The notes beneath the pieces are model-generated. The model had not been told where the DNA came from. It worked only from the letters and a program-made list of their open reading frames with translations, and did not search any database. A stretch of 64,000 nt of DNA from an uncultured delta proteobacterium (GTDB lineage Bacteria > Desulfobacterota > Binatia > Binatales > Binataceae): assembly GCA_963808235.1 (NCBI GenBank), contig CAWEEQ010000004.1:1600001-1664000 (forward strand), written 5' to 3'. This document shows, piece after piece, positions 1-64,000 of the stretch; the first letter of the stretch is position 1, and the number at the start of each line of letters is the position of its first letter. Both the position numbers and the translations under genes were made by a program.

Positions 1-191
1 GCGATATACGCGTACACCCGCTCGAAGTTGTTCTCGTACAGCTCCGCGAATCGACTCCGATCGCGCTGCGCCGCCTCGATCAACTCCCGCTCCGCACCGT
101 CGGGCGCGCACTTCGCACTCCGCACGGACGTCTTCAACGCCACGGATTCCGATTCTCGCCGCTCGGGCTTCAATGCGGGATCTCCAGACAC
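1..191 (-). CDS. ECF-type RNA polymerase sigma factor, 5' part (runs off window edge)
   Basis: Own translation from GTG at 191: ...ERELIEAAQRDRSRFAELYENNFERVYAYIA, typical sigma70 region 1.2/2 of ECF factors; GAGG RBS just upstream. Confidence 0.7.
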   Translation of the reverse strand, partial: MSGDPALKPERRESESVALKTSVRSAKCAPDGAERELIEAAQRDRSRFAELYENNFERVYAYI

Positions 192-366
192 ACTCGCCTC
201 TACCTACATGAAACCCCGCGCCCCCGGAAAGGTTACGGTCTGATCCTGGTCATAGCCTCTCCCGCAGCTGTCGGCGATGTCGCCAGCCGCAAACCGGGAG
301 AGGCCATCCGGCGACATCTATGTTGTCGGACGGGTGAGGGCGCTGGATAAGGCGTTGTACTGAGAT

Positions 367-942
367 CTAGCTGGTCGAGCCTTTATCGTTGGGCAGATTC
401 ACGAACACCGCCGCCGTGACCACCGTGGTCCACAGCCCGTCGCGATCGCCCATCGCCGACTGCGTGATATTCCGCGTCTGCACGATCTTGTCCGACAGCT
501 TCCACACGTCCTTGCGTTCGTCGTAACTCACGTTGGGATCGAAATCGACGCCGAGCGCCGTCGCCAGCATCGTCGCCGCGAGGTCCTCCGCGTAGTCGCC
601 CGCCTTCTCGTCGGTCTGCCCGAAGCTCTTGTGCTCGCTGAGGTAGCCGTATTGATCGCGCTCGGCCGGGATCGCCAGGCCGACCGACGCCGCGACCAGC
701 CGATGCGGTTCGTTGGTCGAGTTGTCGTACATCACCGCATAGACGATCTGCCCGGGAGTCAGCGTCTTGAGCCCGTCCTGAATCGAGATCACTTTGCATC
801 CCGGCGGGAAGATCGAGCTGACCCGCACCAGGTTGAACTCCGCGATTCTCGCGTCGCGCAGCGCCAGCTCGAACGAGGTGAGTTTCTCGCGATGCTTCCC
901 GACTCCCTTGGTCAGAAAAATTGCCTTCCCTATCGGCCCCAT
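367..942 (-). CDS. Pyruvoyl-dependent arginine decarboxylase
   Basis: [25 protein letters not shown] with the Ser-Ser autocleavage site; YGYLSEH; PvlArgDC (PdaD/AaxB) family. Confidence 0.9.
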
Positions 943-1117
943 CTATTGTCCCCGCAAATCGCGCCCCCGGCGCATTTTGATCACTGTGAAAAGTGAAAAG
1001 GTGAAAATCAACAATAGACAGGATTTCAGTTCCACGAATCAAGCGCCACCCCCGCAAGACCGGCAAATGTGACGGCCCCCGGATCCCGACCCCACGCGCA
1101 CCAATCCCCCGAAACGA

Positions 1118-1147
1118 CCGCGCCGCCGAATTCCTTCGGCGGCGCGG
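1118..1147 (-). terminator. GC hairpin downstream of secreted protein copy 1
   Basis: CCGCGCCGCCGAA-TTCC-TTCGGCGGCGCGG, 13-bp stem followed by TCGTTTC on minus strand. Confidence 0.65.
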
Positions 1148-1168
1148 CAAACTGGCAAGCTTCAGTCT

Positions 1169-1480
1169 TTACCGATTGTCGTCGTCACTGTGGCGATCAC
1201 CATAGTTATGATTCGCCACGTCGTTGTTCAGATCGTTCTTCTGATCCTGCATGTCGGCACGATGCGCCTGGATTTCTTCTTTCTCACGAGACGCCGCGCC
1301 GTACCTTCCTTGATCCATGTCCTCGCGCTTCTCCTGCTTGTCGTGCTGGATAGCGGCGTGCTCCTGGTCGATCGACTGAGCATCGTGGTTCATGTCCTGA
1401 TAGCTCTGCGCATATGCCATCGGAAGCGCCATTAGCGTCCCCAATGCGCCTGCTGCCAACGTGAGTACAAGTCGCTTCAT
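1169..1480 (-). CDS. Small secreted helical D/E/R/H-rich protein (paralog 1)
   Basis: MKRLVLTLAAGALGTLMALPMAYA signal peptide, ATG at 1480; strongly similar to 1771..2091. Confidence 0.8.
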   Translation of the reverse strand: MKRLVLTLAAGALGTLMALPMAYAQSYQDMNHDAQSIDQEHAAIQHDKQEKREDMDQGRYGAASREKEEIQAHRADMQDQKNDLNNDVANHNYGDRHSDDDNR

Positions 1481-1605
1481 AATAGGAGGCCCTCCTGGCC
1501 AGTTTGTCGCAATGTAGCCGTGGGGCAGTGAAAAGCGAGGATCACGGCATTTGATCGATTGCCATTTGCCAGAGGCACCGTGCCAGTGGCGCTTCACCTA
1601 ATTCA

Positions 1606-1621
1606 TGCAGCGGCTATGCCA
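1606..1621 (-). promoter_or_regulatory. sigma54 (-24/-12) promoter of paralog 1
   Basis: Minus strand TGGCATAGCCGCTGCA = GG-N10-GC; conserved upstream of both paralogs. Confidence 0.65.
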
Positions 1622-1713
1622 CAAACAAATGCAGCGCCTGCGGGATAGACTTTCCGGCGTACAGTCAGCGCAGAGTCGGCGATCGGTAAAATGTTTCGCC
1701 GCGCCCGAAACGA

Positions 1714-1743
1714 CCGCGCCGCCGAATTACTTCGGCGGCGCGG
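1714..1743 (-). terminator. GC hairpin downstream of secreted protein copy 2
   Basis: Same stem as 1118..1147 with loop TTAC. Confidence 0.65.
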
Positions 1744-1770
1744 ATCGTTAACTTGCTAACCCTTCAGCTC

Positions 1771-2091
1771 TTAGTCGTCGCTGTCGTGATTGCGCCATCG
1801 GTCACCGTAGTAACGATTCGCCATGTCGTTGTTCAGATCATCCTTCGTGGCCCGCTTGTCCTCACGACGCTGCTCGATTTCCGCCTGCTCACGAGCCGCC
1901 GCGCCGTATCGCCCTTGCTCCATGTCCTCGCGCTGCTCTTCGCGATCATGCTGGATACCGGCGTTATCGTGCTGAATCCTCGCCGCGTCGCCGTTCATGT
2001 CCTCCCAGCTCTGCGCATGTGCGATCGGAATCACCAGCAGGGATCCCAATGCGCCTGCTGCCAACGTGACTAGTAGTCGCTTCATAAACAC
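1771..2091 (-). CDS. Small secreted helical D/E/R-rich protein (paralog 2)
   Basis: MKRLLVTLAAGALGSLLVIPIAHA signal peptide; shares REDMxQGRYGAA and DLNND with paralog 1; AGGAG RBS. Confidence 0.8.
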   Translation of the reverse strand: MFMKRLLVTLAAGALGSLLVIPIAHAQSWEDMNGDAARIQHDNAGIQHDREEQREDMEQGRYGAAAREQAEIEQRREDKRATKDDLNNDMANRYYGDRWRNHDSDD

Positions 2092-2187
2092 GATCTCCTT
2101 GCATGAGTTATCGCAAGTTCACGAGAGCACCCGTGAGTGCCAGGTAAATTTTGCGATTGGTGCCACGCAGCACCTACTCTCTGTGGA

Positions 2188-2203
2188 TGCAGACCCTATG
2201 CCA
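2188..2203 (-). promoter_or_regulatory. sigma54 (-24/-12) promoter of paralog 2
   Basis: Minus strand TGGCATAGGGTCTGCA = GG-N10-GC. Confidence 0.65.
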
Positions 2204-2674
2204 GAAATAATCGCGCGATTGCGAAATAAAAGTTTCGCAGCCGGATCCCCGCGACAAGTAAAAAGTAAAAAAGTAAATGTTTCGCCGCACCCACCCAAAA
2301 TCTTACCGCGATGTTATTACCCCTCTCCCTATCAGGAAATCTCTGCACAACGGGCCGCAGCTTCTTCCCCTCTCCCGATGGGAGAGGATTGAAGGCGAGG
2401 GACCTTATCCAGCGCGCGCTTCGCGCGATTCAAAGATTCTGCTCGGCTCCGAAACCTCGCGGAGGTTACGCAAAGCTCTCCCTCAGGAGAGACCAACGAA
2501 GCAGACAAAAATCTAGGCAGCGCATTATTTTCGAAGGACCAATCTCCCAGACGGCCGAGAGCAAAAGACCGTCCTCGGGATTTTGCGATTGATACTGGGT
2601 GCAGGGGTCACCCCTGCCGCCAGCCGCGCAGGCGTGACTAAGATTCTTATTCTCCCTCCTACCGCTTCTCCCCC

Positions 2675-3601
2675 CTACTTCGCCCCCTTCTCCCCCGCCG
2701 GCGCGATTGCGCCCTCCGTCTCCCCCGATCTCCTCCGCGCATTCCCCCGCTCTTTGCGCCGCGCGTACTTCCGCTTCCCTTCCGCCACCCGCGCATCTTC
2801 CATCGCACCATATTTGACGGGGTCGAATGGAATCAGCGGCTTCAAGCCGGCTCTCATACTGACCTTCGGGAACAGCGCCCGGTTCCGCTCGATCTCCCCA
2901 AGCGCCCAGTCGCACCAGCGGATATTCTCTTCCATCCAGTCGATTCCGCGCTTGAGCGTGAACCACGTAAACATCGTGTTCACATCGCGATATGCGTCAT
3001 CGCCCGCGAAATAGTTCTGCTCCATTTCCCGATACCGCTTCAGATAGAGCTGCCACGAGAGCCGCTCTTCGGCGATTACCTCGCGCGCACCGTCGGCCCC
3101 CAGATGACCTAGAAACCGGCACCGCAAAAGTGGCGGATGCTTCAGTCTCAACCCTTCGAATGGACCCTCGAGCCATTCGACCAGCAGCCGCTCGCCCGAG
3201 GGCGTGATCGTGTACACCTGCTTGTTGGGCCGCTTGCGCTGCGTGACCCTGCGCCTGTGGATCACCCCGAATTCTTCCATCCGTTCCAGGGTCGAGTAGA
3301 TCTGCGTGGGATGCGCATGCCAGTAATGCGCCATCGAAATATCGAACAGCTTGACCAGGTCGTATCCCGACACCCCCGGCGTCTCCGCGATAAGCCCGAG
3401 CAACGCCAAATCCAGCGTCGCCGTCCTCCCCGGCGACCGCGTAAACCGCGGAACTTCGTCGTCTTCGATATCCTCGATCTCCTCAAACGAAACCCGCCGC
3501 GGAACAACGGAATCCGCCTCACGCCCCCGCCCAATTCTTTCCTTCTTCACGACACCTAACTTTATCCGCGCCGAACCGAGGTTTCCATCGACTCCCAACA
3601 A
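2675..3601 (-). CDS. PadR family transcriptional regulator (true start probably further downstream)
   Basis: LALLGLI...SGYDL...YWHAHPTQIYSTLERME...KQVYTITPSGERLLVEWL PadR wHTH plus helical C-terminal domain. Confidence 0.85.
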   Translation of the reverse strand: MLGVDGNLGSARIKLGVVKKERIGRGREADSVVPRRVSFEEIEDIEDDEVPRFTRSPGRTATLDLALLGLIAETPGVSGYDLVKLFDISMAHYWHAHPTQIYSTLERMEEFGVIHRRRVTQRKRPNKQVYTITPSGERLLVEWLEGPFEGLRLKHPPLLRCRFLGHLGADGAREVIAEERLSWQLYLKRYREMEQNYFAGDDAYRDVNTMFTWFTLKRGIDWMEENIRWCDWALGEIERNRALFPKVSMRAGLKPLIPFDPVKYGAMEDARVAEGKRKYARRKERGNARRRSGETEGAIAPAGEKGAK

Positions 3602-3623
3602 CCCGCGCTGCCCCTTATTTTTG

Positions 3624-4348
3624 TGTCATTGCCAGAGCCGCAGCCCAAGAATCCCGAATCCAATGACTGCAATCTTTGTGTCATTCTAGAGCGAAGCGAA
3701 AGCCTGCCCTGAGCGAAGCCGAACGGGAATCCCGATTCCTTTTCCGAGATCGTCCCCCTCCGTCATCCTGAACGCCGCCTATGTCATCCTGACCGAAGCC
3801 AGCAACGCGGCGCAGTGGAACTGGCTTCTGGCCTCCGGACAGCTTCGCGCCAGCGAAGCCGGTTCCGGTTTCGAGTCGCCGCGTCCAGTCGTGCACCCTG
3901 AGTATTCGCGAAGAGCCTGCCCCGAGTATTCCCGAGGGGGCGAAGCGATGCTCCTTGTTCTTCTTCAGCTCCTCATCAGAAATTCCCTCCCACCAGTTAG
4001 GATGTCGCGTTCCGCGCCACTTCTTAGCCAAGAGCTAGTGGCACGGGCGTCCCTGCCCGTGATCGATCGCGTTCCGCGCCACTTGTTATTCGCCTCTCCC
4101 GCTTAGTCGCGGGAGAGGCCGCGCCTTCGGCGCGGGTGAGGGTGCTTTTTCACGGGAGAGGCGGCCGGTCGCTTCCGCGGTCGGTAGGTGAGGGTGCAGC
4201 CGACCCAAGCAACCCGCCCAACAACGCACACGCCATCCTATCTCTGTCATTCTAGAGCGCAGCGAAAGCCTGCCCTGAGCGAAGCCGAACGGGAATCCCG
4301 GATCTTTATTCCATGATCTCGGCGCTACGCGCCTGCTAGAAGTTTGAG
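3624..4348. repeat. Cluster of REP-like palindromic repeats (TGTCAT/CGTCAT-tagged and CCTCTCCC/GGGAGAGG types), left flank of island
   Basis: 56-bp direct repeat 3679..3734 / 4245..4300 with 1 mismatch; related starts at 3624, 3761, 3782; CCTCTCCCGC..GCGGGAGAGG hairpin at ~4093-4143. Confidence 0.75.
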
Positions 4349-4368
4349 TGAAGATTAAGCACAGCTCA

Positions 4369-7041
4369 CTAGGGTTCACGCAATTTGAGTTTTAGTTGCG
4401 GGCTGTGCGAATCGGGAGACTCAGAACGCGTAAACTCGGAGCGCAATGAGATGACTCCGCGAATCCTGGATCTCTCTCTAACGAGCTGCACACCGAGTTC
4501 AAATTCCTTTGCAGTGCCTTCGCTCAGAGGCATCTCGAATATATAGGATTGACGGCCGCTCTCGTCGAGTTGGTTCACCGGCAATTCGAACGTGATCAAC
4601 TTTTCCACTTCGTGGTCGGATGGGTACCGCAGATCAGGGCGACGATACAACTGATCGCTGGGAAGCTGTTGAGGGTTCGAAATAACAGCGGCAGGCTGAC
4701 CACGCGTCTTTAAATCTAGCCTGCTAGATTTACCCGAGAGCTGCTCCTTCCGAAGAGAGTGCAGAGTTGCGGTTTTTACGAGCATCAATCTCTTGGTAAA
4801 CCCGCCCCGGCGTCGTAACTTCTTTCTGCGCTCAACTTCTAGCTCTGACACAGAAGAGTCTATTACTTTGATCAAGGCCAAGACGACCTCTTGCAGATCC
4901 GCCAGTTCAGAGACGACATCTGCGCCAGATCGAGCGTCTAGTGCCTCATACGCTTCCTCAACGAGCTTTCGTCTAAGAGCGAGGACTAGCGCTTCGCCTT
5001 TCAGCTCAATACTCTCTGCTCTTTCGCCGCGGCCTTCGATCTGCCTTGGAATCAGGTCGCGCACAATCTTATTATACTCGACAACGTCCTCGTCCACCCC
5101 AAACAGGTCAACACATTCCACGTCGGCTCCTAGTCGTTGTAGGATGTAGTAGGCGTGCGACAAGATGCCACCAGCGAGTTCGATTACAAATCTCTTTTCC
5201 GATGCGAGCTTCCCGAGCTCTTCAGCAAAACTGCGATTTCTGATTAGTTCAGGATCGACCGGTTCGACTATAACTCGTTCGATCCTTTTTCCACTGTATA
5301 GTGCGTTCTTGAAGTCCGTCCAGTCTTTACTAGTTCCAATTCTATGGTCGCCCGCAGAGCGATATTTGTGCCGAGGCGCCGCGGCCTTGAGGACTCCAGA
5401 TAATTCTGACTTCTGGTGATACCAAGGCAAGATAGCATGCGGGCTTATCTCGCGCTGATTGTCCAAGAACCACATGACACTCACTGGGTGCTGTTCTCTC
5501 TCGGCAATTCGCCTTGTTGTTTCAGCGATCTCGAAGAGCCAGTCTTCCTTCGTTACGCTTTTACCCCAGTCGTACGGAGGCTTTGTAAAATGTGAACGCC
5601 ATTTGCCATCCTCATCAGATGCAATGAAAAGGCCTTTATATCGTAAGCGCTTCCTATATGTATATCTTCTCTTTCGAAGAGACCGGCTGAAATTGATCTT
5701 AGTCTCCTTCGTGTCGATTTCGAATGTGTCGTGGGAAAACCAATAGAGACCTTCAGGAAGACCCCATAGCGCCTCTATTCTGACAATGCGATTACCGGGC
5801 TCCGCGCGTGCCCACGCAGAGGCGACCGACGGGATGAAGTGATGCGCGATCAAGCACACGCCTGAAGTCCAGAGGTCATTCTGCTGAATCTTCCAGCTAA
5901 AGTCTCCGAGAAGCCATTCCGTTGCTTGACTGGAAGACCTAAGATCGTCACTTCGCGGCAACATCTCTCGCTTGTTCTGAGGGATCGCCTCGCCGTCAGT
6001 ACGTATTACCAGAGGCCGTTTTGTAAGCGCTTCCAAATCACCGAGACATGCAGAAGGCACAACTCCCTCGCGGATAGATTTCAGAACCGCCGCATCGTCG
6101 AGCACATAAAAGACCGGCATCGCGTAACCGAGACTCCTGTACATCTTTGCATTGTGCAACTTTCTGTAGCGATCATAGTCACGCGAGTTAGCTTTTCTGA
6201 ACACCCGAAAAAGATCGCCCTCGATCTCAGGTATTCTGCCTTGCAGAAGCGATTTTGGGGCGGTTCCACGACGGTGTTCCTCGGCGTCAGCTTGAACGAT
6301 CATAATGGTGCGGCCGTCCCATACCCATTCGAAGTGAATTCGCGAGGCTAAGGGCGCCGCCCACAACGCCACGCTCTTCAACGAGTTACTGATCCCTGTC
6401 TCAGAGCTGCATGTCAGCAACGAAATTGACCTATTTCCGGCATCTCGCCAGTTTCTTACGGCGATTCGAGCAGTATCTCCGGGCTGAACAGATTCTGGCT
6501 CGATCTCCACGATCCAGTCCCGTCCCTCGTGACTCAATCGCCGGACATTTGAGAGGTGTCCCTTTCGAACCGTAGTGACCGCCTCTTGAATGACCCAGTG
6601 CAATTGCTCTGCATCATTTCGACTTAGATGAGATAGCATCTTCCGAATCTCATCCGCCACGTCGCGGGGCGCGCATCGAGTCGAATCCAAGCGACCTCGT
6701 TGATCCAGCGTCTCTTCAGTTCCGCTAGATCGTACAAACACTTCTTTCTCGGCCCAAAGATCCAACTTTCGCAAACAGTCGTCTAACCATTCTTCAAAAG
6801 ATGAATCGTTTAGCTGCGCCTGCATCGAAGAAGCCGCGACCACGAAGAAACGCGGCACCCAACGTTGGGGCAGGCAGCAAAGGCCATATGCTTTCCAGCC
6901 TATCTGCTTTACGGAAATCTCAGCTGCGTCAAGGAGGATCGGACCCTCTCGCGAGAGACAAAGTACAGAACAAATCGGAACTAGCATGCGGCGAACTCGC
7001 CGCCGCCGTTGCTTCTTATCCTCCTTCTCTTTAGACGCCAC
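4369..7041 (-). CDS. Fusion: two PEP-synthase/PPDK-type ATP-grasp modules + phospho-His swivel domain + MazG-like (COG4997-type) NTP pyrophosphohydrolase
   Basis: Module 1 GWKAYGL..VPRFFVV, VRSS, FEWVWDG..IVQA; module 2 PLVIRTD, IEALWGLPEGL; GGILSHA; YNKIVRDLIP..KLVEEAYE..ELADLQEV..RRGGF. Confidence 0.75.
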   Translation of the reverse strand: MASKEKEDKKQRRRRVRRMLVPICSVLCLSREGPILLDAAEISVKQIGWKAYGLCCLPQRWVPRFFVVAASSMQAQLNDSSFEEWLDDCLRKLDLWAEKEVFVRSSGTEETLDQRGRLDSTRCAPRDVADEIRKMLSHLSRNDAEQLHWVIQEAVTTVRKGHLSNVRRLSHEGRDWIVEIEPESVQPGDTARIAVRNWRDAGNRSISLLTCSSETGISNSLKSVALWAAPLASRIHFEWVWDGRTIMIVQADAEEHRRGTAPKSLLQGRIPEIEGDLFRVFRKANSRDYDRYRKLHNAKMYRSLGYAMPVFYVLDDAAVLKSIREGVVPSACLGDLEALTKRPLVIRTDGEAIPQNKREMLPRSDDLRSSSQATEWLLGDFSWKIQQNDLWTSGVCLIAHHFIPSVASAWARAEPGNRIVRIEALWGLPEGLYWFSHDTFEIDTKETKINFSRSLRKRRYTYRKRLRYKGLFIASDEDGKWRSHFTKPPYDWGKSVTKEDWLFEIAETTRRIAEREQHPVSVMWFLDNQREISPHAILPWYHQKSELSGVLKAAAPRHKYRSAGDHRIGTSKDWTDFKNALYSGKRIERVIVEPVDPELIRNRSFAEELGKLASEKRFVIELAGGILSHAYYILQRLGADVECVDLFGVDEDVVEYNKIVRDLIPRQIEGRGERAESIELKGEALVLALRRKLVEEAYEALDARSGADVVSELADLQEVVLALIKVIDSSVSELEVERRKKLRRRGGFTKRLMLVKTATLHSLRKEQLSGKSSRLDLKTRGQPAAVISNPQQLPSDQLYRRPDLRYPSDHEVEKLITFELPVNQLDESGRQSYIFEMPLSEGTAKEFELGVQLVRERSRIRGVISLRSEFTRSESPDSHSPQLKLKLREP

Positions 7042-7077
7042 AGGTTATTTTAGCAACCGCGCTTGCTCGGGAATCTG

Positions 7078-7908
7078 TCAGACCCACTTCGGGATGCGAA
7101 GGAGAGACGAGAAGTAGAGGATCTCGGCACCTTTATGAGCCGAGCTAGCCGTATGCATGAGCGCAAGATGTTTACAGCGTATGCCTCTGTACAGTTTTCT
7201 AATTTCATTCACGTCGTCGTAAGACACAATCCAAGGACAGGCGAGCTTTTCAACGCTCTTTCTAACTGCGACGTGATCTTCAGGCTCGTAGTCGTTGAGA
7301 TACAAGTGCCTTCCTGGACGGTAGTAGGGAGGGTCAAGATAGACTAAGGTTTTCCGCGACGAGCGACAATCTTTGAGAACATCGAGAGCATCTCGTTTAG
7401 AAATGAATATCCGGTTCTTAGAGGAGGAAATGCGCGATATCCGCCGCGCCAGTTCGGTTCGGTTAAATCGAGCATCCAGCTTCCACGTTCCTTTTTGCTC
7501 TTTCCCCCCTATCATACCTCCGTTGAGAATCCCGGAATGACTTGTGCGGTTCAAAAAGAACTTCGCGAATCCAAGTGCAAGCGTACCCGACCGTGTACCT
7601 TCCGCGTAGATAGCCTTTTGTCTGTACCACTCGTCTGGTGTGACAGATACCTCTCGGATTAGTTCCAAGAGTTCACGCGTTTTCGTTAATACACTTCGCC
7701 AGAAAGCGTAGACCGCGGAATCGAGATCGTTGAGGTGAATCTCGGTTACGAGGCCGTCGAACAGCAGGCTAAGAGCCAGACTGGCGCCTCCCGCATACGG
7801 TTCTATGTAGATCGGTTCGTCTAGGCGGTTAATTTCGATCACACGTCGGAGGAATGGTGCAATTCTCCACTTACCTCCAGGGTAGCGAAGAGGAGAGGCG
7901 CTTCTCAC
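7078..7908 (-). CDS. DNA adenine methyltransferase, Dam/D12 class
   Basis: LRYPGGK, EPYAGGAS (SAM binding), YLDPPY (catalytic); GTG start overlaps upstream stop (GTGA). Confidence 0.92.
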   Translation of the reverse strand: MRSASPLRYPGGKWRIAPFLRRVIEINRLDEPIYIEPYAGGASLALSLLFDGLVTEIHLNDLDSAVYAFWRSVLTKTRELLELIREVSVTPDEWYRQKAIYAEGTRSGTLALGFAKFFLNRTSHSGILNGGMIGGKEQKGTWKLDARFNRTELARRISRISSSKNRIFISKRDALDVLKDCRSSRKTLVYLDPPYYRPGRHLYLNDYEPEDHVAVRKSVEKLACPWIVSYDDVNEIRKLYRGIRCKHLALMHTASSAHKGAEILYFSSLLRIPKWV

Positions 7909-8531
7909 AGGCTGTCAGCACCGTCCGCGCTAGGTGGCTTAGGTTGTTCGCCTGCTTTTCCCTTTCCACTCATCGTACCGAATAGAATGTCAGCTATCTC
8001 GGTAAGCTTAGCGATGGCGCTATCAGAGAAGTAACCGACCAAAAAAGAGACGGCTACGATCACCGAACAGGATCTAGTCGCGGTCGCGTCGAAAACCCGA
8101 AACAAGCCAGAGGAAATCAGAGCTATCATCGCGAAAGCGAGTCCTCCCGAGATGTGTGGTGTAAAGAAACGCCACAACCTCCGATCGAGATGCCACCATT
8201 GTTTTGCTACGGAATGATAGAGCCACTTGAGATCGAATAGCGTTCCCCCAAGAGTTCCGCCTAGCCAGGCCAAGCCGTACTTTAGGACGGAGCTATACCT
8301 CTGCTGACTGAGGCCCATCCACTTGTTCGGGAGTTCAAGCCAGAGAGCCAGCATAAGAAGAGGTGCAGCAACGAGGAGAACTCCCAAGTATGCAGATTCG
8401 AGCAAGATACCGCGGCGAGCTTCTGGGTCTGAGTACTTGGACTTCCAGTCGAGAGGATTTCGTTTGTCAGTCAGGTCGGCGGGCGCGAAACCAAGGACCT
8501 GCTCCGACTCCGGTGTGTCCGATTTTTTCAG
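7905..8531 (-). CDS. Uncharacterised membrane protein, ~4 TM (possible CTG start at 8531; TTG at 8405 otherwise)
   Basis: Hydrophobic segments, GGTLGGTLF glycine motif, FLVGYFSD; frame stays open to 8531, overlapping the HIT gene stop. Confidence 0.7.
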   Translation of the reverse strand: MKKSDTPESEQVLGFAPADLTDKRNPLDWKSKYSDPEARRGILLESAYLGVLLVAAPLLMLALWLELPNKWMGLSQQRYSSVLKYGLAWLGGTLGGTLFDLKWLYHSVAKQWWHLDRRLWRFFTPHISGGLAFAMIALISSGLFRVFDATATRSCSVIVAVSFLVGYFSDSAIAKLTEIADILFGTMSGKGKAGEQPKPPSADGADSL

Positions 8532-9184
8532 GCCGCAACTCGCTTAAACTCGCCCAACGCATCGAGGTTGGCAGCCCATGTTCTGGCCTGATGGATGGTT
8601 GCCGATACGTTAGATAACTGTGGATGTTCGCGCCAGCTGAATTGATCAGGCAACCCGATTTGTGAAGCGATCGCGCGCCTGAACAACTGACTACCAAACT
8701 CACCGTGGCTAGCAATGCGTCCTAATCCGATCGGTTGTTCAAGATACAGGTAGTCATCGCCCCTGCTATGAGCAGTCTGGCATTCGGCAAGAGAGGCGGG
8801 AGACCAACGGACATCTTTCGGCAAGAATGGCTGAACGGCAGGAAGCAGATCGAACTTCAACGCGACAATGTGCAAGTGCGCATGATCCACTCCACAGCCT
8901 ATCAAGGAATTAGCCTTGCTTGGACCGTGTTCGAAGGCGCAAACCGAGGAGTAGGTTCGCGTCATCTGCGAGACCAGCGCATTCTTTACGTGTTTCGCCT
9001 CGGCGATCAGATCGCTGTCTAACGCACCCAACGAAACAGCATGCTTCTTCGGCAAAACGAGCAACCAACTTTCAACGAGCGCCCCGAGTGACGGTAACAC
9101 AAGAAAATTGGCTGACTCGAAGAGCGGCTCGTTCCAAAACTCGGGCTGTTTCGAGGAAAGATCAATACATATTTTGCATGCCAT
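8528..9184 (-). CDS. HIT (histidine triad) family nucleotide hydrolase
   Basis: N-terminal CKIC, LPSLGALV..WLLVLPKKH, FEHG, GCGVDHAHLH triad; strong GGAGGAAGGAGG RBS. Confidence 0.85.
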   Translation of the reverse strand: MACKICIDLSSKQPEFWNEPLFESANFLVLPSLGALVESWLLVLPKKHAVSLGALDSDLIAEAKHVKNALVSQMTRTYSSVCAFEHGPSKANSLIGCGVDHAHLHIVALKFDLLPAVQPFLPKDVRWSPASLAECQTAHSRGDDYLYLEQPIGLGRIASHGEFGSQLFRRAIASQIGLPDQFSWREHPQLSNVSATIHQARTWAANLDALGEFKRVAA

Positions 9185-9215
9185 TGTTTTCGTCCTCCTT
9201 CCTCCTGCCGACCTG

Positions 9216-9243
9216 ATTTTAGGACAGAACTACCTATTTTCAA
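9216..9243 (-). promoter_or_regulatory. Putative sigma70 promoter of the four-gene operon
   Basis: Minus strand TTGAAA-N16-TAAAAT; ACAAAA-N6-TTTTGT inverted repeat at 9259..9276 just upstream. Confidence 0.5.
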
Positions 9244-9349
9244 AGGCCCCTGCGGACAACAAAATTTATGTTTTGTCTAGGGGAGCCCTTTAGGCGGGAG
9301 CGGCCGATTGGCGCTGGGCAACGGGCGTGATTCTCGCCCGTCGGCCCGC

Positions 9350-10120
9350 ACCCTCACCTACCCCCGTCGCTCTGCGACGAGGCCTCCTCTCCCGTAACCT
9401 AACGGGCGAGGTGACAAACCGAAGCCCGGAATGCGGCGCAACAGACAATCGCGCCGGAAAATGTCCCCCACCCTCACCCTCCCCCGACGAACGTGGGAGG
9501 GAATTTGACGAGGGCCCAAATAAAAAGGAGCATCGCTTCGCGGAGATCCTTCGACTTCGCTCAGGATGACAGAAGAAGGCGATCCGCATGGAGGAGAAAC
9601 TGTGTGGGCGAGGGAACCAGCACTCTCCGCCCCTAAACTTCTAACAGGCGCGCCGCGCCGCATCCGATTTTTTTCTCCCACCAGAGGAAGCGCGAAACCC
9701 ACTATGGGTTTCGCATGTCCGGGTCCCGCATCTCTTCTCTTGGCCTCCCCCCAGTCACACTTCAGGCGCGCAGCGCCGCATCCTGTCTTTGTTTAGACGA
9801 ACGGGAAGGTGTGAAAAACGAAACCCGTACGGGGTTTCGTGATTGCTTCGTCCTGCGCGCGCGATACTCGATGGGTGTGTCAAGGTTAACCTTGACACAC
9901 ACGCTCCACTTCTGACCCGTGCGTAGGGCCCGAATCGTGTCTCGTATGGACAGACGGGAAGCAGTGAAAAACGAAAGCAGCGGCCATCGCTCCACGCACC
10001 CGAGGTTCGGCACCCAAGCACGAAACACGGCCGCTTGTTGAAAGTTCTAACAGGCGCAGCGCCGCATCCTGTTTTTGTTTAGACGCAAGGGGAAGCGTGA
10101 AACCTGCGTGAGGTTTCACA
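9350..10120. repeat. Cluster of REP/MITE-like repeats, right flank of island
   Basis: CCCTCACC-type hairpins 9350-9413 and 9470-9502; TGTCATCCTGAGCGAAG copy on minus strand 9541-9571; three copies of the CAGGCGC..GCCGCATCC..GAAACC..GGTTTC element (9634, 9759, 10041). Confidence 0.75.
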
Positions 10121-10166
10121 TATTCTCTCCCGCTTCCCTTTTGCGCACGCGCGATGCGCGCGACGG

Positions 10167-11537
10167 TCACGCGGCGGCGGGCACCCAGTTGCCGTGGAAG
10201 CCCCAGGGCACTCGATGCTGCAATTTCACGCGTGCTACTGGCTTGCGCGCGAAGTCTTGCGCGTCGAGGACGACCATCTCGCTGCGATTCTGATGCTCGT
10301 CGTACCAGACTGCCAGGATCCATCCGTCGTCTTCGGCGGATTTTGCGGCGCGCGGCACGAACACCGGCTCTCCGGGCATAAAGCCTGCCCCCAGCGCGTG
10401 CGTTTCGAGCTTGTTGGTCTGATAGTCGCGCTTCAGGATCGCATTGAAGGGAGCGTCGGTGTCGAGCGACGAATGTTTCCCGCCGACGAAGTATCCGTAG
10501 CGATGCTTCCTTCCGGCGAGTCGTTCGTCGAGCCGCGGAAACTCGTTGCTGACCTCGTCAATCTGGTTCTGCTTGAGCGAGCCGTCGCGCAAGTTCAGGT
10601 TCCATCGCCACGGCAGCGGCGGATTTCCGCCAAACGTGTTGCCGGTCATGTCGAGCGCCGCCATCCGGCATCCATCGACAATCAGCGATCCGTTTTCCTC
10701 GTACGCATTGAGAAAATGAAACACGTAGAACGCTTCGTCCTGGAACCATTTCACCTCACCGGTCGCGCGATTCATCGCGCCGATTTTGGTCCCATGCTGC
10801 GGCTCCCACATCACGAGCGGCTTTCCCTGCGATGCGTTCTCGATACGGAACACTGACGGACAGACAAAAAAGATCGCGTAGTTATCGGTCGCGATAAAAT
10901 CATGCATCATCGCCGGCAGTCCGGTGTCGATCGCGCGCGACTCGATCATCGTTCCGTCGCGCCCGGCTCGATACCACGTCACGTACGGCGGCATCGCCGA
11001 GTACCCGAAGAACAGAATGTCGCCGGTCGCCGCATCGAACTTCGGATGCGCCGTCATGGGCCCGTTCAGTTTCCCGCCGAAGTCGAACAGGCCGATCGTC
11101 TCGAGCGTCTCGGGCTTCAGCTCATGCGGCAGCCCCGCCTCCCACAGCGCGAGCATCCGATTCGCATAGCCGATGATGTTGGTATTCGCCGCGTTCTTGA
11201 ACGGCGGGATGTTCGGCGGCAACTCGCGCGGCTGCTCGATCAACCCGCCGTAAAGCGCCCGCCCCACTTTCATCTCCGCCTTCAACCCGTCCGTCCGCAC
11301 GTAGCGATTGCGATACGCCGCGCGCCCGTCGCGCAGCATGAACGCATGCACCATCCCGTCCCCGTCGAACCAGTGATACCGCCCCGGCGGATTGAAATGC
11401 GGATTCGGCCCGATTCGATACAGCGCACCGTTGAGTTCACGCGGCAGCTCGCCCTCGATCTCGAGATCATAGGCGTCGCCCTCTTCGCGCCACGGCGCAT
11501 AGTTTCCGCTCAGGAATGGGTTGGTCGAGTCGTACAT
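10167..11537 (-). CDS. Carotenoid oxygenase / lignostilbene dioxygenase family (RPE65-like)
   Basis: GPNP..HWFDGDGMVH, TAHPK, MMHDF, VFHFLNAYE, EPVFVPR, GFHGNW; all four Fe-binding His present. Confidence 0.93.
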   Translation of the reverse strand: MYDSTNPFLSGNYAPWREEGDAYDLEIEGELPRELNGALYRIGPNPHFNPPGRYHWFDGDGMVHAFMLRDGRAAYRNRYVRTDGLKAEMKVGRALYGGLIEQPRELPPNIPPFKNAANTNIIGYANRMLALWEAGLPHELKPETLETIGLFDFGGKLNGPMTAHPKFDAATGDILFFGYSAMPPYVTWYRAGRDGTMIESRAIDTGLPAMMHDFIATDNYAIFFVCPSVFRIENASQGKPLVMWEPQHGTKIGAMNRATGEVKWFQDEAFYVFHFLNAYEENGSLIVDGCRMAALDMTGNTFGGNPPLPWRWNLNLRDGSLKQNQIDEVSNEFPRLDERLAGRKHRYGYFVGGKHSSLDTDAPFNAILKRDYQTNKLETHALGAGFMPGEPVFVPRAAKSAEDDGWILAVWYDEHQNRSEMVVLDAQDFARKPVARVKLQHRVPWGFHGNWVPAAA

Positions 11538-11671
11538 TGAAAAACCTCCGGGGTCGCTATATAGTAGAATACACTATTATTGTAATACTTGACTAGACGA
11601 GTCAACCGGTGCCGGTGCGCAATCGGAACGCTGCATTGCGAACTTTCTGACGGCGACTTACGATCTTCGTC

Positions 11672-12205
11672 ATGCTCGCCGATGCGCTTTGGTTCGGGGC
11701 CGGATTGTTTGCGTGGACGTTTGTCGAGTACCTGATTCATGGGGTGCTCGGGCATGCGCATCGGACGGTCGTCAGCCGGATGCACTGGGTGCATCATAGC
11801 GATCCTAGTGCGGTGTTTGCACTGGGGGCATGGATTCCGGTGACAGTGGTGCTGGTCGGCGGGTGGGTGATTTGGGGGGCGGCGCCATCGGTGATCTTGT
11901 TCGGTGGGGTGGCGGCGGGATTTGCCGGTTACGAGTTGATTCATTACCGGATTCATTTTGCGCGGCCGGCTTGCGCGCTGGAAGAGCGGCTGCGGGCGCG
12001 GCATCTGGCGCATCATTTTGCACAGCCCGATGCGATCTTCGGGGTGACCTCGCGGTTTTGGGATGTGGTATTCGGGACCGAGCCTGAAGCGTCGCGCATG
12101 CGGGAGCTGGCGGAGGCTGGTTCCGCGATCGCGCCGCACGAAGGTGCGAGCAATCTTGACCGGATGATTGGCCGGGTGATCGGCCGGAGCATCCCAGCCC
12201 GTTGA
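11672..12205 (+). CDS. Fatty acid hydroxylase / sterol desaturase family membrane protein
   Basis: EYLIHG..H, HWVHH, YELIHYRIH, HLAHH His boxes; FGVTSRFWD. Confidence 0.85.
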   Translation: MLADALWFGAGLFAWTFVEYLIHGVLGHAHRTVVSRMHWVHHSDPSAVFALGAWIPVTVVLVGGWVIWGAAPSVILFGGVAAGFAGYELIHYRIHFARPACALEERLRARHLAHHFAQPDAIFGVTSRFWDVVFGTEPEASRMRELAEAGSAIAPHEGASNLDRMIGRVIGRSIPAR

Positions 12206-12208
12206 CAC

Positions 12209-12227
12209 ATAGCTCAAGTCGAGCTAT
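12209..12227. promoter_or_regulatory. Palindromic operator candidate next to a TTGACA -35 box upstream of padR
   Basis: ATAGCTC-N5-GAGCTAT directly after TTGACA (12202..12207). Confidence 0.5.
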
Positions 12228-12240
12228 TGGCTTGATAGGT

Positions 12241-12936
12241 ATGACTCAGGGATCGATCAGGACGCGGACGGCGCCGCTGTTCGCGGGCGGAGCGGCGTTC
12301 GAGATCGAGCAGACGCCGCCGCGGATGGATGTGAAGTTTCCGATCCTGGGGTTTTTGAAGGAGGCGGAAGCGACCGGCTACGATCTGAAGAATCGTTTTC
12401 AGGATCCGGTCGGGTTCTTTTACCGGGTCAGTGACGGATCGATCTATCCGGCGCTCAAGAAGCTTGCGCGCGACGGGCTGGTTACGCTGCGGAGCGAACG
12501 CAACGGGCGCCGGACGCGGAAGGTATATGCAATCACGGCCAGGGGCCGGGAGCATTTTGGACGCATGCTGCGCGAGCCGGCGCAGCCCCTGTTCGTCTTC
12601 GACGAATCGCAGGTGAAGATCTATTTCGCGGACCAGGAACCGGAGATTGCGCTTGAGCATATGGAGCGCTCGCGCCGCGACGATGAAATGCGGACCGCGA
12701 TCCTGGCGCGGATGGTCGGCGATATGCGCCGCGTCGGGGTGAGCCCGGTGCGAATAGTCACGGCCGAACTCGGACGAGCTATCACGAAGGCGAAGGCGCG
12801 CGTGCTGGCCAGGCTTTGCGCGCAATTGAAACGCGAACTACAAGGGAAGCGCCGCGCGAAATCGCCGCTCAAACCGCGCGCTATGGCGACCGTCGGTGTG
12901 GCGGGGAAAATCAATCGGAGCCGGCTCACAGGATAA
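12241..12936 (+). CDS. PadR family transcriptional regulator (alternative start 12325)
   Basis: ILGFL..TGYDLK..GSIYPALKKL..RKVYAITARG. Confidence 0.88.
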   Translation: MTQGSIRTRTAPLFAGGAAFEIEQTPPRMDVKFPILGFLKEAEATGYDLKNRFQDPVGFFYRVSDGSIYPALKKLARDGLVTLRSERNGRRTRKVYAITARGREHFGRMLREPAQPLFVFDESQVKIYFADQEPEIALEHMERSRRDDEMRTAILARMVGDMRRVGVSPVRIVTAELGRAITKAKARVLARLCAQLKRELQGKRRAKSPLKPRAMATVGVAGKINRSRLTG

Positions 12937-12942
12937 AGGGTT

Positions 12943-13668
<726 letters not shown>

Positions 13669-13702
13669 CGGGAGAGAAGAGGAGAAAGAGAATAGAGGAA
13701 AC

Positions 13703-13783
13703 CGAAACCTCACGCAGGTTTCAGACTTCCCGTGGCGGGAGAAAAAGATCAGGATGCGGCGCGGAGCGCCGGTTAGAAGTTTT
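13703..13783 (-). repeat. Dispersed ~80-bp MITE/REPIN-like element
   Basis: Minus strand AAACTTCTAACCGGCGC..GCCGCATCC..GGGAAG..GAAACCTGCGTGAGGTTTC; hairpin identical to the copy at 10041..10120. Confidence 0.7.
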
Positions 13784-13897
13784 ATGAGTGAGGAGAGATC
13801 TTGCCTCTCCCGCGGGTGGCGATTGTCGCCAGCTGCATGCCGGGAGAGGCGATTTGGAAAGGACTTGGCGCGCTGAGCAGTAGGTAGTGACTGAGTC

Positions 13898-15037
13898 ATG
13901 AAGTACTTTGCGTTGGTCTTTAAGAATTTGCTGCGGAGTAAGCGGCGCACCTTTTTGACGGTGGTTTCGATTGCGGTTTCGCTGTTTATTTTTTCGGCGC
14001 TGGTCAGTATGCCTACCGTGGCCAATCAGATACTTGGCGATAGCGTGTCGTCGACCCGGATTGCCACTCACAACAAGGCCGGCCTGGCCTATTCTATTCC
14101 GGTTGCTTACAAGCAGAAGATCGTGATCGTGCCGCATGTCGAAGCGGCGATGGCGCAGAGCTGGTTCGGCGGAATTCTGCATGATGTGAACGATCAGTTT
14201 CCGAACTTCGCGGTCGATCACGAAGTCGTGGACAAGGTTTATTCCGATTGGAATATCTCGCCGGAGTCGGTCGCGCAGTTCAAAAAGATTCGCACCGCGT
14301 GCCTGGTCGGGAGCGAGACGATGAAGCGTTTCAATCTTCATGTCGGCCAGCAGATCGTGCTCAAGGGTGGAATCTATCCGTTCAACGTCACGCTCAATAT
14401 CGTCGGGACGATCGGAGGCAAGGCGCCGCCGAATTTCCTGATTTTCCGCCGCGACTACCTGGAAGAGGCGGCCGGACGGCCGGGCTTCGTCGATGTGATC
14501 TGGGTCAAAGTCGACACGGCGAGCAACGTGCCGCAGGTGATCGCCGCTATAGATGAAGGTTTCGCCAACTCGTCGGCGGAGACGGTGTCGGAATCGGAAT
14601 CGGCGTTTATCGGCGGCTTTCTGCAGATGTATCGGACCTTCTTCAGGATGGCGGAAATTCTGGGCTTCATAGTCGTGATGACTATAGGACTGGTTGCGGC
14701 GAACACGGCGGCGATGTCGATTCGCGAGCGGCGCGGCGAAATCGCGGTGATGAGATCGATTGGGTTCAGGTCGCGGACGATTCTGGCGCTGCTGCTTTCG
14801 GAGTCGCTGCTAATAGGACTTATCGGCGGCTTGATTGGATGCGGCGCGGCGTTTTTCGTGCTCAAGATTTTTTCGATTGGCAATGTCGGCGGGCCGCTCG
14901 GAACGATCAGCATGCCGCCGGTGGTGCTGGCGGAGACGCTGGTGATGGCGGCGTTGATTGGGCTGTTCAGCGCGCTGGTGCCGGCGAGTTCGGCTGCGCG
15001 CAGGAATATTGTGGATGCGTTGAGAACGGTCGCGTGA
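13898..15037 (+). CDS. ABC transporter permease (MacB/FtsX family), copy 1
   Basis: KNLLRSKRRTFLT; periplasmic domain; SIRERRGEIAVMRSIGF. Confidence 0.93.
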   Translation: MKYFALVFKNLLRSKRRTFLTVVSIAVSLFIFSALVSMPTVANQILGDSVSSTRIATHNKAGLAYSIPVAYKQKIVIVPHVEAAMAQSWFGGILHDVNDQFPNFAVDHEVVDKVYSDWNISPESVAQFKKIRTACLVGSETMKRFNLHVGQQIVLKGGIYPFNVTLNIVGTIGGKAPPNFLIFRRDYLEEAAGRPGFVDVIWVKVDTASNVPQVIAAIDEGFANSSAETVSESESAFIGGFLQMYRTFFRMAEILGFIVVMTIGLVAANTAAMSIRERRGEIAVMRSIGFRSRTILALLLSESLLIGLIGGLIGCGAAFFVLKIFSIGNVGGPLGTISMPPVVLAETLVMAALIGLFSALVPASSAARRNIVDALRTVA

Positions 15038-15042
15038 GTCGA

Positions 15043-15109
15043 GATGGCATTGAGCTCGATGTTTGCGCCCTCACCCGACGCGGCGTCGGCCTCTCCCGAA
15101 GGGAGAGGC
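15043..15109. repeat. 67-bp intergenic direct repeat (REP-like), copy 1
   Basis: Identical to 16417..16483. Confidence 0.9.
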
Positions 15110-15154
15110 AGGATCGGACTGGAATCGGAAGCGGCAGAGGTTAGTGAGTAAGTC

Positions 15155-16294
15155 GTGAAGTACTTTGCGCTGGTGTTCAAGAATTTGATGCGGAGTAAGC
15201 GGCGGACCTTTTTGACCGTGGTTTCGATTGCGGTGTCGCTGTTTATTTTTTCGGCGCTGGTCAGCATCCCGACTGTGGCTAACGAGATACTCGGTGATAC
15301 TGCGTCGTCGACCCGGATTGCGACGCATAACAAGGCCGGGCTCAGTTACAATATCCCGATTGCATACAAGCAGCGGGTCGCTACGACTCCGCATGTCGAG
15401 GCGGTGGTCGCGGAGAGCTGGTTTGGCGGGGTCTATCACGAGGTTTACGATCAGTTTCCCAACCTGGCGGTCGATTCGGAGCAGATCGATATAATGTGGC
15501 CGGATTGGGGAATCAGCAAAGAGCAGTTCGATCAGTTCAAGAAAATTCGCACCGCGTGCCTGGTGGGCGGCGGAACGATGAAGCGCTTCAACCTGCATCT
15601 GGGGCAGCAGATTCAGCTCAAAGGTACCGCGTATCCGTTCAACGTGACGCTGACGATCGTCGGCAGGATCGGCGGCAAGGCGCCGCCCGACTTCCTGTTG
15701 TTCCGGCGCGACTACCTTGAAGAGGCGGCCGGGCGGCCCGGTTTCGTGGGCAACATGTGGGTCCGGGTCGACAAGCCGGAGAATGTGCCCCAGGTGATCG
15801 CGGCGATTGACGAAGGCTTCGCCAACTCGTCCTACGAAACGCTGTCGGAATCCGAAGCGGCGTTTCTCGGCAACTTCATGCAGATGTATCGGACCTTCTT
15901 CAAGATCGCCGAGCTGCTGGGTTTTATCGTGGTGCTGACGATCGGACTGGTCGCGGCGAATACGGCGGCGATGTCGATTCGAGAGCGGCGCGGCGAAATC
16001 GCGGTGATGAGATCGATCGGATTCAGGGCGCGCACGATTCTCGCGCTGCTGCTCGCGGAGTCACTGCTGATTGGGCTTAGCGGCGGGCTTATCGGATGCG
16101 GGACGGCATTTGTCGTGCTCAAGGTTTTTGCGGTCGGCAATCTGGGCGGACCGCTCGGATCGATCAGCATGCCGCCGCTGGTGCTGGTCGAGGCGCTGGT
16201 CGTGGCGGTGTTGATTGGGATCTTCAGCGCGCTGGTGCCGGCGAGTTCGGCGGCGCGGAGGAATATTGTGGATGCGTTGAGGACGGTGGCTTAG
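15155..16294 (+). CDS. ABC transporter permease (MacB/FtsX family), copy 2
   Basis: 379 aa, colinear close paralog of 13898..15037. Confidence 0.93.
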   Translation: MKYFALVFKNLMRSKRRTFLTVVSIAVSLFIFSALVSIPTVANEILGDTASSTRIATHNKAGLSYNIPIAYKQRVATTPHVEAVVAESWFGGVYHEVYDQFPNLAVDSEQIDIMWPDWGISKEQFDQFKKIRTACLVGGGTMKRFNLHLGQQIQLKGTAYPFNVTLTIVGRIGGKAPPDFLLFRRDYLEEAAGRPGFVGNMWVRVDKPENVPQVIAAIDEGFANSSYETLSESEAAFLGNFMQMYRTFFKIAELLGFIVVLTIGLVAANTAAMSIRERRGEIAVMRSIGFRARTILALLLAESLLIGLSGGLIGCGTAFVVLKVFAVGNLGGPLGSISMPPLVLVEALVVAVLIGIFSALVPASSAARRNIVDALRTVA

Positions 16295-16416
16295 TTTTTT
16301 CAGTGAACGTGCAGGAGGCGTGCGTGGTTACGTCAATACAAGGAGAGTGCACACCGCTGGGCGTGAAACCTCACCCTAACCCTCTCCTTGGAACGGAGAG
16401 GAAAAATAGAGTCGAG

Positions 16417-16483
16417 GATGGCATTGAGCTCGATGTTTGCGCCCTCACCCGACGCGGCGTCGGCCTCTCCCGAAGGGAGAGGC
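16417..16483. repeat. 67-bp intergenic direct repeat (REP-like), copy 2
   Basis: Identical to 15043..15109. Confidence 0.9.
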
Positions 16484-16496
16484 GTAGGAATTAGAG

Positions 16497-17660
16497 ATGG
16501 CTATTCCGATTAAATATAATGTGCGCTCCTTGCTGGTGCGGCGGATCTCTACTGCCATGACTGGCGGGGGGATTGCGCTGGTCGTGGCGGTGTTTGTGAT
16601 CGTGATGGCGCTGGTGGCGGGGCTTAACTCGGCGATTTCAGATACGGGGGATCCCGACAACCTGATCGTGTTGCGCAAGGGTGCAACCACGGAGACTTAC
16701 TCGGCGGTCCAGATCGATCAGTTCGACGCTCTTAAATTTCTGCCCCAGATCCGGCGCGAGCCCGACGGCTCGGCCGATGCGTCGCCGGAGCTGCCGGTGC
16801 AGGCGCTGATGGAACGTATCGGCGGCGGACGCGACAATATAGTGATTCGAGGAGTGCTGCCGGTCGCGCTGAAAGTGCATCAGAAAGTGCACATCGTGGA
16901 AGGCCGGATGTTCAATCCCTCGGTCAATGAAGTTGTGGTCGGCAAGGGCCTGACGGGTCATTACAAGAACATGGAGATCGGCTCGACGCTTCATTTCGGG
17001 CGCGGCAACTGGAAGGTGGTCGGAATCATGGCGGCCGACGGCGGATCGTTCGAGTCGGAAGTCTGGGGCGATATTCATAATGTGCAGGACGATGCGCAAC
17101 GCGGCGCCTACTATGCCGACGCGCGCTTGAAACTGGCGCCCGGCGCCGACGCGCAGGCGCTGATTCATCGGTTGGCCGACGATCCGCGGATAAATCTGCA
17201 AGGCGAGACCGAGTCCGAGTACTACAAGGACCAGGCGGTAGTCGCCAACCAGATGCGGATCCTCGGAATGATCGTTGCGATAATCATGGCGGTCGGTGCG
17301 ATCTTTGGCGCGATGAATACGATGTACGCGGCAGTCTCCTCGCGGACCACGGAAATCGGCACCTTGCGCGCGCTCGGGTTCGCGCCGCTGGCGGTGATGA
17401 CGTCGTTCCTGCTCGAGTCGCTGGTGCTGGCTCTGGCGGCGGGTGTGGTCGGGATCATCCTGGCGATGCCGATCAACGGGCTGTCGACCACGTTCGGCAA
17501 CTTCGTGACCTTCTCGACGCTCGCGTTCAGCTTTCACGTGACGTTCGCGATTGTGATCGAGGCGATGATATTCGCGGCGGTGATGGGCGTGGTTGGCGGA
17601 TGGCTGCCGGCGCGGCAGGCGATGAAGATGGCGGTGGTGGATGCATTGAGGAGTGTATGA
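16497..17660 (+). CDS. ABC transporter permease (MacB/FtsX family), partner subunit
   Basis: NTMYAAVSSRTTEIGTLRALGF. Confidence 0.93.
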   Translation: MAIPIKYNVRSLLVRRISTAMTGGGIALVVAVFVIVMALVAGLNSAISDTGDPDNLIVLRKGATTETYSAVQIDQFDALKFLPQIRREPDGSADASPELPVQALMERIGGGRDNIVIRGVLPVALKVHQKVHIVEGRMFNPSVNEVVVGKGLTGHYKNMEIGSTLHFGRGNWKVVGIMAADGGSFESEVWGDIHNVQDDAQRGAYYADARLKLAPGADAQALIHRLADDPRINLQGETESEYYKDQAVVANQMRILGMIVAIIMAVGAIFGAMNTMYAAVSSRTTEIGTLRALGFAPLAVMTSFLLESLVLALAAGVVGIILAMPINGLSTTFGNFVTFSTLAFSFHVTFAIVIEAMIFAAVMGVVGGWLPARQAMKMAVVDALRSV

Positions 17661-17811
17661 GGGTTGTAAGTAATGATCTAACTACTTGGACCGAGTAACC
17701 TAACCCCTAGCCCCTTCCCTTGAGGGAATCGCCCCCGGCGCGTGGGGAACAAGTGATCTAGCCAAGCGATCCAACTAAACGAATTTTGATAACGATCTAA
17801 CTATACGAACT

Positions 17812-19020
17812 ATGCCGACGGAGACGCCCAGGGGGCCGAATATTCGCGAGCTTGAGTCGCTGCGCATTGCGCGCAGCGCGGAGCCGAAGCGCCCGAGCCG
17901 GATAATTCCGGCTGCGATTATCGTCGCGGCGATCGCGGTGCTGGGCGGCGTGGGTTGGGCGGTCTATCAGCGGACGATCGGCCGGCCGCCGGAAGTGCAG
18001 ACCGCAGTGGTGATGGTGAAGCAGGCGGGACAGGCGGGAACGGTGCTGACCGGCAGCGGATATATCGTCACGGAACACAAATATATTGTGATCGGGACCA
18101 AGATTCTCGGGCAAATCGTCGAGGAGCCGATAGAGGAAGGCAAACGGGTGAAGGTCGGCGACCTGCTGGCGCGGATCGACGATCGCGACTACCAGGCGCA
18201 ACTAAGGCAGGCGTATGCGGATCGGGACCTGGCGGAAGCCAACGTGGTGCTGAAGCAGGCGCGCGCGGAGCGACTGCGTGCACTATACAAAGAGCGTATC
18301 GAGTCCAAGGACTCGCTCGACGACGCGGAGAATCAGCTCTCGGTCGCCGAGGCGGAGCTCAAGAAGGCGGTCGGCGCGATCGATTTCGCGAAGTTCAACG
18401 TAAGTCAGACGGTGATCACCTCTCCGATCAACGGCGTGGTGCTGCAGAAGTATCGCGAAGTCGGCGACACGATTAACTATGGCGGCGTGATTCAGACCGG
18501 CGGGGGCGCGACCGATATCGCGCAACTGGCGGATCTGAGCGATCTGCGCTGCGAAGTCGATATCAACGAAAGCGATATCGCGAAGGTCACGATGGGAACG
18601 CCGGCGACGGTGATCCCCGATGCTTATCCCGATAACGAGTTCCCCGCGCAGGTGGTGAAGATTTATCCGGAGGCGGATCGGCAGAAGGGCACGGTCAAGG
18701 TCGAGGTCAGAATCCTGCAGCCGGATCTGAAAATTATCAAGCCGGAGATGAGCGCGAAGGTCACCTTCCAATCGATCACGACAACGAAGGCGGCGGCGCC
18801 GATGGTGCTGGTGCCCAAGAAAGCGATCGTCACTGAGGGCAGCGCGAATTCGGTGTGGGTGGTGCGCAATGACGCGGCGCGCTCGACCCCGGTGGTGTTG
18901 GGGCGCGAGTTCCAGGACGGCGTCGAAGTGCGGCAGGGACTCAGTGGCGGAGAGACGGTGATCGTGGTGCCGCCGCCGACGATGCGCGATGGGCAGGCGG
19001 TGACGCCAGTGGCGTCGTAG
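17812..19020 (+). CDS. Efflux periplasmic adaptor subunit (HlyD/MacA family)
   Basis: N-terminal TM; EEGKRVKVGDLLARID; ITSPINGVV; IKPEMSAKV. Confidence 0.92.
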   Translation: MPTETPRGPNIRELESLRIARSAEPKRPSRIIPAAIIVAAIAVLGGVGWAVYQRTIGRPPEVQTAVVMVKQAGQAGTVLTGSGYIVTEHKYIVIGTKILGQIVEEPIEEGKRVKVGDLLARIDDRDYQAQLRQAYADRDLAEANVVLKQARAERLRALYKERIESKDSLDDAENQLSVAEAELKKAVGAIDFAKFNVSQTVITSPINGVVLQKYREVGDTINYGGVIQTGGGATDIAQLADLSDLRCEVDINESDIAKVTMGTPATVIPDAYPDNEFPAQVVKIYPEADRQKGTVKVEVRILQPDLKIIKPEMSAKVTFQSITTTKAAAPMVLVPKKAIVTEGSANSVWVVRNDAARSTPVVLGREFQDGVEVRQGLSGGETVIVVPPPTMRDGQAVTPVAS

Positions 19021-19046
19021 GGGGAAGGGTAAATCACTTAATTTAC

Positions 19047-19150
19047 TGTGAAACCCGCGGTGGGTTTCACACTTCCTTCGGCAGGGGTGATCCCTGCACC
19101 CAGTACTAAAAGAAAGATGCGGCGCTACGCGCCTGTTCGAAGTTTGAGGG
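19047..19150 (-). repeat. Dispersed MITE/REPIN-like element with inserted GGGTGCAGGG..CCCCTG hairpin
   Basis: Same ends as copies at 9634, 10041, 13703; internal module nearly identical to 2593..2619. Confidence 0.7.
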
Positions 19151-19210
19151 CCGGAATTACCTCTCCTTGTCCGAGGAGAAGTCGTAGGATTCGAAAAAGA
19201 GGTAGAAAAA

Positions 19211-19939
19211 ATGGCGGAGACTTTTGTGCTGGTGCATGGCGCGTGGCATGGGGCTTGGTGTTGGGCGGCGGTGATCAATCACCTGGAACGACTGGGCGAT
19301 AGAGCATACGCAGTCGACCTGCCGGGGCATGGGATGAATCGCGCCGATCGCGCGAGCGTGACGCTCGACAGCTACGTGAACAGCGTCGCGGATTTTATCG
19401 AGCGACACGATTTGAAGAACGTGGTGCTCGCGGGGCATAGCCTCGGCGGGCTCACGATACCGGGCGTTGCGGCGAAGATTCCGGCGCGAATCAAACGCGT
19501 GGTGTGGGTGACGGCGATGGTCGCGCTCGACAATGAGACGATTATCGATGTCGAAAACTCTCCGCTCGCGGCGGCGGCGGATACTTTGCCGGAGCGTTCG
19601 ACACTGATCGAAAATATGGGACCGGATTTTCTGAACGGGCTCGCCAACGACATGGCGCCGGCGCTGCGCGAATACGTGCTGTCGGCATTATGCCCGCAGC
19701 CGATTGCGCCGCTCCTGGCAAAGGTGAAGATGGCGCCCTACTTCGCGACCAGGATTCCGAGCAGCTACATAGTTTGCGAGGACGATCAGACGCCGGTCGC
19801 AGGCGCACCTAATTGGCATCCGCACTTTTCGTCGCGGCTGAAAAATCCGACGCTCAAGTTTATCAAGAGCGGCCATGAAGTGATGTTTACGCATCCGGTG
19901 GAATGCGCGTGGGCGCTCCACGAGCTGGCGACGGAGTGA
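19211..19939 (+). CDS. Alpha/beta hydrolase (methylesterase-like)
   Basis: FVLVHGAWHGAWCW, GHSLGG nucleophile elbow, SGHEVMF. Confidence 0.92.
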   Translation: MAETFVLVHGAWHGAWCWAAVINHLERLGDRAYAVDLPGHGMNRADRASVTLDSYVNSVADFIERHDLKNVVLAGHSLGGLTIPGVAAKIPARIKRVVWVTAMVALDNETIIDVENSPLAAAADTLPERSTLIENMGPDFLNGLANDMAPALREYVLSALCPQPIAPLLAKVKMAPYFATRIPSSYIVCEDDQTPVAGAPNWHPHFSSRLKNPTLKFIKSGHEVMFTHPVECAWALHELATE

Positions 19940-19943
19940 CCGC

Positions 19944-21092
19944 CTAAATCCGGTAGCGGGCGAGCAAGCCGCGGGCGATCACTAGCGCCTGGATTTCGTT
20001 GGTGCCCTCGCCGATCATCATCAGCGGTGCGTCGCGGTAGAATCTTTCCACCGGGAAGTCGGCCATGAAGCCGTAGCCGCCAAGTACGCGCATCGCGTCG
20101 AGCGAGATTTTCGCGCACGCCTCGGATGCAAACAGCTTCGCCATCCCGGCCTCAACGTCGCATCGCTCGCCCGCATCTTTTTTGCGCGCGGCGTTGGCGA
20201 CCAGGAGTCGCGCGGCCTCGAGGCGGGTGCCCATGTCCGCGAGCATCAGCTGGACCGCCTGATGCTGGCAGATGGGCTTGCCGAATGCGATGCGTTGTTG
20301 CGAATAACGAATCGCGGTTTCGAAGGCGGCCTGCCCTACTCCGACGGCGCGCGCGGCGACATTGATTCGGCCGACCTCGAGCGCGCTCATCACCTGTTTG
20401 AAGCCGTTGCCCTCGACGCCGCCGATCAGATGTGACGCAGGGACGGCGAGATCGTCGAACAGAACCTCGCAAGTGTCGATTCCTTTGTAGCCGAGCTTGT
20501 CGAGATTGCGGCTGACGGTTGGGCCACGATCACTTTTTTCGACGGCGAACATACTGATGCCGGAGTAAGTGGGCTCGGCGCGGGGGTTGGTCTTGGCGGC
20601 GACCGCGAGCATCGTGCCATGGCGAGCGTTGGTGATGAACATCTTGTCGCCGGACAGCACGTACTCGTCTCCGCGGCGAGTCGCGGTGGTGCGAATCGAT
20701 TGCACGTCGCTGCCGGCATGCGGCTCGGTGAGAGCGAGACCGCCGCGTTTTTCGCCGGTGGCCATCGCGGACAGGAAGTATTTTCGCTGCGCGTCGGTGC
20801 CGTGATGCGCGATGACGTAGGCCATGATGAGGTGGCTGTTGATCACGCCGGCGAGACTCATCCATCCGCGCGACAATTCTTCCATCACGCGCGCGTAGGT
20901 GAGGAAACTGAGGCCGAGGCCGCCGAACTCAGCGGGGATGGTGGCGCCGAAGAGGCCGAGCTGACGCATCGTAGCGACCATGCGATGCGGGTACTCGTCG
21001 CGATGCTCGAGTTCGGAAGCGTGTGGGATGACGTCGCGCTCGATGAAGGCGCGAACGGCAGCGACGATGTCGCGATCTGGAAGTTCATCCAT
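19944..21092 (-). CDS. Acyl-CoA dehydrogenase
   Basis: ALTEPHAGSD, KMFITN, GGYGF..ERFYRDA..IGEGTNEIQ. Confidence 0.95.
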   Translation of the reverse strand: MDELPDRDIVAAVRAFIERDVIPHASELEHRDEYPHRMVATMRQLGLFGATIPAEFGGLGLSFLTYARVMEELSRGWMSLAGVINSHLIMAYVIAHHGTDAQRKYFLSAMATGEKRGGLALTEPHAGSDVQSIRTTATRRGDEYVLSGDKMFITNARHGTMLAVAAKTNPRAEPTYSGISMFAVEKSDRGPTVSRNLDKLGYKGIDTCEVLFDDLAVPASHLIGGVEGNGFKQVMSALEVGRINVAARAVGVGQAAFETAIRYSQQRIAFGKPICQHQAVQLMLADMGTRLEAARLLVANAARKKDAGERCDVEAGMAKLFASEACAKISLDAMRVLGGYGFMADFPVERFYRDAPLMMIGEGTNEIQALVIARGLLARYRI

Positions 21093-21193
21093 TACATCAA
21101 CTCCTAAGAATCGGCATCCGCGAGTATAGCTGGCACTGGTTTAGCAAACGGCTGCGCCGATGCGCCATCGCGGGCGTGGTGCTCGAGGCTGTC

Positions 21194-21242
21194 TTGCATC
21201 GGGGGGCGAGGCGTTCTAGAGTAAGTGTCAGATTGACGCAAA
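21194..21242 (+). promoter_or_regulatory. nadA sigma70 promoter with overlapping NrtR operator
   Basis: TTGCAT-N17-TAGAGT (21194..21222) followed by TAAGTGTCAGATTGACGCAAA, the GT-N7-AC palindrome typical of NrtR. Confidence 0.7.
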
Positions 21243-21278
21243 GTAGGGCAATTCGAGAAGTCGTGCGTATTTAGAGGA

Positions 21279-22298
21279 TTGGTTATGGACGTATCAACAG
21301 AAAGCGCGGTGACCGGAGCGGGGTTGCATCGGAAGCTCGAGGCGCTTGGAAACGAGAGTTATACGATCGAGGCATGCGAGCGTTATGCGGGCATGATCGA
21401 CGAGATCAGGCGGCTGAAGGTGCAGCGGCGGGCGGTGGTGCTCGCGCACAATTATCAGCGGCCGGAGATTTTCGAGGTTGCGGATTTTATCGGCGATTCG
21501 CTGGAGCTGGCGCGCAATGCTCGCGATGTGCGCGACGCGGAGGTGATCGTTTTCTGCGGAGTTCACTTCATGGCGGAGACGGCGAAGGTCTTCAATCCGG
21601 GGCGCAAGGTGCTGCTGCCCGACATGAAGGCGGGATGCTCGCTTGCGGACAGCGTGACGGCCGATGCGCTGGCGGAGCGCAAGGAAGAGCTGCTCAAGAT
21701 TTATCCCGATCTCAAAGTTGTTTCGTACGTCAACTGCACCGCCGACGTGAAGGCGCTTTCCGATGCGTGCTGCACCTCGGCCAACGCGACGAAGATCGTG
21801 GAGCGGATCGACTCGAACAACGTGCTGTTCGTGCCGGATCAGAATCTCGCCAACTACGTGCAAGGGCAGACGAGCAAACGGATAATTTCATGGGACGGAA
21901 ACTGTTACGTTCATCATCAGATAACTCCGGAGGAAGTAAACAAGGTCAAGCGCGCGATTCCGGGAATCAAGGTGATCGCGCATCCGGAGTGCCGGCGCGA
22001 CGTGCTCGCGATTGCGGACGCGGTGTTGTCGACCAGCGCGATGGTCCGCTATGCGAAAGAAAGCGACGCGGACAAATTCCTGGTGGTGACGGAATGCGGG
22101 CTGTCGGATCGGCTCCTGATGGAGATTCCGGACAAGCATTTTTACAAGGCGTGCAAACTATGCCGGTTCATGAAGATGATCACGCTCGAGGGGACGCTCG
22201 ATTCGCTGCGGCATCTGCGCTACGAAATCGAACTCAGCGAAGAAGTGCGCGAGGGCGCGAAACGTGCGCTCGAGAAGATGCTCGAGCTGAGCGCCTAG
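21279..22298 (+). CDS. nadA: Quinolinate synthase
   Basis: LAHNYQRPEI, GDSLELA, FCGVHFMAETAK, AGCSLA, AHPEC. Confidence 0.96.
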   Translation: MVMDVSTESAVTGAGLHRKLEALGNESYTIEACERYAGMIDEIRRLKVQRRAVVLAHNYQRPEIFEVADFIGDSLELARNARDVRDAEVIVFCGVHFMAETAKVFNPGRKVLLPDMKAGCSLADSVTADALAERKEELLKIYPDLKVVSYVNCTADVKALSDACCTSANATKIVERIDSNNVLFVPDQNLANYVQGQTSKRIISWDGNCYVHHQITPEEVNKVKRAIPGIKVIAHPECRRDVLAIADAVLSTSAMVRYAKESDADKFLVVTECGLSDRLLMEIPDKHFYKACKLCRFMKMITLEGTLDSLRHLRYEIELSEEVREGAKRALEKMLELSA

Positions 22299-22318
22299 GC
22301 GGGAATGCGCGGGCAATC

Positions 22319-22981
22319 GTGAGCGGCGAATTGGCGCGGCCGATGGTCGCGGTCGATACGGTGCTGTTCGCGATCAACGAAGCCCGCCTGCAGACCTACC
22401 TGGTGGAGCTGAGGCGCGGGCCGGGGCGCGGGCGATGGGCGTTTCCGGGCGGCTTGGTGCGGCGCGGCGAAATGCTCGACGATGCGGCGCGGCGCGAGCT
22501 GCACGAGTCGACCGGACTTCGCGGCGCGTACCTGGAGCAGCTCTTCACGTTTGGAGATCCTTCGCGCGATCCTCGCGCGCACGTGGTATCGGTCGCGTAC
22601 ATGGCGCTGATCCCGGTGGCAGAAGCGGTCAAGGCGCCGTGCGACAAGTATGCGAACGGACGATGGTACAACGTGACGCAATTGCCGGAGCTGGCTTACG
22701 ACCATTCGCTGATGGCGGCGTACGCGGTGAAGCGGCTCAAGTCGAAGCTCGAGTACACCAATATCGCCAACGCGCTCTTGCCGCGCGAATTCACGTTTGC
22801 GGAGTTCGAGGAGCTGTATGCGCTGATCCTCGGACGTCCGCTCGATCGACGAAACTTCCGGCGGCGGATTTTGGCGATGAATATCCTGAAACGACTGCCG
22901 CACACGCGACGGGGACCTCATCGGCCGGCCGCGCTATATAGTTTTGCGCAGCAAAGCCTTAGATTCATCGAGATGCTATAA
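22319..22981 (+). CDS. nrtR: NrtR-type NUDIX/wHTH NAD regulator
   Basis: WAFPGG..ARRELHESTG Nudix box; EQLFTFGDPSRDPR; LAYDH; DRRNFRRRI; RPAALY; adjacent to nadA; GTG at 22319. Confidence 0.85.
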   Translation: MSGELARPMVAVDTVLFAINEARLQTYLVELRRGPGRGRWAFPGGLVRRGEMLDDAARRELHESTGLRGAYLEQLFTFGDPSRDPRAHVVSVAYMALIPVAEAVKAPCDKYANGRWYNVTQLPELAYDHSLMAAYAVKRLKSKLEYTNIANALLPREFTFAEFEELYALILGRPLDRRNFRRRILAMNILKRLPHTRRGPHRPAALYSFAQQSLRFIEML

Positions 22982-23002
22982 TTTCGGGCGCGGGAGTAAT
23001 TC

Positions 23003-23419
23003 ATGTTCAAGGGTTTCAAGGGAATAACTGTGCTCGTGGTGGGCGCGGTTTTGGTGGTCGCGGTGGCATATGGCGGCTACGTCTCGACCCAGGAGACGGC
23101 GCCGGGGATGGTGGAAGTAGCGGATCCGGTGCGGCAATTGCGGGTGACGCTCGATCCGAAAAATTTCCAGGGCCAGGTGCGGGAGGCGTACGAAGCCGCC
23201 GAGCGCGACCCCGCGCTGCTCGCGCAATTGCATTGCTACTGCGGCTGCGACAAGACCGACGGGCATAAGAACCTGCTCGACTGTTTCCGCGATAACCATG
23301 GCAGCACCTGTCCCATCTGCACGGGCGAGGCGCGCGATGCGGAGGCGATGGCGAACCGGGGCGTTCCAGTCGAACAAATCCGCGACGCGCTGCGTGCGCG
23401 CTACGCTCACGGGGGCTGA
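23003..23419 (+). CDS. PCYCGC-motif membrane-anchored protein
   Basis: N-terminal TM; HCYCGC..H..LLDCF..HG..CPIC. Confidence 0.8.
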   Translation: MFKGFKGITVLVVGAVLVVAVAYGGYVSTQETAPGMVEVADPVRQLRVTLDPKNFQGQVREAYEAAERDPALLAQLHCYCGCDKTDGHKNLLDCFRDNHGSTCPICTGEARDAEAMANRGVPVEQIRDALRARYAHGG

Positions 23420-23422
23420 GGT

Positions 23423-24037
23423 TTGGTCGGGCTGATATCGGCGTATATCGAACACTTCACGTATCTCGGATTGTTCGTGGTCTTGATGCTGTGCGGACTT
23501 GGGCTGCCCATTCCGGAGGATGTCGCGTTGCTGGCGGGTGGCTACATGGTGCATCGCGGGGTCACGCGGTATCCGATCACGCTGGCGGTGGCGTTTGTCG
23601 GCGTGGTTGCGGGCGACAACTCGCTGTTTTTTATGGGGCGGCGCTTCGGCACGGGATGGGTGCGGTATTTTGGAATTGGGCGGCCGGGGCGGCAGATCCA
23701 AATCGAGCGGATTCAGAAATTCATGCAGCGCCATGGGCATCGCGCGATTTTCTATGCGCGGTTCCTGGCGGGTCTGCGCGCGTTGATTTACCTGTCGGCG
23801 GGATCTTTCGGGGTGCGGCCGGGGGTGTTTTTAATTTACGATTTGCTGGGCGCGCTGATCTCGGTGCCGATAGTGGTGACGCTCGGCTATGTCTTCGGCA
23901 AGCAGCTTGAGATGGTGGTCCGATACGTGGGCGGCTTCGAGCGGCTGATCGTGATCGTTGCCGTGCTGAGCGCGCTGGTATACGGCACGCGGATGTTCGT
24001 GATGAGAAAAACGCCGACTGATGTGAAGGCCGGATAG
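23423..24037 (+). CDS. DedA family membrane protein
   Basis: GLPIPED..LLAGG, GDNSLFFMGR, ARFLAGLR. Confidence 0.92.
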   Translation: MVGLISAYIEHFTYLGLFVVLMLCGLGLPIPEDVALLAGGYMVHRGVTRYPITLAVAFVGVVAGDNSLFFMGRRFGTGWVRYFGIGRPGRQIQIERIQKFMQRHGHRAIFYARFLAGLRALIYLSAGSFGVRPGVFLIYDLLGALISVPIVVTLGYVFGKQLEMVVRYVGGFERLIVIVAVLSALVYGTRMFVMRKTPTDVKAG

Positions 24038-24135
24038 CGGAAACTTAACCCCTCTACCGCGACGCCTATAAGGGCGTGGTGCTCAACTTGAAAGCGCTGC
24101 CAATGACGGTTTGGTTTCAGATATAAATATAGGCG

Positions 24136-25641
24136 TTGAATCTTACTGCGCTAAAGTTGCCTGCGCTTAATCTCAAGGCGAAGCTGATCGTGTTGATGGT
24201 CGGGCTGCTAGGCCTGACGCTTGGCGCCGAGGTGTGGATCAGTCTCGGGACGCAGGAAGCGATCGTCGCGGAGACGCAAGAGAAGGTCAAAGATCTTGCG
24301 CGGGTGATCCAGATCAGCGTGCAGGAACTGACTGCGGTTGGAGACACCGATCGCGACCGGCTTAACAGCTACGTAAAGAATCTGCACACGATGGGACTCG
24401 AAGTATCGATCGCGTCGAGTCAGAACCTGATCATCAACAGTTCGAATCCGCATCTGATCGGGGCGGCGCTCCGGCCCAAGCAGGCCGAGTGGCTGACCCC
24501 CGAGCAACTGAAGCATCCCGACGCCCTGGTGACGATTCCGGCCGGCAAGCTGGGGCCGCTCGCGCCGGAGACGACGGTGTACCTGATCCCGGTCGAGGTC
24601 GAGGATCATCTGCTGGGCTACGTGCAGGTGGTCGCGAATTTTGCGGACTTCGCGCAGCCGCTGGCGGAGAATCGCACCCGGCAACTGATGATCGCGTTTG
24701 CGATTTTCACGATCGGGCTGGTGTTCGCGTATATCCTTGCCGATCGATACGTGAAGCCGATTCATGCGGTCGCGAACGCGGCGCAGAATATTGCCGCGCG
24801 CGGACTGGAGCCGGTGCCGGAGGCGCATCGGCGCGACGAAATCGGGCTCCTGACGCGAAGCTTCAACGACATGGTTGGGCAGTTGCGGCATGCGCGCGAG
24901 CGGGAGCATGAGCTTAACCGGCTCGAGCGATTTACCGCACTCGGGCAGCTGGCCGGCGGTCTCGCGCATGAGATCAAGAACCCGCTGAATTTTATCAGTC
25001 TGGCGCTCGACCAGTTGCGCGCGCGTTATGCGCCGCAGCAAGCGCCGGATCGCGAAGCGTTTCTGCATCAGCTGGTGATCATGAAGGACGAGATGCGTCG
25101 CCTGTCGGAGCTGGTGCAGAGCTTTCTGCATTACGGCCGCCCAATTGAAATTTTTCCGGCGCCCATCGATGTGCATCTGCTGGTCGATGGGGTGGTCGCG
25201 CTGTCGGAATCGAAAATGAAGAGCCAGGGGATCGATCTCGTCGAAGAGGGCAAGGACGTGCCCGGGATAATGAACGCGGACGCGGAAAAACTGCGCACCT
25301 GTTTTATCAACGTGGTCGCCAACGCAATCCAGGCGATGCCGGACGGCGGGACGATGCGAATCTCGTTTCGGCGCGTCGACAACGCGATGATGATAACCTT
25401 CTCGGACACGGGAGCGGGAATCGAGGCGGAGGTGGTGAATCATGTTTTCGAGCCATTCTTCACCACCAAGCGCGAGGGAATCGGGCTTGGGCTTTTTCTT
25501 TCGCGCGCGATCGTCGAGTCGCACGGCGGCTCGATCGTGATCGGGCCGAATTCCGACGGACCGGGAACGATGGTAAGTTTCAGCTTCCCGCTCAGCGCGG
25601 TGCAGGAACATCATGACGCAGGCATCAGTACTGGTCGTTGA
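24136..25641 (+). CDS. Sensor histidine kinase (2 TM, HAMP, HisKA, HATPase)
   Basis: DEIGLL HAMP; LAHEIKNPL; FEPFFTTK..GIGLGL. Confidence 0.95.
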   Translation: MNLTALKLPALNLKAKLIVLMVGLLGLTLGAEVWISLGTQEAIVAETQEKVKDLARVIQISVQELTAVGDTDRDRLNSYVKNLHTMGLEVSIASSQNLIINSSNPHLIGAALRPKQAEWLTPEQLKHPDALVTIPAGKLGPLAPETTVYLIPVEVEDHLLGYVQVVANFADFAQPLAENRTRQLMIAFAIFTIGLVFAYILADRYVKPIHAVANAAQNIAARGLEPVPEAHRRDEIGLLTRSFNDMVGQLRHAREREHELNRLERFTALGQLAGGLAHEIKNPLNFISLALDQLRARYAPQQAPDREAFLHQLVIMKDEMRRLSELVQSFLHYGRPIEIFPAPIDVHLLVDGVVALSESKMKSQGIDLVEEGKDVPGIMNADAEKLRTCFINVVANAIQAMPDGGTMRISFRRVDNAMMITFSDTGAGIEAEVVNHVFEPFFTTKREGIGLGLFLSRAIVESHGGSIVIGPNSDGPGTMVSFSFPLSAVQEHHDAGISTGR

Positions 25642-27031
25642 AGATAACGACCTCGAACGGCAGATAACCGCGGACACGCTGCGCGAAGAAGGCTTCGCGG
25701 TCGAGGAAGCGGCGGTGGGAAAGCGGGCGATGGAGCTGCTCGCGCTGTCGCGCTTCGACGTGGTGTTGACCGACCTGATGATGCCGGGAATGTCGGGCGA
25801 GGAGCTGCTGGCGAAAGTTCGCGGCGCATATCCGGGCAGCCAGGTGGTGGTGCTGACGGCGCACGGAACGATCGACAGCGCGGTGCAGTCGATGAAGACC
25901 GGCGCCTTCTACTACCTGACCAAGCCGACCGATCGCGAGACGCTGGTGATGACGGTGGCGAAGGCGGCGGAGCTCGCGAATCTGCAGGCGGAGAATCAAC
26001 TGCTGAAGCGGCGGCTCGAAGGCAAGTTCGAGATCGAGGGAATTATCGGGCAAGACCCGGCGATCCAGGAAGTGATCCGGCTGGTGCGCCGGGTCGCGCC
26101 GTCCAATTCGACGGTATTGATCCAGGGCGAGAGCGGAACCGGAAAGGAAGTCGTGGCGAAGGCGATCCATCGGTTGTCGCCGCGTGCGGCGCGTCAGTTC
26201 GTGGCGATCAATTGCTCGGCGATTCCCGACAGTCTGATCGAGAACGAGCTGTTCGGGCATGAGCGGGGAGCCTTTACCGGAGCCAACGAGCGCAAGATCG
26301 GTCTTTTCGAGAGTGCCGACAAGTCGACGCTCTTTCTCGACGAGATCGCGGATTTGCCGCAGGCTCTGCAGGCGAAAATTTTGCGCGTGCTGCAGGAAAA
26401 AGAACTGCGCCGGGTCGGCGGCAACGATTCCTTTCGTATCGACGTGCGGCTGGTGGCGGCGAGCAATCGCAACCTTGCCGAGGAGGTCGGTGAGGGCCGC
26501 TTCCGGGAGGATCTCTATTACCGGGTGAATGTGGTGACGGTGACACTGCCGCCGCTGCGCGATCGGCGCGGCGATATTCCGCTGCTGGCGAATCACGCGC
26601 TGGCGAAGTTTGGGCATCTGGCGGAAGAACGGGTCAAGGAAATCAGCCGCGAGGCGATGGAAGTGCTGCTCGATTACTCGTGGCCGGGAAACGTGCGGCA
26701 ACTCGAGTCGGCAATCGAGCGCGCGATTCTGCTCTGCGAGGGCGACAGAGTGATGCCGCGAGATTTGCCGCAGGAAGTCCTCTCGCGTAAGACGCCGGCG
26801 AAGCCCGGCGACCGTCAACGCGGCGACAAGTTCGAGATTCCGAGCGAGGGCTTCAATTTCGAGACGTTCGAGCGCGACGCAATCGTGCAGGCGCTCGAGC
26901 GCAACGACTGGGTGATCGCGAAGGCGGCCAAGATGCTCACGATGAGTTATCGGACGTTGCAATACCGGATCGAAAAGTTCGGCCTCAAGCGCGGGGAGCA
27001 GCCCAAGCCGCCGTCGGCGGAAGCGAAGTGA
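25613..27031 (+). CDS. sigma54-dependent response regulator (NtrC/ZraR family)
   Basis: REC domain; GESGTGKE; GAFTGA; WPGNVRQL; C-terminal HTH. Confidence 0.95.
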   Translation: MTQASVLVVEDNDLERQITADTLREEGFAVEEAAVGKRAMELLALSRFDVVLTDLMMPGMSGEELLAKVRGAYPGSQVVVLTAHGTIDSAVQSMKTGAFYYLTKPTDRETLVMTVAKAAELANLQAENQLLKRRLEGKFEIEGIIGQDPAIQEVIRLVRRVAPSNSTVLIQGESGTGKEVVAKAIHRLSPRAARQFVAINCSAIPDSLIENELFGHERGAFTGANERKIGLFESADKSTLFLDEIADLPQALQAKILRVLQEKELRRVGGNDSFRIDVRLVAASNRNLAEEVGEGRFREDLYYRVNVVTVTLPPLRDRRGDIPLLANHALAKFGHLAEERVKEISREAMEVLLDYSWPGNVRQLESAIERAILLCEGDRVMPRDLPQEVLSRKTPAKPGDRQRGDKFEIPSEGFNFETFERDAIVQALERNDWVIAKAAKMLTMSYRTLQYRIEKFGLKRGEQPKPPSAEAK

Positions 27032-27081
27032 CGCAGGCGGACGAGGTCATTATTCCCGCTTCCCGTTTCACTTTTCATTTT

Positions 27082-27426
27082 TCATTTTTCACTTTTCACG
27101 TTCGCCCATTCGGTCGGTAGATAAGTCCAGCATTCGAGCCGGCTCGAGTCGGCGGTGAGCACCTCGATCCGCTCGCGGGTGTAGAGGCGCGGCACTTCCT
27201 CGTAAGCGTCCAGGATGGCGAGGTCGCGCGAACCGAGGCCTTCGAGGATTGCGCCGTCGGTGATCGCGCCCCCTTGAGCGACGACGAAATGATAACGCTT
27301 CTGCCCGCGCCGGTAGCCATGGAGCCATGCCGGGGAAGCTTCGATCGGGCGGCCGAGCAGTTCGACGCGCTTGGCCGGATTCATCAGCGAGCCGTACACA
27401 AAGAGGATTTGTTCGTCGTCATGCAT
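27082..27426 (-). CDS. Gamma-glutamylcyclotransferase (AIG2-like) family protein
   Basis: LFVYGSLM..LDAYE..Y.R; the ORF's upstream extension overlaps the opposite-strand gene and is unlikely. Confidence 0.85.
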   Translation of the reverse strand: MHDDEQILFVYGSLMNPAKRVELLGRPIEASPAWLHGYRRGQKRYHFVVAQGGAITDGAILEGLGSRDLAILDAYEEVPRLYTRERIEVLTADSSRLECWTYLPTEWANVKSEK

Positions 27427-27531
27427 AGTCGCCATGTCACCATGCGGCGGCGTAAGTGGAAAGAATATGCATTCCAGTATTGCCGCAAATGTCGGTAGTA
27501 TGTTAGCTCCACAGTGAGGTTGGAGAATCTG

Positions 27532-27996
27532 ATGATGACGCCGAGAATTTTTATGGCGCGAACGGTTTTGGGCGTGTTGATGCTTTCCGCGGTCGCGTGC
27601 TCGACCACAAAAAGCGGGACCTTGAGCGCCGGTATGACGCCCGATCAGACGGTTCAGGCGATGGGCCAGCCCGATCTGAAGGACAACATCGCAGATCCAA
27701 ATCATAGCGGCGCGAGCGTGTTGCGCTACGTATGGCTCGATACGGGCAAGGCCGCGATTTTCGGCTCCGACGAGCGGGTCGCGAGTATCCAGGACGTCGA
27801 AACCAATACCAAGCAGCACGTCGAGCAGCAGGCGCGGGCGCAGGCTGCTCCGCAGGAATTCGATCCGATTAACACTCCGCTCAACTACATGTTTTTTCCG
27901 TTCAAAGCGGGGCTGACTTACCTGGGTGCGGGCGTGAACTGCGTAGGAGGCGGTGGCTGTCAGAGGCCGGAGCTTCCTCCGCCGTCGGCCAGTTAG
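27532..27996 (+). CDS. Lipoprotein with SmpA/BamE-like repeat
   Basis: Lipobox-like SAVAC; GMTPDQTVQAMGQPD. Confidence 0.7.
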   Translation: MMTPRIFMARTVLGVLMLSAVACSTTKSGTLSAGMTPDQTVQAMGQPDLKDNIADPNHSGASVLRYVWLDTGKAAIFGSDERVASIQDVETNTKQHVEQQARAQAAPQEFDPINTPLNYMFFPFKAGLTYLGAGVNCVGGGGCQRPELPPPSAS

Positions 27997-28409
27997 ATTT
28001 GGCTAGATGGATTCGGCGAGCCGGATTCGCCGGACGGAACGAACCTGGAACGGGAAAAGGCGAAGGCCCCCCTTCACCTTCACCATTCGAGAGTCATTTC
28101 ATGTGAGAACCAGAGCCGGGCGGCGGTTCAGAAGATACGCGGCCTGGTGAAATCTTCACACTTGCCGCCTTTTGGGACGTTCGCAGATGACGATTCCGTG
28201 CCACATTTCGACCACCAGATGTGAGCATAATCAAGTCAATCTGTTAATACAAGATAACAAGCCGACGGATCACGCCGTCAAGGCTTGCAACTCGCACGGC
28301 CGTCATCCTACACTACTTGTTCATAACGGCCGTTTGGTCCAGCCGAACGATTGTTAGACAGAACCTTCAACCAACACTCCGACAAACGGGACGAGCGGAA
28401 AAATCAACC

Positions 28410-28844
28410 ATGAAAAAAGAGACTCTCGGACAGGTACTCAAACAACGCCGCGAGGCATACGCGCTTACCCAACGCGAACTCGCGCGCAAGCTCGGGGTCA
28501 AGGCCAGCCACGTCGCATACCTGGAGAACGGCCGGCGGCGACCGTCGCTATCGCTGCTGGCCCGGCTCGCCGATACGCTCGAACTCAACAAGCAACGCCT
28601 GTTCCTGCTCACCCATCCCGAGGCGGAAGGAATTATCGGGGCGCGGGCCGAGGCTTCGCCGGCCAAACGGTCGGACAACGCGTGGCGCAGGTTTATCTCC
28701 AACCGCGGCGTGCTCGCGCGTCACAAAGTTACCGACCAGGAACTCAAGGTGCTGCAGAAAGTCAACATGCTCGGCCGCGTATCGGCGCCGAGCCAATTTT
28801 TGTTCATCTTGAATTCGATCCGGCAAGCCGTCGAAGAAGAGTAG
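28410..28844 (+). CDS. XRE-family HTH transcriptional regulator
   Basis: LTQRELARKLGVKASHVAYLENGRRRPS. Confidence 0.88.
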   Translation: MKKETLGQVLKQRREAYALTQRELARKLGVKASHVAYLENGRRRPSLSLLARLADTLELNKQRLFLLTHPEAEGIIGARAEASPAKRSDNAWRRFISNRGVLARHKVTDQELKVLQKVNMLGRVSAPSQFLFILNSIRQAVEEE

Positions 28845-28976
28845 CGTCCATCTTCTTCGCAGGCGGCATTCCGGGGCTCGGACGCAAAGAGTCCGCAAAA
28901 CTCGAGTCCACAAAGTCGAACCGGTTGAGCATACGGAGGCGATGGTCTAGGCTCAGAGGCGGAATTTCCGCGTGCG

Positions 28977-29240
28977 ATGAAGATCGATATCGACCTCAAG
29001 TCAGGGTTTCTGCAAAACCTCAAGCGCGAGGTGCTCGATTCTCTCAGCGTCGAGGAACGCGCGATCATCGAGGTTTCCACCGGTGAGATGGGCAACAAGC
29101 CCGACGCGGTGAAGCTCGGATGGCTCAAGATGCGGACCAAGGAACCCTGGACCAAGCAGCGCTACACCAAGGCGCTCGCGCGGACGATGGAAAAGCTGCG
29201 CGAAGCTGTGGCACTGGCGGAGAAGAATCGAAAAGATTGA
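28977..29240 (+). CDS. Hypothetical protein, possibly sigma70 region-4-like
   Basis: Genome-like codon usage; EVLDSLSVEERAIIE..ALARTMEKLR. Confidence 0.65.
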   Translation: MKIDIDLKSGFLQNLKREVLDSLSVEERAIIEVSTGEMGNKPDAVKLGWLKMRTKEPWTKQRYTKALARTMEKLREAVALAEKNRKD

Positions 29241-29269
29241 TCGAGCAGCGAGTGCGGCGCGCGCCGTCG

Positions 29270-30469
29270 TCACGGCTCAATTCGAGCGACTCGCCGTTTT
29301 CCCACTTCGAGCACCTTGTGCTCGCCCGGCACGAAGCGAAAATTCACGTCGGTAATTGTGCGGCCGTCGACGCGCACCGCGCCCTGGCTCAAGAGTCGGC
29401 GAGCCTCGCTGGTGGAGGCGGTGAACTGCAATTGTTTCATCAGTTCGCAAATCCACAGATCCTCGGCGATTCGATAGACCTGGGCGTTGGGCGGAACCTC
29501 GCGGCGCTGATGCTTGCTTTCGAAGTACTCACGGGCGCGAAGCGCCGCGTCCTCACCGCGATATTCCCTGACGATCGTTTCCGCGAGTTTCTTTTTCGCT
29601 TCCATCGGATGAATCGAGCCTGACTTCACCGCCGCGACCTCCTCCGGCCGGGCGCTGGTCAGCAATTCGTAATATCGAACGGTCAGCGAGTCGGGTATCG
29701 ACATGAGCTTGCCGTACATGTCCTCGGGTTTGTCGGTCAGGCCGACGTAGTTGCCGTACGACTTGGACATTTTGCGCACGCCGTCGAGGCCTTCGAGCAG
29801 CGGCATCGTCATCACGACTTGCGGGGTCTGTCCGAAATGTCGTTGCAGCTCGCGGCCAAGCAGCATGTTGAACTTCTGGTCGGTGCCGCCGATCTCGAGG
29901 TCAGCTTCGAGCGCGACGGAATCGTAACCCTGGACGAGCGGGTAGAGCAGTTCGTGCAGGAAGAGCGGCTCCTGGTCGGCGAGCCGTTTCTCGAAGTCGT
30001 CACGCTCGAGGAGACGCGCGACGCTGATGTGCGCGGCAATTTCGATTAACTTCCGCACCCCTAGCTCGTCCATCCATTCGCTGTTGAATCGCACCTCTGT
30101 GCGATCGGGATCGAGAATCTGAAACGCCTGGGTGCGATAGGTTTCGGCGTTGCGCGTGATCTGTTCCCGTTTCAGGGGCGGGCGGGTCTCGGAGCGGCCG
30201 GTAGGATCTCCGATCTTCGCGGTGAAGTCGCCGACCAGAAAGATGACGGTGTGTCCGGCGCGCTGGAAATCGCGCAGCTTTTTCAGAGTCAGGCTGTGGC
30301 CGAGATGGAGATCGGGCGCAGTCGGATCCATCCCGAGCTTGATTCTCAGCGGTCGTTCCAGCGCGACCTTCGCCGCGAACTCAGCGGGCGAGATAACCTC
30401 TGCGGCGCCATGGGCAAGCGCGCCAGGCTGCTGGTTCGTCTGATCTTCGCTCACGGCTGGTTTCTTCAC
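29270..30469 (-). CDS. tyrS: Tyrosine--tRNA ligase
   Basis: DPTAPDLHLGH, GGTDQKFN, KMSKS, C-terminal S4 domain. Confidence 0.97.
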   Translation of the reverse strand: MKKPAVSEDQTNQQPGALAHGAAEVISPAEFAAKVALERPLRIKLGMDPTAPDLHLGHSLTLKKLRDFQRAGHTVIFLVGDFTAKIGDPTGRSETRPPLKREQITRNAETYRTQAFQILDPDRTEVRFNSEWMDELGVRKLIEIAAHISVARLLERDDFEKRLADQEPLFLHELLYPLVQGYDSVALEADLEIGGTDQKFNMLLGRELQRHFGQTPQVVMTMPLLEGLDGVRKMSKSYGNYVGLTDKPEDMYGKLMSIPDSLTVRYYELLTSARPEEVAAVKSGSIHPMEAKKKLAETIVREYRGEDAALRAREYFESKHQRREVPPNAQVYRIAEDLWICELMKQLQFTASTSEARRLLSQGAVRVDGRTITDVNFRFVPGEHKVLEVGKRRVARIEP

Positions 30470-30555
30470 TTCGCTTCGTCAGTGTCCTTGTGGACCTAAA
30501 GGTACAGGATTTTTTACGCAGCGGAAGAGCCCGCGCGTTGTCGACTGGACACCGG

Positions 30556-31044
30556 TCATTGATTAGCGGCGTGGTTGCCAGGGACGCGTGCTTGTTCTTC
30601 CGCGGCTCTCAGCCGGCGGCGGACTAGTGCGGCCAGCATGATTTGCGGCTGCGGAATCATGCCCAAGCCGCTCAAGCGCCGGCTCACCACCCCGAGCGCG
30701 TGATGATGGATCAGGCCGATCTGCCGCAAACGCAACTTGCGGTTGGGGAACTCGAACACGCCCGCTTTACGCGCGTGGGAAAGGGTTCGCCGGTGTACTC
30801 CGAAACATGTTGGCCCGTAGACCTCGCTCAGCAACCACAGATCAAGCTCGCCGAGTCCTCTCATGCACCAGCCGATGCACTGATAGTCGTCGATCGCATT
30901 TGCAGCGCTCGGACAGGCGACCGTCGGCAGTTCATCGGCGACCAGACGCGTGGCGCGGCCTCGATGCAGCAACTCGCGCAGACGAAAATAGAAGCGCAGA
31001 GCGTCCTCCGCTCTTTTAAAGCGGGTTTTGTTTTCGTAAAGCAT
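30556..31044 (-). CDS. Hypothetical protein, possibly sigma70 region-4-like C-terminus
   Basis: GGAGG RBS; ATG start; LDLWLLSEVYG..RTLSH..LRQIGLIHHHAL. Confidence 0.6.
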   Translation of the reverse strand: MLYENKTRFKRAEDALRFYFRLRELLHRGRATRLVADELPTVACPSAANAIDDYQCIGWCMRGLGELDLWLLSEVYGPTCFGVHRRTLSHARKAGVFEFPNRKLRLRQIGLIHHHALGVVSRRLSGLGMIPQPQIMLAALVRRRLRAAEEQARVPGNHAANQ

Positions 31045-31291
31045 TCGCAGCCCCTCCCCACGAGGTTTACGAGGACCGCGCGCTATGCGGGTGGCCGATG
31101 GGGTGAAACCCTATCCGGTTCTCTTTCGTCTTGGAGCGACAAAGCAGCCGAACGGAGCGCCAAACGTACCCGCCGTCACGCGACGAGAGCCCCAATGCAA
31201 ACTGCTCTAGCGCGACACGAGTCACTAAGTCAACAGATTGATTATACTTTCCCACATTTTGTTATTACGGTTCAACGACCCACCGTGCAAT

Positions 31292-31957
31292 CTATCCGCG
31301 CTGATTGTAACGGTTCATCGCGCGTTCCAGTCCCGACTCTGCGATCGCCTCGACCGCGTTCGCGGCGCGGTCGAGATTGGCGGCAAGCGCCTGGCGTTCG
31401 ACGGAGTTCATCGATCTCAGCAGGTAGTCCTTGTTCTCATCCTGATCCGGGGGGCGGCCAATTCCGATTCGTACGCGGATGAATTCAGTCGTTCCCAGAG
31501 CCTCCGCGATCGAATGAACGCCGCGATTGCCTGCGTCGCCACCACCGCGTTTGATTTGCAGCCGGCCCGCCTCGAGATCGAGTTCATCATGCACCACAAT
31601 CAGGCGCTCGGGTGCGATTTTGAAGTATCCGAGCAGGTCTGCCACGCACTCGCCGCTCAGATTGTAAAAGGTCTGCGGCTTCACCAGCAGCGCGGATTTG
31701 CCGGCCAGGACGACTTCAGCGATGAGGCCCTTGAACTTGCGGCGACCAAGCTCGACGCCATTGGCTTTGGCGATTCGATCGATAGTCATGAATCCGGAGT
31801 TGTGCCGCGAGCGCGCGTATTCATCGCCGGGGTTTCCGAGACCGGCGACAACCCACTCAATGGATGAACGCGTTTCGGAATCGGACTTTTTGCTGGATTC
31901 GCGCGACGATCGGAATGCTCCGAACAGGCGCTTGACTGCCGCCATCAGGTTTCCCAC
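31292..31957 (-). CDS. pth: Peptidyl-tRNA hydrolase
   Basis: GLGNPG..RHNSGF, KPQTFYNLSG, VVHDELD, RVRIGIGRP. Confidence 0.93.
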   Translation of the reverse strand: MGNLMAAVKRLFGAFRSSRESSKKSDSETRSSIEWVVAGLGNPGDEYARSRHNSGFMTIDRIAKANGVELGRRKFKGLIAEVVLAGKSALLVKPQTFYNLSGECVADLLGYFKIAPERLIVVHDELDLEAGRLQIKRGGGDAGNRGVHSIAEALGTTEFIRVRIGIGRPPDQDENKDYLLRSMNSVERQALAANLDRAANAVEAIAESGLERAMNRYNQRG

Positions 31958-31961
31958 GTGC

Positions 31962-33041
31962 TCACGTCCGCACGCGACGCCGCGACGGAGCCGCGCGGAC
32001 CAACGGCGCCAACGCTTTGAACAGGGCGGTCATCTCGGCGGGAGTTCCGATGGAAATGCGAAGCGCGTCGCGAAGCATCGGCGTCGCGAAGTGGCGGACC
32101 AGAATTCCAGCCCGCCGGAGCCCGCGCGCGACGGGCGCCATGTCGCGGCCGAACATTCGCGCCAGCACGAAATTTGCCTGCGAGGGCGGCACGATGAAGC
32201 CGAGCGCGCGCAGTCGCGCCTCGGTATGCGCCCGCGTACGCCGTACTTTCTCGACATTGCGCCGCATCCAGGCAGAGTCGCGCAACGCCTCCGCACCGGC
32301 GGCAAGCGCGACCCGACTCAAATTGTAAGAGTCCTTCACCTTCATCAGCGCGTCGATCACCGACGGATGCGCGAAGCACAAGCCCAGCCGCATCCCGGCC
32401 AGCGAGTACGACTTCGAGAGCGTGCGAAGAACCACGACGTTGCGATGGCGGCGCACGAGCGCGAGTGCGTTCTCATTGGCGAAGTCAACGTATGCTTCAT
32501 CGATCACGAGCAATCTATCGCCGAGTCGCCTGGCGAGCGCAGCCAGGCTGCGGCGCGGAACGAGTGTTCCCGACGGCGAATTCGGGTTGCATACGATAGT
32601 AAGATTGGCGCGCGCGGCTGCGAGATCGTCAAGCGGAAGCTCGAAGTCGATCCCCAGCGGGAAATGGAGGATTCGAGCCTCCTGCACCAGAGCCAAGGTA
32701 TCGTACAGCGAGTAGGTCGGCACCGAGTAAGCTACCGTGTCGCCAGCGCCCAGCGTCGCGCGAAAGAGCATCGCGAGGAGCTCATCGGATCCGTTCCCCG
32801 CGAGGATCATGGTGCGAGGCATGGAGTAAATCCGCGCGGCGCTTTCCACGAACTCATCGGCGCGCGGCGCTGGATACAGGCGCAGCGCAGATCCGGCGAT
32901 AGCCCTGGCAATCGCGCGGGCGACTCGCGGCGACGGCGGATACGGATTTTCGTTCGTGTTGAGCTTGATAATGCGCTGTCCCGGGCGCGGCTGCTCGCCG
33001 GGACTATAGGGAGCCATCCTTTTGATCGATTCGCGAAACAT
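31962..33041 (-). CDS. hisC: Histidinol-phosphate aminotransferase
   Basis: KLNTNENPY, GNGSDE, NPNSPSG, DEAY, RTLSKSYSLAGMRLG. Confidence 0.93.
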   Translation of the reverse strand: MFRESIKRMAPYSPGEQPRPGQRIIKLNTNENPYPPSPRVARAIARAIAGSALRLYPAPRADEFVESAARIYSMPRTMILAGNGSDELLAMLFRATLGAGDTVAYSVPTYSLYDTLALVQEARILHFPLGIDFELPLDDLAAARANLTIVCNPNSPSGTLVPRRSLAALARRLGDRLLVIDEAYVDFANENALALVRRHRNVVVLRTLSKSYSLAGMRLGLCFAHPSVIDALMKVKDSYNLSRVALAAGAEALRDSAWMRRNVEKVRRTRAHTEARLRALGFIVPPSQANFVLARMFGRDMAPVARGLRRAGILVRHFATPMLRDALRISIGTPAEMTALFKALAPLVRAAPSRRRVRT

Positions 33042-33050
33042 CTGGATTTA

Positions 33051-34091
33051 CTAATCCAATGGCAGCTTGATGCGAGTTCCGGTTCGCGACGAACGATAGC
33101 AGGCTTCGACCGCTTCGACAGCGCGCAGACCGTCATTGCCGTCGGGCGAGGGCGTCGCAAGGCCGTGGATCGAAGCGACAAAATTCGCCGCCAGCGCGCG
33201 AAAAGGAGCGAGCAGATCGTGCGGATCGAATCGACTCAGCACTTCTTCGCGCGAGAATCCCGGGGCAGGAGTACCGTCGGCCTTCAGGATTGCTATATCC
33301 TGACGCGGGTAACCAATCATCAGGCGGCCCTCGGTGCCGTAAATTTCCATTACCGAGAGCGGCGGCATGCTGCTCCAGCTCGCTTCGACGACACCGATCG
33401 CGCCTGATTTGAATTGCAAGATCATCGCGCCGGTGTCATCGACATCAATCTCCTTCACGAGCGTCGCGACCTTCCCAGAAATCGATTCGATTTCCCCCAT
33501 GATCCAAATTGCGAGGTCCGCGACGTGGACTCCGAGGTCGAGCATCGCGCCGCCGCCAGCTTCAGAGGCCAGCATAAACCAGTTCTGTCCGGGCGCCCAC
33601 GATTCCGGGCCGCCGTGCGAGAGGCGAGCGCGGATGAAGTGCGGTTTTCCGATTGCGCCGCTCGAGACCGCATCCTTGATGGCGCGTTCGAGTCCTCCGA
33701 ACCGCCGCTGCATCGCGACCATCAGCACGCGCCCTGCCCTGGCGGCCGCATCGACCATCTTTCGTGCGGCGCCGACCGTCGGCGCCATCGGTTTTTCAAC
33801 GAGCACGTGGGCGCCGGTATCGAGCGCTTTTAGTGTCAGCTCGCAATGCAAATGGTTAGGCGTGAAGACGCAGACCGCGTCTGGATGCTCGCGCGAGAGC
33901 ATTGCGTCGAAATCCGAGTAGGTTTTGGGGCGTTCGTCGGCACCGGGCCAAATCGAGTGCGCGACCCGATCGGCTTTCTCCACGGTACGGCTCTGCAACG
34001 CCACAATTTTCGCGTCGGCGACGCTCATCAACGCCGGGATGTGCGCGCGCTCGGCGATCGCGCCGGTACCGGAAATGGCAATCCTGATCAT
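33051..34091 (-). CDS. Gfo/Idh/MocA family oxidoreductase
   Basis: GTGAIA, HVLVEKPMA, GGGAMLDLGVH; ATGA overlap with cutA. Confidence 0.92.
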   Translation of the reverse strand: MIRIAISGTGAIAERAHIPALMSVADAKIVALQSRTVEKADRVAHSIWPGADERPKTYSDFDAMLSREHPDAVCVFTPNHLHCELTLKALDTGAHVLVEKPMAPTVGAARKMVDAAARAGRVLMVAMQRRFGGLERAIKDAVSSGAIGKPHFIRARLSHGGPESWAPGQNWFMLASEAGGGAMLDLGVHVADLAIWIMGEIESISGKVATLVKEIDVDDTGAMILQFKSGAIGVVEASWSSMPPLSVMEIYGTEGRLMIGYPRQDIAILKADGTPAPGFSREEVLSRFDPHDLLAPFRALAANFVASIHGLATPSPDGNDGLRAVEAVEACYRSSRTGTRIKLPLD

Positions 34092-34486
34092 CGCGAGGTG
34101 CCTGGGCGATTTTTCGCCCGCTTCTTCGTACTCGAGGCGGCGATCGTGTGAGCCGCGCGGGTCGTGTCGAGCAGCCACTGGATGTATGGAGGCGAGCCCC
34201 GATCCGCCGTCAGTGCCAGTACTTCAGGGACTTCGTAGGTGTGCAGCTCGCGCACCCGGCGTTCGACTTTCATGTAAAGCGTCGCCCGAGTTTTGATAAG
34301 CAGCAGAAATTCGCGGTCGTCCTCGATCGCGTCGCGCCATCGATAGACCGACGTGATCGGACCGATGATGTTCACACAGGCCGCAAGGCGTTCGGAGACC
34401 AGCGCGCGCGCGATTGACAGTGCCTGCTCTTCATCCTGAGTGGTTGCGAGAATAATTCTCAACTTGTGCGGCGTTCGGAGTGGCAT
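34088..34486 (-). CDS. cutA: Divalent-cation tolerance protein
   Basis: LAACVNI..SVYRW..E..LLIKT..LHTYEVPE. Confidence 0.92.
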   Translation of the reverse strand: MPLRTPHKLRIILATTQDEEQALSIARALVSERLAACVNIIGPITSVYRWRDAIEDDREFLLLIKTRATLYMKVERRVRELHTYEVPEVLALTADRGSPPYIQWLLDTTRAAHTIAASSTKKRAKNRPGTSR

Positions 34487-34488
34487 AC

Positions 34489-34737
34489 TCAGCGACCGAC
34501 CTCACGCAGAAGGCGTTTGCGCAGTTCCTTGGGAGTGCATCGGTACTTGAATGCCTTGCGCTCGTTCACGAACAGGACCGGCACTTCGATTCCGAAGCGC
34601 GTTTCCAGATCGGGATCTCCGTCGATTTCAATTCGTTGGATTTGTGCGTCGAATTTTGGCAGTTCGGCCGCAATTATTTCTTCCATCTCGCGGCAAAGCT
34701 CGCAGTCGTTTCGGGTGTACAGAATCAAGTCGATCAT
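34489..34737 (-). CDS. Glutaredoxin-like protein (DUF836 type)
   Basis: LYTRNDCELC..IEVPVL. Confidence 0.85.
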   Translation of the reverse strand: MIDLILYTRNDCELCREMEEIIAAELPKFDAQIQRIEIDGDPDLETRFGIEVPVLFVNERKAFKYRCTPKELRKRLLREVGR

Positions 34738-34772
34738 GAGTCGGCGGGTATCGGAATACTCTTCGGGGTACT

Positions 34773-35480
34773 CTAGCGATCGTCGCGCAGGACTCCAAGC
34801 CGCTCCAGGACCGCCTCGGTCGCGGGGCATGGCGATGCGCTCGATCGGCGCGCCGCTCGCGAGAGTCGCAGATGCACAGCCAACATCATCACGTCGCTCC
34901 ATCGATCGACGTCGTACCATGCGGGTCCCAGCGCGTAATGAACGCCGGCGCGTTTAAGGCGTATGGTAGTCGCGTCGAGAACTCCGCGACCGCCCCATCT
35001 AATCGCAGTGAAGATTGGGGGCATCGCGCCGCGCACGCCGACCGCGTAGTAGCCCCCATCGAGGCTCGGTGCGATTACGATGCGATTGCGGCGGAGAGCG
35101 CCGATGCTTTTTTCGAGCAGGGCGGGCGGAAGCGACGGCGTATCGGTGCCCATCAGCAGCGCGCCGAACGATGCGAACGGCTCGAGCGCCCGCGCCATTC
35201 GAGCGCCGAGCGATCCACTACCCTGATCGATGAGCGCGGCGCCGAAGCGTTTCGCGATGCGGCGAAAGTATTTGCTGCCGCTGGCGCCATCGGGCGCGCT
35301 CGCCGCGATCACGATCCTGGAGGCATTGACCGACACGGCCTTGGCGAGCGCATCGACTATGAATGCGTCGGCGAGCAGGGCAGCGCCTCGCGGCGTGAGT
35401 CGGCCAATCAGACGAGTCTTGGCGAGGTGCGGAATGGGTTCACGGCAGAAGACGATCAGTGCGGGCCGCGACCCGTTCAT
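34773..35480 (-). CDS. TIGR04282/DUF2064 glycosyltransferase-like protein
   Basis: AKTRL, QGSGSLGARM, GTDTP, DGGYY, WYDVD. Confidence 0.85.
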   Translation of the reverse strand: MNGSRPALIVFCREPIPHLAKTRLIGRLTPRGAALLADAFIVDALAKAVSVNASRIVIAASAPDGASGSKYFRRIAKRFGAALIDQGSGSLGARMARALEPFASFGALLMGTDTPSLPPALLEKSIGALRRNRIVIAPSLDGGYYAVGVRGAMPPIFTAIRWGGRGVLDATTIRLKRAGVHYALGPAWYDVDRWSDVMMLAVHLRLSRAARRSSASPCPATEAVLERLGVLRDDR

Positions 35481-38400
35481 TTGATGGTGTTGGGCCGAAT
35501 GATGTTTATCGGCATGCCGAGCGTCTTCTTGACGAACTCCGCGACCGACGTGATCGGCTTGGGCACGATCGAAGGGTCGTCGATCGGGCCGGACACCTGG
35601 AAGTAGGCCGCGACCAGCTTGCCGGTTCCGGCGATCCGCTCGCCGATCAGTGGAATTTTATCGAGCACCCAATTGACAGTATCGAACGGAAACATGCCGA
35701 CCTGCAGATCGAGCGAGCTCGCGCCGAACTGGATGCTGCCCGTCGCGGTAATATCCATCACCGGACCCTGCAGCACAAAGTTGTCGGTATAAAACAGACC
35801 GCCGCTACCCTTGAAATCGGCGATGATCGATTTGAAAGGCACACCGTTCACGCGCGGATCCGGAATCTGCGCGCTCAGCCAATTCTTGATGTCGATAAAA
35901 CTCAACAGGCGCGAGAGCAAGGTGAATTTATTGAGGGTGCCGTCGCGGACCGTGATGGACATATCGCCGGCGAGAGTTTCGAAAAAGTTGGTGTCGGTGT
36001 TGCCCCACAAATCGGCGGCCAGGTTGAGATGCCCGAGCAGCGGCGAGCGCGGATTCTTGCCGCCGAGCATGAACAATGGCGCGGGATCCATGTCGGCGAC
36101 GCTGCCCTTCATTTCGATCCAGTTGTCGGGCGCGCGACCGATGAGCTCGATTTTCATCTTCCCGCGATAGGCGGTCGCGCTCATGTTGTAGACGTGCCAG
36201 GAAGTATCGGGGCTGCGGGTGAAGTCTGTTTTCAGATCGGTCATTTGAAATTCGCCGAGATTACCGGCTCTCGCCTCGATGTGACCGCTGGCGGGAATTT
36301 TGAAATTGATTGGCGGCGTGGCGGGCGACCACGGCATCCGGATGAACTTCATGACCTCGAGATCCAGCCTCTGAACGATCGCGTCAATACGAATCGAGGG
36401 ATGGGTGTAGTCGGGCACCGTGACCTTGAAGTTGATGGCCTGATTCTCCAGCTTCGACCCCGGCATCGAGAACACGACCGACTTGCGATGCATCGTCAGC
36501 GTCGCGCCCTGCACCAGCAGCGGCGCGCGCAAAAAGTTGAACTGCACGTTACCATTGGCGAGTGTCAACTTTCCTTCGGGCGTGAAGCGGGAAGGATCGC
36601 GAGGATCGCTGTTGACGACCACGCGCCCGCCGATCGGCCCGCTCACCGCAAAGTCGCTGGGATCGATCAGCAGCGTGACCCAGAGCTGGGACGGGAAGTC
36701 ATGAAAGTCGAGGGTCAATCGTGAACCGCGACGCCGGGTGAGACGAAATTCAATTCGCCATCGAGGGTCGCATCGCCACCGGTCGCGGAAAGCATCAGAT
36801 GGTTGAACTTGATTGAGCTCGGCGTGATCGCGACATTGCCCCGCCGGACCTCGAGCGGGCCCGGGGAGCCTTTGATGTGTCACCACGGCGCCCACCGCGT
36901 CGGCGCGGATCTGAAAATTGGTCGGCGGCACCGGTTTCGTGGCGCTCAATTTCCCGGAAGCGTTCGCGACCAAATCGACCCGACCGCTCAGGCGCTCCAA
37001 CCTGGCGCGTTCCCTCACTTGATATAAGTCAAGGAATCTTGCGATCGCGGGATGCAGCTCGGCGAGATCGGCCTTCATGTCAACGCTGGTTCGATAGTCC
37101 GCGCCGTCGATTCCGCCAGCCAGGTTGGCGCTCGCAGTCAGATCATTAAATGTTGAGTTTCCAAACTTTGCGGAGCCCTGCGAAATAGTCAGGATCCCTT
37201 TTTCGTAGCGCAACTGCGCACTCAGATCTTCGACCGGAGGCAACTTGGTCTCGGGAGGAATTACGAAGCCGGCATCTTCGATCATGCCGCCGACAACCAG
37301 GTTCTTGCGAATCGTCTCGAGCGGCGCGGTGCTGATTTCCTGCAGCGCGGCGCTCAGCGTCGCACCGCCCACGCTCACCTTGCCCGGTTTAATCCGCTTG
37401 ATCATTTCCACCACGTCGGCCGGCAGGCGGCGGACTGAGAGCAATCTTTGCTTGAGGGCGCCAGCGTCGAAATGAAATGGGTGGAGATGAATTCCGAGTT
37501 CGGGATGGTCGCCATTGGGACCGCTCAGCACCGTGTCGCCGGACAGCAGCGGAGTGTCGACGCGCCGCAAAACGATCTGCGTCAGCGCATAACTGCCGTC
37601 GGTCATGTTCAACCCGGCGTGCAGGGAATAGCCGCCGAGCTCGATCGGTGTGAGTAAGCCGATCGCCCTTGAGCAGCAGATTCTGCGCGTTGGCGTCGGT
37701 CGCGCCAGTCAACGAGCCATCGTTGTGGAGCCGGAACTTGACGCTCGCCTGCATCGCGCCCGACCAGCGCGAGGCCCTCCACCTCGATTCCGTTCAGCGG
37801 CACGTTCCAGGTCCATACCGCTCCATGCGCAAATTCGTCGGGAGGCAATGTCGCTGCTGGGACCGACGCTTAGCCTGCCGCTCAGTTGCGCTCCGGCGAC
37901 GGGCGCGCCGAGCATCGAACCGTCGAACGCGAACCGCCAGCGGTTGGGCTCGCGTCGCGTTCGATACGCCGTGATTTCCACATGATTGGCAAGCGGCGTG
38001 CCATCGGAATAACGCACCGTGGCGTCGCTCGCCTCAACGTTCCATGCAATCCGCGCGAGCGAGCGCAGCACGTCATTGAGCGCGGCGGTCGTCTGCGGTC
38101 CCGGACGCGGCATCGGAACCGCGGAAGCGTTGGATGAAGGTACGGGGAGCGTGATTTCGGGACTGGTCGCGGTCAGCTTGTAGAGTGGAAGTCCGGTGGC
38201 GGTGAAAATCGAGTGATAGGAGACGATCGCGCGGAGCGTTTTGAGCTTGACGAGTTCATGGCCGTCGGCAATGACCTGCGGCTCGTCGAGCACGACGATC
38301 AGATGAGGGCCAAGATGCACCGAGCTTGAGCGAGGAATGATATCGACGCCGGTGCGATTTCTGACCGAAGCCAGAACGTAGACGACGATGCGCGCCTGGT

Positions 38401-38482
38401 TGAAAACGATCAGGGCCGCCGAACCACCGACCAGGATCACCGTGAGGAGTCCGAGGAGCGCGGCGATTCGGGCCAGTCTCAT
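35477..38482 (-). pseudogene. AsmA-like/YhdP family large periplasmic protein, broken by ~5 frameshifts (probably sequencing errors)
   Basis: N-terminal TM (37709..38482); beta-rich segments continue across frames; AsmA_2-type C-terminus (DKIPLIG..YFQVSGPIDDPSI). Confidence 0.75.
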
Positions 38483-38542
38483 GATTGCCGTGACGCGATT
38501 AGCACGTCCGCTCTGGCGCCGTTGGCCGGTCCCGCGAAGTGG

Positions 38543-40390
38543 TCAGTCGCCCTCAGCCATCTCTGCCGGCGGCGCGTCGGTGAATCCAATGCGGTGCTTG
38601 TTGCGCAGCGCGGTCCTGAGCACGCGGTTGCGCAGCCGCACGGATTTCGGGGTAACCTCGACGAGTTCTTCCTCGTCGATCCATTCGAGCGCCGCGTCGA
38701 GAGTAGGCACGCGCGGAGGCGAAAGGCGCACTGCCTCGTCGTGACCCGAGGCGCGCATATTGGTGAGCTTTTTTTCACGACATACGTTGACCGGCAAGTT
38801 TATCTCGCGCGCGTACTCGCCGACTATCATCCCTTCGTAGACCGGCTCGCCAGGACCGACGAAGAATATCCCGCGCTCCTGCAAATGAAAGATAGCGTAC
38901 GGAGTGGTGGTTCCTTCACGGTCGGAGATCATCGCTCCGTTCGCGCGCGAGCGAATCGTCCCGGTCCACGGCGCGTATCCGTTGAAGAGCGTGTTCATGA
39001 GGCCGTTGCCGCGCGTGTTTTCGAGGAATCTGCCCCGAAACCCGATCAGTCCGCGCGCAGGGATGTCATATTCCAGGCGGACCCGGCTGCTCGCATGCGT
39101 CACCATCGTGCGCATCTTGCCCTTGCGCGTCGAGAGCATCTGGGTGACGACGCCGATGCATTCGGCGGGGATGTCGATGACCAGCATCTCCATCGGCTCG
39201 AGGATCTGGCCGTCGGATTGCTTGGTGATGACGGTGGGCTTCGAGACCTGCATCTCATAGCCCTCGCGCCGCATCGTCTCGACGATCACCGCGAGCTGCA
39301 ACTCGCCGCGGCCCATCACGCGCCACGAATCATGCGTGAGCTGCTCGACGCGGGTGCTCACGTTGCGCCGCGCTTCGAATTCGATTCGCTCGCCGAGCTT
39401 GCGCGAGGTGACGAAATCTCCCTCGCGTCCGGCCCACGGCGAGTTATTCACGGAGAAAGTCATCGCGACGGTCGGCTCGTCGATGCGGATCGGCGGCAGC
39501 GGGCGCGGATTTTCGAGATCGGCGATCGTTTCACCGATCGCGATGTCCTCGACGCCGGCGACGATCACTATCTGGCCGGCGCTCGCGGTCTCGACTTCGA
39601 CCCGCTTCAGCCCCTGCCATCCATAGATATGCGCGACCTTGCACACCACGGTTTTCCCGTCGCGCCGGCACAGCGAATAGTTTTGCGATGCGGTCATCGA
39701 GCCGGCGATGATCCTGCCGACCGCAAGGCGGCCGACGTAGTCGTCGTAGTCGATATTATTGACCTGGAACTGAAGAGTCGCGTCAGGATCCACTTCGGGG
39801 CCCGGCAGATGCGCGACGATCGCGTCGAACAACGGGATCAGGCTGTCGCTTGGAACGTCGAGGCGATGCGACGCGGTGCCGGTGCGCGCCTGCGTGTAGA
39901 GGACCGGAAAATCGAGCTGACTTTCGTTCGCACCCAGGTCAATGAAAAGATCGTAGACCTCGTCGAGGACCTCGGGCGCACGCGCGTCGGCGCGGTCGAT
40001 TTTGTTGATGCAGAGAATCGCCGGGAGGTTCGATTCCAGCGCCTTCTTCAGCACGAATCGCGTTTGCGGCAGCGGCCCTTCGCAGGCGTCGACGAGCAGC
40101 AGGATTCCGTCGACCATCGATAGCGTGCGCTCGACCTCGCCACCAAAGTCCGAGTGGCCGGGAGTATCAACGATATTGATTCGCGTCTCGCCCCACAGAA
40201 TCGAGGTGTTCTTCGCCATGATGGTGATGCCGCGTTCGCGCTCGAGCGCGTTGGAATCCATCACGCGGTCGATCACCTGCTCGTTGGCGCGAAAGACGCC
40301 AGACTGACGCAGCATCGCGTCGACCAAAGTAGTTTTTCCGTGATCGACGTGAGCGACGATCGCTAAATTTCTGATGTCTGGGCGTCTCAT
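38543..40390 (-). CDS. typA: Translational GTPase TypA/BipA
   Basis: [45 protein letters not shown]. Confidence 0.97.
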
Positions 40391-40506
40391 CTTGGGGTAA
40401 ATGCTAAAGCGCGGCCGAGCCTCATAGGTTCGCCCGCGCGTCAATCATTCTACCCGTCGCTGGAGGCAGAGTAAACGCGGTTCAAAACTAGCGCGTAACC
40501 AGCTCG

Positions 40507-41055
40507 TCACGGAGCATTGAGATTCTTTTGTTCTTCGCGCTGCAACTTTTCCAGCAGTTGCTCGATGTTCTTGATCTCAACGACCCGCCATTGCCCGTCG
40601 TCGCCGCGCGCCAGGTGGACTTCCCACTCCTGCCCCTTATTATCTTTGAAATCTGTATAGGCGGTGTCGCCATTGCGATGCAGGACGACCAGGGAGGCCG
40701 CCACGGCCGCACCCGGCATCTGCACTTCCCGGTCGCCATCGTTGACCTTGCGCACCGCCCACGCTTTGGCAAGCTGCGCCATCGGTTTGGTGAAGAGGTC
40801 GATCGCCGCGTTGCCGATCATCGAGCTCAATGGATCGCCGCCGCCGCGCTTTTGCACCATCTCGTAGCCCGCATGCTTGACCACGCTTTCGAAGTCGACA
40901 TAGCTGGATGCCCCCTCGCCATTGTGGGCATCGATCGCCTGCTTCATCTGGAACACGGCGTAGCTCGGAGTTTGCGGCAGGTAGAAGACCGCCCAACCGG
41001 ACAGCGCGGCGAGGATCAGTATCGCGGTGAAATGGCGCAGTGCGAATCGGAGCAT
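40507..41055 (-). CDS. DUF2939-like membrane-anchored protein
   Basis: N-terminal TM; TPSYAV..YVDFESV; C-terminal WRVVEI. Confidence 0.65.
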   Translation of the reverse strand: MLRFALRHFTAILILAALSGWAVFYLPQTPSYAVFQMKQAIDAHNGEGASSYVDFESVVKHAGYEMVQKRGGGDPLSSMIGNAAIDLFTKPMAQLAKAWAVRKVNDGDREVQMPGAAVAASLVVLHRNGDTAYTDFKDNKGQEWEVHLARGDDGQWRVVEIKNIEQLLEKLQREEQKNLNAP

Positions 41056-41070
41056 CGGAGCTGCGCAGGG

Positions 41071-41814
41071 TCAGCGATGAGCGAGCAGGCTCGCGGCGGC
41101 CTTGTCGAGCATCCAGGTGACTTCGCCCTTCTGCAGCTCGACAATCTGCGCGGGAAACTTGTCGGGGTCGCGCGGGCCTTGGATAACATCTTTCACCGCG
41201 GACGCTTTGCCCTGCCCTGCCGCCAGGAACATCACGCGCTGCGCATTGTTGATCACCGGCGGCGTGATGGTGAGGCGTTTGCGAGGTTCGGCGTCAACTT
41301 CCACGGCGACCACGAGACGCTGCGTCTCATGCAAACTGGGATCGCCGGGAAAAAGAGACGCGGTATGGCGGTTGTCGCCAAGGCCCAGCAACACCAGGTC
41401 GAAGCGGGGAAATTCACCCTCGCCGAGGCCGAACTGTTTTCGCAATTCACGTTCGTAGGAAGCAGCCGCTGAAGCGGGAGTATCTTCGCCGCGCATGCGA
41501 TGAACCTGGTCGGGTCTGAGCGCGATTTTGCTCAGCATGGTGCGACTCGCCATCGCGAAATTGCTCTCGGGGTGATCGGGCGGGACGCATCGCTCATCGC
41601 CCCAGTAAAATTGGACTTCCTTCCAATCGACGCTCAAGTGAAATCGTGTCGCGAGCAGGTCATAGGTCGCAGCGGGCGTCGAACCGCCCGACAGGCAAAG
41701 CGTGAACTCGCCGTGAGTGCAGATGGCCTCGCCCGCGATGTGCGCGATTTCCTCGGCCGCACGCACGTAGAGTTCCTGCGGATCGTTCAGGATGATGAGA
41801 TGAGGTTCAGGCAT
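41071..41814 (-). CDS. pgl: 6-phosphogluconolactonase
   Basis: LSGGSTP, WGDERCVPPDHPESN, LGLGDNRHTASLFP. Confidence 0.95.
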   Translation of the reverse strand: MPEPHLIILNDPQELYVRAAEEIAHIAGEAICTHGEFTLCLSGGSTPAATYDLLATRFHLSVDWKEVQFYWGDERCVPPDHPESNFAMASRTMLSKIALRPDQVHRMRGEDTPASAAASYERELRKQFGLGEGEFPRFDLVLLGLGDNRHTASLFPGDPSLHETQRLVVAVEVDAEPRKRLTITPPVINNAQRVMFLAAGQGKASAVKDVIQGPRDPDKFPAQIVELQKGEVTWMLDKAAASLLAHR

Positions 41815-41881
41815 GGCAGCTCGTCCGGCAAATGAACTCGAAATAAAAGTTATCCGATACCCCTTGCGCGACGCCAGATCC

Positions 41882-44737
41882 TTACTTGGCGATCGCCTCG
41901 ACGACCTCCTGGCGAAGAGCTTCAAGCGCGCCGATCGGATCGTGTCCGGCGAAATGAACTCGAATCACGCGCCGGCCGTGCGCTTCCAGGGATTGGAAGT
42001 CACCGAGATATTGCGCCTGATTGAGTTGCCCGAAGTCGTACGATGCGCCGGGTATCGGAATCGACTCGCGATGATCCTGCGTAATCTGCAGAAACAGTCC
42101 GGTGTTTGGTCCGCCCTTGTGCAGTTGGCCGGTCGAGTGCAGGACGCGGGGACCATAACCGAACGTCGTCGCGATTGCGTAGCGCTCGACCACGGCTTTA
42201 CGAATCGCCGCGATCTCCTTGTCCACGGTCGGGTTGGGCGACAGGTATGCCATCATGGCCAGGTAATCGCCAGGGCGCGCGAGGTTCAGGAATTCGCGGA
42301 GCAGTCCGCGAAAATCGTGACCTCCCTTGAGCGCATCGCCGGCAGCTCCTCCGCAGTAAAGTGCCAGCTTTCCTTTTTCGGCAATCGGCGATCGCGTGGG
42401 CAGCTTGTGGCTTCGTTCGAATTCGGCGAGCAATCGATTGGTTGTGCCTTTGCTCTCCTGAACATTCGGTTCCTCGAAGGGATCGACGCCGATGATCGAG
42501 GCCGCTGTCGCCGTCGCGATCTCCCATCGCATGAATTCTTCGCCGAGATCGATCCGATCGGCGACCGCGATCTCCACGGTTGGAACGCCAGCTTTTCTGA
42601 TCGCCTCGAAGGCCGCATCCTGCCCCAGATCGCGGGTGCCTTTGAGCTTCAAGTAGGCGAACACGCGGTCCTTTCCATAGTACCTTGGTTCGACGATCGG
42701 CTCGTCGCAAACCGGGATGATGCCGGTGCCTTCCTTGCCGGTGGCTTCGGCGATTAGTTGCTCGACCCACAGACCGAATGCACCGATCGACTGCGAAACG
42801 ATGAACGTGACTTTGTCGCGGCCCGCCTTCTTTAACGCACCGAGCGCTCCGCCCAGGCTCACGCCGACATTTTCCTCAACGCTGAGGCATCCCGCGGAGC
42901 TATGTGTCATTCGAATCGCGCGATCGAGCAGCGTCGCGATGTTCACTCCAATCAACGCGGCGGGCACCAGGCCGAAGTAGGAAAGTGCCGAGAAACCGCC
43001 GCCGATGTCGGGCGGATTGAGGAACCGGCGACGAAACTTATGCTCCCTGGCGATCATATCCAGCTCGGTACCAGGATCGGTGATCGCGACGAAATGAGAT
43101 CCCGGCGGATTCGAAGACTTGGACTTCACGCGCTCGAAGAACGCTTTGTAGTGCGAGAGTGTTTCGATTGTGCTGCCGGTTTTACTCGAGACCACGAACA
43201 GAGTGTGCGCGATATCGATGTTGCGTTCGAGCGCCCGAATCGTTTCCGGCACGGTGGAATCGAGAACATGAAGTTTCGGATAGCCCGGCGCACTCGGAAA
43301 CGTCTTTGCGATCAATTCGGGAGTCAGCGAGGAGCCGCCCATTCCGAGCAACACAACGTCGCGAAAGCCCGCGCTCCTGACTTCATCTGCGAAGTTGCTG
43401 AGGTCGGCGACGCGCTCTGACAAAAGCTCGGGAACGACCAGCCATCCGAGCGCGTTCTTGATGATCTCCTGATGCGCGGGTTCCTTCTTCCAAAGCGTGG
43501 GATCCTTATGCCACAGGCGGGCTGGAAATTCCGCCTTCTCGAGATCTTTGTAGGTTGCGGCTAGCTGAGAATCGTAGCCCGGCGCGGAGATCGTCTGCTT
43601 GTCGAGCGATCCGTCGACAATCGCGGCGCGCCGCCCGCTGATCACCGCGCTCAAATCCTCGAAGGACTTTGCAAAGGACTCGACGCCCTCTTTCTGCAGC
43701 TCCTCTCCAACTTCGAGAAGGTCGATCCCGACCGACTTGAGGCGCTTCACCGCTTCGCGCGCCTCGTCGAGGTTTTCTTCGAGCGACGCGCGCGGCTTGC
43801 CGTGATCGCGGAACGCGTCCATGGTCGCGGGCGGCATCGTGTTGACCGTATCGGGACCGATCAGATCCTCCACGTACTTGACGTCGCTGTAAGCGTGATT
43901 CTTGGTGCCGGTGGATGCCCACAACGGCCATTGCGGACGCCCGCCTTTTTCGCTGAGCGCCTTGAAGCGATTGCCTTTGAAAAGTTCCTTGTAGCGCTGA
44001 TAGATGAGCTTCGAGTTCGCCACCGCCGACTTCCCCATCAGCGCTGCGACGGCCTCGTTCGGCGCCGCCTTCAGCTTGTCCTCCAGCTTGCGATCGACCA
44101 GCGTCTCGACGCGGCTCACGAATACGCTCGCCACCGACCAGATTTTCGAAAGCGATTGGCCCGCTTTGAGCCTGCGTTCGAGTCCACGGATGTACGCCTC
44201 GGCGACATCGTCGTAGTGTTTCATCGAGAACATCAGGGTCACGTTGATGTTGAGGCCTTCAGAAATGAGCTGCTCGATCGCCGGCAGACCTGCGGGCGTG
44301 CTCGGGACCTTGATCATCACGTTGGGCCGCGCGAGCATCTTCCAGTAGCGGCGCGCGGCGGCGATGGTGCCGTCGGTGTCGTTGGCGAGCGTCGGCGAAA
44401 CTTCGTAACTGATGTAGCCGTGGACGCCGTCGCTTTTGTCGTAGAGGGGGCGGAGCGCGTCGGCGGCCAATTTGATATCGGCGGACGAGAGCGCTTCGTA
44501 GATTTCGTCGATGCTCTTTCCGCTCGGCGCGAGCTCGCGAAGCTGATCGTCGTAGTCGGTGGATCCGGCGATCGCTTTTTCGAAGATGGTCGGGTTCGAG
44601 GTCATCCCCTTGAGGCTGTCCTCATCGAGCATCCGGCGAAATTCCGCGGAGGTCAGCAGGTGACGGCGAATATAATCGAGCCATACGCTCTGTCCGAAGT
44701 GCTCGAGCTGCTTTAGAGGGTTTTCAGCGCTCGCCAT
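41882..44737 (-). CDS. Bifunctional transaldolase/phosphoglucose isomerase
   Basis: GQSVWLD, TSNPTIF, WASTGTK; then GMGGSSL, SSKTGST, EQLIAE, HSTGQLHKGG. Confidence 0.95.
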   Translation of the reverse strand: MASAENPLKQLEHFGQSVWLDYIRRHLLTSAEFRRMLDEDSLKGMTSNPTIFEKAIAGSTDYDDQLRELAPSGKSIDEIYEALSSADIKLAADALRPLYDKSDGVHGYISYEVSPTLANDTDGTIAAARRYWKMLARPNVMIKVPSTPAGLPAIEQLISEGLNINVTLMFSMKHYDDVAEAYIRGLERRLKAGQSLSKIWSVASVFVSRVETLVDRKLEDKLKAAPNEAVAALMGKSAVANSKLIYQRYKELFKGNRFKALSEKGGRPQWPLWASTGTKNHAYSDVKYVEDLIGPDTVNTMPPATMDAFRDHGKPRASLEENLDEAREAVKRLKSVGIDLLEVGEELQKEGVESFAKSFEDLSAVISGRRAAIVDGSLDKQTISAPGYDSQLAATYKDLEKAEFPARLWHKDPTLWKKEPAHQEIIKNALGWLVVPELLSERVADLSNFADEVRSAGFRDVVLLGMGGSSLTPELIAKTFPSAPGYPKLHVLDSTVPETIRALERNIDIAHTLFVVSSKTGSTIETLSHYKAFFERVKSKSSNPPGSHFVAITDPGTELDMIAREHKFRRRFLNPPDIGGGFSALSYFGLVPAALIGVNIATLLDRAIRMTHSSAGCLSVEENVGVSLGGALGALKKAGRDKVTFIVSQSIGAFGLWVEQLIAEATGKEGTGIIPVCDEPIVEPRYYGKDRVFAYLKLKGTRDLGQDAAFEAIRKAGVPTVEIAVADRIDLGEEFMRWEIATATAASIIGVDPFEEPNVQESKGTTNRLLAEFERSHKLPTRSPIAEKGKLALYCGGAAGDALKGGHDFRGLLREFLNLARPGDYLAMMAYLSPNPTVDKEIAAIRKAVVERYAIATTFGYGPRVLHSTGQLHKGGPNTGLFLQITQDHRESIPIPGASYDFGQLNQAQYLGDFQSLEAHGRRVIRVHFAGHDPIGALEALRQEVVEAIAK

Positions 44738-44822
44738 TGTATTTGCTCCTGATTGAAAAATTTAAAGCGCATAGCCGGCGGCGGACCGCGCGCGATCGCA
44801 ATTCGCCCCTTTTTCAGACCTG

Positions 44823-46854
44823 CTAACGAGCGAGTAGTTTCAGCGCGCGCTCGACAACGTGCTCAACGGTAAAGTTAAAGTGTTTCATTACATCTTCGGA
44901 TTTGCCCGACGCGCCGTAGGTCGTCATCCCGATGATGTCGCCGTCGAGCCCGACCCATCGGTACCATGACATCGGCGCGGCGGCTTCGACCGCGAGCCTG
45001 CGCCGAATGTTCGGGGGCAGCACGGAATCGCGATACGCCTGGTCCTGTGCCTCGAAGATATTTGCGCTCGGCATGCTCACGACGCGCACCGCCCTGCCCT
45101 TTTCTTCCAGCTTCGCTTTCGCATCGACGACCAGCGAGAGCTCCGATCCCGATCCAAGCAAAATAATTTCCGGAGCTTTGCCGGCGGTCTCAGTCAGCAC
45201 GTAGCCGCCGCGCCGGACGCCGCTCGCGGGCGCCACCTTGGTGCGATCGAGAGTGGGAACTTTCTGCCGCGAGAGCGCCAGCAGCACCGGACCTTGAGTA
45301 TGGGTCATGATCGTACGCCAGGCCTCGACCGCTTCGTTCGCATCGCCGGGGCGGATCACGGTGAGATGCGGAATCGCGCGCAGCGATGACAAATGCTCGA
45401 TCGGCTGATGCGTCGGGCCGTCCTCGCCTACGCCGATCGAATCATGGGTGAACACGAACACCACCTGGAGTTCCATCAACGCCGCGAGCCGAATCGACGG
45501 CCTCGCGTAATCGGTAAAGCACAGGAAGCTCGATCCGTACGGGATGAAGCCGCCGTGCAACGCGATTCCGTTCAAGATCGCGCACATGCCGTGCTCGCGA
45601 ATTCCGAAATGCGGATTGCGGCCGCCGTACTCGCCACGCTCGAAATCACCGCCGTCCTTGATGTCGGTGAAGGTCGACTCGTTCAGGTCGGCGGAACCGC
45701 CGAACAGGTTCCAGACTTTTTTAGCGATCGCCGCCTCCGCCTGCGAGGCGGACATCCGGGTCGCGAGCGAATCCTTGGGCGTGAACACCGGGAGCTCGGC
45801 GTCCCATCCCTTAGGCAGATCTTTTGCGAGCGCGGTCTGAAACTCGCCCGCCTCCGCGGTGTGTTTTTTTGCGTAAGTTTCAAACTTCGCGTTCCATGCG
45901 GTCTCGAGCTCCTCGCCATGCTCGACGCACTCGCGAAAATGCGCGAGCGAATCGTCGGCAACGAAGAACGGCGGCTCGGTCGGATATCCGTAGAATTCCT
46001 TGGTCAGCTTGACCTCTTCGACGCCGAGCGCATTGCTGTGCGCGGCCGAGGTGCCCTGCTTATGCGGGCTGCCGTAACCGATAATCGAGCGGACTCGAAT
46101 CAGCGACGGGCGTGCGGTCTCCGCGATTCCATTTTCAATCGCCTTCGAGAGCGCCGCCAGATCGTTCGCATCCTCGACGACCTGCGTGTGCCACTTGTAG
46201 GCGTCGAATCGCTTGTTCACGTCCTCGTCAAAGGCGAGCTCGGTGTGCCCGTCGATGGTCACGTGGTTGTCGTCGTAGATGTAGACGATGTTGCCCAACC
46301 CAAGATGCCCCGCGATCGACGCCGCTTCACTCGACACGCCTTCCATCAGGTCGCCGTCGCTGCAAATCCCGAAGATACGATGATCGAACAGGCCCGACTT
46401 GTCGCGCTCGAAGCGCGCCTCAAGATGCTTCGCCGCCATCGCCATCCCGACTCCGTTGCCGAAGCCCTGGCCAAGCGGCCCGGTCGTGGTCTCGACGCCG
46501 GGCGTCATGCCGTGCTCCGGATGGCCCGGGGTCCTGCTTCCCACCTGGCGGAACTGTTTGATGTCGTCGAGCGTCACGTCGTAGCCGGTGAGATAGAGAA
46601 TGCTATAGAGGAGCATCGAGCCGTGACCGGCCGACAGCACAAAACGATCGCGCCCAAACCATTGTCGGATTCTTGGGATTGTGACGCATGAAGCGCGTGT
46701 AGAGCAGGTACGCGACCGGCGCCATCGCCATCGGCAATCCGCAATGGCCGGAGTTGGCCTTTTGAACCGCGTCGATCGTGAGCACGCGAATCGCGTTGAT
46801 ACAGGTTTGGTCCAGGTCGGACCGATTCACTTTGATTTGTGATGCAGTCGCCAC
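44823..46854 (-). CDS. tkt: Transketolase (single frameshift near 46665)
   Basis: ANSGH in 46603..46854, continuing after the shift as [31 protein letters not shown]. Confidence 0.92.
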
Positions 46855-46940
46855 GATGTCACCAACGCCTCAAGGTTTTGGGCGGTCGCTATCTTCCGCC
46901 GGTTGGATATGTAGCTTGCTTCGCCAGCTCCGAAGCCGAA

Positions 46941-47309
46941 TCACCAATCTTTCTTGTCGTCGTCTTTGCTGTCGCCCGCCTTCCGGCGCATCACGTCCAC
47001 CACGGTCTTCGCATCGCCCTTATCTCCGGCGCCGAGCGCCGCGGTAAACTTCTCGGCAATAAAGCGCATCATCGCACCCTCTTCAGGATCGAGAACGCTG
47101 CCTAGCGCCGCGAGGCGCTGCATCGCGCTTCGGATTGCCGCGATCGCGGCCGGCATATCGCCCCGCTCGCGGCATACGATCGCGTCGCGAAGACCGGCAC
47201 GCACTTCGGCGATCGTGGGACGCGCGCGCTCACCTATCACAATCTCCAATTCGCCGAGATTTTGTGCAAGTTTTGCGAATGGATCGTCAGCGGAATTGAT
47301 TGGCGACAC
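46941..47309 (-). CDS. Hypothetical helical protein
   Basis: Genome-like codon usage; co-oriented upstream of tkt. Confidence 0.65.
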   Translation of the reverse strand: MSPINSADDPFAKLAQNLGELEIVIGERARPTIAEVRAGLRDAIVCRERGDMPAAIAAIRSAMQRLAALGSVLDPEEGAMMRFIAEKFTAALGAGDKGDAKTVVDVMRRKAGDSKDDDKKDW

Positions 47310-47467
47310 TCAAAGATTGTTTCATCGGTACAAGTTTAGATGCAAGGCTAAACCATCGTCGCAAGCCGGGGCTCGACAGGCCAAAATGCGCATTCTCGAC
47401 CAGCCCGGCTTTTTGGTAGATGATTAAATCAATCGCGCATGGAGGATGAGGGGCCCTGATGAGACCA

Positions 47468-48716
47468 ATGCTTGAGCGCCGTGTGGTGATCACCGGAGTA
47501 GGTTTGGTGACCCCGCTCGGTATCGGAGTCGACAAGAACTGGGAGGCGCTGATGGCGGGCCGGTCCGGAGTCGGACCGATCACCCGTTTCGACGCTTCGG
47601 AGTTCCCCGCGCGCATCGCCGGTGAAGTCAATGACTTCAATCCGGAAGACTGGATCGAAAAGCGCGACGTTAAAAAGATGGATCCCTTCATCCAGTACGC
47701 GGTCGCGTCTTCCGAACAGGCCATGAGTCAGTCGGGCTTCAAAATTACCGAAGAGAATGCCGACATGGTCGGCGTACTGATTGGAGTTGGAATCGGCGGA
47801 CTCTGCACCATCGAGGAATACCACAAGGTCTTCATGGCGACCGGGCTCAGGCACGTCACCCCGTTTTTCATTCCGAAGCTGATCGGCAATCTCGCTCCCG
47901 GCCAGATTTCGATCCGTTACGGAGCGCGCGGCGTCAACTTGACGACCACCAGCGCCTGCGCGTCGGGCAGCCATGCGATTGGCGAGGCGTATCGCATGAT
48001 CAGGCTCGGCTACCTTGACGCGGCGATAACCGGCGGGTCCGAGGCTGCGATCACGTCCCTCGGAGTCGGCGGATTCGTCGCGATGCGCGCGCTGTCGACC
48101 CGCAACGATCCTCCGGAGAAAGCGAGCCGCCCGTTCGACAAGCATGCGCGACGGATTCGTCATGGCCGAAGGATCGGCGGCGCTCATCCTCGAGGAGCGC
48201 GACGCGGCAATCGCGCGCGGCGCGAAGATTCTCGCCGAGGTTTGCGGATACGCCGCCAACAGCGACGCCTATCACATCACCTCGCCCTCGCCCGAAGGAC
48301 GCGGCGCGGCAAAGTGTATGCGCATGTGTCTCGAAGACAGCGATCTCGATCCCAATGAAGTCGACTACATCAACGCGCATGGCACTTCGACCGAGCAAGG
48401 CGATCTCGCGGAGACTCAGGCAGTGAAGCGGGTCTTCGGTGAACGCGCGGCGAAGGTCGCAATCAGTTCGACCAAATCGATGACCGGGCACACGCTCGGC
48501 GCGGCCGGCGCGATCGAGTCGGTATACACCGTGCTCGCGATCGAGCGCGGGATGCTCCCGCCGACCATCAACCAGGAATTTCCCGACCCCGAATGCGATC
48601 TGGATTACGTACCCAACCGGCCGCGAGCCGCGAAGATTCGAATCGCGCTCAATAATTCGTTCGGATTCGGCGGCACCAACACCACGCTGGCCTTCAGGCC
48701 CGCCAACCAGGACTAA
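47468..48716 (+). CDS. fabF: 3-oxoacyl-ACP synthase II (single frameshift near 48146)
   Basis: RRVVITG, TSACASG, SRPFDK/RDGFV, NAHGTST, KSMTGH, NSFGFGGTN. Confidence 0.93.
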
Positions 48717-48728
48717 GCCTAGGTCATC

Positions 48729-49706
48729 ATGGGCTCCAGAATTGTTTCTACCGGACGGGCTCTGCCGCGTGCCGCGCTCACCAATAAAGATCTCGAGCGC
48801 TACATGGATACCTCCGACGAATGGATTCGGTCGCGCACCGGAATCGGCCAGCGCTACACGCTCCGTCAGGGCGAGTCGCTCGCGGAAATCGCCGTCGACG
48901 CAAGCCGCACGGCGCTCGCACGGGCCGGAATCAAGCCGGGAGATCTCGACGCGATCATCGTCGGCACGGTTTCCTCCGAATACGCGTTCCCGTCCTTCGC
49001 GTGTCAGATTCAGAACGGCCTCGGCATCTCCACGATTCCCGCCTTCGACGTCGCCGCCGCCTGCTCCGGCTTCGTGTACGCGCTTTCGGTCGCGGACGCA
49101 CACATGCGCGCCGGCGACTTCAAGCGCGTGCTGGTCGTCGGCACCGACGCTCTGTCGACGATGGTCGATTGGGGCGATCGCAGTACCTCGGTGCTGTTCG
49201 GCGACGGCGCGGGCGCAGCCGTGATGGTGACCGAAGCGGGAAATCGCGGCGTGTTGTCGAGCCTGCTGCGATCGTCAGGCGAGTACTGGAACCTGCTCTC
49301 GGTGCGCGCGACCGGAGTCCGTGGCACGGTTGATTCGGAAATCCGGCGATCCTCCGATGACGCGATCAAGATGAAAGGGCCCGAGCTTTTCAAAATCGCC
49401 GTCAAGAGCATGGAAGAAGTCAGCCGCCTGGTCGCGCAGCGCGCCGGCGTGCCACTCGAGGAAATCGATCTGTTTGTGCCGCATCAGGCCAACATGCGGA
49501 TTATTTCCGCGGTCGCCGAACGGCTCGGCCTGCCGCAAGAAAGGGTCTTCACCAATATCGATCGCTATGGCAATACCTCCGCCGCTTCGGTACCGATCGC
49601 ACTAGACGAAGCGATCGAGCAGGGCCGCATCCGTGAAGGCAACATCGTGATGCTCAACGCATGCGGCGGCGGCCTCACCTGGGGCGCAAACCTGATCCGC
49701 TGGTAG
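48729..49706 (+). CDS. fabH: 3-oxoacyl-ACP synthase III
   Basis: DTSDEWI..RTGI, AACSGF, PHQAN, GNTSAAS, GGGLTWG. Confidence 0.96.
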   Translation: MGSRIVSTGRALPRAALTNKDLERYMDTSDEWIRSRTGIGQRYTLRQGESLAEIAVDASRTALARAGIKPGDLDAIIVGTVSSEYAFPSFACQIQNGLGISTIPAFDVAAACSGFVYALSVADAHMRAGDFKRVLVVGTDALSTMVDWGDRSTSVLFGDGAGAAVMVTEAGNRGVLSSLLRSSGEYWNLLSVRATGVRGTVDSEIRRSSDDAIKMKGPELFKIAVKSMEEVSRLVAQRAGVPLEEIDLFVPHQANMRIISAVAERLGLPQERVFTNIDRYGNTSAASVPIALDEAIEQGRIREGNIVMLNACGGGLTWGANLIRW

Positions 49707-49813
49707 CGCTTCTTACCTCGCCCGTTATTTTACGGGAGAGGATGCCGGCCGCCTTGCGGCCGGTAGGTGAGGGTTCTGCGCCATGCCACTGCCACTCGAC
49801 CGCTCAACCTAAA

Positions 49814-50773
49814 ATGTTAAAAGAAATCCTCGACCGACGCGTCCTGATCGTGCTCGGCAAGGGCGGAGTCGGTAAAACCACTGTCAGCGCGGCGATCGCG
49901 AAGCTCGCGATTGCGTCCGGCGCCCGTGCGCTCGTCATGGAATGCGACTCGCGCGCGCCGTTGGCAAGAGTATTCGGAATCGATCCCGCGTTCCAACCGA
50001 AAGAGGTCATGCCTCATCTCTCTCTGATGGCCCTCGATGGACGCCGCGCGCTCGAGGAATATCTTCGCCTCGTGGTGCCAAGCCGGATGCTGCTCAAGGC
50101 CGTGTTTGCCAGTCGTCTCTACCAATTGTTCGTTCAGGCCGCGCCCGGCCTGCGCGAACTGATGATGCTCGGCAAGGTTTATTACGAAGCCGGGCGCAAA
50201 GCCGTCGAGCCTCCGCTCCGCAGGCTGATTATTGTAGATGCGCCGGCCAGCGGGCAGGCGATAAGCTTGCTCAAGATGCCGACCGCGGCGCGCACGACGT
50301 TTGCCGACAGCGTGGTCGGCAAAGAAGCGGGCAATATATCGCGGATGCTTCGCGATCGGCGCCATTGCGCAATTTTGCAAGTCACGACCGCCGACGCGCT
50401 GTCCGTCGCCGAAACTATCGAGACTCACGCCGAGCTGGAGAAGATCCATCTCGCACCGCTAGCGGTGATATTCAATCGAACGGTGGCGTCACGCTTCGAT
50501 GGCCACGATGTCGCCGCGCTCGCCAATCGTCGCGGACCTCGCTCCCACAAGAAAAATCTCGAGCACCTCGCGGAACTTGCAGGGTCCGAACTCCGCCGCG
50601 TCTCAGAAGCGCGTAACGCTATCGTGGCAATCCGCGCCGCGACCGGAGGTCCAGTGATCGAGCTCGTCGAGCATCCAAGTATCGCGGGCATCGAGTTGAT
50701 CGATCGCCTCGCCGAAGACCTCGCCCGAGATGGCGAAATACCGGCTCCGGAAATTCACACAACGGGCAAGTAG
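49814..50773 (+). CDS. ArsA/GET3-like ATPase
   Basis: GKGGVGKTT, APGLREL, VDAPASG. Confidence 0.88.
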   Translation: MLKEILDRRVLIVLGKGGVGKTTVSAAIAKLAIASGARALVMECDSRAPLARVFGIDPAFQPKEVMPHLSLMALDGRRALEEYLRLVVPSRMLLKAVFASRLYQLFVQAAPGLRELMMLGKVYYEAGRKAVEPPLRRLIIVDAPASGQAISLLKMPTAARTTFADSVVGKEAGNISRMLRDRRHCAILQVTTADALSVAETIETHAELEKIHLAPLAVIFNRTVASRFDGHDVAALANRRGPRSHKKNLEHLAELAGSELRRVSEARNAIVAIRAATGGPVIELVEHPSIAGIELIDRLAEDLARDGEIPAPEIHTTGK

Positions 50774-51084
50774 TTAGGCATATTTCCTTGACGCTTTCCG
50801 GATGATTTGGTACTGATCAATCGCGTTGACGATGCCTGTGAGGGAAAACGCGGGTCAAAACCGCGTCGACGTCCGGCATCGCGGCGTCTGAATGCCGACC
50901 GCGCTTGCGAGGGAAGATGGCCGTCTAAACCACGGTCACTGACGTCCAAGACGGCGGCATTCGATATCTGGCCCTTGCGTCCTTAGTGAAGGATTGCACG
51001 CCAGCCACACGGAGACTCTCCGTGTTCGAATCACTGAACTTAGTGGAGCGAGCACGGAGAGTTTTTAATTTTGGAGGGAAATTC

Positions 51085-51606
51085 ATGAAACCGGGAACTG
51101 AGGATCTCATGCAAACCGTAGAGAAGCTGGCCGACAGGGCCATGCTTCAAGAGGCACTGAAGACGATGCACGAGGCTGGTCAAGCCGCGGTCGGTCCCGC
51201 GCGAGAGGGATTGTCGCATCCGCATCCACGGGTGCGGCAATTTTGCGCGATGTTCCTTGACGAGCACTGGGATGAATCCGCACTGCAGCGGCTGATCCTC
51301 GCTTTGCACGACCCGAAACTGAAGGTACGCAAGGCCGCCGTACATTCGCTGGGATGCGATCGCTGCAAGAGCGGCGAAAATCCGATCGACGTGCTGCCAT
51401 ACGTCGAGGAACGGATTCGCGAGGACAAGAGCATCAAGGTGCGCCGCACCGCCGTGCTCACCCTGGCGACGCAGATGCCGAGTAAGCGGATCGCGCGGGT
51501 ATTGCGTCGGGTGCTCCGTGACGAAACCGATGAGAAGATTCGAAACTACGCCCAATACGGCCTGCGGCGGTACGAAGATTCGCTTAAGGCGCCGGCTTCC
51601 GCGTGA
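51085..51606 (+). CDS. HEAT-repeat protein
   Basis: LSHPHPRVR, LHDPKLKVRKAAVHSLG, DKSIKVRRTAV; GGAGG RBS. Confidence 0.8.
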   Translation: MKPGTEDLMQTVEKLADRAMLQEALKTMHEAGQAAVGPAREGLSHPHPRVRQFCAMFLDEHWDESALQRLILALHDPKLKVRKAAVHSLGCDRCKSGENPIDVLPYVEERIREDKSIKVRRTAVLTLATQMPSKRIARVLRRVLRDETDEKIRNYAQYGLRRYEDSLKAPASA

Positions 51607-52832
51607 GCATTGGGATCAAATCGCGATTGCCGCGAGGCAGTTTCCGGCTCGGCAATATCGGTGGCCGTCACGTGCTGATCGATCCCGCAGGCGCGCCATT
51701 TTTGTCGCTGGGCGTAGTGCACATTCGCGCGCTGAACAGAAATGCCGCGGCATTCGAACATCGCTATTCCGGCGACTGGGTCCGCGCGTGCCAGGATGTC
51801 GTCGCCAATCTCAAATCGTGGGGCTTTAATTCTGCCGGGTATCATCATCCAATGGAAATTCGCACGATGCTGCCGTTCATGGCAGAGACCTACCTAGGCG
51901 AGATCGCGTACTGGATGGCGGGTACTCGTTACCCCGACGTGTTTGGCCGGGGCTTTTCCTCCGCGGTAGCGCGCCAGGTACATCAGATGTGTTCGGGCGC
52001 GAAAGGGAATTTGAATCTGATTGGCTACTATTGGACTGATACTCCTCGATGGGACCTGGACAACGCTCGGCGGATGATCAACGACGATTGGGTTTCAGCG
52101 ATCCGCCGTGCCCCATTGGATTGGCCGGGCAAAAAACGCTATGTCGAGTTCCTGGTCCGGCGGCACGCCAACGATCCGGAGATGTTTCGCGCTTCCTATG
52201 GCTTCGATCTGAAGGACTGTAACGAACCCAATGCGTCCTACGATGCTATCGATCTTGAGAATCGCACTATACGCAGTGATGACGATGAATTCCTTCGCCT
52301 GATTGCGCGCGAATATTACCGCGTCGCCGGTGAAGCGATGGACCTTGAAGATCGCAAGCATCTGGTGTTCGGCGATCGTTATATGCTGAATGATTTGCCG
52401 GATTCGGTGCTCGAGGAATCACTACGGTGGACAGATGTAGTCTCGATCCAGCCGTACGGGTCCCAATTCGAGCAGGAGGACTTCGACCGCATCTACAAAA
52501 TCGCCAGACGGCCTATCATGATCTGCGATCACGCGGTGAACTTTCGGACCGAGAGGTATCCCACGACTGGCTGGCCGGCTTCTCCAAATGAAGAGCACGC
52601 GGCGCACGCGCACGCCCAATATATTGCTGATGCATTTAACCGCCCCTACATTGTGGGCTATCACCGATGCCATTACATGGATAACTACATCGCCAAGGAC
52701 GGCTTTGTAATGCAGGGACTCCTGCGCGAAGACTTGACCCCTCATACTGTCATGCTGGACACGACAAGACGCGCGAATCAGGAGGTTGCCTTAAACCTGA
52801 AGAATCGAAGTTTGAGCAGGAATAAAGGTTGA
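51603..52832 (+). CDS. Glycoside hydrolase, GH50/beta-agarase-like TIM barrel
   Basis: LIDPAGAPFLSLGV, LKSWGFNSAG, LIGYYWTD, HLVFGDR, YIVGYH; GTGA overlap with HEAT gene. Confidence 0.65.
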   Translation: MSIGIKSRLPRGSFRLGNIGGRHVLIDPAGAPFLSLGVVHIRALNRNAAAFEHRYSGDWVRACQDVVANLKSWGFNSAGYHHPMEIRTMLPFMAETYLGEIAYWMAGTRYPDVFGRGFSSAVARQVHQMCSGAKGNLNLIGYYWTDTPRWDLDNARRMINDDWVSAIRRAPLDWPGKKRYVEFLVRRHANDPEMFRASYGFDLKDCNEPNASYDAIDLENRTIRSDDDEFLRLIAREYYRVAGEAMDLEDRKHLVFGDRYMLNDLPDSVLEESLRWTDVVSIQPYGSQFEQEDFDRIYKIARRPIMICDHAVNFRTERYPTTGWPASPNEEHAAHAHAQYIADAFNRPYIVGYHRCHYMDNYIAKDGFVMQGLLREDLTPHTVMLDTTRRANQEVALNLKNRSLSRNKG

Positions 52833-52978
52833 GGCTTGAGAATTATGGTTGCTCGCTATCGCTTGGTGAAAACTCCACCGTTCCGGAAACCAAGCTCGCG
52901 GAAGATCGAAGCATCGCAGCTCGACTGAGACCGGATTTCGCGTCGTGGCCTATGCTCGAAACATCTGCACGCGAATTT

Positions 52979-53545
52979 TCACGGCGCGACAAACTTGCCG
53001 CCGTTGACGACAAGACGCTCTCGTTTCAGGTAGGAATCTGGTTCGTCCCTCGGTCCGGCTGCTACGAATACAGGACCAGTTTTTGAAGCGAAGATCACAG
53101 CGCTGCCCTGCTCATTTGGACTGTCTAATATCAAGTACGAACGATCATCGAAGACGCCTATGCTTACGAGTCTTTTGCCGTGAGAATCAAAAAGTCGAAA
53201 CGCGGCAGACCCGTGCATTTTGTCGGTGGAGAGCTCCGCGCGTGAAACACCAGAATCATCGCGCAAGATGAACTGTTTTGCTTCTACCACATCCGGGATC
53301 GCTGCTTTTGTAGGTTGAGCAGCAGTAGCACTTGTCGGTTCGAGTAGCTGAATCTGCTGAAGTTCCTCTTTTGCTTCCGCTTCGATGGAAGCGCTGCCGA
53401 CAGTTCCCCTAAGCGTTTTTAATCGCTCAACGTAGTCGGAAATCGCGGTCAGAATTTTTTTGAACTCGTCTCCAAACCACCACAAGGCGACCAGGATGGT
53501 GATCGGCTTTGCGAGTATCTGCAATATTAGGACGAAGTTCTTCAT
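52979..53545 (-). CDS. Hypothetical membrane-anchored protein
   Basis: N-terminal hydrophobic helix; beta-rich repeats LRDDSG/LFDSHG. Confidence 0.6.
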   Translation of the reverse strand: MKNFVLILQILAKPITILVALWWFGDEFKKILTAISDYVERLKTLRGTVGSASIEAEAKEELQQIQLLEPTSATAAQPTKAAIPDVVEAKQFILRDDSGVSRAELSTDKMHGSAAFRLFDSHGKRLVSIGVFDDRSYLILDSPNEQGSAVIFASKTGPVFVAAGPRDEPDSYLKRERLVVNGGKFVAP

Positions 53546-53547
53546 AT

Positions 53548-53814
53548 TTATCCTTTTCCGAGAAATCGGACGCGCTCCTCGCGCTGAGCGGCGCGAGCGC
53601 GGGTTCGGCCAGCGCGTACTTTGTGCCCGTTCCGTCGTAAGGCGTGGCGGCATCGAGCGCAGAGCGCACCGGTAGGCGCTTCGGCGGTAGCGATATCACT
53701 CAACGCTGGTAGCGGTTTGGAAACCGATGGAGTGATCTCAGATCTGGGCGACGAAGCCTGACGATGGTCCAAGCGCTGAAGGAAGCGTTGGATTAGCGCT
53801 GGGATGGCGCTCAC
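53548..53814 (-). CDS. Hypothetical small protein
   Basis: GTG overlapping the upstream stop (GTGA); stop 2 nt before next ATG; CARC motif. Confidence 0.4.
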   Translation of the reverse strand: MSAIPALIQRFLQRLDHRQASSPRSEITPSVSKPLPALSDIATAEAPTGALCARCRHALRRNGHKVRAGRTRARAAQREERVRFLGKG

Positions 53815-54056
53815 AGTCCCCCCGATGTTCGCGCATTTACGAAGTTCACATAGTTCCTGAGTTTCACGCCAGCGACTTGACCAGCGGCAAATAGAAGGCA
53901 AGTGGCGGATATGCCGAGCCACATCGCTACACATCGTTTCCTGGTCCTTTGGCCACTTAGATAGGAAACGACCTGAGCCACAATCGCGAGCAGGATGCCG
54001 AGACTGAACAATGCGTTAACGATGTAAACCGGAGTCGAGATGATGAAACGCGCCAT
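53811..54056 (-). CDS. Small 2-TM hypothetical protein
   Basis: Two hydrophobic segments; ATG start. Confidence 0.5.
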   Translation of the reverse strand: MARFIISTPVYIVNALFSLGILLAIVAQVVSYLSGQRTRKRCVAMWLGISATCLLFAAGQVAGVKLRNYVNFVNARTSGGL

Positions 54057-54568
54057 CGACGGATTCTGCTGTATCGAGCTAATCGACCGCCTCGCCGCAG
54101 ACCTCGCCCGAGATCCGAAATCGAGATCCCCGAAATAACCAGTCTGGCACGGGGACCGATGCCTCCGAAAGTCGCCAGAGACTCGCAGCTATGCGGCTTC
54201 TGGGGATGAACTGTTCAGCCTGACGTCGGTGGATTTGGCGTGGTACACCTACCGCATGGACGGTTGCGACAATACCTCGTATTGGACGGACTCGCCCGAA
54301 ATCGGGCTAGCCGCGCTTACCGCAGAAATAATTTTTGACGGAACGAAGCTACGCCTAGAGCCAAGGCGTCCCAACGCCACAACATATGGTATGAATTGCT
54401 CCTTTCGGCTCTATCCGATCAGTGTGGAATCGCGTCGGCGGCGCGCCATGTTTGCGCGATATCGGGCGGGTTCAGGTCGTCAGGATGGCGAACCGAGGCC
54501 CGCACCAGCCCCTGCTGGAATCCCGAGGCTCCGGCAACTACGCTTGGCTCACAGGACTGACTAGTCAG

Positions 54569-56506
54569 ATGGAGAGCGGTAAGAAAGTTCGCGAGTCAAA
54601 GGTCCGTGAGCCGTGGATTATCCGCACCTACGCGGGCTTCGGCGACGCGCGCCAGGCAAACGAGCGATTTCTTTCGAACCTCAGCCAGGGTCAGCGCGGG
54701 CTCTCAATCGCTTTCGACTTGCCTACCCAGAACGGATACGACCCGGACGCGCCGGTCGCACGCGGCGAAGTTGGCGAGGCGGGCGTGTCGATTTGTCATT
54801 GGCAGGATATGGAGACGCTGTTCGCGGGAATCCCGCTTCAGTCCATCAACACCTCGATGACGATTAACGCGACCGCGCCGTTCCTCCTGGCGCTTTACCT
54901 GGTGGTCGCCGAAAAACACGGCGTGCCATGGACGGAGCTGCGCGGCACCACCCAGAACGACATGCTCAAGGAATTCGTCGCGCGCGGAACTTCGATCTTC
55001 GATCCGGAATTGTCGCTGCGCCTGTCCACCGACCTGATCAAATTCGCCGTCGAGCGCGTTCCGAACTGGAATCCGATCAATTGCTGCGGCTATCACTACA
55101 TGGAGAGCGGCGCCGGTCCGGTCGAGGAAATCGGCTTCGCGTTCGGCAACGCACTGCTCATCCTCGACGCGATCCGGGCCCGGCTCGACCGCGCCGCGTT
55201 CGAGCAAACGGTTCGGCGCATCTCGTTTTTTATCAACAGCGGAATCGAACTGGTTCCCGAAATCTGCAAAATTCGCGCGTACTTCAAACTCTGGCGCGAG
55301 CTGTGCGCGACTGAATACGGAATCGAAAATGTAGCCTTTCGCGCCGGATGCCAGGTGCGCTCCCTCACCCTTACCGAGCCGCAACCCGAAGTGAATATAA
55401 TCCGGATTGCTTACGAGGCACTGCCGGTCGTCCTCTCGGCGGATGCGCGGGTGAATGCACTTCAGCTTCCCGGCTTTCGAGAGGCGCTCGCGCTGCCCGA
55501 CCAATCCGAGCAGACGCTCAGCCTGCGCACGCAGCAGGTGCTCATGCATGAGACCGAGATCGCACGCTACGGCGATATCTTCGAAGGCAGCAAGGTTATC
55601 GAGAAGCTTACCGATGAGACCGCCGCGCGCGCGCGTGAAATTGCGATTCGATTGCGCGAGGCCGGCTACTCGCGCGCCATTTCGATCGTCGGCGCCGAAC
55701 TGACGCGTGAGCTCGCCGAGCGTCATCGCAAGGTTGAATCCGGAGAGATCGTGCAAGTAGGCGTCAACGCGTTTACCGGCGAGATCGGACTCACGCCCGT
55801 GCCCACGCGCGGCGTCGATCGCACGACGCAGGCGGCCAGGGAAGATGAGCGGATCGCCGCAATCCGGAAGTGGCGCATCGCGCGCGACCAGGCCGCGGTT
55901 TCGAGCGCGTGCGAAGTGTTAAGAAGAGCCGCTATCGAAAATACCGACGGCGGACTGATGAATGCCACCATCGAATTGGCTCGCGCCGGCGGTACGGTCG
56001 GAGAATGGACGCAGTCGCTCGAGCGTGCTGGCCGTGGACGCTTTACCCCTTCAATTTTCGAATCCAGCTTGAACGTCGGCGCGCTCAAGGTGCCCACGGC
56101 GCCACAAAAGATTCGCATCGCGCTCGGCAAGGCCGGCCTCGACGGACATATCAACGCGGTGAAACTGCTGGCGCACGCGTGCATGCAGGCCGGGATGGAA
56201 GTGGTGCTTGCCGGATTCAAGCAAACGCCGGATCAGATGGTCGAGACCGCGCTCGAGGAGGATGTCGACGTGCTCGCGATATCGACCCTGGCCGGCGCGC
56301 ACATGATGATCGCGCGCACGACGCTCGACCTGCTCAAACGTCACGGCGCGGAAGACGTGAGACTCGTGATGGGCGGAATAATTCCGGAACCCGACCGCAA
56401 AGCCCTGCTCGATCTCGGCGTCAAAGCAGTCTTCACGCCGAAGGACTCGAACCTGGGCGAGATTGTCAAACGAATTATCGAAGTGGGAACGCGTAATCGA
56501 AAATGA
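54569..56506 (+). CDS. Coenzyme B12-dependent acyl-CoA mutase, single chain, Ecm/MeaA-like
   Basis: PWIIRTYAG, LSIAFDLPTQNGYD, TSMTINATA, GTTQND; C-terminal GLDGH cobalamin-binding domain. Confidence 0.9.
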   Translation: MESGKKVRESKVREPWIIRTYAGFGDARQANERFLSNLSQGQRGLSIAFDLPTQNGYDPDAPVARGEVGEAGVSICHWQDMETLFAGIPLQSINTSMTINATAPFLLALYLVVAEKHGVPWTELRGTTQNDMLKEFVARGTSIFDPELSLRLSTDLIKFAVERVPNWNPINCCGYHYMESGAGPVEEIGFAFGNALLILDAIRARLDRAAFEQTVRRISFFINSGIELVPEICKIRAYFKLWRELCATEYGIENVAFRAGCQVRSLTLTEPQPEVNIIRIAYEALPVVLSADARVNALQLPGFREALALPDQSEQTLSLRTQQVLMHETEIARYGDIFEGSKVIEKLTDETAARAREIAIRLREAGYSRAISIVGAELTRELAERHRKVESGEIVQVGVNAFTGEIGLTPVPTRGVDRTTQAAREDERIAAIRKWRIARDQAAVSSACEVLRRAAIENTDGGLMNATIELARAGGTVGEWTQSLERAGRGRFTPSIFESSLNVGALKVPTAPQKIRIALGKAGLDGHINAVKLLAHACMQAGMEVVLAGFKQTPDQMVETALEEDVDVLAISTLAGAHMMIARTTLDLLKRHGAEDVRLVMGGIIPEPDRKALLDLGVKAVFTPKDSNLGEIVKRIIEVGTRNRK

Positions 56507-56964
56507 AAATTGTGCGAAGCTTGGCAATCGTCGCGATGGTCTGCGCAGTCTTTTCCTCGAGCGCACTGGCGGAAGAGGCGCGGCCGTGGCTGTGCCGCGA
56601 CAAGCCGGTGTTCTCATACGATCACGCGATGAACTATCAGGCCACCGCGCGGCCCGGCCGTCAGTGGCGGATATTCTTCATGCTGTATTCTCCCGATGCC
56701 GCGCACGACGGATTCGACATCGTGAACTCGGGCGAGATCGGTTCGCGAGGCGACTCCGCCATGGGAAATCTGCCCGCGGGCCGCTACTTTGCGGTCGCTC
56801 TTTACCGCAGCGGCGGCAGCCATTGGATTTGCCCCGACTACACTCACGACAATCGTAACTCCGCGCTCGGTGAAGTGAGCAATCTCTGCTACGGAGAGGA
56901 CGGCCCGCCCTGCCTGGTCAACCTGAAGGTGACACCCGCGTCTCCAACCCGGCCGCAGCCATAA
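56503..56964 (+). CDS. Secreted hypothetical Cys-containing protein
   Basis: Signal peptide ending SSALA; ATGA overlap with mutase gene. Confidence 0.7.
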   Translation: MKIVRSLAIVAMVCAVFSSSALAEEARPWLCRDKPVFSYDHAMNYQATARPGRQWRIFFMLYSPDAAHDGFDIVNSGEIGSRGDSAMGNLPAGRYFAVALYRSGGSHWICPDYTHDNRNSALGEVSNLCYGEDGPPCLVNLKVTPASPTRPQP

Positions 56965-57082
56965 TAATCGCGCGTTAAGACATAGTTCGAGTCTGTCACC
57001 CAGACGCGCATGGTCTTGTTCGGGCTAGAAGCTAACAGGATAGTATTGCCCGGCGCAGGTTCTTTCCTTTGGGAGGATATGA

Positions 57083-58669
57083 GTGAGTTCTGCCGCGTTA
57101 TCGAGCGTGCCGGAGGCATCGCCGACTTCGTTCGCACCGGATGCAACCGTCCGCGAAATATCGTTGATAGCGACAGGCAGCCTGGTATTGCTGGCGGCGG
57201 AAGCGCTCAGTAGTAATCCGCGGATACTGTTCGCCCGGTACCTGTGGATTGATGAACTCTGGACGAAATTAATCGAATCTAAATCGACCGTGTGGGAATC
57301 TCTCGTTGCCCTTGAGCAAGCGGGAGATCCGACGCCGCCGATGTACCATCTCCTGGCGCGAGCTTCATGGGGGCTTTTGGGCGGCAGCGCGGAAACCGCG
57401 TTCCGGACGCTCTCTTTCGTCTCAATGTGGATCGCGTTGGTCCTTCTCTATGTACTGTTGCGCCGCTCATTCGCGCTGCTACCCGCGTTGGTCGCTGTGA
57501 TCGCGTTCTGGTCATGTCCTACAATTATCGGGTACGCCTTTTATGCCCGGCCCTATGCGTCTCTGCTCGCCGCGACAGTCGGCTTTTGCCTGGTTTACGG
57601 ACAGGACCGAAAAGGACCGCTGGCAATCGGATTAACCGCGGCGATGGCCGCGCTGATCTGTACGCTCCATTATTTCGGAATATTTGCTCTTTCCGCGGTC
57701 GTGATTGGCGACACGCTAGCGCGGCACGAACCACTGCCCGCAATGATCCGCCGAAACTTACCCACCGCAGCAGGTCCAATCGCGCTAGCTTTTTGTTGGC
57801 CATTCGTTCACGCGTGGAGATCGGGCCAGGCGGTGTTTACTTTTTTGCCTCCACTAACTTTGGGTTCCGCGGTGAGAGATGTACTGATGACCTGGATCCT
57901 TACGTGGGAGTCAATATTGGTCTTGTTCTTTGCCTGGTATATTTCAGCTGTCATATGGCTGATAGCTGGTCTTCTCGGACGCGCGGCCGACAAAGCCCCG
58001 TCGACAAACATCGGAAGGTTGCAGCCGGTCGCGGGGCTATTTGGTTTGATCCTGGTACCCATCTTGGTGGCTCTCTTTTCGGCGCTAACGTATAACGTGA
58101 TGCTGACTCGATATATGATTCCCGGCTTGCTTGGAGTAGCCGTGCTGTTAGCCTTGGTCGCATCAAAGATCCCTTCGAGAATATTGGCCGGAACTGCGAT
58201 TCTGCTAATACTACTAGGCGCGTGGAATCTGCGGCTATTTAGCGAGGAACAGTTGAAATGGCAAACGACCGAAGGCCGGATGATTAACATCGGTCAAAGT
58301 GATGACCTATTTGTCGTGACACTTACTTCGCATGAGGCTTACCTGCTGTACGAATATGCCCCGCGTCTGCGCAACCGTCTGGTCATCGCCGATTTCCGCG
58401 CAAGCCACCGGTCTGAGCTCTTCCGCGGCATCTTGTCGGACTACGAGCTTGAAAGTAAGTGGTCGGCGGTGTTTCCCGATCTGCCGAAGTTCGTCAGCCT
58501 CGAACAGATGCGAGCGATGGAAAGGTTTCATCTTGTGAATCCGGAAACAGCGGTTTTGGCCGATCAGGAAAACCGACCAGCTACTGCTTTCCCGCTCCAG
58601 AAAATCGCGCAAGCGCTCTCACTCGAAAGAGTCGGTGACTTATATGAAGTCCGACCGAATTGGCCTTGA
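57083..58669 (+). CDS. GT-C fold (PMT/ArnT-like) membrane glycosyltransferase
   Basis: LWIDE, PPMYHLL, ARPYA, multiple TM, RYMIP. Confidence 0.75.
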   Translation: MSSAALSSVPEASPTSFAPDATVREISLIATGSLVLLAAEALSSNPRILFARYLWIDELWTKLIESKSTVWESLVALEQAGDPTPPMYHLLARASWGLLGGSAETAFRTLSFVSMWIALVLLYVLLRRSFALLPALVAVIAFWSCPTIIGYAFYARPYASLLAATVGFCLVYGQDRKGPLAIGLTAAMAALICTLHYFGIFALSAVVIGDTLARHEPLPAMIRRNLPTAAGPIALAFCWPFVHAWRSGQAVFTFLPPLTLGSAVRDVLMTWILTWESILVLFFAWYISAVIWLIAGLLGRAADKAPSTNIGRLQPVAGLFGLILVPILVALFSALTYNVMLTRYMIPGLLGVAVLLALVASKIPSRILAGTAILLILLGAWNLRLFSEEQLKWQTTEGRMINIGQSDDLFVVTLTSHEAYLLYEYAPRLRNRLVIADFRASHRSELFRGILSDYELESKWSAVFPDLPKFVSLEQMRAMERFHLVNPETAVLADQENRPATAFPLQKIAQALSLERVGDLYEVRPNWP

Positions 58670-58704
58670 GTTTTGGTCTGACATGAGTCTTTGTTTCTAG
58701 TCCG

Positions 58705-59418
58705 ATGTTTGAATCTTCAAAGACTCGCCGACTCCGCGGCGCGGAATTCCCTGCGAAGTACTTCTCGGGCTCTGTTCTGGACATTGGTTGTGGTGAGGAT
58801 CTGGTCGTATCACATGCCCGGCCATTTGACCTCGCAAACGGAGATGCGCAACGAATTACCGAATTCCTCCCCGCGGAGGTTCAATACGATTGCGTTCATA
58901 GCTCTCATTGCCTGGAGCACATGGAGGATGTGCACGCAGCGCTGGCGCAATGGTGGTCATTGGTGAAGCCAAACGGCCATCTGATCGTCGTAGTACCGGA
59001 TGAAGATCTCTACGAGCAGGGAATCTGGCCGTCTGTTTTTAATTCCGATCATAAGGCCAGTTTCCGCTTGGGAAACCAGCTATCGTGGTCGCCAGTCTCT
59101 TACGACTTACAGACAATTCTCGAAGAGCTCCCAGGCGCGGAAATAGTTGACATCTGCGTCCAGGACCAAGGATACGATTACGAACTCAAGCCTCGCGAGA
59201 TGACAAAGCTCGGTCGTCTGCTAATTCTCTTCAGGCGAGCGCGCAAAGCGGCGTTCAAGAGCAGGCGGAAGATCCAGACATCTTCCAAATTCGACCGCTG
59301 GGTCGGAACAATGGAATACAATATTGAAAAGATCGAGTACCGTTTCGGCGCTCCGATAGATCAAACACTTAAGGATGCGCTCGCGCAGATTCAGGCTGTG
59401 GTACGCAAACGATCGTGA
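58705..59418 (+). CDS. Class I SAM-dependent methyltransferase
   Basis: VLDIGCG, YDCVHSSHCLEH, LVKPNG. Confidence 0.85.
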   Translation: MFESSKTRRLRGAEFPAKYFSGSVLDIGCGEDLVVSHARPFDLANGDAQRITEFLPAEVQYDCVHSSHCLEHMEDVHAALAQWWSLVKPNGHLIVVVPDEDLYEQGIWPSVFNSDHKASFRLGNQLSWSPVSYDLQTILEELPGAEIVDICVQDQGYDYELKPREMTKLGRLLILFRRARKAAFKSRRKIQTSSKFDRWVGTMEYNIEKIEYRFGAPIDQTLKDALAQIQAVVRKRS

Positions 59419-59454
59419 TCGATGCGTGCGCGAGGCTCGCGCCGCCATCTCGCA

Positions 59455-60756
59455 CTACGCAGTCCCTTCGCGTCTAATCGACGCGCGAACCACGACCCCA
59501 AGCGGGCTGCCGTCCGGCGCGTCTCTGAGGACTGGAAGGTCAGCCGGATCCGTATGTACTTGAGGGATGGCGGACGAGCCGCCGAGCATCCGCAATACCG
59601 CTTGCAGTACTGGCTCTGGCTTAATTCGCTGCATGCAGATGTTGTTGCCGTCGCAGGGAGGCTGATCGGCCTCGTAAAGGCACGGACTACAAAATACGGG
59701 CGAGTAGAAAATCGCGACGTTGGGCAATTCTTGACCGTAATGTTCCGGGTTTGCGGGCCCGAACAGGCATACCGTCGGGCGCTCCAATGCGATTGCGATG
59801 TGCATCGGTCCACTATCATTGGTAAGAACGCACGCGCTTCGGTCTAACAGCGCCAACAGCTCGCCCAGGCTCAGTCGTCCGGCGGTATTTGCCACCTTTG
59901 CCTGGACCTTCGCCGACAAGCGATCAAATAAACTCTGAACATACGGAAGCTCGCTGCCGGCTCCGATTAGCGCCACCTGATGGCCGAGCGAGACCAACCC
60001 AGTGATGACTTCGATTACATATTCGCCGGGCCATCGGCGCTCCAGCAATAAATCCGACGCGTTGGGGTTGACGACTATGTACGGGCGGTCCAACTGCCAT
60101 CCTGGATTCTGAGACAAGATGCCGGCGATGGACGATCGATCGGGATCCGCGATTCGAATCGGTCCGGTTTTCTCCGACATGCCGGGCGGGACTCCAGCCA
60201 CTCGTCCCAACTGAAGATACAACTGACGGACCGGCATCCGGGTGTTGAAGTACACCAGGTGCGTGTAGATGCCGTTCTTGAAGGCAAGGCTATGTCGGTA
60301 AAACCCGGCGCGGTTGCGCGTCACTGCCCAAAGTGCCAGCAACGACGCGAATGCGGAATAAACCTCAAGATCGAAGTACAGATCGGCACGCCGCCGAACC
60401 AGTCGCACAATGGTCTGAAGCGTGGTCACCGCCATGGCGAAGAGGTTTCGATCGTCGAGCGTTAGTATCTCGTCAACGCCGGATAGCCGCTCGACGAACT
60501 CCCGGTTCGATTGCATTGTCACGAACGTCAATCGGGCGTGCGGATATTGATCCTTCAGAGCTTTCAGCAACGGCGTGGCCTGGAGAATGCTCCCCATGCC
60601 GATGAGTTTCGCGACCACGATTCCGGTGACCCTCGAGGACGCAATCGAATGGTCTCTTCGCATCAGGGTGCCCAGTAGCCGGGCAACGCCGTTGAACAGA
60701 AAAGCGACCGGGGCCGCGATGATCCGGTCGGCAAGAATTCGTCCACGATGGGTCAT
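59455..60756 (-). CDS. Glycosyltransferase family 9 (heptosyltransferase-like)
   Basis: RRWP, TNDSGPMHIAIAL..TVCLFGP, CSPC..C. Confidence 0.9.
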   Translation of the reverse strand: MTHRGRILADRIIAAPVAFLFNGVARLLGTLMRRDHSIASSRVTGIVVAKLIGMGSILQATPLLKALKDQYPHARLTFVTMQSNREFVERLSGVDEILTLDDRNLFAMAVTTLQTIVRLVRRRADLYFDLEVYSAFASLLALWAVTRNRAGFYRHSLAFKNGIYTHLVYFNTRMPVRQLYLQLGRVAGVPPGMSEKTGPIRIADPDRSSIAGILSQNPGWQLDRPYIVVNPNASDLLLERRWPGEYVIEVITGLVSLGHQVALIGAGSELPYVQSLFDRLSAKVQAKVANTAGRLSLGELLALLDRSACVLTNDSGPMHIAIALERPTVCLFGPANPEHYGQELPNVAIFYSPVFCSPCLYEADQPPCDGNNICMQRIKPEPVLQAVLRMLGGSSAIPQVHTDPADLPVLRDAPDGSPLGVVVRASIRREGTA

Positions 60757-60952
60757 GGCCTCAGCACCACCGCCCTCTCACGTCGCGTTCCCCGTTCCGG
60801 CGTCGCGCGTCGTCAGGCCGCCACAATATATTTTCGCTCCTTTCAAGACCACACCTGCGCGCGGATGAAAGCGAGGGGTCGGTTGTCGCAACGGATTGTC
60901 GATCGGAAGCTTGTCCCGACCGACAATTCATCTGCCGATAAGCGGAGATTTT

Positions 60953-61028
60953 TGGAGGCGGCGATCGGATTCGAACCGATGCATGGAGGTTTTGCAGACC
61001 TCTCCCTTAACCACTTGGGTACGCCGCC
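60953..61028 (-). tRNA. tRNA-Cys(GCA)
   Basis: GGCGGCG acceptor stem, GAGGT-CTGCAAA-ACCTC anticodon arm, GGTTCGAATCC T arm, encoded CCA; 76 nt. Confidence 0.97.
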
Positions 61029-61106
61029 CTGGCGCCTGGGTGTGATCGCGCGACCGGACCCAATCAAATATCACGCGCGGGAAAGGCCATCAATTAAGCT
61101 GAACAA

Positions 61107-63539
61107 TCAAAGTGCGGGCTGAACGTAGCGAAAGGCTTTCAGCGCGACGCGGACCCGCTCCGCTTCCGCAAGCATGGAAGCAACCGCCGCCTTCATTCCG
61201 TCGTGATGCCCGCCGTCGATATCTTCGCCGCGGACCCGGTCTTCTATCGCCGCGCACAACTGCATCAGATGCGCCGCCCCAAAGTGACCGCTGCTGCCCT
61301 TGAGCGCATGTGCGGTCGCCGCCAGTCCGGCATTGTCGTCACGGTCCATCTGCAGCCCGGCTGCGCGAACGCGCTCGCTCATGTCGGCGAGAAACACTTC
61401 GATGATGTTGGCGACAAATTCTGCGCCCGATTCGTCGCTGGCCGCGAACTCGGAAAGCGCGCGCATATCGATCGCGCAGGCGCTCGGTGTCTCAGCCGTC
61501 GGGTCAATTGCGGTTACATCGCGGGCGCCAGTTGGCACCAGCCATCGCGCGAACGTCTGTGCGAGCGCCTCGGCCTGCAGAGGTTTGCTCAGATAATCGT
61601 CCATGCCCGCGTTCAGGCATTTTTGACGATCGTCGTGGAGCGCATTTGCGGTGAGGCCGACGATAATGATCCTGCGCTCCCGAAATTCGCTGCGGATCGC
61701 TCGCGTCGCGGCATAGCCGTCCATATCGGGCATCTGGCAGTCCATCAGGATGAAGTCGTAGTCGCGCTGACGAAGAGCCGCCACGGCCTCGAGACCAGTA
61801 ACGACACTATCGGCGCGGTAGCCCAGTCTTTCCAGCATTTTGAGAACTACGCGTTGATTCACCGGATGATCGTCGACCGAGAGAATACGCGCGCGGATGC
61901 GAACGTCAGCCGAAACCTCCGGCGACAGTTGATTCAGCGAGATCGGCGCTGCGGGGCGATTCGATGACGCCCGCGGAGCCTCGCCGCTCTGCGGAGCGGA
62001 CTCCGTTAGACAATCGAAGAGCTGCGTTTGACGTATCGGCTTCGAGATCCACGAACGGAATCCAGCTCGTCGCAATGCCGCATCGTCAGGTCGATGCCCG
62101 AGTTTGTGAATCGCAATCAGCGCAGTCGCTTGCAGTTTTGGATCGGCACGGATCGAGCGGGCCAGACCGATTCCATCTAGTTCGCCGTGATCGAGGTCTA
62201 TCAGCGCGCAGTCGAAATGATTCGGCGTCGAATGTCCGCGGGCGAGAACCTCGAGCGCTTCCGAGCTGGTCGGCGCGACTTCGCATCCAAGCCCCCACGC
62301 GCCAAACTGGCGGCACATCCACTGCGCGGTTGCACTATTCGGGTCGACGACCAGCACCCGTTTTCCGCGTAGATGCGCTCGCGCCTGCGCCTCGGTCTCG
62401 ACACCGGCGGCTGGTTTGCGAAACCTGGCGCTGAACGAAAATGAGGATCCATTTCCGGGCACGCTCTCGGCTTTCAGCTCTCCGCCCATCAGCTCGACGA
62501 TTTGCGCCGAGATTGCCAGCCCGAGGCCGGTGCCGCCGTGACGCCGGGTGGTGGCCGAATCGACTTGATAGAACGCATCGAAGATCCGGCTCAGAAGTTC
62601 GGGCGAAATACCGGGACCGGTGTCGCTGATTGCGAAATGCAGCACCACCTCGTCTGCGCTTTCGCTTTCCCGGCGGGCCAGCAACGTGACTTCGCCGCGC
62701 TCGGTGAACTTGACCGCGTTGCCGACAAGATTGGTGAGGATTTGGCGGAGCCTTCCAGAATCGCCGAGCAGACTCACCGGCATGTCGCCGTCGATCATCG
62801 ATACAAGCCGCAGGTCCGGGCCCTGGCAACGCCCGGCGAACAGTTCGAGTACGCTTTCAAGCACGGCGGTCGGCCGAAATTCGCAGTCGTGCAAGGTGAG
62901 TTTGTCGGAAGAGACTTTCGAGAAGTCCAGGATGTCGTTTATGATCGCGAGCAGCGCACGGCCGCTGGACCAAACGGTGTCCGCGAGCTCGCGCTGTTCG
63001 GTGTCGAGTTCCGTGTCGAGCAGCAGCTCGGTCATCCCGATTATCGCGTTCATCGGGGTGCGTATTTCGTGGCTCATGGTGGCGAGGAATGCGGACTTCT
63101 GCCTGGACGCTTCGAGAGCCCCGTCGCGCGCCGTTGCGAGTTCGTGCTCGGTACGTTTTCGCTCGATCGCATAGGTCAACGAGCGCGCCAACAGGCGGCT
63201 GTCGAACTGACCCTTGACCAGGTAGTCTTGCGCGCCAACCTTCGCCAGCGCGCGGCTGAACTCCTCGTCGTCGAGGCCGGTCAGCACGACGATTGGAGTT
63301 CGCGAGATTGCCGCGGTAATTCGATCCACAGTTTCCCGCATTGGACAGTCGGGAAGCGACAGGTCGAGGAGCACAGCGTCAAAATTGTCGGTAACGATAG
63401 CTTTGAGGGCTTCGCTCAGGCTCGCGACGGCGCGGACCTGGAATCGGACGCGATGGCTCTCGGCCAGCGCGAGTTCCACCAACCGCGCGTCGCCGGGGTT
63501 GTCCTCGACCAGCAGAACTTTTATCGGCGCGTCAGGCAT
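61107..63539 (-). CDS. Hybrid histidine kinase (REC-HisKA-HATPase-REC-REC-Hpt)
   Basis: [37 protein letters not shown]. Confidence 0.95.
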
Positions 63540-63546
63540 CGGCGCT

Positions 63547-63969
63547 TCACTCGGGCGGCAGCTTCACCATCGTAAGCCAGAAATTCTGAATTTCGGTCAC
63601 CACGGCGGTGAATTGCATCAGATCGACCGGCTTTACGATGTAGCAGTTGGCCTGCAGATTGTAGCTCTTCAAAACGTCGGATTCGGCTGAGGATGTGGTC
63701 AGGATCACCACCGGGATCCGCTTCAAGTCAGCGTCATCTTTTAGTTCGGCCAGTACCGCTCGCCCGTCTTTTTTTGGCAGATTAAGATCGAGCAGGATGA
63801 TATCGGGCCGAAACGCGTCGGCGAATTTGCCCCTGCGATGCAGGTAGTCGAGCGCCTCGACTCCGTCCGAGGCGACTGCCAGACGATTGCGCACCTTGCC
63901 TTCCTTGAGGACTTCGACGGTCAGCCTGACATCTCCTGGATTATCCTCGACCAGTAGTATGTCCACCAT
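63547..63969 (-). CDS. Single-domain response regulator (Rcp1-like)
   Basis: [27 protein letters not shown]; AGGAG RBS before ATG 63969. Confidence 0.92.
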
Positions 63970-64000
63970 CTCTCCTTTAAATGCTTGACCCATCTGCCAC

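Follow-up and report, generated by a model that had tools for sequence, protein, structure and literature searches.

What do four tightly packed genes near the start of a 64,000-nucleotide stretch of DNA from an uncultured delta proteobacterium (the window) do? An earlier note, made from the letters alone, had proposed a nucleotide-based defence operon encoding a HIT hydrolase, a membrane protein, a DNA methylase and a large fusion enzyme, here called BIG.

Insertion site and gene layout

The genes lie between a PadR gene and an RPE65 gene. In all four same-genus genomes with the RPE65 orthologue (L060-L063) the site is empty, with these two genes about 100 bp apart. In blastn comparisons of window positions 1-16000 with these genomes, homology ended at 3426/3427 and restarted at 10177, the breakpoints being separated by 97-108 nt in the relatives and by 6,749 nt in the window. 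The spacing in the relatives thus identifies 3428-10176 as a 6.7-kb insertion, with the following features.

3428..10176, no strand: inserted island, missing from the PadR-RPE65 interval in four same-genus genomes
3430..4368, no strand: left flank of the island, non-coding, with many short repeats
4369..7041, minus strand: BIG, large multidomain enzyme, 890 aa, GTG start (homologue family and AF2 model)
7078..7908, minus strand: D12-class N6-adenine DNA methyltransferase, 276 aa, DPPY motif (PF02086)
7905..8531, minus strand: small membrane protein, 208 aa, probable CTG start (open upstream frame and conserved tail motif)
8528..9184, minus strand: HIT-superfamily protein, 218 aa, with N-terminal CxxC, HxHxH triad (H101, H103, H105) and CwfJ-like C-terminal half
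9185..10176, no strand: right flank of the island, non-coding, with many short repeats
9216..9243, minus strand: promoter-like site upstream of the first gene

GC content is 0.50-0.54 over 4501-9000 and about 0.57-0.64 in the flanks, bearing out the claim that the operon is AT-richer than its surroundings. BIG was found in one of 61 related genomes, that of the window itself, and in none of 36 other same-genus genomes or 24 others of the same class. No mobility gene was seen within the island in this window. The four-gene cassette is horizontally acquired, foreign and self-contained.

The operon had also been described as bracketed by repeat clusters. Such clusters do fill 3430-4368 and 9185-10176, and units of the left flank recur inverted in the right, but further copies lie at about 13.7, 19.1 and 49.7 kb in the window. 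They are therefore genome-wide intergenic repeats, and these copies rule them out as ends of the element.

All four genes are on the minus strand in the order HIT, membrane protein, methylase, BIG. The HIT gene has an ATG start preceded by GGAGGAAGGAGG, the GTG start of the methylase gene overlaps the TGA of the membrane-protein gene (GTGA), and 36 nt separate the methylase and BIG genes. The tight coupling reported earlier (CTGA and GTGA overlaps, then a 36-bp gap) is thus confirmed, coordinates included. The promoter reported with it is less secure: TTGAAA and TAAAAT with a 16-nt spacer do occur at 9243-9216 (10/12 matches, a consensus match only), but the region holds three promoter-like sites against 3.2 expected from shuffles.

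Distribution and genomic neighbours

Strong homologues and conserved synteny were seen for each of the four proteins. A pattern-based scan across 185,579 species genomes gave 52 cassette loci, and the search for four-gene synteny that the earlier note had suggested found HIT, membrane protein and BIG in that order at 39 of the 43 loci that could be assessed, across more than ten phyla. Hosts are Acidobacteriota, Desulfobacterota-type lineages, Nitrospira, Beta- and Gammaproteobacteria, Clostridia, Actinomycetota, Myxococcota, Dormibacterota and Vulcanimicrobiota, and there is a copy on a Caulobacter plasmid. Identity to the window's proteins covaries with that of BIG for the methylase (rho 0.86, n=27), the HIT protein (0.68, n=36) and the membrane protein (0.65, n=35). 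The genes of the cassette are inherited together in many phyla, with no further flanking gene in common; the largest cluster of neighbours comprises 5 loci. Two distant variants swap partners: both have a GNAT protein, and in one an AAA ATPase replaces the membrane protein. In the plasmid variant the GNAT protein carries a fused PIN domain, and the cassette has an nSTAND3 NTPase as neighbour.

Neighbours were surveyed as the two nearest ORFs on each side of 40 loci. Integrase, transposase, resolvase, RepA or terminase genes adjoin the cassette in 12 loci, and genes of restriction-modification (R-M), Abi or toxin-antitoxin type also in 12 (type IIG R-M, AbiEii, HEPN_AbiV, Hhe-like helicase-nuclease, HipA, RES, PIN); many loci lie among housekeeping genes. 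The raw PADLOC rate was 13/145 for neighbour proteins (two being generic-domain artefacts) against 3/42 for control ORFs (all generic), the controls being ordinary ORFs of this window, not matched across the 40 genomes. Since the neighbour rate is no higher than that of the window's own ORFs, enrichment in defence islands is not demonstrated. No copy of the cassette turned up in phage records or among the 80 best IMG/VR loci, a result uninformative either way on defence.

The four proteins

The window's HIT protein matches the Pfam families HIT, DcpS_C and CwfJ_C_1 at E values of about 1e-3, all below cutoff; within its family, HIT and CwfJ_C_1 each match 26 of 39 members. Against PDB sequences the family profile found CWF19L1 at 2.1e-8 (profile positions 22-195) and HIT proteins at about 1e-7. 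The triad is invariant in 39 sequences, and C3, C6 and C97 form a cysteine cluster. The family thus resembles the CwfJ/CWF19L1-type two-domain members of the HIT superfamily in its HxHxH triad and in profile matches over both halves; unlike CWF19L1, it is bacterial, has an N-terminal CxxC and an intact triad, and shares an operon with a membrane protein. In eukaryotes, CWF19L1 is part of the spliceosome and debranching machinery, and HIT enzymes cleave P-N and nucleotidyl-DNA bonds (Hint, aprataxin).

The membrane-protein gene is open from 8543, and an ORF lister had started it at TTG 8405. This start was rejected because an N-terminal motif conserved in 37 homologues, with D22 and R24 invariant, lies upstream of it. 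The only start-like codon in the window for this protein is CTG 8531, overlapping the HIT stop; the gene therefore probably runs from 8531 to 7905 (208 aa), and the conserved motif supports the CTGA overlap noted earlier. The protein has at least three hydrophobic segments (hydropathy peaks at 47-65, 129-147 and 155-173), a conserved basic loop and a cytoplasmic-looking conserved N-terminal tail. It matched nothing in Pfam, PADLOC or NCBIfam, and matches phrog_22917 at 1.5e-8.

Could the cassette be a toxin-antitoxin-like module for addiction to, or stabilisation of, mobile elements? The membrane protein would then be the toxin, counteracted by the upstream, better-translated HIT protein (alone or with BIG), and the module would persist by post-segregational killing with no role in phage defence. 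A HIT gene with a strong RBS, overlapped by a membrane-protein gene whose start is weak, fits this, as do the sporadic distribution, the plasmid copy, and integrases, transposases, resolvases or RepA near 12 of the 40 loci. We nevertheless think it quite unlikely: an 890-aa enzyme that has three conserved catalytic centres, together with a methylase, far exceeds what an addiction pair needs, and the island in this window has no mobility gene of its own.

BIG from the window matched nothing in Pfam, PADLOC, NCBIfam or PHROG. Its homologues number 458, the best 120 being 713-916 aa long, and 796 representatives were obtained at E<=1e-30. The AF2 model (mean pLDDT 79.6) divides as follows.

6268..6987, minus strand: residues 19-258, ATP-grasp module 1 with a VRSSGxxE motif (VIA-align to PPDK 2dik)
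5398..6207, minus strand: residues 279-548, ATP-grasp module 2 (VIA-align to rifampin phosphotransferase, RPH, 5hv1)
5104..5364, minus strand: residues 560-646, small alpha/beta domain with GGILSH and invariant G624, L627 and H629
4792..5079, minus strand: residues 655-750, MazG/PRA-PH-like helical bundle (VIA wide search, and Pfam on family members)
4432..4659, minus strand: residues ~795-870, five-stranded beta domain (strands 799-868 predicted, pLDDT ~60-84)

The earlier note had a single ATP-grasp in BIG, but VIA-align found two modules. The first aligned to PPDK 2dik with Z 15.2 and rmsd 3.4 over 204 residues (model 32-258 to chain 2-343); R104, S105 and E110 are invariant. The second aligned to 5hv1 (Z 16.4, 279-548 to 3-316), HpeI 9goj (Z 16.1) and the RPH ATP domain 5hv6_A (Z 15.7), and Foldseek matched BIG to 5hv2 at 3.2e-9. 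With full-length RPH (5hv2 and 5hv3) the alignment extends to model residue 645/646 and chain residue 841/842, covering 311-313 residues compared with 247 for the ATP domain alone, and BIG 279-651 aligns to PEP synthase 2ols 4-497. The GGILSH domain is a candidate phospho-histidine carrier. Pfam PEP-utilizers matched 0 of 35 family members at E<=0.05; one member, P0224, reaches the Pfam PPDK_N cutoff (29.4 bits vs 27).

For the helical bundle the wide search gave PRA-PH 1yvw (Z 8.6, rmsd 3.1, 69 aligned), Mycobacterium tuberculosis MazG 7yh5 (Z 6.8, 32% identity) and the phage S-2L MazG-like protein 7ody (Z 6.5), and Pfam on 35 family members gave PRA-PH in 16, MazG-like in 10 and MazG in 3. 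K658, R661, D662, E695, E696, E699, E712 and D715 are invariant, and H629 and the acidic residues are so in 59 sequences. Stand-alone phage homologues match only BIG residues ~631-800. An Atlas search with the C-terminal beta domain gave no usable match.

BIG therefore shares its ATP-grasp fold with the histidine-relay dikinases (RPH Z 19.7, HpeI Z 16.1, PEP synthase Z 15.9, PPDK Z 15.2) and, like them, has after it a small domain with an invariant GG..SH histidine, into which the RPH and PEP synthase alignments continue. It differs in having two tandem ATP-grasp modules rather than one, a MazG/PRA-PH bundle as acceptor in place of a TIM barrel or rifampin-binding domain, and an extra C-terminal beta domain. 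The bundle and acidic metal-binding residues of the all-alpha MazG/PRA-PH NTP pyrophosphohydrolases are conserved, but in BIG they belong to a ~100-residue internal domain of an 890-aa enzyme. This domain may be a nucleotide-binding acceptor site, not a free hydrolase.

Accessory nucleotide metabolism or house-cleaning might use such enzymes, for example in salvage or destruction of N6-methylated or abnormal nucleotides from methylated DNA, with the membrane protein as transporter or anchor; by analogy with rifampin phosphotransferase, so might resistance to a nucleotide-like antibiotic. Public sources label the large protein a house-cleaning NTP pyrophosphatase, the folds nearest to it are those of a drug kinase (RPH) and of small-molecule dikinases (HpeI, PEP synthase), and HIT and MazG enzymes are classic nucleotide hydrolases. 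On the other side, the cassette was not found in 60 of the 61 related genomes, is rare in the species-wide scan, sits in inserted DNA of differing composition, and has its linkage with a DNA methylase rather than with salvage genes. We regard this as the least likely explanation, and very unlikely.

The methylase matches PF02086 at 3.7e-17 (63.3 bits, cutoff 22) and falls short of TIGR00571 dam (57.9 bits, cutoff 114.85). A Dam-like methylase is present in 33 of the 43 assessable loci, in three different positions. At L016 an N6_N4 methylase substitutes for it, on the Caulobacter plasmid an annotated SAM methylase does, and at L028 a frameshifted methylase stands beside intact partner genes. 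No recognised methylase was found near L040, L041, L042 or L048, though these cassettes look intact; the methylase is thus not strictly required. Nor is it the "orphan" it had been called, in the usual sense, as it co-diverges with BIG.

A further candidate is a writer-and-eraser scheme directed at DNA, resembling DarTG in its logic. BIG or the HIT protein would put a phosphate or nucleotide on foreign DNA (e.g. at adenine N6 or DNA ends), N6-methylation by the cassette would shield the same host sites, and the HIT protein would reverse stray modification. In favour of this scheme, the methylase shows tight linkage, varies in position within the cassette, can be replaced by other methylases and co-diverges with BIG; the cysteine cluster and CwfJ-like second domain of the HIT protein and the GNAT protein of the two distant variants also agree with it. 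So does the lack of a nuclease, in view of which any restriction would need to work without cutting. Yet no DNA-binding domain was recognised, the MazG/PRA-PH fold on the acceptor side binds free nucleotides in known members, the membrane protein is left without a role, and four intact-looking cassettes do without a methylase. We judge this scheme unlikely.

The other domain calls of the earlier note hold (HIT, membrane protein, D12 adenine methylase, ATP-grasp/histidine domain/MazG fusion), and its motifs (HAHLH, DPPY, GGILSH and the MazG acidic residues) were all found, those of the HIT protein and BIG invariant within their families. As judged from sequence, the catalytic motifs of all cassette enzymes are conserved.

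Named systems and a possible function

Is this a known system under another guise? The earlier note recognised none, and PADLOC v2.0.0 agrees, matching only the methylase (PD-Lambda-5_B, type II methylases). The PD-Lambda-5_B match (8.5e-109) invites comparison with PD-lambda-5 of E. coli (Vassallo et al. 2022), which that paper terms a compacted prophage R-M plus Abi system (PMC9519451). However, no cassette protein matches PD-Lambda-5_A, and the generic type II model MTase_II is nearly as good (2.9e-95). None matches the PADLOC Pgl, Brx, Drm or mad models. In BREX a DNA methylase accompanies enzymes that are not nucleases or are poorly understood, phosphotransfer enzymes among them. BREX, DISARM and MADS share with the cassette this logic of co-inheritance, but have no protein families in common with it beyond the methylase class, and the cassette, with 4 genes, is far smaller. 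MADS is described as a methylase-linked multi-gene defence system (PMC13662399).

We give about an even chance to the cassette being a conflict system against phages or other mobile DNA, based on nucleotide chemistry and working by a mechanism that we can only infer. The methylase would mark the host's own DNA with N6-methyladenine. BIG would act like PEP synthase or rifampin phosphotransferase, its ATP-grasp site charging His629 with phosphate or pyrophosphate from ATP and its histidine domain ferrying this to a nucleotide in the MazG-like pocket. It would thereby make or destroy a phosphorylated nucleotide serving as signal or poison once unmethylated foreign DNA, or infection, has been sensed. 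The HIT/CwfJ-like enzyme, translated first and coupled to the membrane protein, would remove the nucleotide and hold the system off, and the small membrane protein would be the effector that stops the infected cell. The order of steps, the substrate and the trigger are all conjectural, as is the write/sense/erase/kill circuit of the earlier note, and the cassette contains no nuclease or recognised sensor domain.

Several observations run against a conflict system: the PEP-utilizers count, the frameshifted methylase of L028, the four methylase-less loci, the housekeeping neighbours and the PADLOC neighbour rate.

The best reading of the cassette is an unnamed, horizontally mobile, methylation-linked and nucleotide-centred conflict system with a putative role in defence.

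The four-gene cassette and the inserted DNA

Four minus-strand genes at window positions 4369-9184 form a compact cassette, which encodes a HIT-superfamily protein (HIT), a small membrane protein (TM), a D12 adenine methylase (MT) and a large enzyme (BIG):

9184..8528, minus strand: HIT gene, 218 aa, ATG start
8531..7905, minus strand: TM gene, 208 aa, CTG start overlapping the HIT stop codon
7908..7078, minus strand: MT gene, 276 aa, GTG start
7041..4369, minus strand: BIG gene, 890 aa

The genes are as tightly coupled as an earlier note, made from the sequence alone, had described: the GTG of MT overlaps the TM stop codon (GTGA), and 36 bases lie between the MT stop and the BIG start. The first gene, HIT, has a strong ribosome-binding site (GGAGGAAGGAGG before the ATG start codon), and it is translationally coupled to the weakly started TM gene. 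An ORF lister puts the TM start at TTG 8405, which would give a 122-nt gap. This is too late, because the reading frame is open from 8543 and a conserved tail is encoded upstream of the TTG. In 37 homologues D22 and R24 of this tail are invariant and W29 nearly so, and the start codon is mostly ATG, with a few GTG or TTG. Upstream of the TTG the window offers a single start-like codon, CTG 8531, and this overlaps the HIT stop; the CTGA overlap read in the earlier note is therefore the best TM start and gives a protein of 208 aa.

The cassette is also AT-richer than its surroundings, as had been claimed, with a GC content of 0.50-0.54 over 4501-9000 against 0.57-0.64 on both sides. The promoter of its own with which it had been credited fares less well: a promoter-like TTGAAA-16-TAAAAT does occur at 9243-9216, but such sites are no commoner than in shuffled sequence.

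Was the cassette inserted? Among 61 related genomes, 43 of which are at least 90% complete, BIG was found in one, the window's own; none of the other 36 genomes of its genus, and none of 24 others of its class, yielded it. The region of the RPE65 gene was compared with five near-complete genomes of the genus. Four of these have an RPE65 orthologue at ~80% nucleotide identity, and the fifth gave weak matches only. The distance from the PadR gene (window to 3426/3427) to the RPE65 gene (window from 10177) is 97-108 nt in all four relatives and 6,749 nt in the window, so the inserted island spans about 3428-10176. It holds the four genes and two non-coding flanks of 0.9-1.0 kb each, full of short repeats, and no integrase or transposase gene lies within it.

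Repeat clusters thus bracket the operon as the earlier note had it, but the same units recur elsewhere in the window. Those of the flanks (3430-4368 and 9185-10176) are short intergenic repeats of ~25-75 nt in both orientations, and they are met again at ~13.7, 19.1 and 49.7 kb. This rules them out as ends of an element or transposon and makes them a genome-wide intergenic repeat family, REP-like in look, that may mark intergenic sites prone to insertion.

Two other stretches of the window were noted in passing. Window 96-2820 is a second extra stretch relative to the same four genomes of the genus: the matching points are ~270 bp apart there and 2.7 kb apart here, and the ORFs at 383-1150 (minus), 1169-1597 (minus) and 1997-2392 (plus) have no Pfam or PADLOC match. 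The stretch 12202-19020 encodes a PadR regulator and, after it, an ABC ATPase, three FtsX/MacB-type permeases and an HlyD-type adaptor.

Distribution, gene order and neighbours

We detected 458 homologues of BIG, the best 120 of which are 713-916 aa long at 46-100% identity, and an exhaustive profile search of 1.84 billion proteins gave a family of 796 representatives (50% clusters) at E<=1e-30. When one genome per species was scanned by pattern, 52 loci emerged, to which a plasmid search added one on a Caulobacter rhizosphaerae plasmid; two loci of the set, L024 and L039, are near-duplicates. Gene order was counted at the 43 of the 53 loci where the sequence includes the BIG N-terminus and extends 1.5 kb or more upstream of it.

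Gene orders at the 43 assessable cassette loci
HIT-TM-MT-BIG: 19 loci
MT-HIT-TM-BIG: 10 loci
HIT-TM-BIG-MT: 3 loci (two with MT on the opposite strand)
HIT-TM-BIG without a Dam-like MT: 7 loci
TM-MT-BIG: 1 locus
BIG-HIT: 2 loci
BIG alone: 1 locus

All four genes recur, and HIT and TM lie ahead of BIG in 39 of the 43 loci, so that synteny bears out the unit first picked out in one sequence. A Dam-like MT is found at 33 of the 43. Of the seven loci where HIT, TM and BIG stand without it, two have another methylase directly upstream, of the N6_N4 type at L016 and annotated as SAM-dependent on the Caulobacter plasmid; L044 looks degraded, and L040, L041, L042 and L048 have no recognisable methylase among the nearest ORFs. 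No further neighbour gene is common to the loci, the largest cluster of flanking ORFs covering five of them. Identity to the window proteins co-varies with that of BIG (Spearman 0.86 for MT, n=27; 0.68 for HIT, n=36; 0.65 for TM, n=35), correlations that are descriptive and not independent tests because the sequences are related. The copies at L032, L033, L038 and L044 look frameshifted and those at L030 and L037 5'-truncated; since frameshifted copies may be assembly errors, copy decay was not taken as evidence.

To describe the surroundings we took, at 40 loci, the nearest two ORFs on either side that are 110 aa or longer (146 proteins). Integrase, transposase, resolvase, RepA or terminase genes occur at 12 of the 40 loci, restriction-modification, Abi or toxin-antitoxin type genes likewise at 12, and one class or the other at 22. 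PADLOC at E<=1e-10 matched 13 of 145 neighbour proteins, in 12 loci. Some of these matches run over the full length, among them those to a type IIG enzyme, to an Hhe/PDC-S37 protein, to AbiEii and to PDC-S01; two of the 13 are artefacts of generic domains, namely DrmC at L026, on a transposase HTH, and MzaA at L033, on a sigma-70 protein. As a control, the same scan of 42 ordinary window ORFs gave three matches, all generic; mad3/mad8 on the ABC ATPase (12202-19020) and RtcR on a sigma-54 activator (25613-27031) are spurious. The earlier note had looked to co-location with defence islands. The raw rates, 9% for neighbours and 7% for this small control from one genome, do not differ, and therefore the association of the cassette with mobile DNA is observed whereas enrichment in defence islands is not shown.

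Two distant variants differ in their partners. At the actinobacterial locus L045 (4279-13059) BIG, a 695-aa AAA ATPase and HIT follow in a row, and the opposite strand encodes a GNAT protein, an ASCH-like PDC-M11B protein and a DprA/SLOG protein. The Caulobacter plasmid copy (L053:4774-17263) has methylase, HIT, TM, BIG and a GNAT+PIN_3 fusion, adjoined by an nSTAND3 NTPase. The GNAT protein is large in both. BIG, TM and HIT had no tblastn match in phage records, and the best 80 IMG/VR loci gave stand-alone MazG-like genes only; TM and HIT do match PHROG families.

Architecture of the cassette proteins

Structure comparison divides the AF2 model of BIG (pLDDT 79.6, pTM 0.69) into five parts.

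Parts of BIG and their structural matches
Residues 19-258: ATP-grasp domain; PPDK 2dik, Z 15.2, 204 aligned
Residues 279-548: second ATP-grasp domain; rifampin phosphotransferase 5hv1, Z 16.4; HpeI 9goj, Z 16.1
Residues 560-646: small alpha/beta domain with invariant GGILSH; alignments to full-length RPH and PEP synthase run into it
Residues 655-750: MazG/PRA-PH bundle; PRA-PH 1yvw, Z 8.6; several MazG chains, Z 6.5-7.4
Residues ~795-870: beta domain; AF2 model

Full-length RPH (5hv2) aligns with BIG at Z 19.7 (311 aligned, chain 3-841), and PEP synthase (2ols) aligns with model residues 279-651. It is structure that identifies the dikinase ATP-grasp nucleotide-binding (PPDK_N-type) fold, with Z 15-20 for both modules and a Foldseek value of 3.2e-9 to RPH; PPDK_N sequence matches were seen only in BIG relatives (4 of 17, one above cutoff). 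Across 59 BIG sequences R104, S105, E110, E238, Q250, H629, K658, R661, D662, E695, E696, E699, E712 and D715 are invariant, and to judge from this conservation all the catalytic centres appear to be under selection. H629 belongs to the GGILSH motif. Since none of 35 family members matches the PEP-utilizers family PF00391, its role as a candidate phospho-histidine carrier is predicted from an invariant motif, from the order of the domains and from the structural alignment.

The third (acceptor) domain of dikinases, a PEP/pyruvate TIM barrel or a rifampin-binding domain, is absent from BIG, which has the MazG/PRA-PH bundle and the beta domain instead. The bundle is placed in the MazG/PRA-PH superfamily of four-helix bundles by the residues of the metal-binding EExxE and ExxD motifs, which are the last five of the invariant positions listed, and by its fold matches. 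Pfam recognises PRA-PH in 16 of 35 family members, MazG-like in 10 and MazG in 3; the window's own MazG-like segment has no Pfam match at E<=0.05. With the C-terminal third, Foldseek found nothing in the PDB at E<=1e-3; a profile of residues 556-890 found only M. tuberculosis MazG among PDB sequences (E 0.06), and residues 780-890 have no usable match in the ESM Atlas. A subgroup of the family (P0143, P0147, P0152 and about 20 others) is 950-1024 aa long, with two matched stretches and a longer C-terminal part that has no Pfam family. Databases label BIG a house-cleaning pyrophosphatase; it is an enzyme architecture without a characterised member.

MT is a D12-class N6-adenine DNA methyltransferase with a DPPY motif (PF02086, 63.3 bits against a cutoff of 22, profile positions 1-242 of 253). 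It had been called a Dam methylase, which holds for the D12 class but not for Dam proper, TIGR00571 scoring 57.9 bits against a curated cutoff of 114.85. In PADLOC a generic type II methylase model (2.9e-95) fits it about as well as PD-Lambda-5_B (8.5e-109).

The window's HIT protein falls just below the Pfam cutoffs (for HIT, 17.9 against 21.5). It belongs to the superfamily by its triad H101, H103 and H105, invariant in 39 sequences, and by the match of the family profile to solved HIT proteins at ~1e-7. The best profile match is human CWF19L1 (2.1e-8, positions 22-195), spanning the HIT half and the C-terminal half; HIT (PF01230) and CwfJ_C_1 are each matched by 26 of 39 family members. F84, E85, H86, G87 and C97 are likewise the same in all 39 sequences, while C3 and C6 are nearly invariant.

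TM belongs to no Pfam, PADLOC or NCBIfam family; its PHROG match is remote, and in the ESM Atlas it falls in unnamed clusters only. Three of its segments are clearly hydrophobic, and a glycine-rich one is a candidate fourth. In its conserved basic loop K102, D116, R117, W120 and R121 are invariant, and a helix comes after a conserved GYFSD motif. A complex prediction of the TM tail (1-48) with HIT and BIG 556-890 scored 0.00, which counts neither way.

Relation to known systems and a possible function

Is the cassette a named system? The earlier note had not recognised the gene combination as one. PADLOC v2.0.0 agrees for BIG, TM and HIT, for which it has no model (0 families at E<=0.01), but MT does match. 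As MT alone does so, the cassette is not PD-lambda-5, BREX, DISARM or MADS. PADLOC requires both A and B for PD-Lambda-5; the cassette supplies a match to B (8.5e-109), and none of its proteins matches A. For BREX, DISARM, MADS and the other PADLOC v2.0.0 systems, no model is matched by the non-methylase genes. In a classical type II restriction-modification system a restriction endonuclease stands beside the methylase, whereas the partners of MT have no nuclease match in PADLOC, Pfam or NCBIfam; a nuclease could conceivably be harboured by the beta domain of BIG. The cassette is like PD-lambda-5 (PMC9519451), BREX, DISARM and MADS (PMC13662399) only in joining a methylase to non-nuclease enzymes. 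No description of the gene combination was found in the full text of openly available papers. We rate the cassette as belonging with the methylase-linked mobile conflict systems.

What might it do? PEP synthase, PPDK and RPH pass the beta,gamma-phosphates of ATP to the histidine of a mobile domain and then hand phosphate to an acceptor held in the third one; MazG/PRA-PH domains bind nucleoside triphosphates with metal ions; and HIT enzymes act on the alpha-phosphate of nucleotides, by cleavage or by transfer, P-N bonds included. By its domain order BIG has a nucleotide-binding MazG pocket at the usual place of the acceptor domain, and on the simplest reading it would use ATP to (pyro)phosphorylate a nucleotide, or would break one down in a controlled way. 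A strongly started HIT gene coupled to a weakly started TM gene fits an enzyme that restrains a membrane effector, so HIT may keep TM in check. The methylase is persistent and replaceable, which points to DNA methylation, putatively by MT, as a self mark.

That the cassette is a methylation-linked conflict or defence system with nucleotide chemistry and a membrane effector seems to us an evenly balanced proposition, and a specific order of signal, eraser and effector is less probable than this general reading. A fuller version, which we consider rather improbable, is a new methylation-linked immunity in which a tandem-ATP-grasp histidine-relay dikinase would (pyro)phosphorylate a nucleotide in the MazG-like pocket or form an adenine-N6 phosphoramidate, MT blocking the same atom; the product would be a nucleotide signal or a DNA mark, which the CwfJ-type HIT would erase and TM would read out. 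If this is true, PEP-synthase-type phosphotransfer would serve immunity here for the first time, and a new enzyme class would be defined. To our knowledge the predicted chemistry of the cassette has not so far been seen in immunity. Some carriers can be cultured (Paraburkholderia sediminicola, P. bannensis, Achromobacter aestuarii and Catenovulum agarivorans), so the idea is open to direct test.

If the cassette is a defence system, a compact, nuclease-free module of four genes would join the few methylase-linked systems of unclear mechanism, such as BREX. It would bring with it the fusion of a PEP-synthase-type histidine relay to a MazG nucleotide pocket, with a HIT enzyme akin to the CwfJ domains of eukaryotes as its partner. 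Regardless of what the cassette does, the family of the 890-aa protein, with its 796 representatives, is an uncharacterised enzyme architecture.
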